The notes: generated from the sequence alone by a model not told the origin. A DNA stretch of 64,000 nt from Mobula hypostoma (GCF_963921235.1 NC_086110.1:13702001-13766000); one strand, 5' to 3'. Counted from the first letter of the stretch, positions 1-64,000 are shown. Numbers and translations are program-made.

Positions 1-138
1 CGGGTTTTCCCTGTCAAAAAAATTGTTTTAAAAATTCTCGCCGGTGGTGGCGAATCTCTGGATTTATTTTTCATCCTGTAAGGTTTGTGGGGACTAAACT
101 ATTGGGTCGTTCGAGGGGAAGAAAGTTCTTTTGTCTTT

Positions 139-155
139 GAATGATCGGATCTGTG
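139..155 (+). repeat. Left copy of the L1 target-site duplication (right copy 8541-8557)
   Basis: gaatgatcggatctgtg vs gaatgatcgggtctgtg, 16/17 identical, flanking the L1 start and its A-tail. Confidence 0.9.
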
Positions 156-870
156 GGGAGGACTTCAGGGTCACCAAGAGAATAGTAGCGTAGGGAAAAT
201 CTCTCGACAAAAAAGAACGTAAACTGCTCCAAAGTCGAAATTAGACAAATATTTAGTATTGTATAACTATATCAATAAAAGGGGCATGGATGGAGTCTAA
301 GTACAAGAATAAAAAGTCCGTTCAGAAGGCTGATATGTATAAACAGACGCAGCAAGACGAGGGGCCTAGCTCCACTCACGGAGAGCCAGGACGGATATAA
401 TGTGGAAGAATCGGTGAATCTGACTTTGACTCTTAGCGAAATTCGTGATTTCTGACAAGATATCAACAAACAGCTGGAAGATATTAAAGGATAAATAGGG
501 AAAACCAATCTGTGTTTAGATGAAGCCGAAGCGAGGGTTGTAGGGACTGAGGAGAGGCTGCAAAACGCAGAGGAAGTGATAGAAGAAATGCTGAAGCTAC
601 AAGAGCAGCTCCAGTGGAGGCTAATTGACCAAAAAGGTCACTCTAGAAGGGAAAATATGACGATCTAGGAGTTCCCGAAGGAGTTGAAGGTAAGCCCGGA
701 CTGGTGATTCCATTCGTGGAGAAGCTGCTTCGAGAGAACCTTGAAAGACCAGACGCAAAAGACCTACAGAGACAAAGGGCCTACCAAGCGTTGGCACCCC
801 ATCCCCCGGTTGATGCCCAGCCCAGATCGATTTTAGTCAGATTTCCCAGTTACAGAACGAAGGAAGAAGC

Positions 871-3800
871 TAGTACTACGTGACAGTGATGGTAAAAATT
901 AGAGGAGATGGCAGTTGAATGCGTGGCTGAGGAGTTGGTACAGGGAGCAGGGATTTAGATTTTTAGATCATTGGGATCTCTTCTGGGGAAGGTGGGACCT
1001 GTACAGATTGGATGGGTTGAACCTGAACTCGAGGAGGAGCAATATCCTTGCAGGTAGGTTTGCTAGCATGGTTCGGGATGGTTTAAACTAATTTGAGAGG
1101 GGGATGGGACCCAGAGCGATGGAGCAGTGAAAGAAGTGCATGCAGTAAAGCCAGATCTAACATACAGAGAGGCTTTGAGCAAAGAGAAGCAGAATAAACG
1201 GTGTAAAGACAGTAAGGTAGAAGGGCTGAAATGTGTGTACCTCAATGCAAGAAGCATCAGGAACAAAGGTGATGAAAGGTGAGCTTGGATACATACATGG
1301 AATTATGATGTAGTGGCCATTACAGAGACTTGGCTGGCACCAGGGCAGGAATGGATTCTCAGTATTCCTGGATTTCAGTGCTTTAAAATGGATAGAGAGG
1401 GCGGAAAAATGGGAGGAGGGTTGGCATTACTGGTCAGGGATACTATTACAGCTACAGAAAGGGTGGGTAATGTAGCAGGATCCTCTTTTGAGTCAATATG
1501 GGTGGAAATCAGGAACAGGAAGGGAGCAGTTACTCTACTGGGGGTATTCTATAGGCCCCCTAGTAGCAGCAGAGATACAGAGGAGCAGATTGGGAGGCAG
1601 ATTTTGGAAAGGTGCAAAAATAACAGGGCTGTATTCATGGGTGACTTTAACTTCTCTAATATTGATTGGCACCTGATTAATTCCAAGGGTTTAGATGGGG
1701 CAGAGTTCAAGTGTGTCCAGGATGGATTCCTGTCACAGTATGTGGACAGGCCGACCAGGGGGAATGCCGTACTAGATCTAGTAATAGGTAATGAACCGGG
1801 TCAGGTCACAGATTTCTCAGTGGGTGAGCATCTGGGGGACAGTGACCACCGCTCCCTGGCCTTTATAATTATCATGGAAAAGGATAGAATCAAAGAGGAC
1901 AGGAAATTTTTTAATTGGGGAAAGGCAAATTATGAGGCTATAAGGCTAGAACTTGCGGGTGTGAATTGGGATGATGTTTTTGCAGGGAAATGTACTATGG
2001 ACATGTGGTCGATGTTTAGACATCTCTTGCGGGATGTAAGGGATATATTTGTCCCGGTGAGGAAGATAAAGAATGGTAGGGTGAAGAAACCATGGGTGGC
2101 AAGTGAGGTGGAAAATCTAGTCAGGTGGAAGAAGGCAGCATACATGAGCTTTTGGAAACAAGGATCAGATGGATCATTTGAGGAATATAGGGAAGCAAGA
2201 AGGGAGCTTAAGAAGGGGCTGAGAAGAGCAAGAAGGGGGCATGAGAAGGCCTTGGCGAGTAGGGTAAAGGAAAACCCCAAGGCATTCTTAAATTATGTGA
2301 AGAAAAAAAGGATGACAGGAGTGAAGGTAGGACCGATTAGAGATAAAGGTGGGAAGATGTGCTTAGAGGCTGTGGAAGTGAGTGAGGTCCTCAATGAATA
2401 CTTCTCTTCGGTATTCACCAATGAGAGGGAACTTGATGATGGTGAGGACAATATGAGTGAGGTTGATGTTATGGAGCACGTTGATATTAAGGGAGAGGAG
2501 GTGTTGGAGTTGTTAAAATACATTAGGATGGATAAGTCCCCGGGGCCTGACGGAATATTCCCCAGGCTGCTCCACGAGGCGAGAGAAGAGATTGCTGAGC
2601 CTCTGGCTAGGATCTTTATGTCCTCGTTGTCCACGGGAATGGTACCGGAGGATTGGAGGGAGGCGAATGTTGTTCCCTTGTTCAAAAAAGGTAGTAGGGA
2701 TAGTCCGGGTAATTATAGACCAGTGAACCTTACGTCTGTGGTGGGAAAGCTGCTGGAAAAGATTCTTAGAGATAGAATCTATAGGCATTTAGAGAATCAT
2801 GGTCTGATCAAGGACAGTTAACATGGCTTTGTGAAGGGCAGATAATGTCTAACAAGCCTGATAGAGTTCTTTGAGGAGGTGACCAGGCATATAGATGAGG
2901 GTAGTGTAGTGGATGTGATCTATATGGAGTTTAGTAAGGCATTTGACAACGTTCCACACGGTAAGCTTATTCAGAAAGTTAGAAGGCATGGGATCCAGCA
3001 AAGTTTGGCCAGGTGGATTCAGAATTGGCTTGCCTGCAGAAGGCAGAATGTGGTGGTGGAGAGAGTACATTCAAATTGGAGGATTGTGACTAGTGGTGTC
3101 CCACAAGGATCTGTTCTGGGACCTCTACTTTTCGTGATTTCCATTAACGACCTGGATGTGGGGGTAGAAGGGTGGATTGGCAAGTTTGCAGACAACACAA
3201 AGGTTGGTGGTGTTGTAGATAGTGTAGAGGATTGTCAAAGATTGCAGAGAGACATTGATAGGATGCAGAAGTGGGCTGAGAAGTGGCAGCTGGAGTTCAA
3301 CCCGGAGAAGTGTGAGGTGGTACACTTTGGAAGGACAAACTGCAAAGCAGAGTACAAAGTAAATGGCAGGATACTTGGTAATGTGGAGGAGCAGAGAGAT
3401 CTCGGGGTACGTGCCCACTGATCCCTGAAAGTTGCCTCACAGGTGGATAGGGTAGTTAAGAAAGCTTATGGAGTGTTAGCTTTCATAAGTCGAGGGACAG
3501 AGTTTAAGAGTCGCGATGTAATGATGCAGCTCTATTAAACTCTGGTTAGGCCACACTTGGAGTACTCTGTCCAGTTCTGGTCACCTCACTATAGGAAGGA
3601 TGTGGAAGCATTGGAAATGGTAGAGAGGAGATTTACCAGGATGCTGCCTGGTTTAGAAAGTATGCATTATGATCAGAGATTAAGGGAGTTAAGACTTTAC
3701 TCTTTGGAGAGAAGGAGGATGAGAGGAGATATGATAGATGTGTACAAGATAATAAGAGGAATAGATAGAGTGGCTAGTCAACGCCTCTTCCTCAGGGCAC

Positions 3801-4088
3801 CACTGCTCAATACAAGAGGACATGGCTTTAAGGTAAGGGGTGGGAAGTTCAAGGGGGATATTGCAGGAAGGTTTTTTACTCAGAGAGTGGTTGGTGCGTG
3901 GAAAGCACTGCCTGAGTCAGTGGTGGAGGTAGATACACTAGAGAAGTTTAAGAGACTACTAGACAGGTATATGGAGGAATCTAAGGTGGGGGCTTATATG
4001 GGAGGCATGGTTTGAGGGTCGGCACAACATTGTGGGCCGAAGGGCCTCTACTGTGCTGTACTATTCTATGCTCTATGCTCTATGCTCT
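871..4088 (+). mobile_element. 5'-truncated CR1 LINE (ORF1 end, endonuclease and RT) inserted in L1 ORF1
   Basis: ORFs 1313-2821, 2879-3421 and 3557-4015 carry AITETWL, GDFNF, KSPGPDG, SGVPQGSVLGP and FADNTK. (ctatgct)n tail. AAGC repeated at 867-870 and 4089-4092, and removing the insert rejoins the L1 reading EEALKL. Confidence 0.95.
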
Positions 4089-5003
4089 AAGCGCTTAAAC
4101 TGGCATGACAAAATAAAGGCTTTACGTGGAACATCTGTAAAATAAGTTTAGACCACGTTTACACACCGGGCATCCTTGCCAGACGGAAGGGATACGCGGA
4201 AACACGGAGGATCCTGAAGGGAAACAACATCAGATTTCAGGCCCTGTATCCAGCTCGGCTAAGAGTCTTTAACGACGAAGGGACAAAAAGCTATGCTACA
4301 GTGGAGGAGGCAACGATGGATTTGGCGGTTCGGGGCTACCCATAGAAGTTATCACCCAAGCGGAGTCGTTACTGGAGTAGATTGCGCTGTGGACATGGCA
4401 GCCAGGGCGGCGAGGACGCTCCATTCGAACCACAGTGCCAAGCTATAAGGAAAAGCTGGCAGTATTCAGACGCGAACGTACAGAGAGTACACAGAACGTA
4501 CAGAAAATCAGCATATAAATTACATAAACAACAAGCATACAATACAATTCATAGAATAAAGAATTCAAAAACAAAGCTTGTGGAGAATACAATAGGGAAA
4601 ATTCAAGAGAGTTTTGAAACATATTATCGAGCGCTGTACTCTCAACCCCGAGCCTCCAATGAGCCCCATATAGACACTTTCCTGAATTCTCTTGATCCAC
4701 CCAAGCTCACGGATTTACAAAATGCATGCCTATTAGAACCAATAACTGCCAAAGAACTGAAAGCGGCCATCTCTAGATTAAAGACCGGAAAGTCTCCAGG
4801 CTCAGATGGGTTTACCTCAGAGTGGTACAAATCGCTGAAGTCACAGCTAGTTTCATTATTACTCAACACCTTTAATTGGATCTTACAGAGAGGAGAAATT
4901 CCACTTTCCTGGAGAGAGACGATTATCTCAGTTATTCCTAAAGACGGGAAAGATAAACTAGAACGTGGAACCGGCGAATCAGTGCTCTTAATTTGGACTA
5001 GGT

Positions 5004-5633
5004 TGTGATGGAAATGAGACAGATTCCTTGGGTCGCAAAGGCCAAGAATTCCGGACACACAGCTTTTACAATAAGGAGTTTATTTACAAGGGGAGAGGAG
5101 ATTGGGAACAACAAAAGCGGCTGCAATATTCGCACAAACGCGCTTAGAATAGACGAACGTGGGAAAAGTCGGGTTGGCAGTACAATACACGGGAAAATGG
5201 TGTGGGGAGAGAGTACAGGTACATATAAAAGTAAGAGAAAAGTAACTACGAAACCTGTCACCCCTTGGCTACGGGCAGGCAGGGCTCTCTGCTACAGTGA
5301 CAACAATAAACTCTCCCAAAACTCTATTCAATTCACAGCTCACCACATGTCCCCAGCGCTATTCTGCAGTCTTCAGTAGGAGGGGGTCTCTCGAGGATGG
5401 CAAAAAAGAGAGCGATCCAAGCACATGTAGCACCCTTCATAGGTCAGGAGCTGGAGGATCTACCCGAGGTGTTTCACCGGGGGGGGGGGGTGGCAACGAC
5501 TTGGTGCTAAACGGGTTAATACAATTAAGGTGGCCAATGTTTAGGTGTGTATTGATTATTTGGGAGGGGTGAAATGTTGACTGGCATGTGGTGTGCCTTC
5601 CGACCAGGTAGAGGGCGGTGCTGAGCCGTGACA
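5004..5633. mobile_element. Solo-LTR-like TG...CA element inserted in L1 RT
   Basis: Begins TGTGATGG and ends CCGTGACA (6/8 inverted-terminal match). Interrupts L1 ORF2 at the ISALNLD/DYKLF region. AATAAA occurs on both strands. No clean TSD. Confidence 0.5.
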
Positions 5634-7381
5634 GGCACGGCTCTCTGGATACAGACTACAAATTATTTACATCTATATTAACGTGTAGACTGTACAAGCT
5701 TCTACCTGGCCTCGTCCACTTAGACCAGACTGGATTCATGCAGCAAAAAAAAAATCAGGACATCATAAGGAGAAATATACACCAACTGGAACAGATTATT
5801 AAGAACGGGACACAGAAATTGATAGTGGGATTAGACGCTGAGAAAGCTTCTGATTCAGTTAGTTGGGTATTTACAGACTGTTAGGAAGATTCGGCTTTCA
5901 AGGAAGTTTATTAAAGTAATCCAGACTTTATATGACAGCCCTGCAGCTCGAATTAAGATAAATGGGGACCTATCTGACTCTTTTGTTTTAGAGAGAGGAA
6001 CTAGACAGGGATGCCCAATTTCTCATCTCTATTTTGCACTAAACATTGAACCTCTTGCCCAACTAATAAGACAGAGCGAAATTGTAAATGGTATCAAGGT
6101 GGCAGGGATTGAAAAGAAGATGGCGCTATTCGCAGATGGCGTTTTAGTCTATTTGAGTGAACCAGAAAAATCATTTAGAGGATTGTTTACACTGTTGGAT
6201 GTGTTCGGGAAAATATCAAGTTATACAATTAATGTAAAGAAAACACAGGTTTTGTCCTTAAATTATACAGCATCCAAAATACTGCAGGATACATATGATC
6301 TTAAGTGGGAAGCTAAATCATTAAAATATTTAGGAATAACCCTGCCAAAAGATCTTTCAACATTGTCACAGGTAAATTAATTTCAGAAATAAAGCAGGTA
6401 TACATAGGTGGAATCTTATACCCTTTTTATGTTTAATTCAAGGATAAATACCATAAAATGAATATTCTCACTCGGCTACTTTACCTTTTCCGGATTTTAC
6501 CTGTGGAGGTGGACGGTAATCAATTCAGAGAATGGGACAAATGGATTTCCCGCTTTATCTGGCAAGGGAAAAAACCTAGAATCCGATTTAACACCTTACA
6601 GTTAGGAAAGGAAGGACGAGGTATGGCATTTCCTTGTTTGAGAATTTTTTTTTTGTGCTTCACAGATAACCCCTCCGTTATATTCGTGCAATAGGGTATA
6701 TAAGGCCAGATGGAAGAAAATAGAATTTGGATTGTTTAGCAGCTTTCCTCTACAAGCCTCAATAGCAGACAAAGGATTGATGGCCCAATTGGAAAAGATT
6801 AAAAACAGCTGGATAAATTTCATATTGGAAGTATGGCAGAAAGTGGCTAATTCATGTGGAATCAATAACATGTCAAACCTTTTCAGATAGTTTGCTTATG
6901 ATACCGAATTTCCTCCCAACAGTGGAGATAAAAGATTTGAACTGTGGATCAAGAAAGGTCTTACAACCTACCTCTCATTCACGCAAAAAAATTGCATTAC
7001 AAAGTTTTCAATCCCTGCAGGACAAACATGGCCTGGAACAGAATTACTTTTCAGGTACCTTCAAGTACGACATCATATAAACCAGAGTTGTAGATATACA
7101 GACTTATCAACAGTAGAATTAGAATTTTTCAAGATTCACAATTCGACTTACAATTCAATACTAAGCAAATCAGCTTCTCGATTATATAATGCCCTCTCTC
7201 ATGCCAAAAAAAGGAAATACATTGTATATTAAAGAGAAGTGGGAGAAAATAGCAGGGTCGGTACTTTCAGAGGAGGCTGGGGGAAAACTATGCAGCTTCC
7301 AGTGGTCTTCGACTAACTCTTTGATTTGGAGAGAACATTGTTGGAAAAATATTATAAGATACTTCAAGACGCCATACCAGA

Positions 7382-7690
7382 AATAAAATATAATGTACTG
7401 GGTGGGCACAGGAATACATTCAGCCAGAGTCTCATTCCACCGAGATGCAGCACAGAGCGTAATAGGAAGACATTCCTGCCTGTGGCCATCAAACTTTACG
7501 ACTCCTCCCTTGGAGGGGCAGACACCGCGAGCCAATAGCCTGTCCCGGACTTTTTTCATAATTTACTGGGATAATTTACATATTACTATTGGACTATTTA
7601 TAGTTCTATTACTATTTAGTATTTATGGTGCAACTGTAACGAAAACCAATTTCCCCCGCGATCAATAAAGTATGACTATGACTATTATGA
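7382..7690 (+). mobile_element. Rex1/Babar-like LINE 3' fragment nested in L1
   Basis: Translates as SLIPPRCSTERNRKTFLPVAIKLYDS, typical of the Rex1 C-terminus. AATAAA is followed by a (tatgac)n tail, and the L1 reading resumes after it. Confidence 0.75.
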
Positions 7691-9629
7691 GCAATATAAA
7701 GACAGAAATGTGCCGTGTTGAAGAAAGTGTGGCTCCAAGGAGGCAAATCATTTCCATATTTTTTAGGATTGCCCTAAATTAAGTTTATATTGTGAAGGTA
7801 TTCACAGAACATTAGTTAAGGTATTTAAGTCTCAGATAACTCTGATAATTGAGAATCTCTATGTGGGGCATGTATTGTTTTTTGGAACACAAGAAAGATA
7901 TAAAGCTGCTGCAGGCCCTTTTAAAGGCAAGTAAGAAATCAATCGCCAGAAAGTGGTTAAATCCAACATCACCTACATTAGAAGATTGGCATGAAATCAT
8001 TTTGGAAATATTTAACATGGAAAAGATGACCTAATCACAGAGAATTCAAAAGAAAAAAAATCAAGTTTGCAATAAATGGATTGAATTTATAACCACTGAG
8101 CGAGCAGACTTTAGATGACTCTCCTTATGGTTTATACTGTTTGACTCAGCAACATAGTAATAATGTTAACGTAAAGACCCTTCACACAAATGTTTACTGA
8201 TATTTTTTTTTTGGAAAATGTGGAATTAACACAAGTAAAGAAAAGATCTGGGGAAATTTTGGACCAGAAGAGACACATGGAAATTAGTATTCAAACTCCA
8301 TTATTAATATTTTATAACAACTATTATCATTATTTAGATTAATAAAGTGGAATTACAATTCAATATTTGATTGCCTAATTATTTTCTATATGATTTCAAT
8401 GTGCACTTGTGAATGTACATATTAAAATAGATTTACTCATATAAAAAATGGAAAAGGTTATATATGAAAAAAAAGTTTGTGTATTACTTGTGAATACCTT
8501 ATCCAAATAAAAATAAAAGAACAAAAAAGAAAAAAAGACGGAATGATCGGGTCTGTGCAATAGACCGGAAGAGTAGATTCCGACTGAGCATTTCAGACAT
8601 TATCACCTTGAACGGCCGGGCAGTAGACAGGGACGGAATGGCTTATTGCTGTTCTTTTCTTAATTTTCTTTCTTTTATTTTATTTTATGACAATTTTCTC
8701 TAATGAATCAGAAAAAGAACCGTTTATCTTGCCAATTGTTACACGTGATATCCATCTTTGAAGAATGCAAGAAACGAAACGCAGCGCTGCTCTAGCCTGC
8801 ACTCATCGATAATCTATAGCTCTGAACCGCAACTGGATTCTCAGCTTCACAGCTTCTTTGATGTATTTACATCTGCGTATAATGTATGTTTGCTTTGATC
8901 TTTGGATGCCGGTGCGTATTTCGAATCGGGAATCTGCAGAGTGACGTAAGTCAGTTTGTCAGATCCACTTCCAGTAGTCTGTGAAAATAATGCAAAATCA
9001 GTGGTTAGTCGAGCACCTAGTGACCAGTTGAATCACACGATTGTAAAATAATTTAGAGATGTACTCATAAGTAATGAACTTTAGTTTGCTTGCACTTTAT
9101 GCACAATTTATGTCAACGTTGTTTCAAGATTTCACTTTATGATTTATATATTAGAGGTTCTTTCCTTACTTAAAAAGGACTTTAACCAAATCAAGTTAGG
9201 AGAGCAAAGAAATTCTTGAAGTAGCAGTAATGGTACAAACTAACTGGCTAACTTATAATAACATCGCATATTCTGTCATTTGAGTCTGATTACCGCATCC
9301 TATTTCATCTCTAGAGATCACAGGTGTTTACTCAGCTACACCTGCCAACGCAGTTCCAAATGCACATGGGCGTTGTCAGCAGTGGACAGCGCATAACTGA
9401 TAGAGTGAACGTTGGCACTTTGTTCAGTCAGGCTCTCTGATTACAGTTTTGTAACAATTCTGTATTTCCGGTAGTTCAGTTCTCCTCGGTTATTTTCAGA
9501 CACTCGTCTTTATTATGGAGCTGATAATGGGCGTTGGGAAGGATGACATTCCCAGTTTCGTGCTTTTTGGCGTTTCCTCATGTGCAAATTATATGTGAAA
9601 TTAAAATCGTAAAAGCAAGGAAAAAGTAA

Positions 9630-10800
9630 TCTCTAGAGATTCTGCAGATGCTGGAAATCTTGAATACTGCAAACAACATACTGAAGGAAATCATTAGGTA
9701 GGGCAACATGCAAGTAGGTAAATAAATTGGCGGTTGTTTCTGGCAAAGACGCTTTATCAGGATTGGAAAAGAGGGACAGAACCTAAATTATAAAGGTGTG
9801 GTGGGGATGCGGGAAAACTAGCAGGTGACAGGTGAAACCAGGTAAATGCTAAGGTATGTGGATGATTGGTGAAAGAATGACGTAAGAAGCTGGGAGGTGA
9901 CGGGTGGAAAAGGTAAACCGTATGTAAGGGGTTTCTCCTTTATGTTACTGTTTAGGCTAATCAAAATGGTTCCTTTGTTATGTTACTGCTGAGAAAGTGC
10001 TTCTCTCTCTCTCGCAGCTTGTTTGGGTTGTAAAGAGAATTGTATTCATTTGCTAACCAATTGGGATAGATGCTATTCTTTCTTGTGTGTACGTAAGCTA
10101 TTGTTTCGCGGACTTTGGGCGAGACTGCGCGTGGAGACAGAGACAGGAGACGCGATGTTGTAAATTGGGCGGCGGGACTGACCCCGAGCAGGAGTCCGAG
10201 GCCCAGGGTCTTCGGCGAGGAGAGGAGACGAAGACAGACTCGCGTGGAGCATCTGGTCGCCACCGTGGTTGGCCCCAGGCGGTGGGTCGAGGAGGTCGGG
10301 GAGGATTGAATGGTGGGAAGAAGACTACCTTAACCGAGCTCCGACTGTTGCGCACGAAGCAGTTGAGCTTTGGTAAGTTTGGCGCCTTTTACTTTCATTT
10401 TATGTTTTATTTCTATTAATTACATAGTTCCAGTAACATCTATAAAGTGTAATCAGTTAATCACATATGGTGTATGGTCTGTTATTTGGCGGGGTGGGGT
10501 ACATCACACAGCATCCACACAAACTAGATTACCCAGTTTGGTGGGGCCGAAGGCTGCTCTCCCTAGACGAGAGCGAGCTCAGCGAGCCTAAGGCTTGCCA
10601 GGAGGCTACACGTGTCTGAAGGAATCGGATACGGGAGGACTGTGGTCCCTGCAAATCAAAAGAAGAAGGAGCCCGAGGGTGGGGACGACCTGATGGGTAG
10701 ATGACGAGAAGAGAAAAGGGTAAATGGAGAATGAAAGAAAAAGAACGGAACGATAGGGAAATTCCCAAAGGTTAGAGAAATCGACGTTTATGCCTTCAGG
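9630..10800 (-). repeat. Degenerate purine-rich Penelope-type repeat interrupted by a solo LTR
   Basis: ttctgcagatgctggaaatc start, purine-rich body, and a minus-strand CTGATAA...GAAAC core at 9736-9762. Family assignment is from recollection of this repeat type. Confidence 0.45.
9923..10610 (+). mobile_element. Solo LTR (probably Gypsy or ERV)
   Basis: TGTAAGGGG...GGCTACA termini. Flanks CGTA and CGTG form a 4-bp TSD with one mismatch. No coding capacity. Confidence 0.7.
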
Positions 10801-10913
10801 TTTGAGTCTCCCGAGATAGAAGAAAATATTATGCTTTTACCAGAATATTAAATTGTATAAGGCGATACTTTTCACTGAAAGGGGATTAGCTACGACGCGT
10901 TTTATATTTTGTT

Positions 10914-11410
10914 ACCACAAGACCACAAGACAAAGGAGCAGAAGTTGGCCATTCGGCCCATCGACTCTGCTCCGCCATTTTATCATGAGCTGATCCATTC
11001 TCCCATTTAGTCCCACTCCCCCACCTTCTCACCATAACCTTTGATGCCCTGTCTACTCAGATACCTATCAATCTCTGCCTTAAATACACCCAATGATTTG
11101 GCCTCCACTGCTGCCCGTGGCAACAAATTCCATAGATTCACCACCCTCTGACTAAAATAATTTCTTCGCATTTCTGTTCTGAATGGGCGCCCTTCAATCC
11201 TTAAGTCATGCCCTCTCATACTAGACTCCCCCATCATGGGAAACAACTTTGCCACATCCACTCTGTCCATGCCTTTCAGCGTTCAAAATGTTTCTATGAG
11301 GTCTCCCCTCATTCTTCTAAACTCCAAGGAATACAGTCCAAGAGCAGACAAACGTTCCTCATATGTTAACCCTCTCATTCCCGGAATCATTCCAGTGAAT
11401 CTTCTCTGTA
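10914..11410 (-). mobile_element. CR1 3' fragment
   Basis: Minus ORF 11007-11270 (FPMMGESSMRGHDLRIEGRPFRTEMRRNYFSQRVVNLWN) and a (cttgtggt)n-type tail. Confidence 0.9.
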
Positions 11411-11490
11411 TTTTGTTACAGTGTCAATGGTATGCTTAAGTTTGTAAAATTAACTTCCTCTTGGATGATGATTTTATATATAAACCCTTT

Positions 11491-11615
11491 GGGGTACTTC
11501 GGTTTCCTCCCAGGTTCCAAAGTCTTACAGGTTAGGAGGTCAATTGGTCACGTAAGTGTTACTGAGCAGCATGGACTAATTGTACCGGAGAGCCTGCAAC
11601 CGTGCTATATCTCTG
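11491..11615 (+). mobile_element. SINE fragment (V-SINE/HE1-like core)
   Basis: gggtacttcggtttcctcccaggttccaaag core. A related copy lies on the minus strand at 40831-40960. Confidence 0.55.
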
Positions 11616-12257
11616 ATGTAAGTCTATATCATAATCATACTAATCTCCTTGCTTTACCTGGGAATAGATAACGTGCTCCTCCGGTTGTCGATCTTTGCGA
11701 AATCGTTTGCTGACGCTGTGGTTTAGTGAAGCGTAGGCAGTGGTGTGCTCAACCGGTGCTTGTTCAGCCTGTTAGAAAAACATATTTAGTACAGCTAACT
11801 GAGACAGAACTCAGTGATCATAAACTAAATTAGAGTTCTAAAACATAACACCAAGGATAAAAAAAAATTGTTTGAAAAACATTTTGTCTGCGCACAATTA
11901 TACTCTCCGTACATTATACCGAAGGTGAGATCTCGACCGTTTCAGGCTTGGAAATCGCTATGTTTAGATTTTCAGAACACCGCTTATAACAGTCCTAGGG
12001 ATAGGATGGTGTTCTCAGTTCTGGCCATCTCTGTTTTTTTTTTCCATCTCCTAAATTCTATCTCTTACATCGCTCTAAATTCTGTGCACGGGCACAGGCC
12101 TATCTCGGCACAGGATCTATCTTTTACGCATGCGTCGCATTATTGTACTCATTGTCCTGATCAGAATTCGTCTGAAACTGTGACCGTTACCGCTCATATT
12201 ATTTAAATTAAGGATATTGGAGCAAATGGCAAGTCCTGATGCTAAGTGTCGCTTAAC

Positions 12258-12392
12258 TCAAGCCCGTAACACGGGAGCGGCATCCTGCACTTCTGTTGAT
12301 TTGATTGGTTTTCCTGGTGAATCACTTAAATTGCGATCGGAGTAGGTAGAGCCATTGGACGTGGTCGTTGCAGTAAATGATAAAAATGGTAA
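12258..12392 (-). CDS. Candidate terminal exon of the VJ-C1 gene
   Basis: A phase-0 AG at 12394-12393 opens LPFLSFTATTTSNGSTYSDRNLSDSPGKPIKSTEVQDAAPVLRA*. The acceptor is weak and no homology was recognised. Confidence 0.3.
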   Translation of the reverse strand, partial: LPFLSFTATTTSNGSTYSDRNLSDSPGKPIKSTEVQDAAPVLRA

Positions 12393-15300
12393 CTGTATTG
12401 CTGAAATAATGGCATACATTCCAGAGTAATAAAGTAATAGTAAAAATTTAATCATGAATGCTTCAGCTTCAACTTAAATATTACTGTAAGAAGTAGCCCT
12501 AAATTTCCGGAAGTTTTACAAACACTGCTAGAAATTTTAGCGGTATTCTACCATTATGAAATCAGTGATGTGTGCATGACTACCTTATCTTAGCTGCTAC
12601 AGTCGCTTCGTTTGCATCTAAAGTCGTTACGTAAAATTAAAACGAAATTTGTTGAACTGGGGAAGTGATTAATGAAACACTAGAAGACAAATGTTATCAG
12701 GAGAATGAATCCAGGCGGAAAAAAAAAACATTGAAGTGCGGGAAACATGAAGTAAAACAGAGAAATAGAATACAGAAAATTTTAGTAGATCAGGAACAAC
12801 CAGTTAAACAGAAATAGTTCACGTTCACTTTGCATTCTGCGGTCGTCAATCTAGAGTGTCAACTGGTTCCCTTTCCAAAATCGGTCAGTAGCTACAGATT
12901 ATTTTCTGGTTTGAATCCAAATGGGAGAGGACAATACTTTTTATCCGTTTTAGGCTTTGCTTCCCAAATTGAGGATGATAATCATTCAGCGTAGCATAGT
13001 GGACTAGAAGGTGTCATGTGGGGTTTCGTTTAACATGTGGTTATCATTGTTCACCACATACTACAAGGTCTTGTTGCAAGTATATTCGATACCATTGCAG
13101 GTTACGCACTGCTGTGCGTATCTTTTTGCAGATCGGGGTTAAAACTGCATTTAATATTGCTAGAACCATTTCAGTAAAACAAGATTCCGTTACATTTTTA
13201 CCTTGATGCTGTCCGTCAGTCAAATATAACATACATTACGAATTGATTCGTGCACGTAAGGTACTTTCCCATTGTCCAGTCAACTGCGATTCTCGTAAGC
13301 TAGCATTAAGTAGTTTCTCACACTCTCAGATATGTGTTGAAATACTCGTCAAAACAACTCACCTTCCAATGGTAAATATTACTGTTCACCTGACAATCCA
13401 ACCGGTTATGAACCGGTGTGGATTCTTGAAAGGTTACAAGAAGCAGATGCAAGGAAAATATTCAAATAAATCTTGGATATATACTTGAAAATAAATACTT
13501 GACGGGGAAAATTGTTTTATTTTCCCTACCACGCTCCAAAGTGTTATGCAATAAAATACATTCATAATATCTTTGCTATGCAAATATCCCGCTCTGAAAC
13601 AAGACTAGTCGCTTCACCTACCGGGTCTTCATTCTGACATCCCTCCAAAGAATTTGTGTTACCCCCTTCAGAAAAGAGAACAAAAATAAATGATTTGCAT
13701 TGTAAACATTGAACATTTTTCATTTGATACCAATATAATTAATTAAGTGGAACTGCTGAAGGTACGGATCTTGCAGAAAATATTTGTTAGTAACAGTCGT
13801 GCTAATATACTGTGTTCTGCATTAAGCTGGTGCTAAGCTGAAAAGGCATTGACTTTCAACAAGGTTGTAAAGTGATCATAGCATAACAGCGGCGGTGCTG
13901 TATTTAAGTATGGCAAACAAAATGGAAATTAAAACCAATGAGACGGGCATAAGTTGGTCAATGTTCTTTGCACAATCAGAGGGAATTTAGATATACGCCA
14001 AGACGTTTACGTTTCAAAATACGGAGCTACCATTGTACGGAAAAGACATTTGAAGAACTCCAAAGGGATATAACGGCATTCGTAAATCAGATATGAAATA
14101 ATTCCAGTGGAATCGTGAAATAGTTAAATTTTAAGATCAAGCATGTATTGTGACAGAATATTATCATTGAAATTCGGCTTCGTAAATCGTGATCCATGTC
14201 CAATCATTCTGTAAATGTCATTTACTGTTTTGAAGTTAAATATCATCAACGCTTCTATTTTATACGAATAGAGGTGATGTAAGAAAAGCGATCAGTTTCC
14301 TTACCGTGTGATCTCTTTAACTTCAGTCTCAGCAAAAGTATTATCAGAATTAAGATTGCCGATCCGCCCGCTGCACGTTCGAGAATCAATCTGGTATCAG
14401 CGCCTTGAAAAAGAAACCGTGAACCATTCATACAACTAAACACAAATCCACACATGACAATCAATAGTGCAAACTATTCTTTAGGCTCCTTTCATATCTC
14501 ACCACACAATGATTGGAAAATGCACAGAGTATACAATATAGAACAAAGATATCCGATTTTTAGTTTCTCCAGACACATACGAGCTATTTTCTGAGACTAA
14601 GAATAGGCTCGGCTGCATCTTCCTATACTTCTCTTGACAATAGATATCAGCAAAACTATAGAACGTGTAAACATCAAACAAGATACGATTCTGATCTCGA
14701 TTCAACCGGTTAAATCATGTCTGTCAAGAAGATTCTTTCGTACGATCAAAATGTAAAGGTAACTCGTTGAATCGCCACAGGAGTCCCGATGCAACAACAA
14801 TTCGCTTCCGCATTACATGCTGAAATTACTCGTTAACTTCATGAGTTTATAACACTGTAATCTCTAAGCCTCCTGAATGTGTATCGAGCATATTAAACGT
14901 ATATTCCCACTGTTATGGTTTCCACAGGTTTAGGAGTGACAAACTCGAATTCATGGAAAACTGCGTAATGAAAACATAGACAAAACTAAGTCATCCATTT
15001 GAATTCTGCTGCCTACTATTATTAGAAGGTAATTACGCGGAGATTAAATTTTGACAAAGTCTGTCCACAGTTTCGCTCCCTATGCATTCGTTTCAGGTGG
15101 CAATTAAGTGTCACACCTCAGTGTTCAGGAATTCCTATCTTCATTCAGATTTTGCCCCATCTCCACATTTTTTTCCGGTAAAACTATGTCAATTAAGTAC
15201 ACCTTCGCTTATCAGCAGATGGTTTCCCCCGTTGTTATATCACCATGAGATTCAGAGTTTGTTTTACTTTGTCTCATTTTTGACTAATGTCAAGAATTTT

Positions 15301-18300
15301 GTTACCTTACAAGTACTACACGAATTTAATTTCTTAATTCATCCTGCACGATTTAAACTGAGGGTATAAGAAATTTGTTTTAACACCATTCACATTGAAT
15401 GTTCACTGCAAACAAGTAATCTTAACATTCCGCCCTTCTTCTGTGTTTGGGTAGCTATTCAGCCCCTGTTCTTAACCAGGTTTGATCTACCCACCTATAT
15501 TGTTTGGAAACGTTTCCAACTTCCCGGAACGCTAGAGATTCTGAACGTGTTAAAAACTCAGAGTAGCACACAAAATACTGAAGGTACGCAGCAGATCAGG
15601 AGAGGAATAAAGTAACGACGTTTAGATCCGAGACCTGATGTCAGGACGCAATCAAGACACCATCTTACCTTGCTCCAGGATGTGGCTGAAACAAGCAGGC
15701 ACCGTGAGGGAGACATGCAACACCAGACAGATGTAAACATCTTTTCCCCAAGCAGACTGATTAATTTCCAATAAACTGTAAGCCTCATATAAACCCTCCG
15801 CCGTCCGGTTAATATCCGTTTTTATTCCAGTGTGAATTTGCCTGTTATTTTCTTGCCAGACGATTTGTAATTCCTTCGGGTAGAAGGCAGCTGTTTTACA
15901 AAGGAGTTTCCGAGGAGACGAAAACTCTGCAATAGGAACGATTTCCAATGGAGTTGGGGGAGCTTGAATAAAAAGAGAGTTATTTTGGGTGTTACAATCC
16001 ATTTAGTTCAAATAAATTCCTTTATCTTCCCGCCAATTTCAATGACATCTCATTATCAAATTAGTTACCCGCCATAGGTTCCCAGTATTTTACAAATTAT
16101 TTTAAGTTCAAGTTCAAGTTCATAGTTAATAAACCACACAGATGTACATGGCTAAATGAAACATCCTTCTTTATACTTTATACTATATACTTCATTGTCT
16201 TCTGGGGTCAACTGCAAAATGCAGTCCATGTATTCACACACAGCACGTGCAGTCACCATCCAGTACATACAGTGCAAAATAAACAAAGCAAAATCGAGGC
16301 ACCGTGCAGAGACAGATGAAAGGAAGAATTCGAAGAAGACACCGAGAAGGTGAATCTAAGGCGTGAGAGGTGAGAAAGACATTCTGTTTTGAATGGTCTT
16401 TCAGCTTTATCACATGATTCTCTTTGCGGCAGCGCGTTGGCTTTGGAAAATATTCCTTTCTGTATTTTTTCCATTTCCAATCAAAACTGAACGATAAAAC
16501 CCAAAATATGACAGATGTCCACACTCCGAATGCAAGAAGCTCTTGCACGTTGGTTTAATATTCTGGCAACTCATTTGTTCAGGTAGCTTTTCAGAGCTTA
16601 CGTTGGAGCTTTCCAGTTATAAACATTCACTGATAGAGTTTTCCTCGGAATGTATATCATTGCTAGAAAATTTCTCCCGCATCTAATGTGTTGAATGTGG
16701 CAAATCCTACCCTCCATGAAACAACTAGGAACGGGAAAGCGGAGATGATATTAAACGCATTTATTCTACATTTCTATTCTTTCATAAACCTGTCGGCCTG
16801 CAGCAAAATGGTCGAAAATGACCTGGCACTGCTATACGAACGATGGTGCCCTGCAGAGAGGCAACCGAGGAGCTGAACGAACTCCGCTTCTCTCTGCAGA
16901 GATTTCACTGAAAGGTAAGCCCAAAATTCACGATCTTGTAAATGTGGACTGCTCCCGCTACAACTATGGTTCGTATTTAACTTAGGAAAGTCTATTTTCA
17001 GATTTCTTTATAAATATTTCACAACAGTTAGCATTTCACTCTGCCTACAATGGCCATCCTGAGATCACGGTTGCCCGTACAGCACTGCCATGGACCATAT
17101 ACAGATGACAGATGTTTATGTGCTTGTTGCCATGAGGCAAATTAGTTTGTATAAATCCTCATGGCCCGAGTTGGAGTCCCATCCGAAGTCTTGGGAGGCT
17201 CGTGCATAATTTGAAGGTGCCTTGATAGAGGTATTCAAAATATCCTGACCCACGGGTGAGGAGCCGGAACTGGACATGACTAATTTTTGCAGATGTTCAA
17301 GAAACGCTCTAAGAATGCGCCGCAATCTTTCAGGCTGGTGAGCCTGACGCTTGCAAAGGGTAACTTATTGGAAATATTCCAAGTGACAGGATACATAACT
17401 ATTTAGACAGGTGTGGGAATAGCCATCAAGATCATGCGCATGGTAAGCAGTGTCTGGCTTATCTTAACGAGCTTTTTGAGGAGTTTACCAGAGACCATGT
17501 TGAAGGAAATACAGTAGATGTTGTCTACATGGCAAAACCTTGTGCAAAGTCCGGAATGAGAGGCTGATCAAGATGGTTCGGTTGGCATTCAGGATGAAGT
17601 AGTAAACTGGATTTCACATTGGCTTGGCGGGAAAGCCAGGGAGTGGTAGTGGACGGCTTCTCTCTGACTGGAGGCCTGTAACTAGAGGTGTGCCACGGGA
17701 ATCGGTGCTGGTTACGTTGTCAGTTGTCATCGATATTAATGATTTGTATGATAATGGATTAAACTGGTTCAGGAAATTTGCAGATCTGGAGAGTAGGGAA
17801 TACATGCAATGTGATACGGGACAGCTGTTAAAATGGACTGTAAAATGACAGCTGGAATTTAGCCGCTTCCGAATTCCATTTGTGCGCAACTCTCTACCCT
17901 TTACATTTAAACCTATCAAAATTCATCTCGATTTTACGATTTCTATGTCTCTCCCTATTTTGAAAGGGGAAAGAGGTATAGATTTTGAAAACTTTTGCAA
18001 AACACATTTGGATTGATAATTTGCAGCGCTTGCGACAAATAGGTAAATTATATTGCTATTAATACTTTTGGATCTGGGTGAGTTTGTAACCTTGACATAT
18101 CCTATAAGAGAGTTGATAAAATTGTTCATGATTTGCATCCTGTGTGATGGGAAATCGAGCTTTCCAACTACAGCCACTCACATTAGTAACAATATTATTT
18201 CGACATCTTGCCTGCAAAGCAAATGGACTTGAAAATTAATTCCTTGTTTTTGAAGCACCATCCCGATAATAATGCTAAAGTCGAAGGGTATCACTAACCT

Positions 18301-19178
18301 TGGACATTAGCTTTAAATAGGGGATTGCCGATCGATAGGTCTGCACTAACAGCAGTTGTAAGGAGTACGATACAACAAACAGAATCAACGTTATTTCTCG
18401 CCCAATTGACGCTGCCTGAAATGTGATAATTTGCTTCTGTTCTTTTTAACTCTACAATTGGAGCTTGTAGAATGGGGTTTACTTTAACGCGTGAAACAAA
18501 TCCACACTCGCCATTTGTTTTATCAAATAGTAACATTACATATTAATCTCATCATTAGCTTTAATTTAAATTGCACAAAAGAGAAAATCTCCTCGCAGCC
18601 GCACTAACCGAACACAGTGAGCTTGGAGCCACTTCCATTCCAGAAAGATTGTTCCCGATACTTTGCTCCACAGTAGTAAGTTCCGGAATCGGCGAATTTC
18701 ACATCCAGAAGAACAAGCGTTCCTCTTGTTTTGTCGAGACTAAATCGTTTTCTGCCGTCACTTTCTAAAAATGCATTCTCGCCTTCCCTCCACCAAAGAA
18801 AGTTAACAGTATCTTTTGATATTGGAGTATTGCAGTGCAAGGTAACATTCGTTCCGCCCGGAACGTCCAAGTCCGTAGGGAATTGATATACTCTGAACGC
18901 AAGCACTTCGACTGCTGCCGGAAAAAAAAACAAGAGCATTAATAACAGCTACACACAGGGAATAAATAAGAACCTAAAGACGTGCTGTATGTTACTGAAT
19001 AACGAAGAGACAAAGACGACAGAATTGCTCAACCGCTGAAACTAGGTATGCAGCGGGAACCCAGGTTTAAATTTTCTAAAACAGAATACTCAGTTCAGAA
19101 ACGGAACATTTAACTTAGCATACATAGACAGGTAATAGCCAGAAGCGCCATGTACGAAACCGTAAATTTCTCTGACAT
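12258..19178 (-). CDS. Non-rearranging IgSF receptor gene: leader / germline-joined VJ / C1 / TM / cytoplasmic exons (VJ-C1, SIRP- or NCR3-like architecture)
   Basis: Exons 19178-19124, 18914-18609, 15962-15669, 14403-14305, 13665-13618 (or 13622) and 13424-13363 all have GT/AG ends. Leader through TM are phase 1 and splice into one open frame. The last exon 12392-12258 is tentative. Confidence 0.85.
13363..13424 (-). CDS. Cytoplasmic exon 2
   Basis: Acceptor ttccttgcatctgcttcttgtaacctttcaAG and donor aag|GTGAGT. Open in phase 1 as (E)STPVHNRLDCQVNSNIYHWK. Confidence 0.6.
13618..13665 (-). CDS. Cytoplasmic exon 1 (two possible donors, ending at 13622 or 13618)
   Basis: Strong acceptor tttgttctcttttctgaAG. 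Reads GGNTNSLEGCQNEDP(V), followed by ccg|GTAG|GTGAAG. Confidence 0.7.
   Translation of the reverse strand, partial: GVTQILWRDVRMKTR
14305..14403 (-). CDS. Transmembrane exon
   Basis: GADTRLILERAAGGSAILILIILLLRLKLKRSH: hydrophobic core followed by a basic stop-transfer segment. 99 nt, phase 1-1, GTAAGG donor. Confidence 0.85.
15545..15645 (-). repeat. Degenerate Penelope-type short repeat just downstream of the C1 donor
   Basis: Minus strand reads tcctgacatcaggtctcggatctaaacgtcg...ctgctgcgtaccttcagtattttgtgtg. Confidence 0.45.
15669..15962 (-). CDS. C1-set Ig domain exon
   Basis: LLCKTAAFYPKELQIVW...YICLVLHVSL matches the C1 signature [FY]xCx[VA]xH. 294 nt, phase 1-1, ttattcaAG acceptor and GTAAGA donor. 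Confidence 0.95.
17385..17850 (+). mobile_element. Old degenerate CR1 RT fragment in the V-C1 intron
   Basis: Remnant WRPVTRGVPRESVLVTLSVVIDINDL...KFAD. Confidence 0.8.
18609..18914 (-). CDS. V-type Ig domain exon with germline-joined J motif
   Basis: NVTLHC...FLWWR...DSGTYYC...FWNGSGSKLTVF. 306 nt, phase 1-1. Polypyrimidine tract, NAGNAG acceptor (ggcAGcAG) and GTTAGT donor. Confidence 0.95.
19124..19178 (-). CDS. Leader (signal peptide) exon
   Basis: MSEKFTVSYMALLAITCL plus one base, then a GTATGC donor. Joins the V exon to give ...TCLSVEVLA/FRVYQFP. Intron is 209 bp. Confidence 0.75.
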
Positions 19179-19279
19179 ATTACAGAAACCGAACCGAGCA
19201 ATTTTGGGGTACAAGTGATATTCTGAGGAGTTTGCGGAAGGAATAAAAATTCAAGAGTAAATATATGAACCGTGTAACC

Positions 19280-19296
19280 ATGACGTAGGATGACGC
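19280..19296 (-). promoter_or_regulatory. Tandem CRE half-sites upstream of the VJ-C1 start codon
   Basis: Two TGACG motifs (19281 and 19291) about 100-120 bp upstream of the ATG, with an AT-rich TATA-like catatattta about 20 nt further downstream. Motif match only. Confidence 0.3.
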
Positions 19297-19564
19297 CTCA
19301 CCAAGACAGAAGCAGGTGTTTCAAAGATCGTTATACTGGGCAGACAGGGCAGTGAGACCTCTTCCCTTTTCAATTGTTAAAGGGCTATCCAGGGCTTTCA
19401 AATTTATGTTCGGATTTTGTGCACTATGCTGAATTCAGGAATTATCCATTTCTTTATTTCGAACTAAATTCAGATCTGTGCTCTGCCAAGTGATCCCAAA
19501 TATGGAAATCCACCGCGGAGTCATAAATATCTAATAAAATCTGCGGTTTTGAACTGGATGGGTA

Positions 19565-20415
19565 AGATGGCACTAGCGACAAATGCGACTAACGGCGAAT
19601 TCTTGCAAATGTTCACGATATTTTTCTTCTTCTTCTCCTTCTTTTAAAAAGCATTTTAAATATTATTAATGTGTGCGCGATTGGAGCCTGCAATAAACAA
19701 ATTGATAATGTGTCTTTGGACCAATTGAGGGATCTGGCGCTTTTGGTCTCTCCGAAGGGATTAATGCGTGGTTGAGAAAGAAGCTGAGAACTGAATATGC
19801 GGCTTACTGGTGGAGCATGAATCCAATCGGCTCCGGTATTCGCCTATCTCGCAATAAAAGCGTCGAGCAAGATTCAAAATAAACATGGATGATAGCGCAT
19901 AGCGAACGGGCGTTCAGAGCATCTGTCTGCGTTAAACTCCTCTCTCTCTCTCTCTCTCTCCTTTTCAGTGGTTGCCCGAAGAAGATCATAGAGTCTTGGG
20001 TCGCGGGCAATCGGCACGATCTGTGGATTTGATTCATTTTTAGAGGACTGCTATTTCATTTTATGTGTGTTTCTGGCTACACCATTTTTGTTGCTAATTT
20101 GGACGCGTTTGATGGAGCGCTTCGACGCTAATTGGTTCTGCGGACTACAGCAACATTTTACACCGAACTGAACGACGCCGAACATTCCTAGATTGTTTAA
20201 GGACTCTGGTTTGATGTTTACTATTCTGTGTGTTATTCATTAGTTTTTGCCGTCTGCACGATCTGTTCCTTTATTCCCATAGGATGTTTCATACATTTTT
20301 TTAAGAATGTATCCATGGTGTTTCTTTTTTTCCTGGCTGCATGCGGGAAAACAAATCTCAGGCTGTATACTGCCGACATACTTTGATAGCAAATATACGT
20401 TGACAATGAATCTGA
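19565..20415 (+). repeat. Interspersed repeat (LINE 3'-UTR or SINE-like) containing a (CT)n tract
   Basis: aagatggc start, CT run at about 19937-19961, and a 3' end aaatctcaggctgtatac...actttgatagcaaatatac resembling LINE tails. Family unresolved. Confidence 0.4.
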
Positions 20416-21756
20416 CAAAATAATAACAAGCTTCTTTCATTTCAATTTAGCTTCGCTGTGTTGCTCCGTTTCAATCATATACCATCGGGCAATGATCAAC
20501 TCCCACCACTAACCCCCCACCCCCACGTCCTATGCATTTTCTTGATTATATTTTAGCTCATCTCCCTCTTTCGTTCGAACTCTAGCTGCTCCTGCAAGGA
20601 CATTCTGTAACTCCAAACTGAATTTTGATAGCCATGATTCATATTGTTCTTATCTCACCACTGCACTAACGGTTCCAGAAAACGAGGAGAGCATGTGCGC
20701 TGTTATGGAAAGAAAGACTTTAAGCCTTGACGGGTCAGGTGGGTGTTGCATAAATTAATTTTTTTTCTCCTGATAATTTCCTTTAGGGTTTGTTTATAAA
20801 AGTCCGATTGAAGAAATACTGTTTAATATCTGGAAAAGAAAACCGAAAAGAAATCGATGAACACGACTGGTTTGAACAGTAAGTGCATTCCCTCGGACAC
20901 CGTCATTCACATATCTCCGGTGCAATGTGTGATTTTGGATTCTGAGCAGTCATGAAACTGCATAAGGAAAATGACATATGGTCGAGCAGTAGGTGTATTA
21001 CTTCAGCAATTTTATGAAATGTAAACGCTCGATCATTCGGTGGCGGTATATATTTTATGAAACAAAAGCATAATAATATGGAAACTTCATAAATATATTC
21101 TAGGGATGGATTTGTCGGGTTGTTTTTGGACAAAGTCGGCCCCATGGTTTTCAGCTTCCTCGTTCGCTGCTCTGGCCATTTCGCACGTAGAACTCGGCGA
21201 GAAGCAATAACAAGTGTGGTCTCTGATAGAAAAAAAATAGGATACCGGATAGAGGATGCTGATCACAATGAAGAGAGAACTTAGAGTTGAAACTATACGT
21301 CATTCAGTTTAATGATGATGGTAACACAGAGGTTCGGGAACTATTGCGACTAAATCTATAAAGGGTGCATTGAGGTCACCGCAACTGTTTAACTGCAGTT
21401 CCAAGGATTCATTTTATATCCAATCAGCACGAGTGGAACACGGGGTAATGCTGCTATTTGAAACATTTATTAAATTTGCACAAAGTAACAGGAAGACAGA
21501 AAGAGAATCAATCGGATCTAATGGTTAACCCGGTACAGACATAATAAGCATTCGAATGATAATCATGCAACCATTTGTCTGACACGGCAACGCATACACT
21601 CTTACTCGTTTCTAAAATAAGAATGCAGAATATTCTTCAAACCGTCGTGATTGGCGGTGAAACTATGCTGAGCTTCTTGCGAAAGAAGTAAGGACTCTGA
21701 TTACCAATTCGATCGCCAACTAATTTTCAACAGTTGTGCAATTAGGAATTTTCAAC

Positions 21757-23825
21757 AGTTATGCGGAGCTTCTTTCTTCCTGTCAGGATTAAAGGCAAAG
21801 AGAATAGGAATAAGGATCCTTGGTTCTCAACCGATATTGCAACTCTGATACAGAAGAAGAGGGAGTTGTATGACATGTATAGGAAACAGGGAGTAAATAA
21901 GGTGCTTGAGAAGTATAAAAAGTGCAAGGAAATACTTAAGAAGGAAATCAGGAGGGTTAAAAGAAGACATAAGGTTGCCTTGGCAGTCAACGTGAAGGAT
22001 AATCCAAAGAGCTTTTACAGGTATATTAAGAGTAAAAATTTGTAACGGGTAAAATTGGTCCTCTTGAAGATCAGAGTGGTCGGCTATGTGCGGAACCAAA
22101 AGAAATGGGGGAGATCTTAAATAGTTTTTTTGCGTCTGTATTTACTAAGGAAACTGGCATGAAGTCTTTGGAATTAAAGGAAACAAGTAGTGAGACCATG
22201 GAAACTGTACAGATTGAAAAGGAGGAGGTGCTTGCTGTCTTCAGGAAAATTAAAGTGGATAAATCCCCGGGACCTGACAGAGTGTACCCTCGGACCTTGA
22301 AGGAGACTAGTGTTGAAATTGCAGGGGCCCTGGCAGAAATATTTAAAATGTCGCTGTCTACCGGTAAGGTGCCGGAGGATTGGAGAGTGGCTCATGTTGT
22401 TCCGTTGTTTTAAAAAGGATCGAAAAGTAATCCGGGAAATTATAGGCCGGTAAATTTGACGTCAGTAATTGGTAAATTATTGAAGGGAAGACTGAGAGAC
22501 AGAATCTACAAGCATTTGGATAGACAAGGACTCATTAGGGAGAGTCAACATGGCTTTGTGCGTGGTAGGTCATGCTTGACCAATCTATTGGAGTTTTTCG
22601 AGGAGGTTACCACGAAAGGGGATGAAGGGAAGGCAGTGGATGTTGTCTATATGGACTTCAGTAAGCCTTCGACAAGGTCCCGCATGGGAGGTTAGCTAGG
22701 AAAATTCATTCTCTAGGTATACATGGAGAGGTGGTAAATTGGATTAGACATTGGCTCAACGGACAAAGCCAAAGAGTGGTAGTAGAGAATTGCTTCTCTG
22801 AGTGGAGGCCTGTGACTAGTGGTGTGCCACAGGGATCAATGTTGGGTCCATTGTTATTTGTCATCTATATCAATGATCTGGATGATAATGTGGTAAATTG
22901 TATCAGCAAATTTGCTGATGTTACAAAGATTGGAGGTGTTGTGGACAATGAGGATGGTTTTCAAAGCTTGCAGATGGATTTGGACCAGCTGGAAAAAATG
23001 GGCTGAAAAATGGCAGATGCGTTTAATACAGACAAGTGTGAGGTATTGCACTTTGGAAGGACAAACCAAGGTAGAACATACAGGAGTAATGGTAAGGCAC
23101 TGAGGAGTGCAGTAGAACAGAGGGATCTGGGAATACAGATGCAAAATTCCTTCAAAGTGGCGTCACAGGTAGATAGGGTCGTAAAGAGAGGTTTTGGTAC
23201 ATTGGCCTTTATTAATCAAAGAGCTATAATGTTATGATGAGGTTGTATAAGGCATTGGTGAGGCCGAATCTGGAGTATTGTGTTCATTTTTGGTCACCAA
23301 ATTACAGGAAGGATATTACTAAGTTTGAAAGGGTGCAGAGAAGGTTTACAAGGATGTTGCAGGGACTTAGGAAACTCAGTTACAGAGAAAGGTTGAATAG
23401 GTTAACACTGTATTCCCTGGAACGTAGAAGAATGAGGGGAGATTTGATAGAGGTATATAAAATTATGACGGATATAGATAGAGTGAATGCAAACAGGCTT
23501 TTTCCACTGAAGCAAGCAGAGAAAAAAAAACAGAGGACATGGGTTAAGGGTGGGGGGATGGAGTTTAAGGGAAACATTGGGGGGTGCTTCTTCACACAGA
23601 GAGTGGTGGGAGTGTGGAATGAGCTGCCAGACGAGGTGGTAAATGCGAGTTATTTTTTAACATTCAAGAATAAATTCGACAGATATATGGATGGGAGGTA
23701 TATGGAGGGACATCGTCCGTGTGCAGGTCAGGGGACTAGGCAGAATATGGTTCGGCACAGCCAAGAAGGGCCAAAAGGCCTGTTTCTGTGCTGTAGTTTC
23801 TATGGTTTCTATGGTTCTATGGAAT
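21757..23825 (+). mobile_element. 5'-truncated CR1 LINE
   Basis: Frameshifted RT ORFs 21761-23884 (KSPGPD, QHGFVRGRSCLTNL, SGVPQGSMLGP) and a (gtttctatg)n tail. Confidence 0.95.
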
Positions 23826-23857
23826 CGCCACGAATCAGCGGGGACGTTGCGCTGTTT

Positions 23858-24030
23858 TTATTGACACGGTATCGCCGTCACTGAACTGTATCTCCTGCCC
23901 TCTCCGAAATGAAATCGTGTAGGTGCTTCGAGCATGAAGTTGTTCGCAGTTAACACATATTTTATCCTTGGATCCCAGTGGATGTAATTAAGGTCGGGTT
24001 GTTTATAAGTTCGTCCAGGAGAGGATGAAT
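23858..24030 (-). pseudogene. Diverged tandem duplicate of the ITIM tail segment
   Basis: SSPGRTYKQPDLNYIHWD...RFHFGEGRRYSSVTAIPCQ*, colinear with the 24159-24290 segment. The stop codon overlaps AATAAA. Confidence 0.55.
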
Positions 24031-24203
24031 CAATGCCGAGCTTCCATGTGCTTCCTACGAACAGAGTCAACATTCTCATTACCGTGCCTATCGCCACACC
24101 ATTTTACCCAGTTATGCATCGGAAATTTCCATGAATCGTTTGGGATGTTATGCCACTTTCACAGACACATGGTCGCCACCATTTAATTCAATCACATGTC
24201 CTC

Positions 24204-24328
24204 TCAGAAATGAAGTCGATCACAAAAACACACATCCAGCTGGATGTAATTGAGGTAGGGAAGTTGAGGAGGCTGGCTGGAAGAGGACACGACATTGTTA
24301 ATATTGTTAATCTTATCCTGCTGCGGAT
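24204..24328 (-). pseudogene. Orphan ITIM-bearing cytoplasmic terminal exon of a second receptor gene (intact or pseudogene status unknown)
   Basis: Acceptor ttttttttttctcttacaattcatccAG. Phase-1 frame (D)PQQDKINNINNVVSSSSQPPQLPYLNYIQLDVCFCDRLHF*. LNYIQL at 24237-24254 fits the ITIM consensus [ILVS]xYxx[LVI]. Confidence 0.55.
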
Positions 24329-25069
24329 CTGGATGAATTGTAAGAGAAAAAAAAACTAATGACAGACAGTTTAATTTTACCTTTCAAGTGATTTGAGATG
24401 TCTAATACAGATATGAGACTGCGGCAGAAAACTCCGCTTCCAGCGGATAAGTTTTCTGCCGAGACCGGGGGTGGTAAGGGAGGAGGGGTGGGTTGCGGGC
24501 CTGGTCTTGATCTTCAGAGATCAAAGGTGACAGTACCGTGATTAATTCCTCATGCACCACTGCCTGTCTCAAAATTATCTCGTTTGAGCACATGTGAGAT
24601 GGTTGTGATTGCTCTTAGGCGACAATTAAGTAAGACTGCACATGCATCATTAATTTCAAATGCTTTGGATGCAGTCCCTGTATCTCTATGGTTTCATCAG
24701 CATAGATCTGCTCAGTGTTAACTGGCGTTAAAAAGCACAGGATAGTATAAGAAAATGGGTGTTTTTTAAGTATTTAGTTTATCTGTTTATGAATTCCCAT
24801 CCTTGAATATGTCTGATAATATCAAAAAAATCAAGATGTTTCCACCTGTGAAGCACCGCTCTGGTTAGGTCTGCGAATCTCGATTTGTGATTCGTGAGAC
24901 GCTTTTGTCCGCTGCCCGAGATAATCCATTGAAAGGTCGCGCCTTTAAATGCCTCTACCTTTATTGGAAACATATTCCCAAGCGTTACCAAAAATGTCAT
25001 TCTTTAAGAGAACAGCACAGTGCTGCGCCAAACCTGTTATAAGCAAATCAAACCACGCAAACACTAATC

Positions 25070-25405
25070 ACACCGACCTAACCCATGTTAATCCTTGCAT
25101 CCATATGCTTATCCAAATGTCTATTAAAAGTCTCTTTTGTACTTGCCGCTACCACCATACCAGTCAGGTCATGCCAGGCATCCTCAACTCTCAAAGTAAA
25201 AGACCTGCCACTCACAGTCCCCCTGAACCTATCCCCTACCACCGTCAATATATGTCCTCTGGTGTAAGACATTTCAACTCTGGGTAACAGATACTCTCTG
25301 TACACTCTATCTATGCCTCTCATAATCTTGTGAATCTCTATCTGATCTCCCCTCAGCCCCCGACGCGCCAAAGAAAACAACCCAAGTTTATCAGCCTCTC
25401 ATGAT
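25070..25405 (-). mobile_element. CR1 3' fragment
   Basis: Minus ORF 25078-25380 (RRGLRGDQIEIHKIMRGIDRV...RVEDAWHDL). Confidence 0.85.
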
Positions 25406-28191
25406 AGCATAAATATTTCAACTGAATTTACATTATTATTTTGGTAAAATATTAGGGAGATGTGTTGCAGTTACTCCGACTGCAAATATAAGCTATTGTT
25501 TGATACCATTGGGCAAATGTGATGGGAATATCCCAGCACTCTTGGCTCCATCGGCTGAGTGAGAAATCGCGTGAACACTTGAAGTTCATAGTTTTTCACT
25601 CGGCCATAAACAGCAATGTTTTGTGTTTTCCCCTCTCCAGAGAAAGTTCCTGACTTGTCTAGAATTCCCAAACTTTTCTGTTTAATTCGGTTTGCAAACA
25701 TCGGTAGCGCTCGTTTCCGTTAATTACCTTTCTTTCCGTTAAGGACCTAACTAGATATAAGCTGAACACGTGATGGCATGACCTTCTTTCCCCTTTCGTT
25801 CGTCTTTAAATGCATCTTGGAAATATTTTAGTTAAAAGACAACTCTCGACATTGTCTCATCATGCCATTTTTCTACCTGCTCCTTACCCCATTAGCACTG
25901 CTTTTAATATCAGATGAACAAGTACAGCACACAGGATTTGGACCTTCGGCAAAGCTGTCTGTCGCGACACAATGTCAAATCAAAATAAATGTTTACTAGC
26001 TGCGTATGATCTTTATCTCACATGTCACTGCACATTCGTGTGCCCATTCAAAAGCCTCTTTCGTACAGTATCTTCTTCTGATTTCACCTTCTATAAGGAT
26101 CAATTCCCTCGAGTAAGGTACGTTTAATTCCCAGTGCTCCTGCAGTTTATGCGAATTGGAAGTCTTTGTAACAATTTGTCACATGTTTTTGCGAGTCCGT
26201 ATGAAAGAAAAACCATTCCGGTTAAGTGAATACGCAGGACATTCAACTAATTCTCAAATGCATTTTCCAACTCGTTTTAGTCTGGAACACGTTAAAGTCA
26301 TCAAATAAGAATCTACTACTCAGTGACACGAAACAGATATCATTTCATGTAATCTACGAATTCTGATGTGATTTACACCACCACCGCTTTGGAAGATTGA
26401 GTCTAATACACTTAAAAGTTATACCAAAATCCCCAGGGCTACATTATCCGGATGAGCGGAAATCATCGTCCATTTTTTACACGTAGTTCCTCAATTAAGT
26501 AATCAGAATATGTGTTCTCACACCCACCCCCACCCCCGAGATCATGTTTACATTGCCTTTTAATTTGTAAAGTAAGTTGATCACTATTCAATATTCTCGG
26601 AGAATGACTCACACATAAATATCAGCTATTCAGTTGTTCTTAAAACATTATTTAGTGTAGTTATCTCCAGAATGAACATGTCGGAGAATCAGGAAGTATA
26701 GACGCCGCAGCACAGCTTCAGAAACATTTAACTGACAGAAGCAGGCTTCCAAAAATTGGTATTTTAAACTCATTGTCGTTCTCTTAAACGCAAACGAGCA
26801 GTCTGCAACATACGTGTTTCAGAGAGGCGCAGTCTTTGACCACAGATCTTCCATGATGTCACCAACAGACTCGCGAGTGCAATTCTATTCTCAGAGAGTC
26901 TTAGTTTCCATAAACGCAAAGTATAATTACAGTCTTTGTAAACTGACAGGTCAATTAAAACCTCGAATCTTTTTATAGAAAACTTGCACAAGCACGCATG
27001 CAAACATTCGCATTTGCGAATTACAAACAGAAAGTTAACATTTATCTCCTTTGAGAGGATCCGAAACTGCATCGTCATGGCACATAATAACATAATCTCA
27101 TGGCATTTCACATGGGCAGTGGAAATAGAAATTGAAAACACCCAGGCACGCACGAATACACGCATGTAAATATTTTAATATGTTAATTTATGTACTTGGA
27201 TTCATGATTCACGGATGTGGGGATTGAACTTGGATCTCCAGAAACACGATTCCTTGCACATATTCCTAGCATTCCATATTCAATAGTCAGCAAGCTGAAC
27301 GATTAGTCTATTTACTTATCTATTTTGTTAGGTCACCTAATATTCGCTGAAATGGAATTTTAATCTCTGTTTCTTACTCTACCGTAATCCATAAATCTCC
27401 TGATCTCCGCAGGTTTAAATAATCCGTGAGATGAGTACGCTATTTCGAAGAACATTCATCTGCTGAGGCACATGGCATGAAAGGATGGTTGGCTGGTGAT
27501 GCTGGATATAGATTCTCGTGGTCGATAAGGACAAACACTACGGCTATCAGTGCTGGAATCCAACAAAGAAAGGAGAGGGATAATGGGAGCAATTAGAGGA
27601 GAAGTGAAAGACACATAAACCCAGGGGCAGATTGGGGACAGGAAATGCTTCGTATGAATTCAGTGTGGGGTGAATGGATGGAACGAGGAGGGGGCGGTAA
27701 CGAACACGTGCGCGTAGGAGCTCAGGTAAATGTGAAGAGCGTCAACCTACAAAACAAACTCGGTCGGTAATTTTGTGGTTTGCAGAATGTATAGATGGAA
27801 TATGAGTCCAGATATAAGCTACAAAATGCTAACCTTGATTGAAAATGACTTGGTGCAAGACTAGAAAGACATGCAGCAAGGTACAATGAATTGGTTTAGC
27901 CACAATTGCGAAGTATTATGAACATTTTTGGTGGAAGGAGTACAGCGAAGCATCTCTAAACTGGGTCAAGCAGCACCTATGAAGCGAAGTGGAAGGTCGA
28001 GTTTTCTGGACTAGACTGGATCAGGACTGGAAATAAAGAAGAGAGTTAGCCAGTATTAAAAGCTCGTGAAGCAATTGGAGCAAGAGTTGGAGAGTAATAG
28101 GTGGAGCCAGGTGAGGAAGTGATAGGCAGCTAAAGGGGCGAGATTTAGTATGATCCAAGAGGCTGGTCGTGATAGGTGGAAGTGAAGGGGG

Positions 28192-28788
28192 TGAAGGGGT
28201 AGGTAAATAGGGGTATAGACTAAGAACAATGATTAATTAATGATCAATCACCTTGTGGGCGCCTTAGCTTACTGTTTTGGACAGTCAGAAAGAAGTTTTA
28301 CCCAGCATCCGGTGACGTACTAGTCATTGTTCTCTAAAGACAGGCAAAGGCTCAAATAAGGAACTATGCGATCTTGCAGAAACAGCTCAAGGTATAGCTA
28401 AATATGGGAAGTATATTGTTGGGGCTAGAGTGTTCTGGAGAAAAGGGGAAGGGTCCGAATGAGGAACTGATGGACTAGCTTTGGCTTAAAATAAGTATAA
28501 CTAACTGACCAATGATTATCTTACATAGAATTGTGTCTTAACATGTGATTGAAATGATTCTAATATTATCTAAACTTGTAATCTTAAGATTTCATGCTAA
28601 CTGATCAATGTTATAAAATGTGGAGAATTGTGTAATTCGGGGCAGTGTCTGGACTGTCTCTTTTGGGAGATCATTCTGTAACTTCCCCCATAGCATGCTA
28701 TGAGTAAAGAATAAAGGTTTGAAAAAGAATTACGTGTGTTAGTGTTCTTATGGTGCTTTGTCTTTGCATCGGACTGTCCAGTACGACA
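28192..28788 (+). repeat. ERV 5' LTR (597 bp; may start at 28183)
   Basis: TGAAGGGG...GTACGACA. TATAAAA at about 28612, palindrome CATAGCATGCTATG at 28689-28702, AATAAA at 28710. Confidence 0.95.
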
Positions 28789-28791
28789 ACT

Positions 28792-28809
28792 TGGCGAGCC
28801 AGCCAGGAG
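28792..28809 (+). promoter_or_regulatory. Primer-binding site complementary to tRNA-Arg(ACG)
   Basis: TGGCGAGCCAGCCAGGAG (match continues TC), 3 nt after the LTR. It is the reverse complement of the vertebrate tRNA-Arg-ACG 3' end ...CTCCTGGCTGGCTCGCCA as recalled. Confidence 0.85.
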
Positions 28810-29475
28810 TCCAAGACGAGGATGTCAGCGTTCGACTCGGTGGCGGTGGCCTGAGACAGGTGGGCCCACAAGGTAAGATTTACCTTGACCTCTCTCATTC
28901 ATTGCCCACCTTGACGATCCCTTCGTCTGTCGGGTAATCCTCTGATGGACTCCTTCCGAAACCTGAGTTGAGGATCGTCTGAGTACCACAGGTTAAACGA
29001 GGGGCTAGAGTCCCCAACGAAGTATAAGGTAAAGTAAAGGATTACAGTCCCCGCCGATGTATTGTGAGTATTAAAGCCTGCCGGTGCTAACAAATTGGGC
29101 AGCGGGTCATTGGTAGTGATCTATCACATTTTCTTTGAGTGTGTTACAGCAAATTGTTCAGCGGGTTAGTGGCAGTAACCTATTACATTTTGGAGCTGGT
29201 AACTATTCTAATTGGCGTGGGGGACCGGGGCGTATAGCGCAGTAAATTGACCAGCACAGAGCAGAGCAGACGTTTGGCCAATCACAGGGGAAGTGGCTTT
29301 CCTCTGCAATCTATCCGGATGCTATAAATACGTTTTGGGGTATACTTGTGACAATTTGCCTGTCTCAGCACCCTGCCTTAGACTGGTTGTTAAGAGAGGA
29401 AATCCCCCACGCGAAGGTCAGGACCCTGAAGTGGGAGTGAGAAAAGGAGGCGGCTAACCCACCCGATTAGGGGGC

Positions 29476-30935
29476 ATGGGGCAAAGATTAGATAAGTCTG
29501 TAAATAACACGCCATTGTTTAAACTTTGTAAGGATGACCCAGAGAGAGAGAGTGATTACCGAAGGTTATCAGCATGACTAAATAAGAAATTGGGGAGTGA
29601 CATTTGGCCTCTGGGTGGGACCTGGGATTTGGATAAATGTCTAAAGGTAGAAGAAGCAAATAGGAAGCGTAATACCGGACAAAAATGGAAGGTTTTAATG
29701 TCCAATTGGAGAAAAGCGGCCGAAGAATTAAATAACAGATCTAAGCAAAGTAGATGGGAGCATAACGCATCGTCGCAGAGGGATTAGTGTATGTGACAAT
29801 GAAGGAAATTAGAAACCGTGGGAAATATTAAATGAGCTGTGTGAGGATCATGATAAGAATAAGGAAAAACAGGATAGGGAATAAAGAGATAGGTGGGCTA
29901 AGGATAGACGGAAGGATGATGATGAAGCCGGCAAAAGTAAAACTGAGGTACCTCTTGACCGGTCTGGACTGCCTATGCTCTTTAATGAAAATGTCACAGA
30001 GGAGGAGGAGGTATTGCACATTCCCGTTGCCTGCATTCCAACCCACGGCGCCACCACCCCCATCTAACGTTACTGTTGCCCAACCCCAGGCACCTCCGAA
30101 TACACCGTCCCCAAGCCCAATAGCCTCCCGAACCAGGGGATAACTTCAGCGACGGGGGAGTAATAGGCGCCAGGCTAGGAGGCGACGAAACCTTTTGGTG
30201 GGAGATGGCCCCTGACAGGCCCTGAGACGGATACTGATTATGACGCTAGTATTGAAAATGATGACTCGGAAGACTCGAGACCCAGAGGGAGAGGGATCCC
30301 TGGGCAATTTCCCAACAGAACCGTTCCCAACCCTAGGGTAGGACAGCCGAACCAGGCGGATACTATTCAGGTTTAAAGACCTTGGAAGCCCCAAGAAATG
30401 TGTATGATCATGAATCAGGTCCCGAACAGGGAAAATGATCCCGAGGGATCTATCGATTGGTACAACCCAAATGTTTCAGGTGACTCCCCAGGATCTTTTC
30501 AGCTTGTGCTGCATGGCTGTTACGACCAGTGAACGGAAAAAATGAAAATAAGCTATAGGGGATCATGACAATTGGGAGGCCTTTTCCACCGCAACCCTGC
30601 CCACAGAACGGATGGACAAAATAACGAAGGCACTAAAGAAGGCTTTGCAGCGCCCCGTAGACATCGTTATGGTCCTTGAGTGCCGCCAAAGGCGGGAGAA
30701 GACGGTTGCGATTTTTGGGAACGCTTCTGCTCCCTTTGTGCAACCTACTCTGGAGATGCCGCCTGTAATGCCGGCAATACTTCGCCCCAGTTTAATTCGA
30801 TGATATTACAGTGCCCTCCGGAGGATGTGCCCAAGGCTATTAGAATTATATGGACTGGCCCGATAGGAATAAGCAGGCCGTGAAAAGGGCAGTTGAGCAT
30901 TTTTTGAGTCATGCGGGGATTCCAAGCCAACCAGA
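29476..30935 (+). pseudogene. gag: ERV gag (MA, Pro-rich spacer, CA), frameshifted and C-terminally truncated
   Basis: MGQRLDKS myristoylation-type start, WPLGGTWDL, PTAP late-domain motif at 30042-30053, PIASRTR, RPWKPQEM, and MHR-like GEDGCDFWERF...YSG. Confidence 0.85.
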
Positions 30936-30944
30936 GTAGAGCAT

Positions 30945-33604
30945 GAAATTGTGCAGCCTATACATCCGGTGGTCCCTACGATTTTAAGCAACATTCCATC
31001 GGACTCCCAAGTTTTTACTATAGTAGATCTGCAGCATGCGTTTTTTTGCAGTACCCCTTGCTCCTGAGTCACAGTACCTTTTTGCATTTACCTTTCAAGG
31101 CCAGCAGTACACTTGGACTAGGTTACCCCAAGGGTTTGTGCACTCTCCCACCATTTTCTCGCAGATATTACATAGGCAGCTTAGAGATTTAAAATTTCCC
31201 GGGGGCTCTACGGTAATACAGTACGTTGATGACCTCCTACTGGCACGCCCATCAGAAACCTCAAACGTGCAGGACACCAATACGCTTCTGAACGCTTTGC
31301 TTTCATGGGAATACGTGATCCCGCCCCGAAAAGTAAAGAAAACCCAACGGCAAGTGAGATTACTGGGAACCCTTTTGATTGCAACCGAAAGGCAGCTCAT
31401 CCCAGAAAGGGTAACCAGAATCCTTGCGAGCCCCTGCCATCTACGCCGAAAGCCATGCGCTTCGGGGTCTAACTTAATGGAATAATAGGCAATAGGCTTC
31501 CGTCTATCCCCATGAATCTGAGTGAGCACTGCAGTGGCGCAATCATCTAAAACATTCACAAAAATTTGGAACGGACGGTCATAGAGCGTCCTTGCGCTGG
31601 TAAACTTTGGCAGACAGTGGATTCCCAATTTGGCTATGTATACAAAACATTTGAGCTCTCTGGCTTCCGGTTCGCTTGCGGGGCCGCTAAAGCTAACTGA
31701 GCAATAGAGAGAGGCTTTTGAGGAATTGAAGAAATCCCTCTCGAGGTCACCTGCTCTCGGCCGCCCGCTCTATGACCGTCCGTTCCAACCTTTTGTGAAT
31801 GTTTTAGATGATTGCGCCACTGCAGTGCTCACTGAGATTCATGGGGATAGACGGAAGCCTATTGCCTATTATTCCATTAAGTTAGACCCCGTAGCCCAGG
31901 GATTACCCCCTGTTCGCAGATGCTCCCGGCCATTTACTCCCTAATTACGGCTGTTTCCAACATCACTCTCCAACAGCCAGTTACAGTGTATTCGTCCCAC
32001 ACCATTGCAGCGCAGCTGACCACCCACCAAACCCAACATCTGACGCAGGCCAGACTAAGCCGTTATGAAATAGCATTACTTAATAACCCACTCCTCACCT
32101 TTGCATACGGTGATACCATCAACCCGTGCTACATTTTTAGAGACGGCACCTGTTGAGTTGACTGAGCCTCCTCATGACTGCCTGCTTAGGAACCGCTTCC
32201 TCACCTCCTCCGGAACCCCCGTCCAGAATGACATGTGTGTAAGGAGCCTCCTTCAGGTCATACTCCTCCCCGAAATAAATTAGCCATTATTAAATGTTCG
32301 GCTCATCTAAAAGACGAATCTGCAGTGACTGAAGGAATTAACAGAGCAGATTTGTCTGCCAAGCAGGCTGCACAGGAGGCGACTGCTATAGTCTTAAATG
32401 CAGAACATTTGGCCTTCACCTTGACTAAAACACCACGAGCGCCGGGCAATCCAGACGGGGCTACAGTTCAAAAACTCCAGGGGGACGCCCCTGATTCACA
32501 AAAACAACTTTGGAAGACACACGGATGTGCGCATTCGGTGTCCACAGGCCTCTGGCACACGCCAGTTGGCCCGGTTGTATTCCTAATACATTGCTGCCTA
32601 TGTTGCCCGATTGCCTGCATACGGACACCCACCTTGGCAAGGGGGGAATGAGTAATATTTTGCTCCGCACATGGTGCCATCCCAGGTTGGAGGAAACTGC
32701 TGCAGCAAAATTACAAGCCTGTTTGATTTGCCAAAAGAAAAACGCAGAAAAGGGAGTAACGTGTGCCCCAGGGAAAACCTCCTTGCCAAGTGGCCCTTTT
32801 GAATGTATTCAGCTTGATTTTATTGAACTACCACGCGTGTACTGTTATAAGCATTGCTTAGTGATTGTATATGTGTTCAGTAAATGGATTGAAGCCTTTC
32901 CGACCACCAATAATAAAGCTTCTACGGTGGTAAGGTTGGTGCTTACAGAGATTATACCGAGATTCAGATTGCCCAGACAAATAAGTTCGGATAATGGCCC
33001 TCACTTTGTAGGAAATATAAATAAAGAACTATATAAGGTGCTGAGCATCGAACAGCAGTTTTATTGTGCTTACCACCCGAAAGCTGCAGGAATAGTGAAA
33101 CGGGCCAAGGGCACCCTGATACACAAGCTGTCTAAGTTAATGTCCGAAACCGGACTGAGTTGGCTGAAGGTCCTTCCGCTGGCTTCATACCATATGAGAA
33201 TAACCCCGCACTCCACTACAGGGGTGTCTGCAGCTGAAGTTGTTTATGGGCGTCCGGGAAGGACCTCATGGGACGCTGACATGCAGCCTCCCACCCAAAT
33301 TGATCAAAATGTCATGGGGGACGAAATGCAAAAGTACTTTAGCCAACTAACATCCTCTCTAAAGTTTCTTCACTCCCAGGTACAGAATGCCCTTAAGGAG
33401 CCTAGAGGTCAGGGAACGGAGTGGCCGGAGTTGAAAATTGGAGATTCGGTACTGATCAGGGATTGGGAGCGCTCCAATCTTAGACCCCGGTGGAAAGGGC
33501 CATTCCAGATACTACTGCAAACCCCAACGGCCGTTAAGGTTCGAGGGAACAGCCGCTGGATCCACCTAAGTGATTGCAAACGATGGGCTCCGCAGGTGGA
33601 CTAA
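30945..33604 (+). pseudogene. pol: ERV pol (RT, partial RNase H, integrase); protease and RT N-terminus missing
   Basis: DLQHAFF, WTRLPQGFVHSP, YVDDLLLA, PIAYYS, IIKCSAH. Integrase HTDTH...CLIC, QLDFI, SSDNG and PRWKGPF. Confidence 0.92.
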
Positions 33605-34830
33605 GACTATTACTGGACTTTTCACTATCATAACTACCTCCGCGGTATTAAGCCTGGAGTACAATTTATTTTATAAGACTCATATGCGTCTGGATGGTAA
33701 CCGTACTGCGTGTTATCCTTTGGTAATATCTGTAGAAGCATTGTTTGTTGCTAACCCATCAGGGCTAAATAAGGAAAGCTTAAAAGGGGGGCTGTGGGAA
33801 AGTGCCTCAAGAGAGTGGGTGGTGAAACTACTGGCGAGGGCATTGGGGATTATCCCTTCTGTTTTGCAGGGGAGGGAGAGGGATGCGTCCTTGTCAGGGT
33901 TCTCTCGGAGTTACCTTGCCTGAAGAAACATTGTCCAGACCGCCGATGTAGGATAGACCAGGGAATATTCTCTTGCAAATGTATCCACGAACAATGCGTG
34001 CCCCTGTTTAAGGGAATTCAGTATGTATGTGGATATTGCAATGGGACTCATGTGTCGGCAGGTTCAGAGACTTTTGACTATTCTTCCCTGTATCCACAGG
34101 AGCACTTGTGGTATGACGAAATAGTGACTTACAAAAATACCTGTGACCGGGCCAGGACAGGATATGTGCTATTGTTCAACGGTACCTATACTACAGCTAC
34201 CACCACTATGCCTAACCTTCTCGCAGTAGGAACGATTGGACCACTTCCTGTTCCCTGCCCTCAGGTTGCCCACGTTCAACGGCGACTGACAGCTTGAGCC
34301 GTGAGTAAGGAATTCTGTACTGACTGGAGGAATCCTGTTGCTCTTCTCTGGGCTATGGGTTTGCAAGCACTCTCTCTCTAGGGGGTTCAGGGGTAAAGAA
34401 CCACAACTTGCTCATTTGTGGGCTGGCGCATTGGGAAACAGTACGATGGAAGGTCTGGAGGCTGTTAACAGAGAACTGGTGGCGTTGCGACTCTACGCAC
34501 AGCAGACCAGGTATACTATGGATTATCCGTTGGCCCAACAGGGAGGGGTATGCACCATAGTGGGAGACAAATGTATCACCATGTTACTGACGAATCATAC
34601 GACGTGACCCATGCCATTCAGTCCATTAAGAAACAGTTGGATGATTTCAGGTAAGGTTCGGGGAAGGGGGATGGCTGGTTAGGATGGTTGCAGGGAGGAT
34701 CATGAGGGTCTTATTTACTGCATGGACTGATTATTCTCATTGTTATAATTATTGCTTGCTGTGTGGTAATAACCTGCCTAAATGCTGGCTGCTGACTTCT
34801 CACGGAAAGACTGATGGCACTCTGCTCTAC
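33583..34830 (+). pseudogene. env: ERV env, compact and frameshifted
   Basis: Reconstructed signal peptide MGSAGGLRLLL(G)LFTIITTSAVLS, Cys-rich SU with CGYC, HVQRR cleavage-like site, QTRYTMDYPLAQQGGVCTIVGDKCIT, and TM anchor LLHGLIILIVIIIACCVVITCL. Confidence 0.85.
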
Positions 34831-34860
34831 CCCCATTTGATTGGTTATCATGGTATGATA

Positions 34861-34879
34861 AAAAGGGAGAATTAAGGGG
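34861..34879 (+). promoter_or_regulatory. Polypurine tract
   Basis: aaaagggagaattaagggg directly before the 3' LTR. Confidence 0.8.
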
Positions 34880-35464
34880 TGAAGGGGTAGGTAAATAGGG
34901 ACAATGATTAATTAATGATCAATCACCTTGTGGGCAACTTAGCTTACTGTTTTGGACAGTCAGAAAGAAGCTTTACCCAGTAACCGGTGACGTACTAGTC
35001 ATTGTTCTCTAAAGACAGGCAAAGGCTCAAATAAGGAACTACCTGATCTTGCAGAAACAGCTCAAGGTATAGCTAAATATGGGAAGTATGCTGTAGGGGC
35101 TAGAGTGTTCTGGAGAAAAGGGGAAGGGTCCGAATGAGGAACTGATGGGCTAGCTTTGGCTTAAAATAATTATAACTTACTGACCTATGATTATTTGACA
35201 TATAATTGTTTGTTAACATGTGATTGAAATAATTCTAATGTTATTTAAACTTGTAATCGTAGTATTTCCTGCTTCCTGATCAATGTTATAAATTGTGGAG
35301 AATTGTGTAATTCGGGGGCAATGTCTGGACTGGCTCTTTTAGGAGATCAGTCTGTAACTTCCCCCATAGCATGCTATGAGTAAAGAGTAAAGGTTTGAAA
35401 AAGAATTACGTGAGTTAGTGTTTTTGTGGTACTTTGTCTTTGCATCGTTCGGTCCAGTACGACA
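34880..35464 (+). repeat. ERV 3' LTR (585 bp)
   Basis: Direct repeat of the 5' LTR with about 42 substitutions and 2 indels by manual count. Confidence 0.95.
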
Positions 35465-35880
35465 GAAGCAAAAAGACGGAAGAAGTCAGACGATTTCAAC
35501 CGTGGGGAATTCTCGGTCATGTGACGTATCACAGGTACAGCCAGCATTTCACAAGATACCTCCCGCGTCCGTCGTCCACTTATAAGTATTTAGAATGTTA
35601 ATTCTACGAATACTCCATGATCACGAGTTTCGAATGGTAGAGTGCACAATATTGACCACTCAAAGCAGTTTAGACATTATCATAATACTTCGGTTTTTTT
35701 CAGCTTTCTCCTTAATCGCTATGATCGTCATTTTCTGTTCTTCATTCGTCACTCTGCATGCTTACAAATAACAAGGAAGCTTAAAGGGTCTAGGATCCTT
35801 CCCCTCGATCATGGCTGATCCAATCATATTCTCAGGCCACGTTTTCTTTTTCCTCCGCAGCTCATATCGGTATCCTGAAT

Positions 35881-37487
35881 AATTGAAGGGATTGAAGGCA
35901 GATAAATCCCCAGGGCCAGATGGTCTGCATCCCAGAGTGCTTAAGGAAGTGGCCCAAGAAATAGTGGATGCATTAGTGATAATTTTTGAAAACTCGTTAG
36001 ATTCTGGACTAGTTCCTGAGGATTGGAGGGTGGCTAATGTAACCCCACTTTTTAAAAAAGGAGGGAGAGAGAAACCGGGGAATTATAGGCCGGTTAGCCT
36101 AACGTCGGTGGTGGGGAAACTGCTGGAGTCAGTTATCAAGGATGTGATAACAGCACATTTGGAAAGCGGTGAAATGATCGGACAAAGTCAGCATGGATTT
36201 GTGAAAGGAAAATCATGTCTGACGAATCTCATAGAATTTTTTGAGGATGTAACTAGTAGAGTGGATAGGGGAGAACCAGTGGATGTGGTATATTTGGATT
36301 TTCAAAAGGCTTTTGACAAGGTCCCACATAGGAGATTAGTGTGCAAACTTAAAGCACACGGTATTGGGGGTAAGGTATTGGTGTGGGTGGAGAATTGGTT
36401 AGCAGACAGGAAGCAAAGAGTGGGAATAAACGGGACCTTTTCAGAATGGCAGGCGGTGACTAGTGGGGTACCGCAAGGCTCAGTGCTGGGACCCCAGTTG
36501 TTTACAATATATATTAATGACTTGGATGAGGGAATTAAATGCAGCATCTCCAAGTATGCGGATGACACGAAGCTGGGTGGCAGTGTTAGCTGTGAGGAGG
36601 ATGCTAAGAGGATGCAGGGTGACTTGGATAGGTTGGGTGAGTGGGCAAACTCATGGCAGATGCAATTTAATGTGGATAAATGTGAAGTTATCCACTTTGG
36701 TGGCAAAAATAGGAAAACAGATTATTATCTGAATGGTGGCCGATTAGGAAAATGGGAGGTGCAACGAGACCTGGGTGTCATTATACACCAGTCATTGAAA
36801 GTGGGCATGCAGGTACAGCAGGCGGTGAAAAAGGCGAACGGTATGCTGGCATTTATAGCGAGAGGATTCGAGTACAGGAGCAGGGAGGTACTACTGCAGT
36901 TGTACAAGGCCTTGGTGAGACCACACCTGGAGTATTGTGTGCAGTTTTGGTCCCCTAATCTGAGGAAAGACATCTTTGCCATAGAGGGAGTACAAAGAAG
37001 GTTCACCAGATTGATTCCTGGGATGGCAGGTCTTTCATATGAAGAAAGACTGGATGAACTGGGCTTGTACTCGTTGGAATTTAGAAGATTGAGGGGGGGA
37101 TCTGATTGAAACGTATAAAATCCTAAAGGGATTGGACAGGCTAGATGCGGGAAGATTGTTTCCGATGTTGGGGAGGTCTAGAACGAGGGGTCACAGTTTG
37201 AGGATAGAGGAGAAGCCTTTTAGGACCGAGGTTAGGAAAAACTTCTTCACACAGAGAGTGGTGAATCTGTGGAATCCTCTGCCACAGCAAACTGTTGAGG
37301 CCAGTTCATTAGCTATGTTTAAAAGGAAGTTAGATATGGCCCTTGTGGCTACAGGGGTCAGGGGGTATGGAGGGAAGGCTGGGTTCTGAGTTGGATGATC
37401 AGCCATGATCATAATAAATGGCGGTGCAGGCTCGAAGGGCCGAATGGCCTACTCCTGCACCTATTTTCTATGTTTCTATGTTTCTAT
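35881..37487 (+). mobile_element. Young 5'-truncated CR1 (RT domain)
   Basis: 408-aa ORF 35883-37109 with a YADD-type RT motif and a (tttctatg)n tail. About 99% identical to 55245-56570. Confidence 0.97.
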
Positions 37488-37709
37488 CATTTTGGGTGTG
37501 TTGCTTGGATTTCCTGCATCTGGAAATTTTCTCTTGCTCATATCCGTATTAGTCAGCTTTGCAATGTCACAGTTCAGTTGCTTTCTAAAATTCTCCAGCG
37601 AATTAATATTGTGAGTTTGGTCTTGTAAGTTAAAAGTCTGGATCAATGAAGAAAATCATTATTTCAAGTTATCACTTAACAAAGGTTCAAAAAACTAAGT
37701 AGCGATAGC

Positions 37710-39735
37710 GATCTAGAAGATTATGAGTCCAGCAGAAAGGAGCTTAAGAATGTAATTAGGAGAACCAGAAGGGGCCACGAGAAGTCCTTGGCGAGCAGAT
37801 TTAAAGAAAATCCCAAGGCATTCTGCAAGTATGTGAAGTGCAAGAGGATAAGACGTGAGAGAATACGACCAATCATGTGTGACAGTGGAAAAGTGGAAAT
37901 GTGGAAATGGTTGAGGGAGGACTTGATAGAGGTATTTAAAATTATGAGGGCGATAGATAGAGTTGACGTGGATAGGTGTTTTCCATTGAGAGTGGGGGAG
38001 ATTGAAACAAGAGGACATCAGTTGAGAGTTAAAGGGCAAAAGTTTAGGGGTAACATGAGGGGGAACCTCTTTATTCAGAGAGTGGTAGCTGTGTAGAACG
38101 AGCTTCCAGCAGAAGTGTTTGAGGCAGGTTCGATGTTGTCATTTAAGGTTAAATTGGATAGCTATATGGACAGGAAAGGAATGGAAGGTGGTGGGCTGAG
38201 TGCAGGTCGGTGGGACTAGGTGAGGGTAAGAGTTCGACACAGACTAGAAGGGCCGAGATGGCCTGTTTCCTTGCTGTAATTGTTATATGGTTATATTTAA
38301 GTGTGTATGGAACCGGAGGAGATAGCAGAGGTACGTAATGAACACTTTACTTCAGTATTCACTACCAAAAAGCATCTTGGCCATTGTAGGGATGACTTTC
38401 AGCAGATTAAAAAGCTTGACGATGTAGACATTAAGGAAGAGGATGTGCTGGAGCTTTTTGAAAACATCAAGTTGCGTAAGTCTCCGAGACCGGACGAGAC
38501 AGGGTCGTTCCAGAGGAGTGATGGGTTGCAGATGTTGGTCCCGTACTCAAGAAATGGAGTAGAGATAGCCCAGGAAATTGCAAACCAGTGAGTCTTACTT
38601 CAGTGGTTGGTAAGTTGATGGAAAAGATCCTGAGAGGCAGGATTTATGAACATTTCGAGATGTATGATATGATAAGGAATAGTCACTGTGGCTTTGTCAA
38701 AGTAAGGTCGTGCTTTATGAGGCTGGCTGAATTTTTTGAGGATGTGACTAAACACATTGATGAAGGTAGAGCAGTAAATGTAGTGTACATGGATTTCAGC
38801 AAGGCATTTGACAAGGTATCCCATGCAAGGCTTATTGAGAAAGTAAGGAGGCACGGGATCCAAGGGGCCCTTGATTTGTGGATCCAGAACTGACTTGCCC
38901 AGAGAAGGCAAAGTGTGGTTGTCGACAGGTCATATTCCGCATAGACGCCGGGACCATTACTCTTAATGATTTTTATAAATGACCTGCATGAGGAAGTGGA
39001 GGGATGGGTTAATAAATTTGCTGATGGCAAAAAAAAAGTCTTGGGGTGTTGTCGATAGTGTGCAGGGCAATCAGAGGTTACAGCGGGACTTTAATACGTT
39101 GCAAAACTGAGCTGAGAAATGGCAGATGGAGCTGAACACTGATAAGTGTGAGGCGGTTCACCTTGGTAGGTCACTATGATAGCAGAATATAGTATTAATG
39201 GTAAGACTCTTGGCATTGTAAAGAATCAGAGGGATTCTTGTGTCCAAGCCCATTTGACACTAAAAGCTGCTGCGCAGGTTGACTCTGTTGTTAAGAAGGC
39301 ATACAGTGCATTGGCCTTCATCAACCTTGGGATTGAGTTTAAGAGCTGAGTAGTAATGTTCCAGCTATATAGCACCCTGGTCAGATCTCACTTGGAGTAC
39401 TGTGCTCAGATCTGGATAGTCAGAGGCTTATTCCCAGGTTTGAAATAGCTAACACGAGAGGGAACAGTTTTACGGTGCTTGGAAGCAGGTACAGAGGAGA
39501 TGTCAGGGGTGAGTTTTTTTCTTACACAGAGAGTGATGAGTGCATGGATTAGACTGCTGGCGATAGTGGTGGAGGCGGATACAATAGTGTCCTTTAACAG
39601 CCTCCTTTAGCAGATGGGTAAATCTTAGATGGGATCTTAGAAAAATAGAGGACTCAGGGTAACCTTAAGTAATTTCTATGATAAATACATGTTCGGCACA
39701 ACATTGTGCGCTGATGGGCCTGTATTGTGCTGTAT
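37710..39735 (+). mobile_element. Degenerate CR1 with a nested CR1 3' fragment at 37896-38298
   Basis: The host reading CDSGK|VCMEPEEIAEV is split by the insert, with AAGTG repeated at 37891-37895 and 38299-38303. Confidence 0.85.
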
Positions 39736-40052
39736 AGTTTTTATGTTTCAAACTTTGCGTTCCTCCTGTTCGATTTTTAAGATATTTTGTCAGAATGGTG
39801 TATGGCACCGACCAACTTGCCAGGTCGTGAAAAGAAAGCTGTTATTACTGAAGCAGATGGACTCCTCGGTTAGACTAAACGAAAGCTGGAGGGAACATGG
39901 TTTTCTTAAATTAATTTGGATTACAGCTATGAGCTGTTGGATCTATTCTAGTGTTGACAGTGTTTTATTTCAACACTGGAAGCCACTAATTATACGATAC
40001 GTAATTTTATTGGTTGAATGCAAAACTCAGCCGCTGCCTGAATTAGATTTAC

Positions 40053-40652
40053 GTAGAAACATAGAAAACCCAGAGCACAATACATGTCCTTCGGCCCACA
40101 ATGCTGTGCCGAACATGTACTTACTTTAGAAATTAACTAGGGTTACCCATAGCCCTCTGTTTTTTTAAGCTCCATGTACCTATCCAGGAATCTCTTAAAA
40201 GCCCCTATTGTATCCTCCCCCACCTCCGTCACCGCCAACCTATTCCACGCCCTCAGCACTCCGTAAAAAGCTTACCCATGCAGTCTCCTCTGTACCAGCT
40301 TCCAAGCACCATAAAACTCTTCACTGACTATCTGACCATCTGACTACCCACACGATGAATGCCTATCATCATCTTCTACACCTCTATCAAGTCAGCTTTC
40401 ATCTTCCGTCGCTCCAAAGAAAACAGGCATGCTCCCCAATCCAGGGAACATGCTTGTAAATCCCCTCTGCCCCCATTCTATAGTTTCCACATCATTCCTG
40501 CAGTGAGATGACCAGAATTGAGAACAGTCTTCCAAGTGGGATCTGACCAGGATCCTATATAGCTGTAGCATTACCTCTCGGCTCTTCAACTCAAGAGCAC
40601 GGTTGATGAAGGCCAATGCATCGTATGCCTTCTTAACCACAGAGTCAACCAG
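40053..40652 (-). mobile_element. CR1 3' fragment
   Basis: Minus ORF 40392-40640 (VKKAYDALAFINR...SHLEDCSQFWS) and a tttctatg tail. Confidence 0.85.
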
Positions 40653-40830
40653 CGCAGTTGAAAAAGATAAAGTTTCAGGATTAGCTTTACTTGTCTTATA
40701 TGCTTCGAAATGTCCAGAAAGGAAGTGTCAAAATCAAATCACCGATGATATGTTGGGGAGACTACAAGTGTTGCTAAGCATCTGGCGCCAAGATAGCATG
40801 CCCACAATTCATCTACCTTAAAAGTAGATC

Positions 40831-40960
40831 TCTGGAATGTGGGTGGAAACCGGAGCACCTGGAGGAAACCCAGGAGTCCAAGGGAGAACATACAACCTCC
40901 TAACAGACAGCGTCGGCAATCGACCCTTCATCTTACAGATGGTGCTTTAAAGCATTGTGG
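40831..40960 (-). mobile_element. SINE fragment (V-SINE/HE1-like core)
   Basis: gtgggtggaaaccggagcacctggaggaaaccc...gggagaacatacaacctcc. Confidence 0.6.
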
Positions 40961-41656
40961 TAATCACTGAGCTAATGTGTCGCCGCAAAAGAAACTTTGA
41001 AAGAATTCATAAGGTGCATCCAGCTCAACCATCGCTTCCGAATATACTGTACCTGAGAATTGTGAGTAGATGAAGTAAATTGAGAGGTAGCACCAATGAC
41101 CGAGGACTTCCTCTGAGACAGGCAGTATCACCACCGTGTTAGATGAGAGAAATGGTCAGTACTGGTCCAGCTGTCCATACTTACATGGCTCAATACAACT
41201 TGTTGTACGATATAATCAGGTTGTATTTACAAAATATACGGTGAGTCTTGGCAAGAATCAATTTCACTAGACGATTAATCTGCAATCCGAGCTAAGTAAC
41301 AAGTTGGAATGTTAGCCTTAATCGATATAATATTTCCAAGTTGGGCATATTCCATTGCAAACGAGACCGAAGGTTTCGAACAGGGTAGAATATACAGTAT
41401 AATCCATAAATAGTGGAGCACACAGTGGGACGAAACAGGTGATTGTGATGAGTGCCCTATTTTCAGTGGCTAGGGTAAAGGAATGAGAATAAAACATTTA
41501 CAAGAAGTGTCGAAGGGAGCATTCGGTGGTTGGGGCGGCTGGTAGTTAACAGGGAGGTCTGCCAGAAGATTAACAGAGAGAAGCTGGAGAGGAACAGCAT
41601 CGATGGTGGTAAATATGTAATACTGGAAGGGTAAAAGAATAATCTGCCCAGAGCAG

Positions 41657-44600
41657 CATAGAAACAAAGAAACATAGAAAACCTACAGAACAGTACAGGC
41701 ACTTCGGCCCACAAATTTGTGCCGAATATGTCCTTACCTTAGATATTACTAGGCTTACCTGGAGCCCTCTATTTTTCTAAACTCCATGTACCTCTGCAAA
41801 AGTATCTTAAAAGATCCTATCGTATCCGCCTCAACCACTGTTGGCGGTAAACCATTCTGCGCACTGACCATTCTCTGATTAAAACACATACCTCTGGCAT
41901 CTCCTCTGTACCTACTCCCCAGCACTTTAAACCTGTGTCCTCTTGTGGCAACCATTTCAGCCCTGGGGAAAAGGCTCTGACGATCCACGCCTCTCCTCAC
42001 TTTATGCACCTCTATCAGGTCACCTCTCATCCTCCGTCGCTCCAAGGAGAAAGGGCCGTGTTCACTCAACCTATTCTCATAAGGCATGCTCCCCAATGCA
42101 GGCTACATCCTTGTAAATCTCCTCTGCACCCTTTCTATGGATTCCACATCTTTCTTTTAGTGAGGCGACCAGAACTGAGCACAATGCTCAAAATGGGGTC
42201 TGATCAGGCTGCAACATTACCTCTCGGCTTCTAAATTCAATTCCACGATTGATGAAGGCCAATACACCGTATGCCTTTTTTACCACAGAGTCAACTTTCG
42301 CAGCTGCTTTGAGCGTCCTATGGACTCGGACCCCAACATCCCTCTGATCCTCCACACTGCCAAGAGTCTTACCATTAGTACTATATTCTGCCATCATATT
42401 TGACCTACCAAAATGAACCACTTCAGACTTTTCTGGGATTAACTCCATCTGCTACTTCTCAGCCCAGTTTTTCATCCTATCAATGTCCCGCAGAAACCTC
42501 TGACAGCCCTCCGCACTATCCACAACACCTCCAACGTTTGTATCATCAGCAAACTTACTAAACCATACGCCTGCTTCCTCAACCAGGTCATTATAAAAAT
42601 CATGAAGAGTAAGGGTCCCAGAACAGATCCTTGAGGCACTGCACTGGTGACCGGCCTCCATGCAGAATATGACCAGTCTACAACCGCTCTTTGCCTTCTC
42701 TGGGCAAGCCAGTTCTCGCTCCATAAAGCAATGTCCCCTTGGGTCCCATGCCTCCTTACTTTCTGAATAAACATTGTATGGGGTGCCTTATCAAATGCCT
42801 TGCTGAAATCCATATACACTACATTTACACCTGTTCCTTCATCAATATGACTAGTCACAACCTCAAAAAATTCAATCAGGCTCTTAAGGCACGACCTGCA
42901 AAGAACCGGATTTGATCAGGGACCTCGAGGTAAAGGAGCCATTAGGAGGTAGTGACCATAATATGGTAAGTTTTAATCTACAATTTGAGAGGGACAAGGG
43001 AAACTCAGAAGTGCCAATATTACAGTTGAACAAAGGGAACTATGGTGCTATGAGGGAGGAGCTGGCCAAAGTTCAATGGAACAATACCCTAGCAGAGATG
43101 ACAGTGGAACAGCAACGGCAAGTGTTTCTGGAAATAATGCGGAAGGTGCAGGTTCAGTTCGTTCCACAGAGGAAGGAAGATCCTAAGGGGAGTAAGGGAA
43201 GGCAGTGGCTTACAAGGGAAGTAATGGACAGCATAAAAATAAAAGAGAAGAAGTATAACATAGCAAAGACGAGTGGGAAGCTAGAGGATTGGGAAACTTT
43301 TAGAGAGCAACAGAAGGTAACTAAAAAGGCAATACGCGGAGAAAAAATGAGGTACGAGGGTAAACTAGCCAAGAATGTAAAGGAGGATAGTAAAAGCTTC
43401 TTTAGGTATGTGAAAAGGAAAAAAATAGTGAAGACCAAAATTCGGCCCTTGAAGACAAAAGCAGGTGAATTTATTACGGGGAACAAGGAAATGGCAGACG
43501 AGTTGAACAGGTACTTTGGATCTGTCTTCACTAGGGAATTCACAAACAATCTCCCAGATGTAATCGTGGCCAAAATACCTAGGGTAATGGATGAATTGAA
43601 GGAAATTAATATTAGGCAGGAATTGGTGTTGGATAAGCTGTTGGGTCTGAAGGCTGATAAATCCCCGGTACCTGATGGTCTGCATCCCAGGGTACTTAAG
43701 GAGGTGGCTTTAGAAATCGTGGACGCATTGGTAATCATTTTCCAATGTTCTACAGATTCAGGATCAGTTCCTGTGGATTGGAGGGTGGCTAATGTTGTCC
43801 CTCACTTCAAGAAGGGAGGAAGAGAGAAAACAGGGAATTAAAGACCACTTAGCCTGACGTCAGTGGTGGGAAACATGCTGGAGTCAATTATAAAAGATGG
43901 AATTACGACACATCTGGATAGTAGTAACAGGATCGGTCCGAGTCAGCATGGACTTACGAAGGGGAAATCGTGCTTGACTAATCTTCTGGAATTTTTTGAG
44001 GATGTAACTATGAAAATGGACAAGGGAGAGCCAGTGGATGTAAGTGTACCTGGACTTTCAGAAACCCTTTGATAAAGTCCCACATAGGAGATTAGTGGAC
44101 AAAATTAGGGCACAAGGTATTGGGGGCAGAGTACTGACATGGATTGAAAATTGGCTGGCTGACAGAAAACAAAGTGTAGCGATTAACGGGTCCCTTTCGG
44201 AATGGCAGGTGGTGACCAGTGGGGTACCGCAGGGTTCGGTGCTGGGGCTGCAGCTGTTTATAATATATATTAATGATTTAGATGAGGGAATTAAAAGTAA
44301 CATTAGCAAATTTGCTGATGACATAAAGCTGGGAGGCAGTGTGAAATGTAAGGAGGATGTTATGAGAATGCAGGGTGACTTGGTCAGGCTGGGTAAGTGG
44401 GTAGATGCATGGCAGATGCAGTTTAATGTGGTCAAATGTGAGGTTATCCACTTTGGTGGTAAGAACGGGAAGGCAGGTTATTATCTAAATGGAGTCAAGT
44501 TAGGAAAAGGGGAAGCACAACGAGATCTAAGTGTTCTTGTACATCAGTCACTGAAAGCATGCATGCAAGTACAGCAGGCAGTGAAGAAAGCTAATGGCAT

Positions 44601-47600
44601 GCTGGCCTTCATAACAAGGGGAATTGAGTATAAGAGCAAAGAGGTCCTTCTGCAGCTCTACAGGGCCCTGGTGAGACCACACCTGGAATACTGTGTGCAG
44701 TTTTGGTCTCCAAATTTGAGGAAGGACATTCTTGCTATTGAGGGAGTGCAGCGTAGGTTCACAAGGATAGTTCCCGGGATGGCGGGACTGTCATATGTCA
44801 AAGGATTGGAGCGACTGGGCTTGTATACTCTGGAATTTAGAAGGCTGAGAGGGGATCTTATTGAAACATATAAGATTATTAAGGGATTGGACACGCTGCA
44901 GGCAGGAAGCATGTTCCCACTGATGGGTGAGTCCAGAACCAGAGGCCACAGTTTAAGAATTATCGGTAGGCCACTTAGAACAGAGTTGAGGAAAAATATT
45001 TTCACCCAGAGAGTGGTGGATATATGGAATGCTCTGCCGCAGGGCTGCGGAGGCCAAGTCTCTGGATGCTTTCAAAAAAGAGATGGATAGAGCTCTGAAA
45101 GATAGTGGAACCAAAGGTTATGGGGATGAGGCAGGAACCGGATACTGATAGTGGATGATCACAGTGAATGGCGGTGCTGGGTCGAAGGGCCGAATGGCCT
45201 ACTCCTGTACCTATTGTCTATTGTCTATTGTCTGCCCTTGACAAAGAGATGCTGACTATTCCTAATCATATCATACCTATCCAAATGTTCAAAAATCCTG
45301 CCTCTCAGGATCTTTTCCTTCAACTTACCAACCACTGAGGTAACAGTCATTGGTCTATAATTTCTGCGCTATCTCTACTCCCTTTCTTGAATAAAGGGAC
45401 AACACCCGCAACCCTTCAATCCCCCGGAACCTTTCCAGTCCCCATTCATGATGCGAAGATCATCGCTAGAGTCTCAGCAATCTCCTCCCTCGCCTCCCAT
45501 AGTAAACTGGGGTACATCTTATCCGGTGCCGGCGAGTATCCAACTTGATGCTTTCCAAAAACTCCAGCACATCCTCTCTATTAATATCTACATGCTCAAA
45601 ATTCTCAGTCTGCTGCAAGGCATCACACAATCACCAAGATCCTTTTCCATAATGAATACTGAAGTAAATTATTCATAAAGTACCTTAACTATTTCCGCCG
45701 GTTCCATACATACTTTCCCATTGTCACACTTGATAGGTCATATTCTTTCATGTCTTATCCTGTTGCTCTTCACATACTTGTAGAATGCCTTAGGATTTTC
45801 CTTAATCCTGCCCGCCAGAACTTCTCATGGCCCCGTCTGGCTCTCCTAATTTCCTTCTTAAGCTACTTCCAATTAGCTTTATAATCTTCTAGATCTCTAA
45901 CATTACCTAGCTCTCTGAAACTTTTGTAAGGTTTTCTACTTGACTAGATTTGTCACAGCCTTTGAACACCACGGTTCCTGTGCCCTACCATAACTTCCCT
46001 GTCTCATTAGAACGTGCCTGTGCACATAAATATCCCCTGAACATTTGACACATTTCATCTGTGCTTTCCCTTGAGAACGTCTGTTCCCAATTTAAACTTC
46101 CAATTTCCTGCCTGATGGCCTCAAAATTCCGCATACTCCAATTAAACGCGTTTCTAACTTGTCTGTTCCTATCTCTCTCAAATGCCATTGTAAGGGTGAC
46201 AAAATTATGATCACTGTCTCCAAAATGCTCTCCTACTGAGAGATCTGACACCGGACCAGATACATTTCCCAATACCAAATCAAGTACAGCCTCTCCTCTT
46301 GTAGGCTTATCTATATATTGTGTCAAGAGTCCTTCCTGAACTCATGTAACAAATCCACCCCATCTAAACTCCTTGCTCTAGGGAGATACCAATCGATATT
46401 TGGGAAATTAAAATCTCCCATCACGACAACTCTTATTATTACACCTTTCCAGGATCTGTTTTCCTATCTGCTCCTCGATATCCCTGTTACAGTTGGGCGA
46501 CCTATAAAAAACACACAGTAAAATTATTTAACTCTTCCTGTTCCTAACCTCCACACACAGAGGCTTCGTAGACAATCCCTCCATGGCGTCCGCCATTTCT
46601 GCATCGACAATACTACCTCTGAATAAACGTGCCAGGCCCCCCACCTCTTTAGCCTCCCTCCTGTCCTTTCTGAAACATCTAAAAGCCTGCACTTGAAGTA
46701 ACCATTCCTGTCCCTGCGACATCCAAGTCTCTGTAATGGCCACCGCATCATATCTCCAAGTACTGATCCACTCTCTAAGCTCATCCGCTTTGTTCACAAC
46801 ACTCCTTGCGTTAAAATAGACGCATCTCAAACCTTCGGTCTGAGCGAGTCCCTTCTCTATCATTTGCCTATCCTCCTTCTCGCACTGTATATAGGCTTCC
46901 ACTATTTGGGAGCCAAATTCCTCTTCCTCAGTTCCTTCAGTTCTGTTCCCACCCCCTAACAATTCTAGTTTAAACTCTCCCCAGTAGCCTTAGCAAATCT
47001 TTTATACAGGGCACACCTGCCCCAAAAGAGTTCCCAATGACCCAGAAATCTGAATCCCTGGCCCCTGCTCCAATCCCTCAGCCGTGCATTTATTCTTCAT
47101 CTCATTCTATTCCTATACTCACTGTCGCCTGGCTCAGTCAGTAATCCCGAGATTACTACTTTTGCGGTCCTGCTTCTCAACTTCCTTCCTAACTCCCTGT
47201 ACACTTTTATCTGAACCTCTTCCATTTTCATTGGTACCAATATGTACCACGACCTCTGGTTGTTCTCCTTCCCACTGCAGGATATCCTGTAACCTATCTG
47301 AAATATCCCGGACCCTGGCACCTGGGAGGTAAACTACTATCCGAGTTTGTTTCCTGCGTCCGCAGAATCGCCTGTCTGACTCCCAAACTATAGAGACCCC
47401 TATCACTGCTGCCTTCCTCTTCCTGTCCCTACCCTTCTCAGCCACAGGGACAGACTCTGTGGAGAGGTACGGCCACTGTCGCTTCCCCCAGGGAGGCTAT
47501 CTCCCCCAACAGTACTCAAACAGGAGTACTTTCTGTTAAGGGGTACAGCCACAGGGGTATTCTCTAGTACCCGACTCTTCCCCTTCCCCGTCCTGACTGT

Positions 47601-48040
47601 GACCCACCTGTCTGTCTCCCGTGGCCCCGGTGTGACTATCTGCTTATGACTCCTTTCAATCATCTCCCCGCTCTCCCTGACCAGACGAACGTCATGGAGC
47701 TGCATCTCCAGCTTCCCATCTGGGTCCCGTAGGGGCTGCAGCTCGACACACCTGCTGCAGATATGGCCATCCGGGAGGCTGGGAAACTCCAGCACCTCCC
47801 ACATCTGACACCGAGCACAGAAAAGAAGACTCACATATATCCTTCCTCCTTTCGGCAAATAAAACCAGTAAACCTACCTCGCCTCGTCCCGTTACCGCCT
47901 AAGTCAGTTGAGCCAAAGACCTATCATTCTGCCTCCTCTCACTCCGCTGCCCGCTGGTTATGGCGGTCTTTTTATGAAACCTTTTGCGCTCTACTGGCTG
48001 ACATCACGCGCCTGCGCAGTCTTGCCTCTCTTTTACCACG
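41657..48040 (-). mobile_element. Near-full-length decayed CR1 (ORF1 and ORF2) hosting a nested CR1
   Basis: ORF1 zinc-finger part (CARCQMWEV...CSRC, 47403-47858), SGNH-esterase part (IGVSIV, VHIGTNE), endonuclease YDAVAITETW, and RT remnants at 41755-42900 and 45236-45700. Confidence 0.9.
42900..45231 (+). mobile_element. CR1 inserted antisense into the preceding CR1
   Basis: ORFs 42912-43841 and 44044-45090, (ctattgt)n tail, CTGC at 42896-42899 and 45232-45235. Confidence 0.95.
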
Positions 48041-48747
48041 GATGGTAAAAATTGCCTTGGCTCCGAAAATCAGCCGTCCACTCGCAGCCTTCATCCTCCG
48101 AATCAAAAAAATATATATTGCCTCTCAGGCTTCATATAACTATGCTTTGTTCCTTTACCAACGGAGAAGAATATCACGATCCAGGTCCAAAATCTAGGTC
48201 GCAAATTCACAGTAGAAATTAATGTAGTATTTATCCAGTCACCAAACACACGAATGCAACAGAATTAGACGATTCGCAGAGAGAATTCGCAGAGCATCTG
48301 TTCACCGGGACTCATAGAACCGCGCTTCTTCATCAATAGGGAATAATCATTTCGGATCTGTATGTTCATCAACAACAGCCTCCAAGCACTGTAAGATGAA
48401 CAGTCAACCGATTAGAATATATACATGTGAAGGAGAAAACATGAAACGATGTGGTTCTGCAAAGAAAATGAGTGTCTGTCGGGCAATGTAATTGGTGGAA
48501 ACGCACAAATTTCACAACCACCGATATTGAGTAGGGTTCACTTTAAGAGGCAAGTCTGTGACAACGTAGTTAAACGAAGTTGTTTTTACCGCGCTTTTCT
48601 GTTCAATGTCTGAGTTCCATAAATTAGTTATTACGGCTTTTCTTAAATATAAAACGTCTCAACCATATTTATTTGCGAAAATCTATATAGGTGACGCCGA
48701 AGTTCTGGGACGATTCCAGGGTTATTGAACATGTAGGCTAAGACAGC

Positions 48748-49200
48748 GCTTTGAAACTGCCGGAGTTCTGGCAAAATGCCATTGCTTGGTTTGCACAAGT
48801 CGAGGCCCAATTCGCATTATGAGAAATATTCACCGACGACAACAAGTTCTACTATGCGTTTGAGTTACTTAGCAACACCACGGCTGGGAGAGGGGATCTA
48901 CCAATACAAATGCCAGAACACGATAAATATCGACCTCTGAAAACTCAGCTTTTACACACTTTTGGACCATCTGAATCTGGGCACGCCAAACAATTGTTCT
49001 CCATGCCCGTTCTCTGGGATGCTAAGCTCTTTGAGCTCATGGACCACTTGCTGTCTCTCCTAGGAAATTAGCAATCTTGTTTCATTTTTTAAAGAATTCT
49101 TTATGCAGCAAATTCCTGATCAATTTCGAGTAGCACTGGCTAATACACCCGTGAAGGACCATAGCGAGCTTGCTAAAATTGCTGGTAGTCTACACATAGC
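48748..49200 (+). pseudogene. Gypsy-type gag relic (DUF7041-like N-terminus)
   Basis: ALKLPEFWQNAIAWFAQVEAQFAL*...DNKFYY...KYRPLKTQLLHTF...ELMDHLLSLLG...FMQQIPDQFRVALA, with stops and one frameshift. Confidence 0.8.
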
Positions 49201-49775
49201 TAGCCAATTGGACTCGGACACGGAAACTGGAATTGGTTCGGAACCTGAACTTCGACCCGGACACGGAGCCTGGATTTGGACTCGGGACTGTTAGTCGATG
49301 TTAGGAACTGCCAGCCTGTGGATATCTTGGAATTGGTTTCGTTACCCTGCTCTCCCTGTAAGTTCTGCACAACGTTTCTGTTAAACACATGTACCACCGC
49401 AAGTGAGTTTATTCGACTACGGATTCGACTGCGAATTTCTAAACCTCACCAAACTCACAAGCTCCATTATCACCACAACCTCGATCCAGGTTTGATCGAG
49501 GGACGACTGCACAGGGGCGTCAGCGATTTAGACAAGCAGGAAGAGTTTAAAAGGAGATCATGTTACAAGGGTGGTGGAAGCGGACCCAAGTGCAGTACAC
49601 CGTCACGTATGTAGCATTAACAAAAGCGTGTTAATTAACAGTTGCCTGGAAGGGCGGGGATAGAGGATTCAATGCTTACGTGGCCGTGAACATCCTCGCC
49701 TCCGTGGGGTACGTCAGGACGTGTTTGCCGTTACTCTAAGGCTGGACTGTTCCCTCCCCTTCCCTTCACCTTCTT

Positions 49776-49925
49776 CCTGAAGCCTTGTCTGAAGCCTTTG
49801 CCTGAAGTCTCTGCCTGAGGACTTGCCTGAAAACTGTGCCTGAGGCCTTGCCTGCAACCTCTGCCTGAGCCCTTAACTGCATACTCTGCCTGAAGCCTTG
49901 TCTGCAACCTCGCCTGCGTCCTCGC
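49776..49925 (+). repeat. Degenerate 12-13-bp tandem array (cctgaagccttg-like units)
   Basis: About 12 successive units beginning ctga or ctgc. Confidence 0.75.
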
Positions 49926-50129
49926 CTGTATCGCTGTCAAGTTCCACTGCCGGAGCAAGACTGGAACCTTGCTGTGTCTAGATAAAGAACTCCGTTTCGT
50001 TGTTTGGAACTGTCTCTTTGTGTCCTCACATTCCCTAGGTAGGTCGGGACGTTTGCCGCTACCTAGTCTTCAAACTGTATCTGTGTCCACGCCATCGCCA
50101 AGTAGATCCGGCCATTTGCCGTTACCTTT

Positions 50130-50435
50130 TGTTAGTCGTGTTCAGCATTCTGTGTAGAGACCCGGCCCAAATCCCGTTACCCAGGAGGGGTCCCGGCTCT
50201 GTGTGCCATGTCCGAGTCCCGGGCCTAAGTCCTGTTCCCAAGGAAGGGTCCTGGCTCTGTGTTCCATGTCCCTCTGTTCCTGTCTCTCAAGTCCAAGGCT
50301 TCCTGTTTCCGTGCTCCTGACCAAGGCTTTGTGTTCCTGTCCTGTCTCCCAAGATTACGTCATGTCTTCGCCTAGTCCTGGAGTCCGAGCCCGAATCAAG
50401 TCCCAGGTCTGGCTTAGAGTGCGAACCCAAGCCTT
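50130..50435 (-). repeat. Low-complexity LTR-like repeat resembling 62996-63745
   Basis: Minus strand has ggac/gaca-rich repeats and a catgacgt motif like those at 63040-63400. Confidence 0.45.
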
Positions 50436-50532
50436 CCAAAATTTAAAAAATCGTTTTTATCACATAACCAGACATGGGTTTCTTGTAAAAAAATTATAGC
50501 AGGTTGGAATCGGTTAATAATTTTAAATGTTT

Positions 50533-51058
50533 TAGAACATAGAACATAGAATAGTAGAGCACATTAAAGGCCCTTCGGCCCACATTGTTGTGCCGACCCA
50601 CAAGCCCTGCCTCCCATATAACCCCCCAACTTAAATTCCTCTATAGACCTGTCTAGTAGTCTCTTAAACGTCACGAGCGTTTCTGCCTCCACCACTGACT
50701 CAGGCAGTGCATTCCACGAACCAACCTCTCTCTGAGTAAATATCTTCCTCTAATATCCCCCTTGAACTTCCTACCCCTTACCTTAAAGCCACGTCCTCTT
50801 CTATTGAGCAGTGATACCCCGTGGAAGAGGCGCTGGCTATCTACACCATCTATTCCTCTTAATATCTTGTACACCTCTGTCATGTCTCTTCTCGTCCTCC
50901 TTCTCTCCAAAGAGTAAAGCCCTAGCTCCTTTAATCTCTGATCATAATCCATGCACTCGAAACCAGGCAGCATCCTGGTAAATCTCCTCTGTACCCCTTC
51001 CAATGTTACCACATCCTTCCTACAGTGAGGCGACCAGAACTGGACTCAGTGTTCCAAG
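50533..51058 (-). mobile_element. CR1 3' fragment
   Basis: Minus ORF 50671-51012 and an (atgttct)n tail. Confidence 0.9.
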
Positions 51059-52439
51059 CAACACAAATCAAAGTTGTTGGTGAACGCAGCAGCCAAGGCA
51101 GCATCCCTAGGACGCGGTACAGGAAGATACGCACTGGATGAGATTGTAACTATGATTTATGAAGGCCCGTATATAATTGACCTGCCTAAAGTATCTGCAG
51201 TCGTTCTTCTATAGCAAATAGAATAATTTAAATAGTTAACTTCTTTGCGAGTTATCAAAATTGATACAGAGGAAAAATTCCCCTGTCAGCTATGGAGCAC
51301 GTAAATCATATAAATATACTGCGTGAATTCTTTAAACACAACGTGACCGTGGTACACCAGTCATCATGCAGCCCTAACGGTGTGTGATCTTGGTTTAATG
51401 GCTATCACATCCGATACAGTTGGAAATGAGGCTCTGCTGCGCACTTTCTCTTCGTACGAGGGTAACACTGCACAAGGCTTAGAAATTAATATATTCATGA
51501 GAGCCCTACATCACCTCGCTATGTACTTTTATAACATTTTCACTCTGGGATTGAACCCCATTATATCTAATTACTTTCTTATTCATTCCTCATTATGACC
51601 ACTCCCATATATTTATTAGATCCTCACTATATTCTTTTTTTATTCTTTCTAAAAGAATGAAAAATCGTAGATGTCTCCACAGCATCGCCCATCTGCCTGC
51701 CTCTAACATCTAAAACATTCCCTTAACTCTTATGACATGGAATACATTTTTCAGTGTATTCTGCAATTATATACAAAAGAAAATTTAAGATGACTTTCTA
51801 ATGCATATTTAAACAGCTTCGTTCCATAGAGGACCTTAAAATTCTGCGAAAATGAATATTTTTCTTTATTAAATGTAATGTATCTGCACCTTTTTGAATG
51901 CAAACGATATTTTCTGCCTATCCATTTTCCTCTTGGCATGCTTTCACAGTATTTCCTTTGATGCTTTTCGGACAATTAAAAACAACACAAATTATTTTAT
52001 AAAACGATAAGTAGACAAAATGATGATCATGCATTTGAACGTCTTTTCTAAAGTTAAACAGGCTGAAGCTATGGATCTATATCTGCTACTGTGCGATCGA
52101 GAATCTCCAAAGGAAAGGCCCCAAATCCTTGGCCTTGCCTATTTTCTGTTACTGGGGCCGGGGTGGAAGCGCTCGGCAGAGCTGGTGCTCGGTGCATTGG
52201 TGTCGGAGAGCTGGTCGGAGGTTCGGAGTTTTCGGATGGACTCGCAGTCGGACTGTGGTCGGATGCTTCTGGAATGCTGCTTCGACCCCTGGAGCGTAGA
52301 AGAATGAGGGGAGATTTGATAGAGGTATATAAAATTATGATGAAAATAGATAGAGTGAATGCAAGCAGGCTTTTTCCATTGAGGCAAGGGGAGAAAAAAA
52401 ACAGAGGACATGGGATAAGGGTGAGGGGGGAAAAGTTTA

Positions 52440-55400
52440 CCATAGAAACCATAGAAACTACAGCACAGAAACAGGCCTTTTGGCCCTTCTTGGCTGTGCT
52501 GAACCATTTTCTGCCTAGTCCCACTGACCTGCACACGGACCATATCCCTCCATACACCTCCCATACATTTATCTGTCCAATTTATTCTTAAATGTTAAAA
52601 AAGAACCTGCATTTACCACCTCATCTGGCAGCTCATTCCATACTCCCACCACTCTCTGTGTGAAGAAGCCCCCCCCCCAAATGTTCCCTTTAAACTTTTC
52701 CCCCCTTACCCTTCACCCATGTCCTCTGGTTTTTTTCTCCCCTTGCCTCAGTGGAAAAAGCCTGCTTACATTCACTCTATCTATACCCATCATAATTTTA
52801 TATACCTCTATCAAATCTCCCCTCATTCTTCTACGCTCCAGGGAATAAAGTCCTAAACTATTCAACCTTTCTCTGTAACTCAGTTTCTCAAGTCCTGGCA
52901 ACATCCTTGTAAACCTTCTCTGCACTCTTTCAACCTTATTTATATCCTTCCTGTAATTTGGTGACCAAAACTGAACACAATACTCCAGATTCGGCCTCAC
53001 CAATCCCTTATACAACCTCATCATAACATTCCAGCTCTTACACTCAGTACTTTGATTAATAAAGGCCAATGTACCAAAAGCTCTCTTTACAAACCTGTCA
53101 ACTTGTGACGCCACTTTTAGGGAATTTTGCATCTGTATTCCCAGATCCCTCTGTTCAACTGCACTCCTCAGTGCCTGACCATTAACCGTGTATGTTCTAC
53201 CTTGGTTTGTCCTTCCAACGTGCAATACCTCACACGTGTCTGTATTAAACTCATTCTGCCAGTTTTCAGCTCATTTTTCCAGCTGGTCCAAGTCTGTCTG
53301 CAGGCTCTGAAAACCTTCCTCACTGTCTACTACACCTCCAATCTTTGTATCATCATCAAATTTGCTAATCCAATTTACCACATTATCATCCAGATCATTG
53401 ATATATATGACAAATAACAATGGACCAGCACTGATCCCTGCAGCACACCACTAGTCACAGGCTTCCACTCAGAGAAGCAATTCTCTACCACCACTCTTTG
53501 GCTTCTTCCATTGAGCCAATGTCTAATCCAATTTACCACCTCTCCATGTATACCTAGCGACTGAATTTTCCTAACTAACCTCCCATGCGGGACCTTGTCA
53601 AAGGCCTTACTGAAATCTATGTAGACAATATCCACTGCCTTCCCTTCATCCACTTTCCTGGTAACCTCCTCGAAAAACTCCAATAGATTGGTCAAACATG
53701 ACCTACCACGCACAAAGCCATGTTGACTCTCCCCAATACGTCCCTGTCTATCCAAATGCTTGTAGATTCTGTCTCTTAGTACTCCCTCCAATAATTTACC
53801 CACTACCGACGTTAAACACACCGGCCTATAATTTCCCGGATTACGCTTCGATCCTTTTTTAAACAACGGGGCAACATGAGCCACTCTCCAATCCTCCAGC
53901 ACCTCACCAGTAGACAACGACATTTTAAATATTTCTGCCAGGGCCCCCGCAATTTCAACACAAGTCTCCTTCAAGGTCCGAGGGAACACTCTGTCAGGTC
54001 CCGGGGATTTATCCACTTTAATTTTCCTCAGGACAGCAAGCATCTCCTCCTATTCAATCTGTACAGTTTCCAGGATCTGACTACTTGATTCCCTCAATTC
54101 CATAGACTTCATGCCAGTTTCCTTAGTAAATACAGACGCAAAAAAACTATTTAATATCTCTCCCATTTCCTTTGGTTCCGCACATAGCCGACCACTCTGA
54201 TCTTCAAGAGGACCAATTTTATCCCTTACAATCCTTTTGCTCTTAATATACCTGTAACAGCTCTTTGGATTATCCTTCACTTTGACTGCCAAGGCAACCT
54301 CATGTCTTCTTTTAGCCCTCCTGATTACTTTCTTAAGTATTTCTTGCACTTCTTATACTCCTCAAGCACCTGATTTACTCCCTGTTTCCTATACATTTCA
54401 TACAACTCCTTCTTCTTCTTTATCAGAGTTGCAATATCCCTTGAGAACTAAGGTTCCTTATTCCTATTCAATTTGCCTTTAATCCTGACAGGAACATACA
54501 AACTCTGCACTCTCAAAATTTCCCCTTTGAAGGCTTCCCACCTACCAATCACATCTTTGCCAGAGAACAACCTGTCCCAATCGCTTTCTAGATCCTTTCT
54601 CATTTCTTCAAAGTTGGCCTTCTTCCAGTTCAGAACCTCAACCCTAGGACCAGATCTATCCTTGTCCATGACCAAATTGAAACTAATGGTGTTATGATCA
54701 CTGTAACCAAAGTGCTCCCCTACACAGACTTCAGTCACTTGTCCTAACTCGTTTCCTAACAGGACATCCAATATGGCATCCCCTCTAGTTGGTCCCTCTA
54801 TATATTGATTTAGAAAACTTTCCTGAACACATTTTACAAGCTCTAAACCATCTAGACCCCTAACAGTATGGGAGTCCCAATCAATGTATGCAAAATTAAA
54901 ATCCCCTACCACCACAACTTTATGTTTCCTGCAGTTGCCTGCTATCTCTCTGCGGATTTGCTCTTCCAAGTCTAGTTGACTATTGGGTGGTCTGTAATCC
55001 AATCCCACTAATGTGGCCATACCTTTCCTGTTTCTTAGCTCCACCCATAAGGACTCGGTAGACAAGCCCTCTAATTTGTCCTGCCTGAGTACTGCTGTAA
55101 TAGTTTCCCTAACAAGCAATGCTACTCCCCCACCTTTCATTCCTCTGCCTCGATCACATCTGAAACATCGGAACCCTGGAATATTAAGCTGCCAGTCCTG
55201 CCCCTTCTGCAGCCAAGTTTCACTAATTGCTATAATGCTATCATGGTGAAATGATCGGACAAAGTCAGCATGGATTTGTGAAAGGAAAATCATGTCTGAC
55301 GAATCTCATAGAATTTTTTGAGGATGTAACTAGTAGAGTGGATAGGGGAGAACCAGTGGATGTGGTATGTTTGGATTTTCAAAAGGCTTTTGACAAGGTC

Positions 55401-58009
55401 CCACACAGGAGATTAGTGTGCAAACTTAAAGCACACGGTATTGGGGGTAAGGTATTGGTGTGGGTGGTGAATTGCTTAGCAGACAGGAAGCAAAGAGTGG
55501 GAATAAACGGGACCTTTTCAGAATGGCAGGCGGTGACTAGTGGGGTACCGCAAGGCTCAGTGCTGGGACCCCAGTTGTTTACAATATATATTAATGACTT
55601 GGATGAGGGAATTAAATGCAGCATCTCCAAGTTTGCGGATGACACGAAGCTGGGTGGCAGTGTTAGCAGTGAGGAGGATGCTAAGAGGATGCAGGGTGAC
55701 TTGGATAGGTTGGGTGAGTGGGCAAACTCGTGGCAGATGCAATTTAATGTGGATAAATGTGAAGTTATCCACTTTGGTGGCAAAAATAGGAAAACAGATT
55801 ATTATCTGAATGGTGGCCGATTAGGAAAAGGGGAGGTGCAACGAGACCTGGGTGTCATTATACACCAGTCATTGAAAGTGGGCATGCAGGTACAGCAGGC
55901 GGTGAAAAAGGCGAACGGTATGCTGGCATTTATAGCGAGAGGATTCGAGTACAGGAGCAGGGAGGTACTACTGCAGTTGTACAAGGCCTTGGTGAGACCA
56001 CACCTGGAGTATTGTGTGCAGTTTTGGTCCCCTAATCTGAGGAAAGACTTCTTTGCCATAGAGGGAGTACAAAGAAGGTTCACCAGATTGATTCCTGGGA
56101 TGGCAGGTCTTTCATATGAAGAAAGACTGGATGAACTGGGCTTGTACTCGTTGGAATTTAGAAGATTGAGGGGGGATCTGATTGAAACGTATAAGATCCT
56201 AAAGGGATTGGACAGGCTAGATGCGGGAAGATTGTTCCCGATGTTGGGGAGGTCCAGAACGAGGGGTCACAGTTTGAGGATAGAGGGGAAGCCTTTTAGG
56301 ACCGAGATTAGGAAAAACTTCTTCACACAGAGAGTGGTGAATCTGTGGAATTCTCTGCCACAGCAAACTGTTGAGGCCAGTTCATTAGCTATGTTTAAAA
56401 GGAAGTTAGATATGGCCCTTGTGGCTACAGGGGTCAGGGGGTATGGAGGGAAGGCTGGGTTCTGAGTTGGATGATCAGCCATGATCATAATAAATGGCGG
56501 TGCAGGCTCGAAGGGCCGAATGGCCTACTCCTGCACCTATTTTCTATGTTTCTATGTTTCTATGTTTCTATAACGTCATAATTCCACGTGTCAATCCACG
56601 CCTTCAACTCATCCACCTTCCCCGCAATACTCTTAGCATTGAAATATATACACCTCAGAAGATACTTACCACCACTCACACCTTTCTATCAGCGGATTTG
56701 CTTGAACTCTTTACATCATTTATTTTCACCCCAGCCACACCGTCAGCTCTGCCACTCTGGTTCCCATCCCCCTGCAAATCTAGTTTAAAGCCTCCCCAAT
56801 AGCATTAACAAACCTCCCTGCAAGGATATTGGCCCCCCTGTAGTTCAAGTGTAACACGTCTCTCTTGTACAGGTCCCACCTGCCCCAGAAGAGGTCCCAA
56901 TGGTCTTGAAATCTGAACCCCTGCCCCCTGCACCAGTTCCTCAGCCACTTGTTCATCCTCCAGAGCATCCTATTCCTACCCTCACTGGCACCTAGCACAG
57001 GTAGCAATCCTAAGATTACCACCCTTGAGGTCCTGCTTTTCAACTTCCTACCAAGCTCTCTATACTCACTCTCCAGGACCTCCTCACTCTTCCTTGCTAT
57101 GTCATTGGTACCGATGTGCACCACGACATCTGGCTGGTATCCCTCCCACTTCAGAATGTCATGCAATCGATCAGAGACATCCTTGAACCTGTCACCCGGG
57201 AGGCAACAAACCATCCTGGATTCTCTGTCACGACCACAGAACCTCCTATCTGCACCTCTGACTATCGAATCCCCTATCACTACCGCTCTCCTCTATTTCC
57301 ACCCTCCCTTCTGCACTGCAGAGCCAGACCCAGTGCCAGAGATCCGGCTACTGCACCTTGTCCCAGGTAAGTCATCCCCCCCCAAATAGTATCCAATGCA
57401 GTATACACGTTGTTGAGGGGAATGGCCACAGGGGAACCCTGCTCTGCCTGCCCTTTCCTCTTCCCTCGCCTGACAGTAACCCAATTTCCTGTCCTCTGCT
57501 CCTTTGGCGTAACTACCTCCCTGTAGCTACTATCTATAATCTGCTCATCCTCCCGAATGATCCGCAGGTCATCCAGCTCCTGCTCCAGTTCCCTAACGCG
57601 GTCTGTCAGGAGCTGCAGCTGGATGCACTTCTTGCAGGTGTCGTTGTCAGGGACACCAGAGGGCTCCCTGACTCCCCACATCCTGCAAGAGGAGCATTCC
57701 AAAATCCTGCCTGGCATTCTCACTGCACTAAACAATTTGAACAAAGAAACTTACCGGAACCTACCCTGGCCTCTGCCTGCTCTCGCCGAAGCCTGTTTGA
57801 GCCAAAGCCGTCCCACTCTGACTCAGTCCACTCCGACGATGGCCGCTGTATATGTTGGTCTGCTTTTAAACCTTGGTGCGCTACGTCACGCGCCTGCGCT
57901 GTGCAGACCCTTCTCCCCGAGCAGTGTTAAAAAAAAAACAACTTTTTCTACCCGATCTCTTCACTCCCTTCTTCTCAGCTGCTTGCTTCGACTGAAACCG
58001 AACCTTAGC
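52440..58009 (-). mobile_element. Near-full-length CR1 (ORF1 and ORF2)
   Basis: ORF1 57280-57744 (CSSCRMW...CKKC) and 56780-57280 (IGDSIV, VHIGTND), ORF2 pieces 52713-55293, and a (gtttctatg)n tail at 52440. Confidence 0.95.
55245..56570 (+). mobile_element. Young CR1 RT fragment inserted in the endonuclease start of the minus-strand CR1
   Basis: Open 404-aa ORF. CTATAA at 55230-55235 and 56568-56573, with a 9-nt filler at 55236-55244. Confidence 0.97.
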
Positions 58010-58651
58010 GGGAGCTTCTTCACACAGAGAGTGGTGGGAGTATGGAATGAGCTGCCAGATGAGGTGGTAAATGCGGGTTCTTTTTTAATATTTAAGAATA
58101 AATTGGACAGATACATGGATGGGAGGTGTATGGAGGGATATGGTCCGTGTGCAGGTCAGTGGGACTAGGCAGAAAATGGTTTGGCACAGCCAAGAAGGGC
58201 CAAAAGGCCTGTTTCTGTGCTGTAGTTTCAATGGTTTCTATGGTTTCTATGGCAAGTTTGCAGCACTGGAGGTTTACCGCCTGCGTGAGATGATGGGACC
58301 TTCGAGAGACTTTGAGATTTTACCGTGCCCATCGTCTGTTCTTATCAAATTACGGTATTGCTTTGCACTGTTGGAACAATATGTTATAATTCTGTGTTTT
58401 TTCTCAGTTTTTCAGTCTTGGTTTGTCATGTGTTTCTGTGATATCATTCTGGTACAACATTGTATCATTTCATAATGCATGCATTACTAAATGACAATAA
58501 AAGAGGACTGCGTGTCCTCATAATCTAATCTAATCTAATCTGATATGTAGGTATTCAGAAATCCCAGCTGTTTCAATGTCTTGCTTTGTGCATCACCTTT
58601 TCATGTTTTAATCATACTGCCCACAATTCAGTGGATCTCGAATTTGAATTA

Positions 58652-58810
58652 TACGAGGGGTTATTGATAAATTCGTGGCCTAAGGTAGAAGGAGATGAGT
58701 TAGTAACTTCAAATGTTCTGCATAATCGTTTACTGCATGTGCATGCAACGAGAGCTGTATAAATCACCACCGTCTGCCCTAGGCCACGAATTTACCAATC
58801 ACGCTCCATA
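58652..58810. mobile_element. Mariner-type MITE
   Basis: 37-bp terminal inverted repeats tacgaggggttattgataaattcgtggcctaaggtag, 29/37 matching, with TA ends. Confidence 0.8.
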
Positions 58811-59689
58811 TGTTACAATAGTAATAGAAATTATGCATTCGTGTTCTCTCGGAATTATAGCGAAAAATGTCAATATACTATCAACTGCTACAAATCACTA
58901 AAGAATTCAATGTCTCATTCTTTTTTATGCTTCATGGTCTGAACGTAAAATGACATACAGAATATGAAGTAAAAAGATGGACAATTGCAGATAAATTTAT
59001 AATGTCGGAATGTGGAAAATATTAAAATACTTCCATTAGTCAGGTGAAACATTTGTATTTTAAGTCAGGGTTTACACTTTCCTAGACAATTGTTAATCAC
59101 ATTATGCTATCAAAATGTCATATATTTCTTAATGAGGTTAATTTTCTGTCGTCAAGCCCCTTTAGTCCACACTTACTTTTTTTTATATATGAGATTTTTT
59201 AAAAACAGAGAGCGTTCCTTCCATTGAGTACCTTGCATATTCGTTCTGCAAAAATTATCAACTGACCTAAAATTGCCAAATCACCCTGAGTACAAACGAG
59301 TATAAGCATAATCGTACGATAATCTACAGTCTAACGTATGGGGTACTGTAGGTGGCTGCTAATATGCTGTGCTTAAAGAGTTGAGCATGATAACATCAAA
59401 TTCATAGGAGAAAACAAAATGTGAAACAATAGATGGACTATTTTAAAGGTACACGGATTAGAGTACTTGTGGTTGTTCAAAATCTACAAATCTCAAAATT
59501 GTAACGTTGTCTGATTTGTCATGTTCTATAATATGGGATTACCCCCAAGAAATGCAATTTCACCCCATTTCTCAATCCTTTTTGTCTTGAATATGAGAGT
59601 AGTTCTAAGCACAGTAAAAACATTTCCATAACGTGCTGTAGATTTACATCTTCATATCTTACGCACATTTAGGATGATTGACTGACTAT

Positions 59690-62685
59690 TTTGAGTCAGT
59701 ATGGGTAGAAGTCAGGAACAGGAAATGAGCAGTTGCTCTATTGGGAGTATCTTATGGGCCTCCCTGATAGCAGCAGAGATACCGAGGAGCAGATTGAGAG
59801 GCAGATTTTGAAAAGGTGCAAAAATAATAGGGTTGTTATCATGGGTGACTTTAAATTCCCTAATATTGATTGGCACCTAATTAGTTCCAATGGTCTAGAC
59901 GGGACAGAGTTTGTTAAGTGCGTCCAGGACGGATTCCTGTCACAGTATGTTGACAGCCGACTAGTGGGAATGCCATACTAGAGCTAGTATAAGGTAACGA
60001 ACCGGGTCAGGTCACAGATATCTCAATGGGTTAGCATCTGGGGGGACAATGACCACCGCTCCCTGGCCTTTAGCATTATCATGGAAAAGCGCAGAATCAG
60101 AGAAGTCAGGAATATTTTGAATTGGGGAAAGGGAAATTATAAGACTATAAGGCTAGAACTTATGGTTGAGAATTGGAATTATGTTTTTGCAAGGAAATGT
60201 ACTATGGAAATGAGGTCGATGTCTAGGGATCTCCTGCAGGATGTTAGGGATAAATTTGTCCCGATGAGGAAGATAAAGAATGGTAAGGTGAAGGAACCAT
60301 GGGTGACAAGTGAGGTGGAGGATCCAGTCAGGCGGAAGACGGCAGCATACGTGAGGTTTAGGAAGCAAGAATCAGATCGGTCCATTGAGGAATATAGGGT
60401 AACAAAAACGACCTTAAGAAGGGGCTGAGGAGAGCGAGAAGGGGACAATAGGAAGGCTTTGGCGATGAGGGTAAAGGAAAACCCCAAGGTATTCTTCAAT
60501 TATGTGAAGAACAAAAGGGCAGGACTTTCATATGATGAAAGACTGGATCGGCTAGGCTTATACTCGTTGTAATTTAGGAGATTGAGGGGGGATCTTTTTG
60601 AAACGTATAAAATCCTAAAGGAATTGACAAGCCAGATGCAGGAAGATTGTTCCTGATGTTGGGGAAGTCCATAACGAGAGGTCACAGTTTGAGGATAAAG
60701 GGGAAGCCTTTTAGGACCCAGATTAGGAAAAACTTCTTCATACAGAGAGTGGTGAATCTGTGGAATTCTCCGCCACAGGAAACAGTTGAGGCCAGTTCAT
60801 TGGGTATATTTAAGAGGGAGTTAGATAGGGCCCTTGTGGCTAAAAGGATCAGGGGGTATGGAGAGAAGGCAGGTACAGGGTTCTGAGTTGGATGAGCAGC
60901 CATGATCATACTGAATGGCGGTGCAGGCTCAAAGGGCTGAATGGCCTACTCCTGCACCTATTTTCTATGTTTCTATGTCCGATTAGCGATAAAGGTGGCA
61001 CGATATGCCTAGAGGCTCTGGAAGTGAGCGAGGTCCTCAATGAATACTTCTCTCAGGTATTTATCAATGAGAGGGAACTTGATGACGGTGAGGACAATAC
61101 GACTGAGGTTGATGTTCAGGAGCATATCGATATTAAGGGAGAGGAGGTGTTGGAGTTGTTAAAATACATTAGGACTGATAAGTCCCCGGGGCCTGACGGA
61201 ATATTCCTCAGCCTGCTCCACGATGCGAGGGAAAAGATTTCTGAGCCTCTGGCTAGGATCCTTATGTCCTCGTTGTCGACAGGAACGGTACCAGGGAATT
61301 GGAGGGAGGCGAATGTCGTCCCCTTGATCTAAAAAGGTAGTACGGATAGTCCAGATAATTAAAGACCAGTAAGCCTGACGTCTGTAGTGGGAAAGCTGTT
61401 AGAAAAGATTCTTAGAGACAGGATCTATGGCATTTAGAGAATCATGGTCTGATCAGGGACAGTCAGCATGGCTATGTGAAGGGCAGGTCGTGTACAACAA
61501 GCCCGATAGTGTTCTTTGAGTATTTCAACAGGCATATAGATGAGGGTAGTGCAGTGGATGTGATCTACATGGATTTTAGTAAGGCATTTGACTAGGTTCC
61601 ACACGGTTAGGCTTAGTCAGAGAGTCAGAAGGCATGGGATCCAGGGAAGTTTGTCCAGTTGTATTCTGAATTGGCTTAGCTGTAGAAGGCAGAGGGTCGT
61701 GTTGGAGGGAGTGCATTCGGATTGGAAGGTTATGATTAGTGGTGTCATAGGATCGATTCTGCGACACCTACTTTTCGTGGTTTTTATTAACGACCTGGAT
61801 GTGGGGGTAGAAGTGTGGGTTGTCAAGTTTACAGTGCAGAGGACTATCCAAGATTACAGAGAGACAATGAGAGAATTAAAAAGTGGACTGCGAAATGGCA
61901 GATGGAGTTCAACCCGGAGAAGTGTGAGGTGGTACACTTTGCAAGGACATACTCCAAGGCAGAGTACTAAGTACATGGCAAGAAACTTGGAAGTGTGGAG
62001 GAGCAGAAGGATCTGGCGGTACATGTCCACAGATCTCTGAAAATTGTCTCACAGCTATAGAGCGTAGTTAAGAAATCTTATGGAGTGTTAGCTTTCATAA
62101 GTCGAGGGATAAAGTTTAAGAGTCGCGGGGTAATGATGCAGGCCACGTTTGAGTACTCCATTAGGCCAGTCTTGGAGTACTGTGTCCAATTCTGGTCGCC
62201 CTACTGCAGGAAGGATGTTGAAGCATTGGAAAGGGTACAGAGGAGATTTACCAGGATACCGTGTGGTTTATAGAGTATGCATTATGATCAGAGATAAAAG
62301 AGCTAGTGCTTTACTCTCCAGATTAAAGAAGGATGAGAGGAGACGTGATGGAGGTATACAAGATATTAAGAGGAATTGATAGAGTGGAAGTCCAGCGCCT
62401 CTTCCCCAGGGCACCACTGCTCAATACAAGAGGAAGTGGCTTTAAGATAAGGGGTGGAAAGTTCAAGGGGAATATTAGAGGAAGGTTTTTACTTAGAGAG
62501 TTGTTGGTGCGTGGAATGCACTGCCTGAGTCAGTGGTAGAGGCAGATACACTAGTGAAATTTAAGAGACTACTAGACAGGTATATGGAGGAATTTAATGT
62601 GGGGGGTTACATGGGAGGCAGGGTTTAAGGGTCGGCACAATTTTGTGGGCCGAAGGGCCTGTACTCTGCTGTACTGTTCTATGTT
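59690..62685 (+). mobile_element. Decayed CR1 (same subfamily as 871-4088) with a nested CR1 at 60518-60978
   Basis: Colinear with the 1490-4070 copy. The insert replaces about 20 bp between aaaagg and ccgattag. Confidence 0.9.
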
Positions 62686-62995
62686 CTATAATATTTTATT
62701 AGTTTTCCTCAAGCAACTTCAGATTCATCTGATCCAATGATTTCCAGGAAGATAGCCGACTCTTCTGCGAAGCATACTACAGAAATTCAAAGTTCAAAGA
62801 AAATTTACTTTCAAAGTACGTATATGTCACCGTATAAAACCCTGACATTCATTGACTGGCAGGCATACTCAATAAATCCATGGAATAATAAAATTAACAT
62901 GATCAATGAACCACTGCACCAAAGTGGACGTACAACCAGTTTGAAAGTCTACAAACTGAGCAAATGCAAAAGGAAAGACATAATAAGAAGTAAAT

Positions 62996-63745
62996 TGTCA
63001 TAAGGGGGCGCTGGTAGCGGACCTAATTGCAAGGCACAGACAATGACGTCCTGGGAACCAGACTTGGAGTGTCAAGAAGGCAAGGGAAGTCGGAATGAAA
63101 CGATGCTGGACATGGACACAGACCATGGACGAGACAAGGACACCGGACCTGGGCTAGCACTTGGACTGGGAGCGTAGGACTTGGGCGAGGAACTTGGAAC
63201 AAGGAGCCTGGACTAGGTCTCCGAGCCAGAGACTGGACAGGGACCCAGAACATGGGTCTTGACTCCGGCTCGGAATCAGGATCCAGGCGAGGTCTCGGGA
63301 CGAGGAACAGACGAGACACAAAAATAGTACAGGGAATATGAAACCTTGACATGGACTGGAGGAGGCTCCAGGACGAGGCTTGGACAAGGAGAGGTTCTTG
63401 AGCTTGACGAGAGACTCTAGGACTGGACGAGCAATTCCCAGTCAGGGCGAGGTACTCCAGCACTGGGCTGGGCGTGGAACTCCGGGTTCCGCTGGGCTTG
63501 GCTCTTGACCCTTGGACTGGACGAGGTACGCCTGGCGGGACGTGGCTCCAGGACCCGGCTTGGCTCGGCTCTTGGGTACTTGGCTGGACTCGGCCCTTGG
63601 ATTGGGCTTGGCTAGGCTCTTGGGTACTGGGCTGGGCTCGGCTCTTGGATACTTAGCTGGACTCGGCCCTTGGACAGTGCTTGGCTGGGCTCTTGGGTAC
63701 TTGGACTGGGCTTGGCTGGCTCTTAGGTACTTGACTAGGCTCTCG
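62996..63745 (+). repeat. LTR-like element head followed by GC-rich tandem repeats
   Basis: Starts TGTCATAAGGGGG...gcggacctaattgcaa. Repeats of ggctcttgggtacttggctggactcggcccttgga-like units at 63555-63745. Confidence 0.55.
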
Positions 63746-63749
63746 GGTA

Positions 63750-64000
63750 CCATCGACAGTGGTGCTTGCTTACATCGATTTTCGCATAGCCTTTGACTCC
63801 AATTTACAGAGGTAAAATGATGAAGATCCTGAAAGCTTACCGAGTGCCAGACCATCTACTGAGAGCAATAGAGTCCAGCTATAACAAAACCATGGCGAAA
63901 GTTGTATCACCAGACGGAAAAACAGCAGTGTTTCAGCTCCTAGGTGGTGTGCTGCAAGGAGACAATATGGCACCCTACATCATTATAATCGTCCTTGACT
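63750..64000 (+). mobile_element. RTE/RTEX-clade LINE RT fragment running off the window
   Basis: YIDFRIAFDS...GKMMKILKAYRVP...KVVSPDGKT...GVLQGDNMAPYIIIIVLD. Confidence 0.85.

Follow-up and report, generated by a model that had tools for sequence, protein, structure and literature searches.

The window analysed here, a stretch of 64,000 nucleotides of Mobula hypostoma DNA, contains a real, intact gene of this lesser devil ray for a surface receptor, the outer part of which resembles a single antibody or T-cell receptor chain. The gene lies on the minus strand and consists of seven exons extending from 19215 to about 8780 (positions counted from the first letter of the window), all of which are open and bordered by canonical splice sites. 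Its intact coding sequence of 1041 nt specifies a predicted type I membrane protein of 346 aa. It begins with a signal peptide and a V-like domain to which a J-like G strand is joined in the germline; a single C1-set domain, a transmembrane (TM) helix, and a tail of 95 residues follow. Beside this gene only transposable elements were found in the window, and the region is rich in them.

The exon that comprises the 5' UTR and the leader (19124–19215) was delimited from the sequence and an X1 RNA contig. Its ATG is at 19178, with a second in-frame ATG at 19151, and the encoded N-terminus, MSEKFTVSYM, is conserved among ray paralogues. The donor of this exon (T/gtatgc) is in phase 1, and the signal peptide is split between it and the VJ exon (18609–18914), where the last 5–6 signal-peptide residues precede a V-like Ig domain that closes with WNGSGSKLTVF, the J-like G strand. 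The VJ exon is supported by a Pfam V-set match, RNA contig joints, an AlphaFold2 model, and phase 1 at both ends; the C1-set constant-domain exon (15669–15962) by a Pfam C1-set match, X1 and X2 RNA contigs, and likewise phase 1 at both ends. The exon for the connecting peptide and the TM segment (14305–14403; GADTRLILERAAGGSAILILIILLLRLKLKRSH), with a donor in phase 1, was placed from the sequence, from an X5 contig, and from its identity to the counterpart in the RefSeq protein XP_062923619.1. Every junction from the leader to the TM exon is AG/GT and every joint is in phase 1. Thus, the leader, single-exon VJ, C1-set domain, and TM exon proposed in an earlier, sequence-only reading of this locus were borne out by Pfam, splice sites, and phase.

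The same reading had ended the gene at 12258, which proved too early: the coding sequence runs on to 8847, 3.4 kb further. It had also proposed mini cytoplasmic exons within 12258–19178, where there is one, whereas two others lie outside. The inner one (13622–13665; GGNTNSLEGCQNEDP) has only 44 nt, enters in phase 1 and leaves in phase 0, and is flanked by the sites ctgaag/GG and CCG/gtaggt; it was identified by tblastn with orthologues, by its splice sites, and by an exon-skip reconstruction. The two outer exons are supported by homology to Mobula birostris, intact splice sites, and an RNA joint between 11658 and 8978. Cytoplasmic exon 2 (11658–11768; AEQAPVEHTTAYASLNHSVSKRFRKDRQPEEHVIYSQ), which carries the motif TAYASL, matches the M. 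birostris orthologue with a tblastn E of 8e-17 and 92% identity, and is covered by an X2 contig. Cytoplasmic exon 3 (8847–8978) encodes LTYVTL and TLYADV and ends in the stop codon TGA; it has the acceptor ttcacag/ACT, a tblastn E of 9e-19 to the orthologue, and coverage by X2 and X5 contigs, and the 3' UTR extends below 8847 to at least 8780. An ORF at 12258–12455 was considered as the last exon and rejected, as it showed no homology to family tails and no splice-junction support.

Splicing was followed in RNA runs that were small and were assembled as low-depth contigs, which drop variants. An X1 contig covers 19215–19124 and continues into the V exon, and the contig joints at 18912/19124 and 15962/18609 have GT..AG ends. 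X1 and X2 contigs cover the C1 exon, the X2 contig having 11 loose letters that agree with the beginning of the TM exon. An X5 contig covers 14304–14407 with one mismatch, with flanks on both sides that do not adjoin this segment in the genome. There is RNA depth at the bin of the 44-nt exon (13665–13622) in runs X1, X2, and X5. Further downstream, an X2 contig covers 11658–11769 and joins 11658 to 8978, while cytoplasmic exon 3 is represented by contigs from X2 (8835–8978) and X5 (8780–8978). The joining of these exons in RNA, which the sequence-only reading had singled out as a check, was therefore found for leader to VJ, VJ to C1, C1 to TM (the 11 loose letters), and cytoplasmic exon 2 to exon 3, but in near-identical transcripts. 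No RNA contig matched this copy exactly when the whole locus and the V exon were queried, and the best RNA run contains only 21% of the V-exon words. A 652-nt contig spanning leader, VJ, and C1 differs by 4 aa from the neighbouring paralogue XP_062923618 and by 8 from the window gene, and the tail contigs are 96.5–98.4% identical to the window gene. The RNA therefore supports the splice pattern through near-identical transcripts, and not transcription of this locus itself. One intronic stretch has very high RNA depth; an Rfam search with it gave no match.

At the protein level, both Ig domains pass the curated Pfam cut-offs (V-set E 2.6e-10, C1-set E 5.4e-11), and the second scores only 0.009 as a butyrophilin-type C domain. 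The AlphaFold2 model (mean pLDDT 85) contains the V domain, the C1 domain, and the TM helix, with a helix at residues 220–250. Its V domain is built of strands A, A', B, C, D, E, F, and G, with C' almost absent and no C''. The missing C'' strand qualifies the V assignment made from the sequence. In the J-like strand (WNGSGSKLTV) the GxG bulge is present, while the aromatic residue is displaced relative to canonical FGxG. The domain also has no interface motif of the WYxQ type, its G strand reading NGxGS and not FGxGT. The best full-length solved match of the V exon was CD79b (Ig-beta; E 2e-7, residues 3–99), which shares with it a short V-like domain with a J-like strand, but lacks a C1 domain and bears an ITAM. 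Kinship with CD79b was dropped, as the architecture differs and the similarity is not family-wide, CD79b being missing from the top matches of the V profile.

The V and J-like parts are in a single exon, with no separate V and J segments. We scanned for recombination signal sequences (RSSs) with a heptamer of at most one mismatch, a spacer of 12 or 23 bp ± 1, and a nonamer of at most two mismatches. Only one weak site was obtained, at 8036, outside all exons, and none in or beside the VJ exon, in agreement with the earlier statement that no usable RSS is present. Between the VJ and TM exons stands a single C1 exon, in the exon model, in the X2 contig, and in all family models; Ig constant domains and UrIg2 are its closest relatives among solved structures. 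The TM core, AAGGSAILILIILLL, has no charged residues, and in the family alignment neither a conserved cysteine in the connecting peptide or membrane-proximal region nor conserved basic TM residues were found.

The first 252 residues of the protein are 100% identical to RefSeq XP_062923619.1 of M. hypostoma, which bears the name "Ig lambda-1 light chain-like". The RefSeq model ends early, at 252 aa, because the 44-nt exon is skipped in it, as the exon-skip reconstruction indicates. The M. birostris orthologue, XP_072135231.1, has the full 346 aa, with 325/346 residues matching (94% identity), and spans 10.2 kb, compared with 10.3 kb for the window gene. The tree joins the window gene to this orthologue as its sister (support 93/80); the pair formed by the paralogues XP_062923618 and P0159 branches as sister to these two, and the window gene falls inside a ray clade (100/99).

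The window gene is a further member of a large, misnamed, and apparently unstudied gene family of sharks, rays, and chimaeras. Family matches reach E 1e-60 to 1e-158 and comprise about 50 elasmobranch proteins, and Callorhinchus members were retrieved with the V exon alone as the query. All relatives that were found belong to rays, sharks, or Callorhinchus; word-indexed homologue searches, whose pre-filter scores only 8000 candidates each, returned no member from bony vertebrates. The paralogues number in the dozens, and many lie on one chromosome with the window gene, the 80.6-Mb chromosome of GCA_963921235.1, in a cluster of at least 13 Mb; their automatic names are inconsistent (SIRP-alpha-like, NCR3LG1-like, tapasin-related-like, Ig lambda-like). 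Common to the family are a leader, a V domain in one exon with the G strand NGxGSxLxV, the hinge PPTPL, a single C1 domain, a TM segment, and an LTYAxL tail, and in the alignments, exon model, and motif table the window gene follows this plan. The existing RefSeq prediction, the dozens of paralogues, the ITIM/ITSM tail, and the additional 3.4 kb had not figured in the sequence-only reading. Its suggestion of an uncharacterised chondrichthyan, non-rearranging VJ-C1-TM gene held up, in that no paper describing this V-C1-TM family was found in the literature searched. Nor was there one-to-one orthology to a characterised gene, which would have spoken against that suggestion, as the only orthologues are uncharacterised RefSeq models.

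Of the tyrosine motifs in the tail, LTYVTL is a canonical ITIM and TLYADV a canonical ITSM, and TAYASL, of the form TxYxxL, is ITSM-like; as ITIMs, TAYASL and VIYSQT are non-canonical. The ITIM LTYAxL is kept from Callorhinchus, a chimaera, to Mobula. With this ITIM/ITSM tail and an uncharged TM core, the gene looks like a receptor of the SIRP-alpha/PD-1 type and not like an antigen-receptor chain. We therefore consider it probable, at roughly three chances in four, that the seven-exon gene encodes a 346-aa V-C1-TM inhibitory receptor that works like SIRP-alpha or PD-1 and not as an Ig or TCR chain. Exon structure, domains, motifs, family membership, and conservation carry this reading, and the ligand, signalling, and cell type that go with it are predictions. 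The V domain would bind a putative ligand through its BC and FG loops, upon which the tail tyrosines would be phosphorylated by Src-family kinases. Phosphatases of the SHP-1/SHP-2 type could then dock on the phosphotyrosines through their SH2 domains and would damp cell activation. Since the RefSeq model of the gene omits the tail, skipping of the 44-nt exon may also yield a tail-less product.

The likeness to SIRP-alpha (SHPS-1, PTPNS1) raises the question of whether the family is truly orthologous or co-orthologous to it, as a cartilaginous-fish SIRP-alpha that lost one C1 domain or had not yet gained it. In both, a V domain that does not rearrange and includes a J-like G strand leads directly into a C1-set domain; a type I TM segment and a tail with several YxxL/V/I motifs of the ITIM type follow, and the order of the tail motifs recalls that in SIRP-alpha. 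Like the family described here, SIRPs are multigene, with long-tailed and short-tailed members. Many family members are [quoted passage not shown] in RefSeq, the language-model neighbours of the window protein are SIRP-beta-like clusters, the family profile spans SIRP-alpha d1–d2 in a single stretch (E 4.6e-29), and V plus C1 superposed best as a rigid unit on rat SIRP-alpha (TM 0.62, rmsd 3.9 A, 215 residues). However, SIRPs have a V and two C1-set domains, whereas the window protein has one C1, and identity is only 16–20%. SIRPs are not the best sequence match: their E-values are no better than those of B7-H3, PD-L1, TCR-beta, Ig kappa/lambda, and TAPBPL, and Ig lambda and UrIg2 outscore SIRP-alpha with the family profile. 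Moreover, no bony-vertebrate member came out of the homologue searches, all members found being from cartilaginous fishes. On balance, SIRP orthology is unlikely.

Another explanation is that the joining of V and J is secondary, so that the family would be no pre-RAG relic: a rearranging ancestor of the Ig/TCR type would have been germline-joined by RAG and would have gained the TM segment and ITIM tail later. In cartilaginous fishes, Ig genes joined in the germline are common, among them many Ig light-chain genes of sharks. The window gene resembles Ig light chains and TCR chains in its V-J-C1 order, phase-1 exon plan, split leader, and two-domain fold; in Foldseek, these chains head the list of matching solved structures (E about 3e-16), and Ig lambda tops the family profile. 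Against this, the joined state is common to rays, sharks, and Callorhinchus, so any germline joining would be very old, and neither a member with split V and J nor an RSS was found. The V domain deviates from the Ig/TCR type in the missing C'' strand and WYxQ-type motif and in its NGxGS strand, the family lacks conserved basic TM residues and an interchain cysteine, the tail is of the inhibitory type, and identity is only about 20%. We regard a secondary origin of the joined exon as quite unlikely.

The third possibility concerns this copy only, which could be a silent or decaying recent duplicate in a family whose other paralogues alone are expressed. The lack of an identical RNA contig, the truncated RefSeq model, and the surroundings rich in transposable elements are as would be expected then. 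Yet seven open exons with canonical splice sites throughout, and a one-to-one M. birostris orthologue of equal length at 94% identity, argue against decay, and small RNA runs with contigs that drop variants could hide an identical transcript. A silent copy thus appears very unlikely. Finally, a ligand of the B7/butyrophilin type (NCR3LG1/B7-H6-like, PD-L1-like, or CD276-like) instead of a receptor, as the RefSeq names of several paralogues suggest, is hardly credible: the IgV-IgC-TM layout is identical and the top AlphaFold/Swiss-Prot matches are a Xenopus CD276 homologue, PD-L1, and NCR3LG1 (E 2e-15 to 1e-14), but these structural E-values are similar to and not better than those for TCR, Ig light chain, and SIRP, the C domain is a true C1-set by score (5.4e-11 versus 0.009), the J-like GxG bulge is present, and the conserved ITIM and ITSM in the tail are typical of receptors.

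The family can also be compared with UrIg and UrIg2, two non-rearranging VJ-C1 genes of elasmobranchs. These likewise belong to cartilaginous fishes, have no RSS, and combine a single-exon VJ and a split leader with domains of the C1 type. UrIg2 (structure 9dmx) was the second-best solved match (E 2.7e-15 with the C1 exon, 2e-33 with the family profile). UrIg, a secreted protein, has three C1 domains, and UrIg2 in sharks has nine to eleven C domains (PMC12227049); the former is MHC-linked, the latter linked to the Ig/TCR cluster (IgH/TCR-alpha-delta). The window protein differs from both in having one C1 domain, a TM segment, and an ITIM/ITSM tail, and its family in being highly multigene. For family assignment we used domain-wise profile searches of solved structures with V and C1, but the resulting rankings do not discriminate, as multi-domain proteins dominate them, their domain scores adding up. 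In sequence and fold together, the window protein is about equally distant from Ig light chains, TCR, UrIg2, SIRP, B7, and TAPBPL.

A broader reading is that the family is a signalling membrane descendant of a pre-RAG VJ-C1 lineage, also the source of Ig/TCR, UrIg, and SIRP, and that the 44-nt exon switches tail forms; taken jointly, these two proposals are doubtful. If they were true, a two-domain "minimal antigen-receptor chain" would have been kept as an inhibitory innate receptor, with a large cluster expansion confined to cartilaginous fishes, and inclusion or skipping of the 44-nt exon could toggle one gene between ITIM-bearing and tail-less forms.

For the window gene itself, the practical result is more modest, namely the correction of a public model that is truncated and misnamed, the true product being a 346-aa receptor of the inhibitory type. 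The family has a wider bearing. Few non-rearranging genes unite a VJ-type V with a C1 domain (those of SIRP, UrIg/UrIg2, and the tapasin type), and such genes are central to the debate on the target of the RAG transposon. Current discussions (PMC12227049, PMC10751288) do not cite such a family. A minimal VJ-C1-TM family with an inhibitory tail, spread over many megabases and present in all cartilaginous fishes, provides an additional data set for that debate, and could be placed on the tree through curated domain phylogenies and synteny analysis.

The receptor gene on the minus strand consists of seven exons, which together form an open coding sequence of 1041 nt for a product of 346 aa. The leader exon (ATG at 19178, a second in-frame ATG at 19151, exon end at 19124), assigned from the sequence and the list of open reading frames, is followed by an exon at 18914-18609 that matches the Pfam V-set (E 2.6e-10, 40.9 bits; cut-off 26), an exon at 15962-15669 that matches the Pfam C1-set (E 5.4e-11, 43.1 bits; cut-off 21), and a connecting-peptide/TM exon at 14403-14305. 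All junctions of these four exons are AG/GT and in phase 1. The V exon ends ...YYCGAKYREQSFWNGSGSKLTVF, which indicates that V and a J-like G strand occupy a single exon. When positions 8000-20500 were scanned for a heptamer-spacer-nonamer recombination signal (RSS), a single weak site emerged at 8036, where there is no exon, and this site was also the sole match window-wide. Thus, the sequence-only reading, which had described V and a J-like strand in one exon, a true C1 exon followed by a TM exon in phase 1, and no usable RSS, was borne out with respect to the leader, V, C1 and TM exons, but its 3' end was wrong: neither homology nor a splice junction backs a gene end at 12258, and three further exons extend down to 8847.

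These cytoplasmic exons were located by tblastn with the 346-aa Mobula birostris counterpart (XP_072135231.1), and have polypyrimidine-AG acceptors and GT donors. The first, of 44 nt, is at 13665-13622 (GGNTNSLEGCQNEDP), the second at 11768-11658 (AEQAPVEH TTAYASL ... VIYSQ), and the third at 8978-8847 (TTGSGSDK LTYVTL ... TLYADV NTSKKL, then stop). The product is identical to the M. birostris protein at 325/346 residues, and the gene span of 10.3 kb agrees with that of 10.2 kb in M. birostris. A cluster look-up identified the leader-VJ-C1-TM product of the gene as XP_062923619.1 of M. hypostoma, identical but annotated as a 252-aa "immunoglobulin lambda-1 light chain-like" protein. When the TM exon is spliced straight to the exon at 11768, with the 44-nt exon skipped, the frame continues as G|GC TGA and terminates exactly where XP_062923619.1 ends (...RSHG), indicating that the RefSeq model skips this exon. 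The short product reflects either a slip in the annotation or a genuine isoform that lacks the tail, generated by a frame-shifting exon skip. New for the locus are the correction of the model to seven exons and 346 aa, and the explanation of the short RefSeq product.

The splice pattern was compared with low-depth Logan contigs of RNA from six small runs, four of which (X1, X2, X3 and X5) provided the contigs compared with the gene. A 652-nt contig of X1 links 19215-19124, 18912-18609 and 15962-15709 over GT..AG introns. In X2, a 306-nt contig spans the C1 exon, with 11 extra letters that agree with the first bases of the TM exon, and a 256-nt contig with 4 mismatches links 11769-11658 directly with 8978-8835. 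Contigs of X5 extend over the TM exon, with 1 mismatch, and over the last exon and 3' UTR. None of the RNA contigs compared with the gene was identical to the window. As the contigs span the joints and yet none is identical, they support the splice pattern for a gene of this type, but not the transcription of the window copy itself. The protein encoded by the X1 contig, with the listed differences applied, differs at 4 positions from the paralogue XP_062923618 and at 8 from the window gene. In the V exon (18609-18914), 10 bases differ in X1, leading to 6 amino-acid changes, and the C1 exon (15669-15962) is represented by different variants in X1 and X2. Such variants indicate that several near-identical alleles or paralogues are transcribed.

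When the V exon was searched exhaustively, a 285-aa protein was retrieved at 93% identity, XP_062923618.1, which is the adjacent paralogue by accession number, together with several matches confined to single domains. Three word-indexed searches for homologues, of which two used family profiles, retrieved about 50 proteins (E 1e-60 to 1e-158), all from rays and sharks (Mobula, Hypanus, Hemitrygon, Narcine, Pristis, Scyliorhinus, Heterodontus, Heptranchias, Mustelus, Cetorhinus, Carcharodon, Chiloscyllium, Rhincodon, Stegostoma and Pristiophorus), to which the V-exon search added two Callorhinchus proteins. Beneath the family the scores fell sharply, the next matches being shark IgW heavy chains (1e-30). 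No bony-fish or amphibian member emerged among the 8000 candidates that the pre-filter of the word-indexed searches passes on to scoring. At least 10 members are encoded on the same 80.6-Mb chromosome of M. hypostoma. In a maximum-likelihood tree of ectodomains, the window gene is sister to the M. birostris 346-aa gene (support 93/80), and XP_062923618 and its M. birostris counterpart form the pair that is sister to these two (95/80), which places the duplication before the split of the two Mobula species. Ray paralogues are more divergent from the window copy in V (48-58% identity) than in C1 (64-79%). The automatic RefSeq names of members range over SIRP-alpha-like, NCR3LG1-like, PD-L1-like, CD276 homologue, tapasin-related-like, Ig lambda-like, TCR-beta-like and MHC class II DP-alpha-like, an inconsistency expected where no characterised orthologue exists.

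An AlphaFold2 model of the protein, built with a 47-sequence family alignment (mean pLDDT 85.4), predicts a first domain with strands A, A', B, C, D, E, F and G, in which C' is almost absent and C'' absent, a second domain built as a sandwich of C1 type that includes a D strand, and a TM helix at residues 220-250. The best fold matches among solved structures were light chains and TCR chains (E ~3e-16, ~22% identity). Among reviewed proteins, CD276, PD-L1, TCR-beta, NCR3LG1, Ig kappa/lambda, butyrophilins, SIRP-alpha/beta and TAPBPL all fell within E 2e-15 to 1e-13 (15-22% identity), and the two domains superposed best as a rigid unit on rat SIRP-alpha (TM 0.62, rmsd 3.9 A). A search of the AlphaFold cluster library gave a match at 2e-22 (32% identity) to one shark protein, and all other matches were at 1e-14 or weaker. 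By sequence, the family profile aligned over V plus C1 in one stretch with an Ig lambda chain (E 8e-40 for the whole chain, other domains included), UrIg2 (E 2e-33) and SIRP-alpha (E 4.6e-29). These similar scores across named families, by both sequence and fold, indicate that within the VJ-C1 class the family forms a lineage of its own, at a roughly equal distance from each of them. In contrast to rearranging receptors, the family gene has no RSS and its TM has no charged residues; it has one C1 domain where SIRP has two; it has one C1, a TM and an ITIM tail, whereas UrIg/UrIg2 carry three to eleven C1 domains (PMC12227049); and unlike B7 it has a true C1-set domain and a J-like strand. In the part of the literature covered, we found no paper describing the family, and the nearest works, on UrIg/UrIg2 and cartilaginous-fish MHC, do not mention it. 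The earlier interpretation of the gene as a possible uncharacterised chondrichthyan member of the non-rearranging VJ-C1 class was right in part.

Apart from the receptor gene, the window contains essentially only transposable elements. LINE-type reverse transcriptase/endonuclease sequences with many long ORFs occupy 1313-6400, 21700-23900, 35800-37100, 38300-39000, 42400-45100, 50600-57800 and 60000-62000 on both strands, and retroviral-type pol/integrase ORFs at 31036-34300 (e.g. 32510-33604, 364 aa) are consistent with an endogenous retrovirus. Within the intron between the second and third cytoplasmic exons, 10870-11440 showed a summed RNA-contig depth of 1e4 to 1e5 in each of the four runs, and the contigs there contain numerous variants and internal joints; an Rfam search of this segment gave no match, and it is probably an interspersed element that is transcribed and present in very many copies. 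Short RNA contigs that match 17090-17700 in the VJ-C1 intron at 95-99% extend into unrelated sequence on both sides, behaving as fragments of a transposable element expressed elsewhere and not as exons of the gene. As for a possible ITIM exon at 23858-24328, the tails of four members of the family, used as tblastn queries, gave no significant match there.

Within an interesting receptor family, the window gene is an ordinary member, and it is intact. Long-tailed members, from chimaera to rays, have the ITIM LTYAxL in common, and TxYxx[VIL] is usual. Many family models in the motif table have short tails, some of which may be annotation truncations like that of the RefSeq model of the window gene; short-tailed relatives may be activating or decoy partners, with which the motif table is compatible, although true short forms and truncated models are inseparable there. 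The ligand-binding domain of V type carried on a C1 stalk, the TM without charge and the tail in which an ITIM and an ITSM are conserved make up the feature set of inhibitory immune receptors such as SIRP-alpha and PD-1; in the product of the window gene, phosphorylation of the tail tyrosines would recruit SHP-1/2-type phosphatases.
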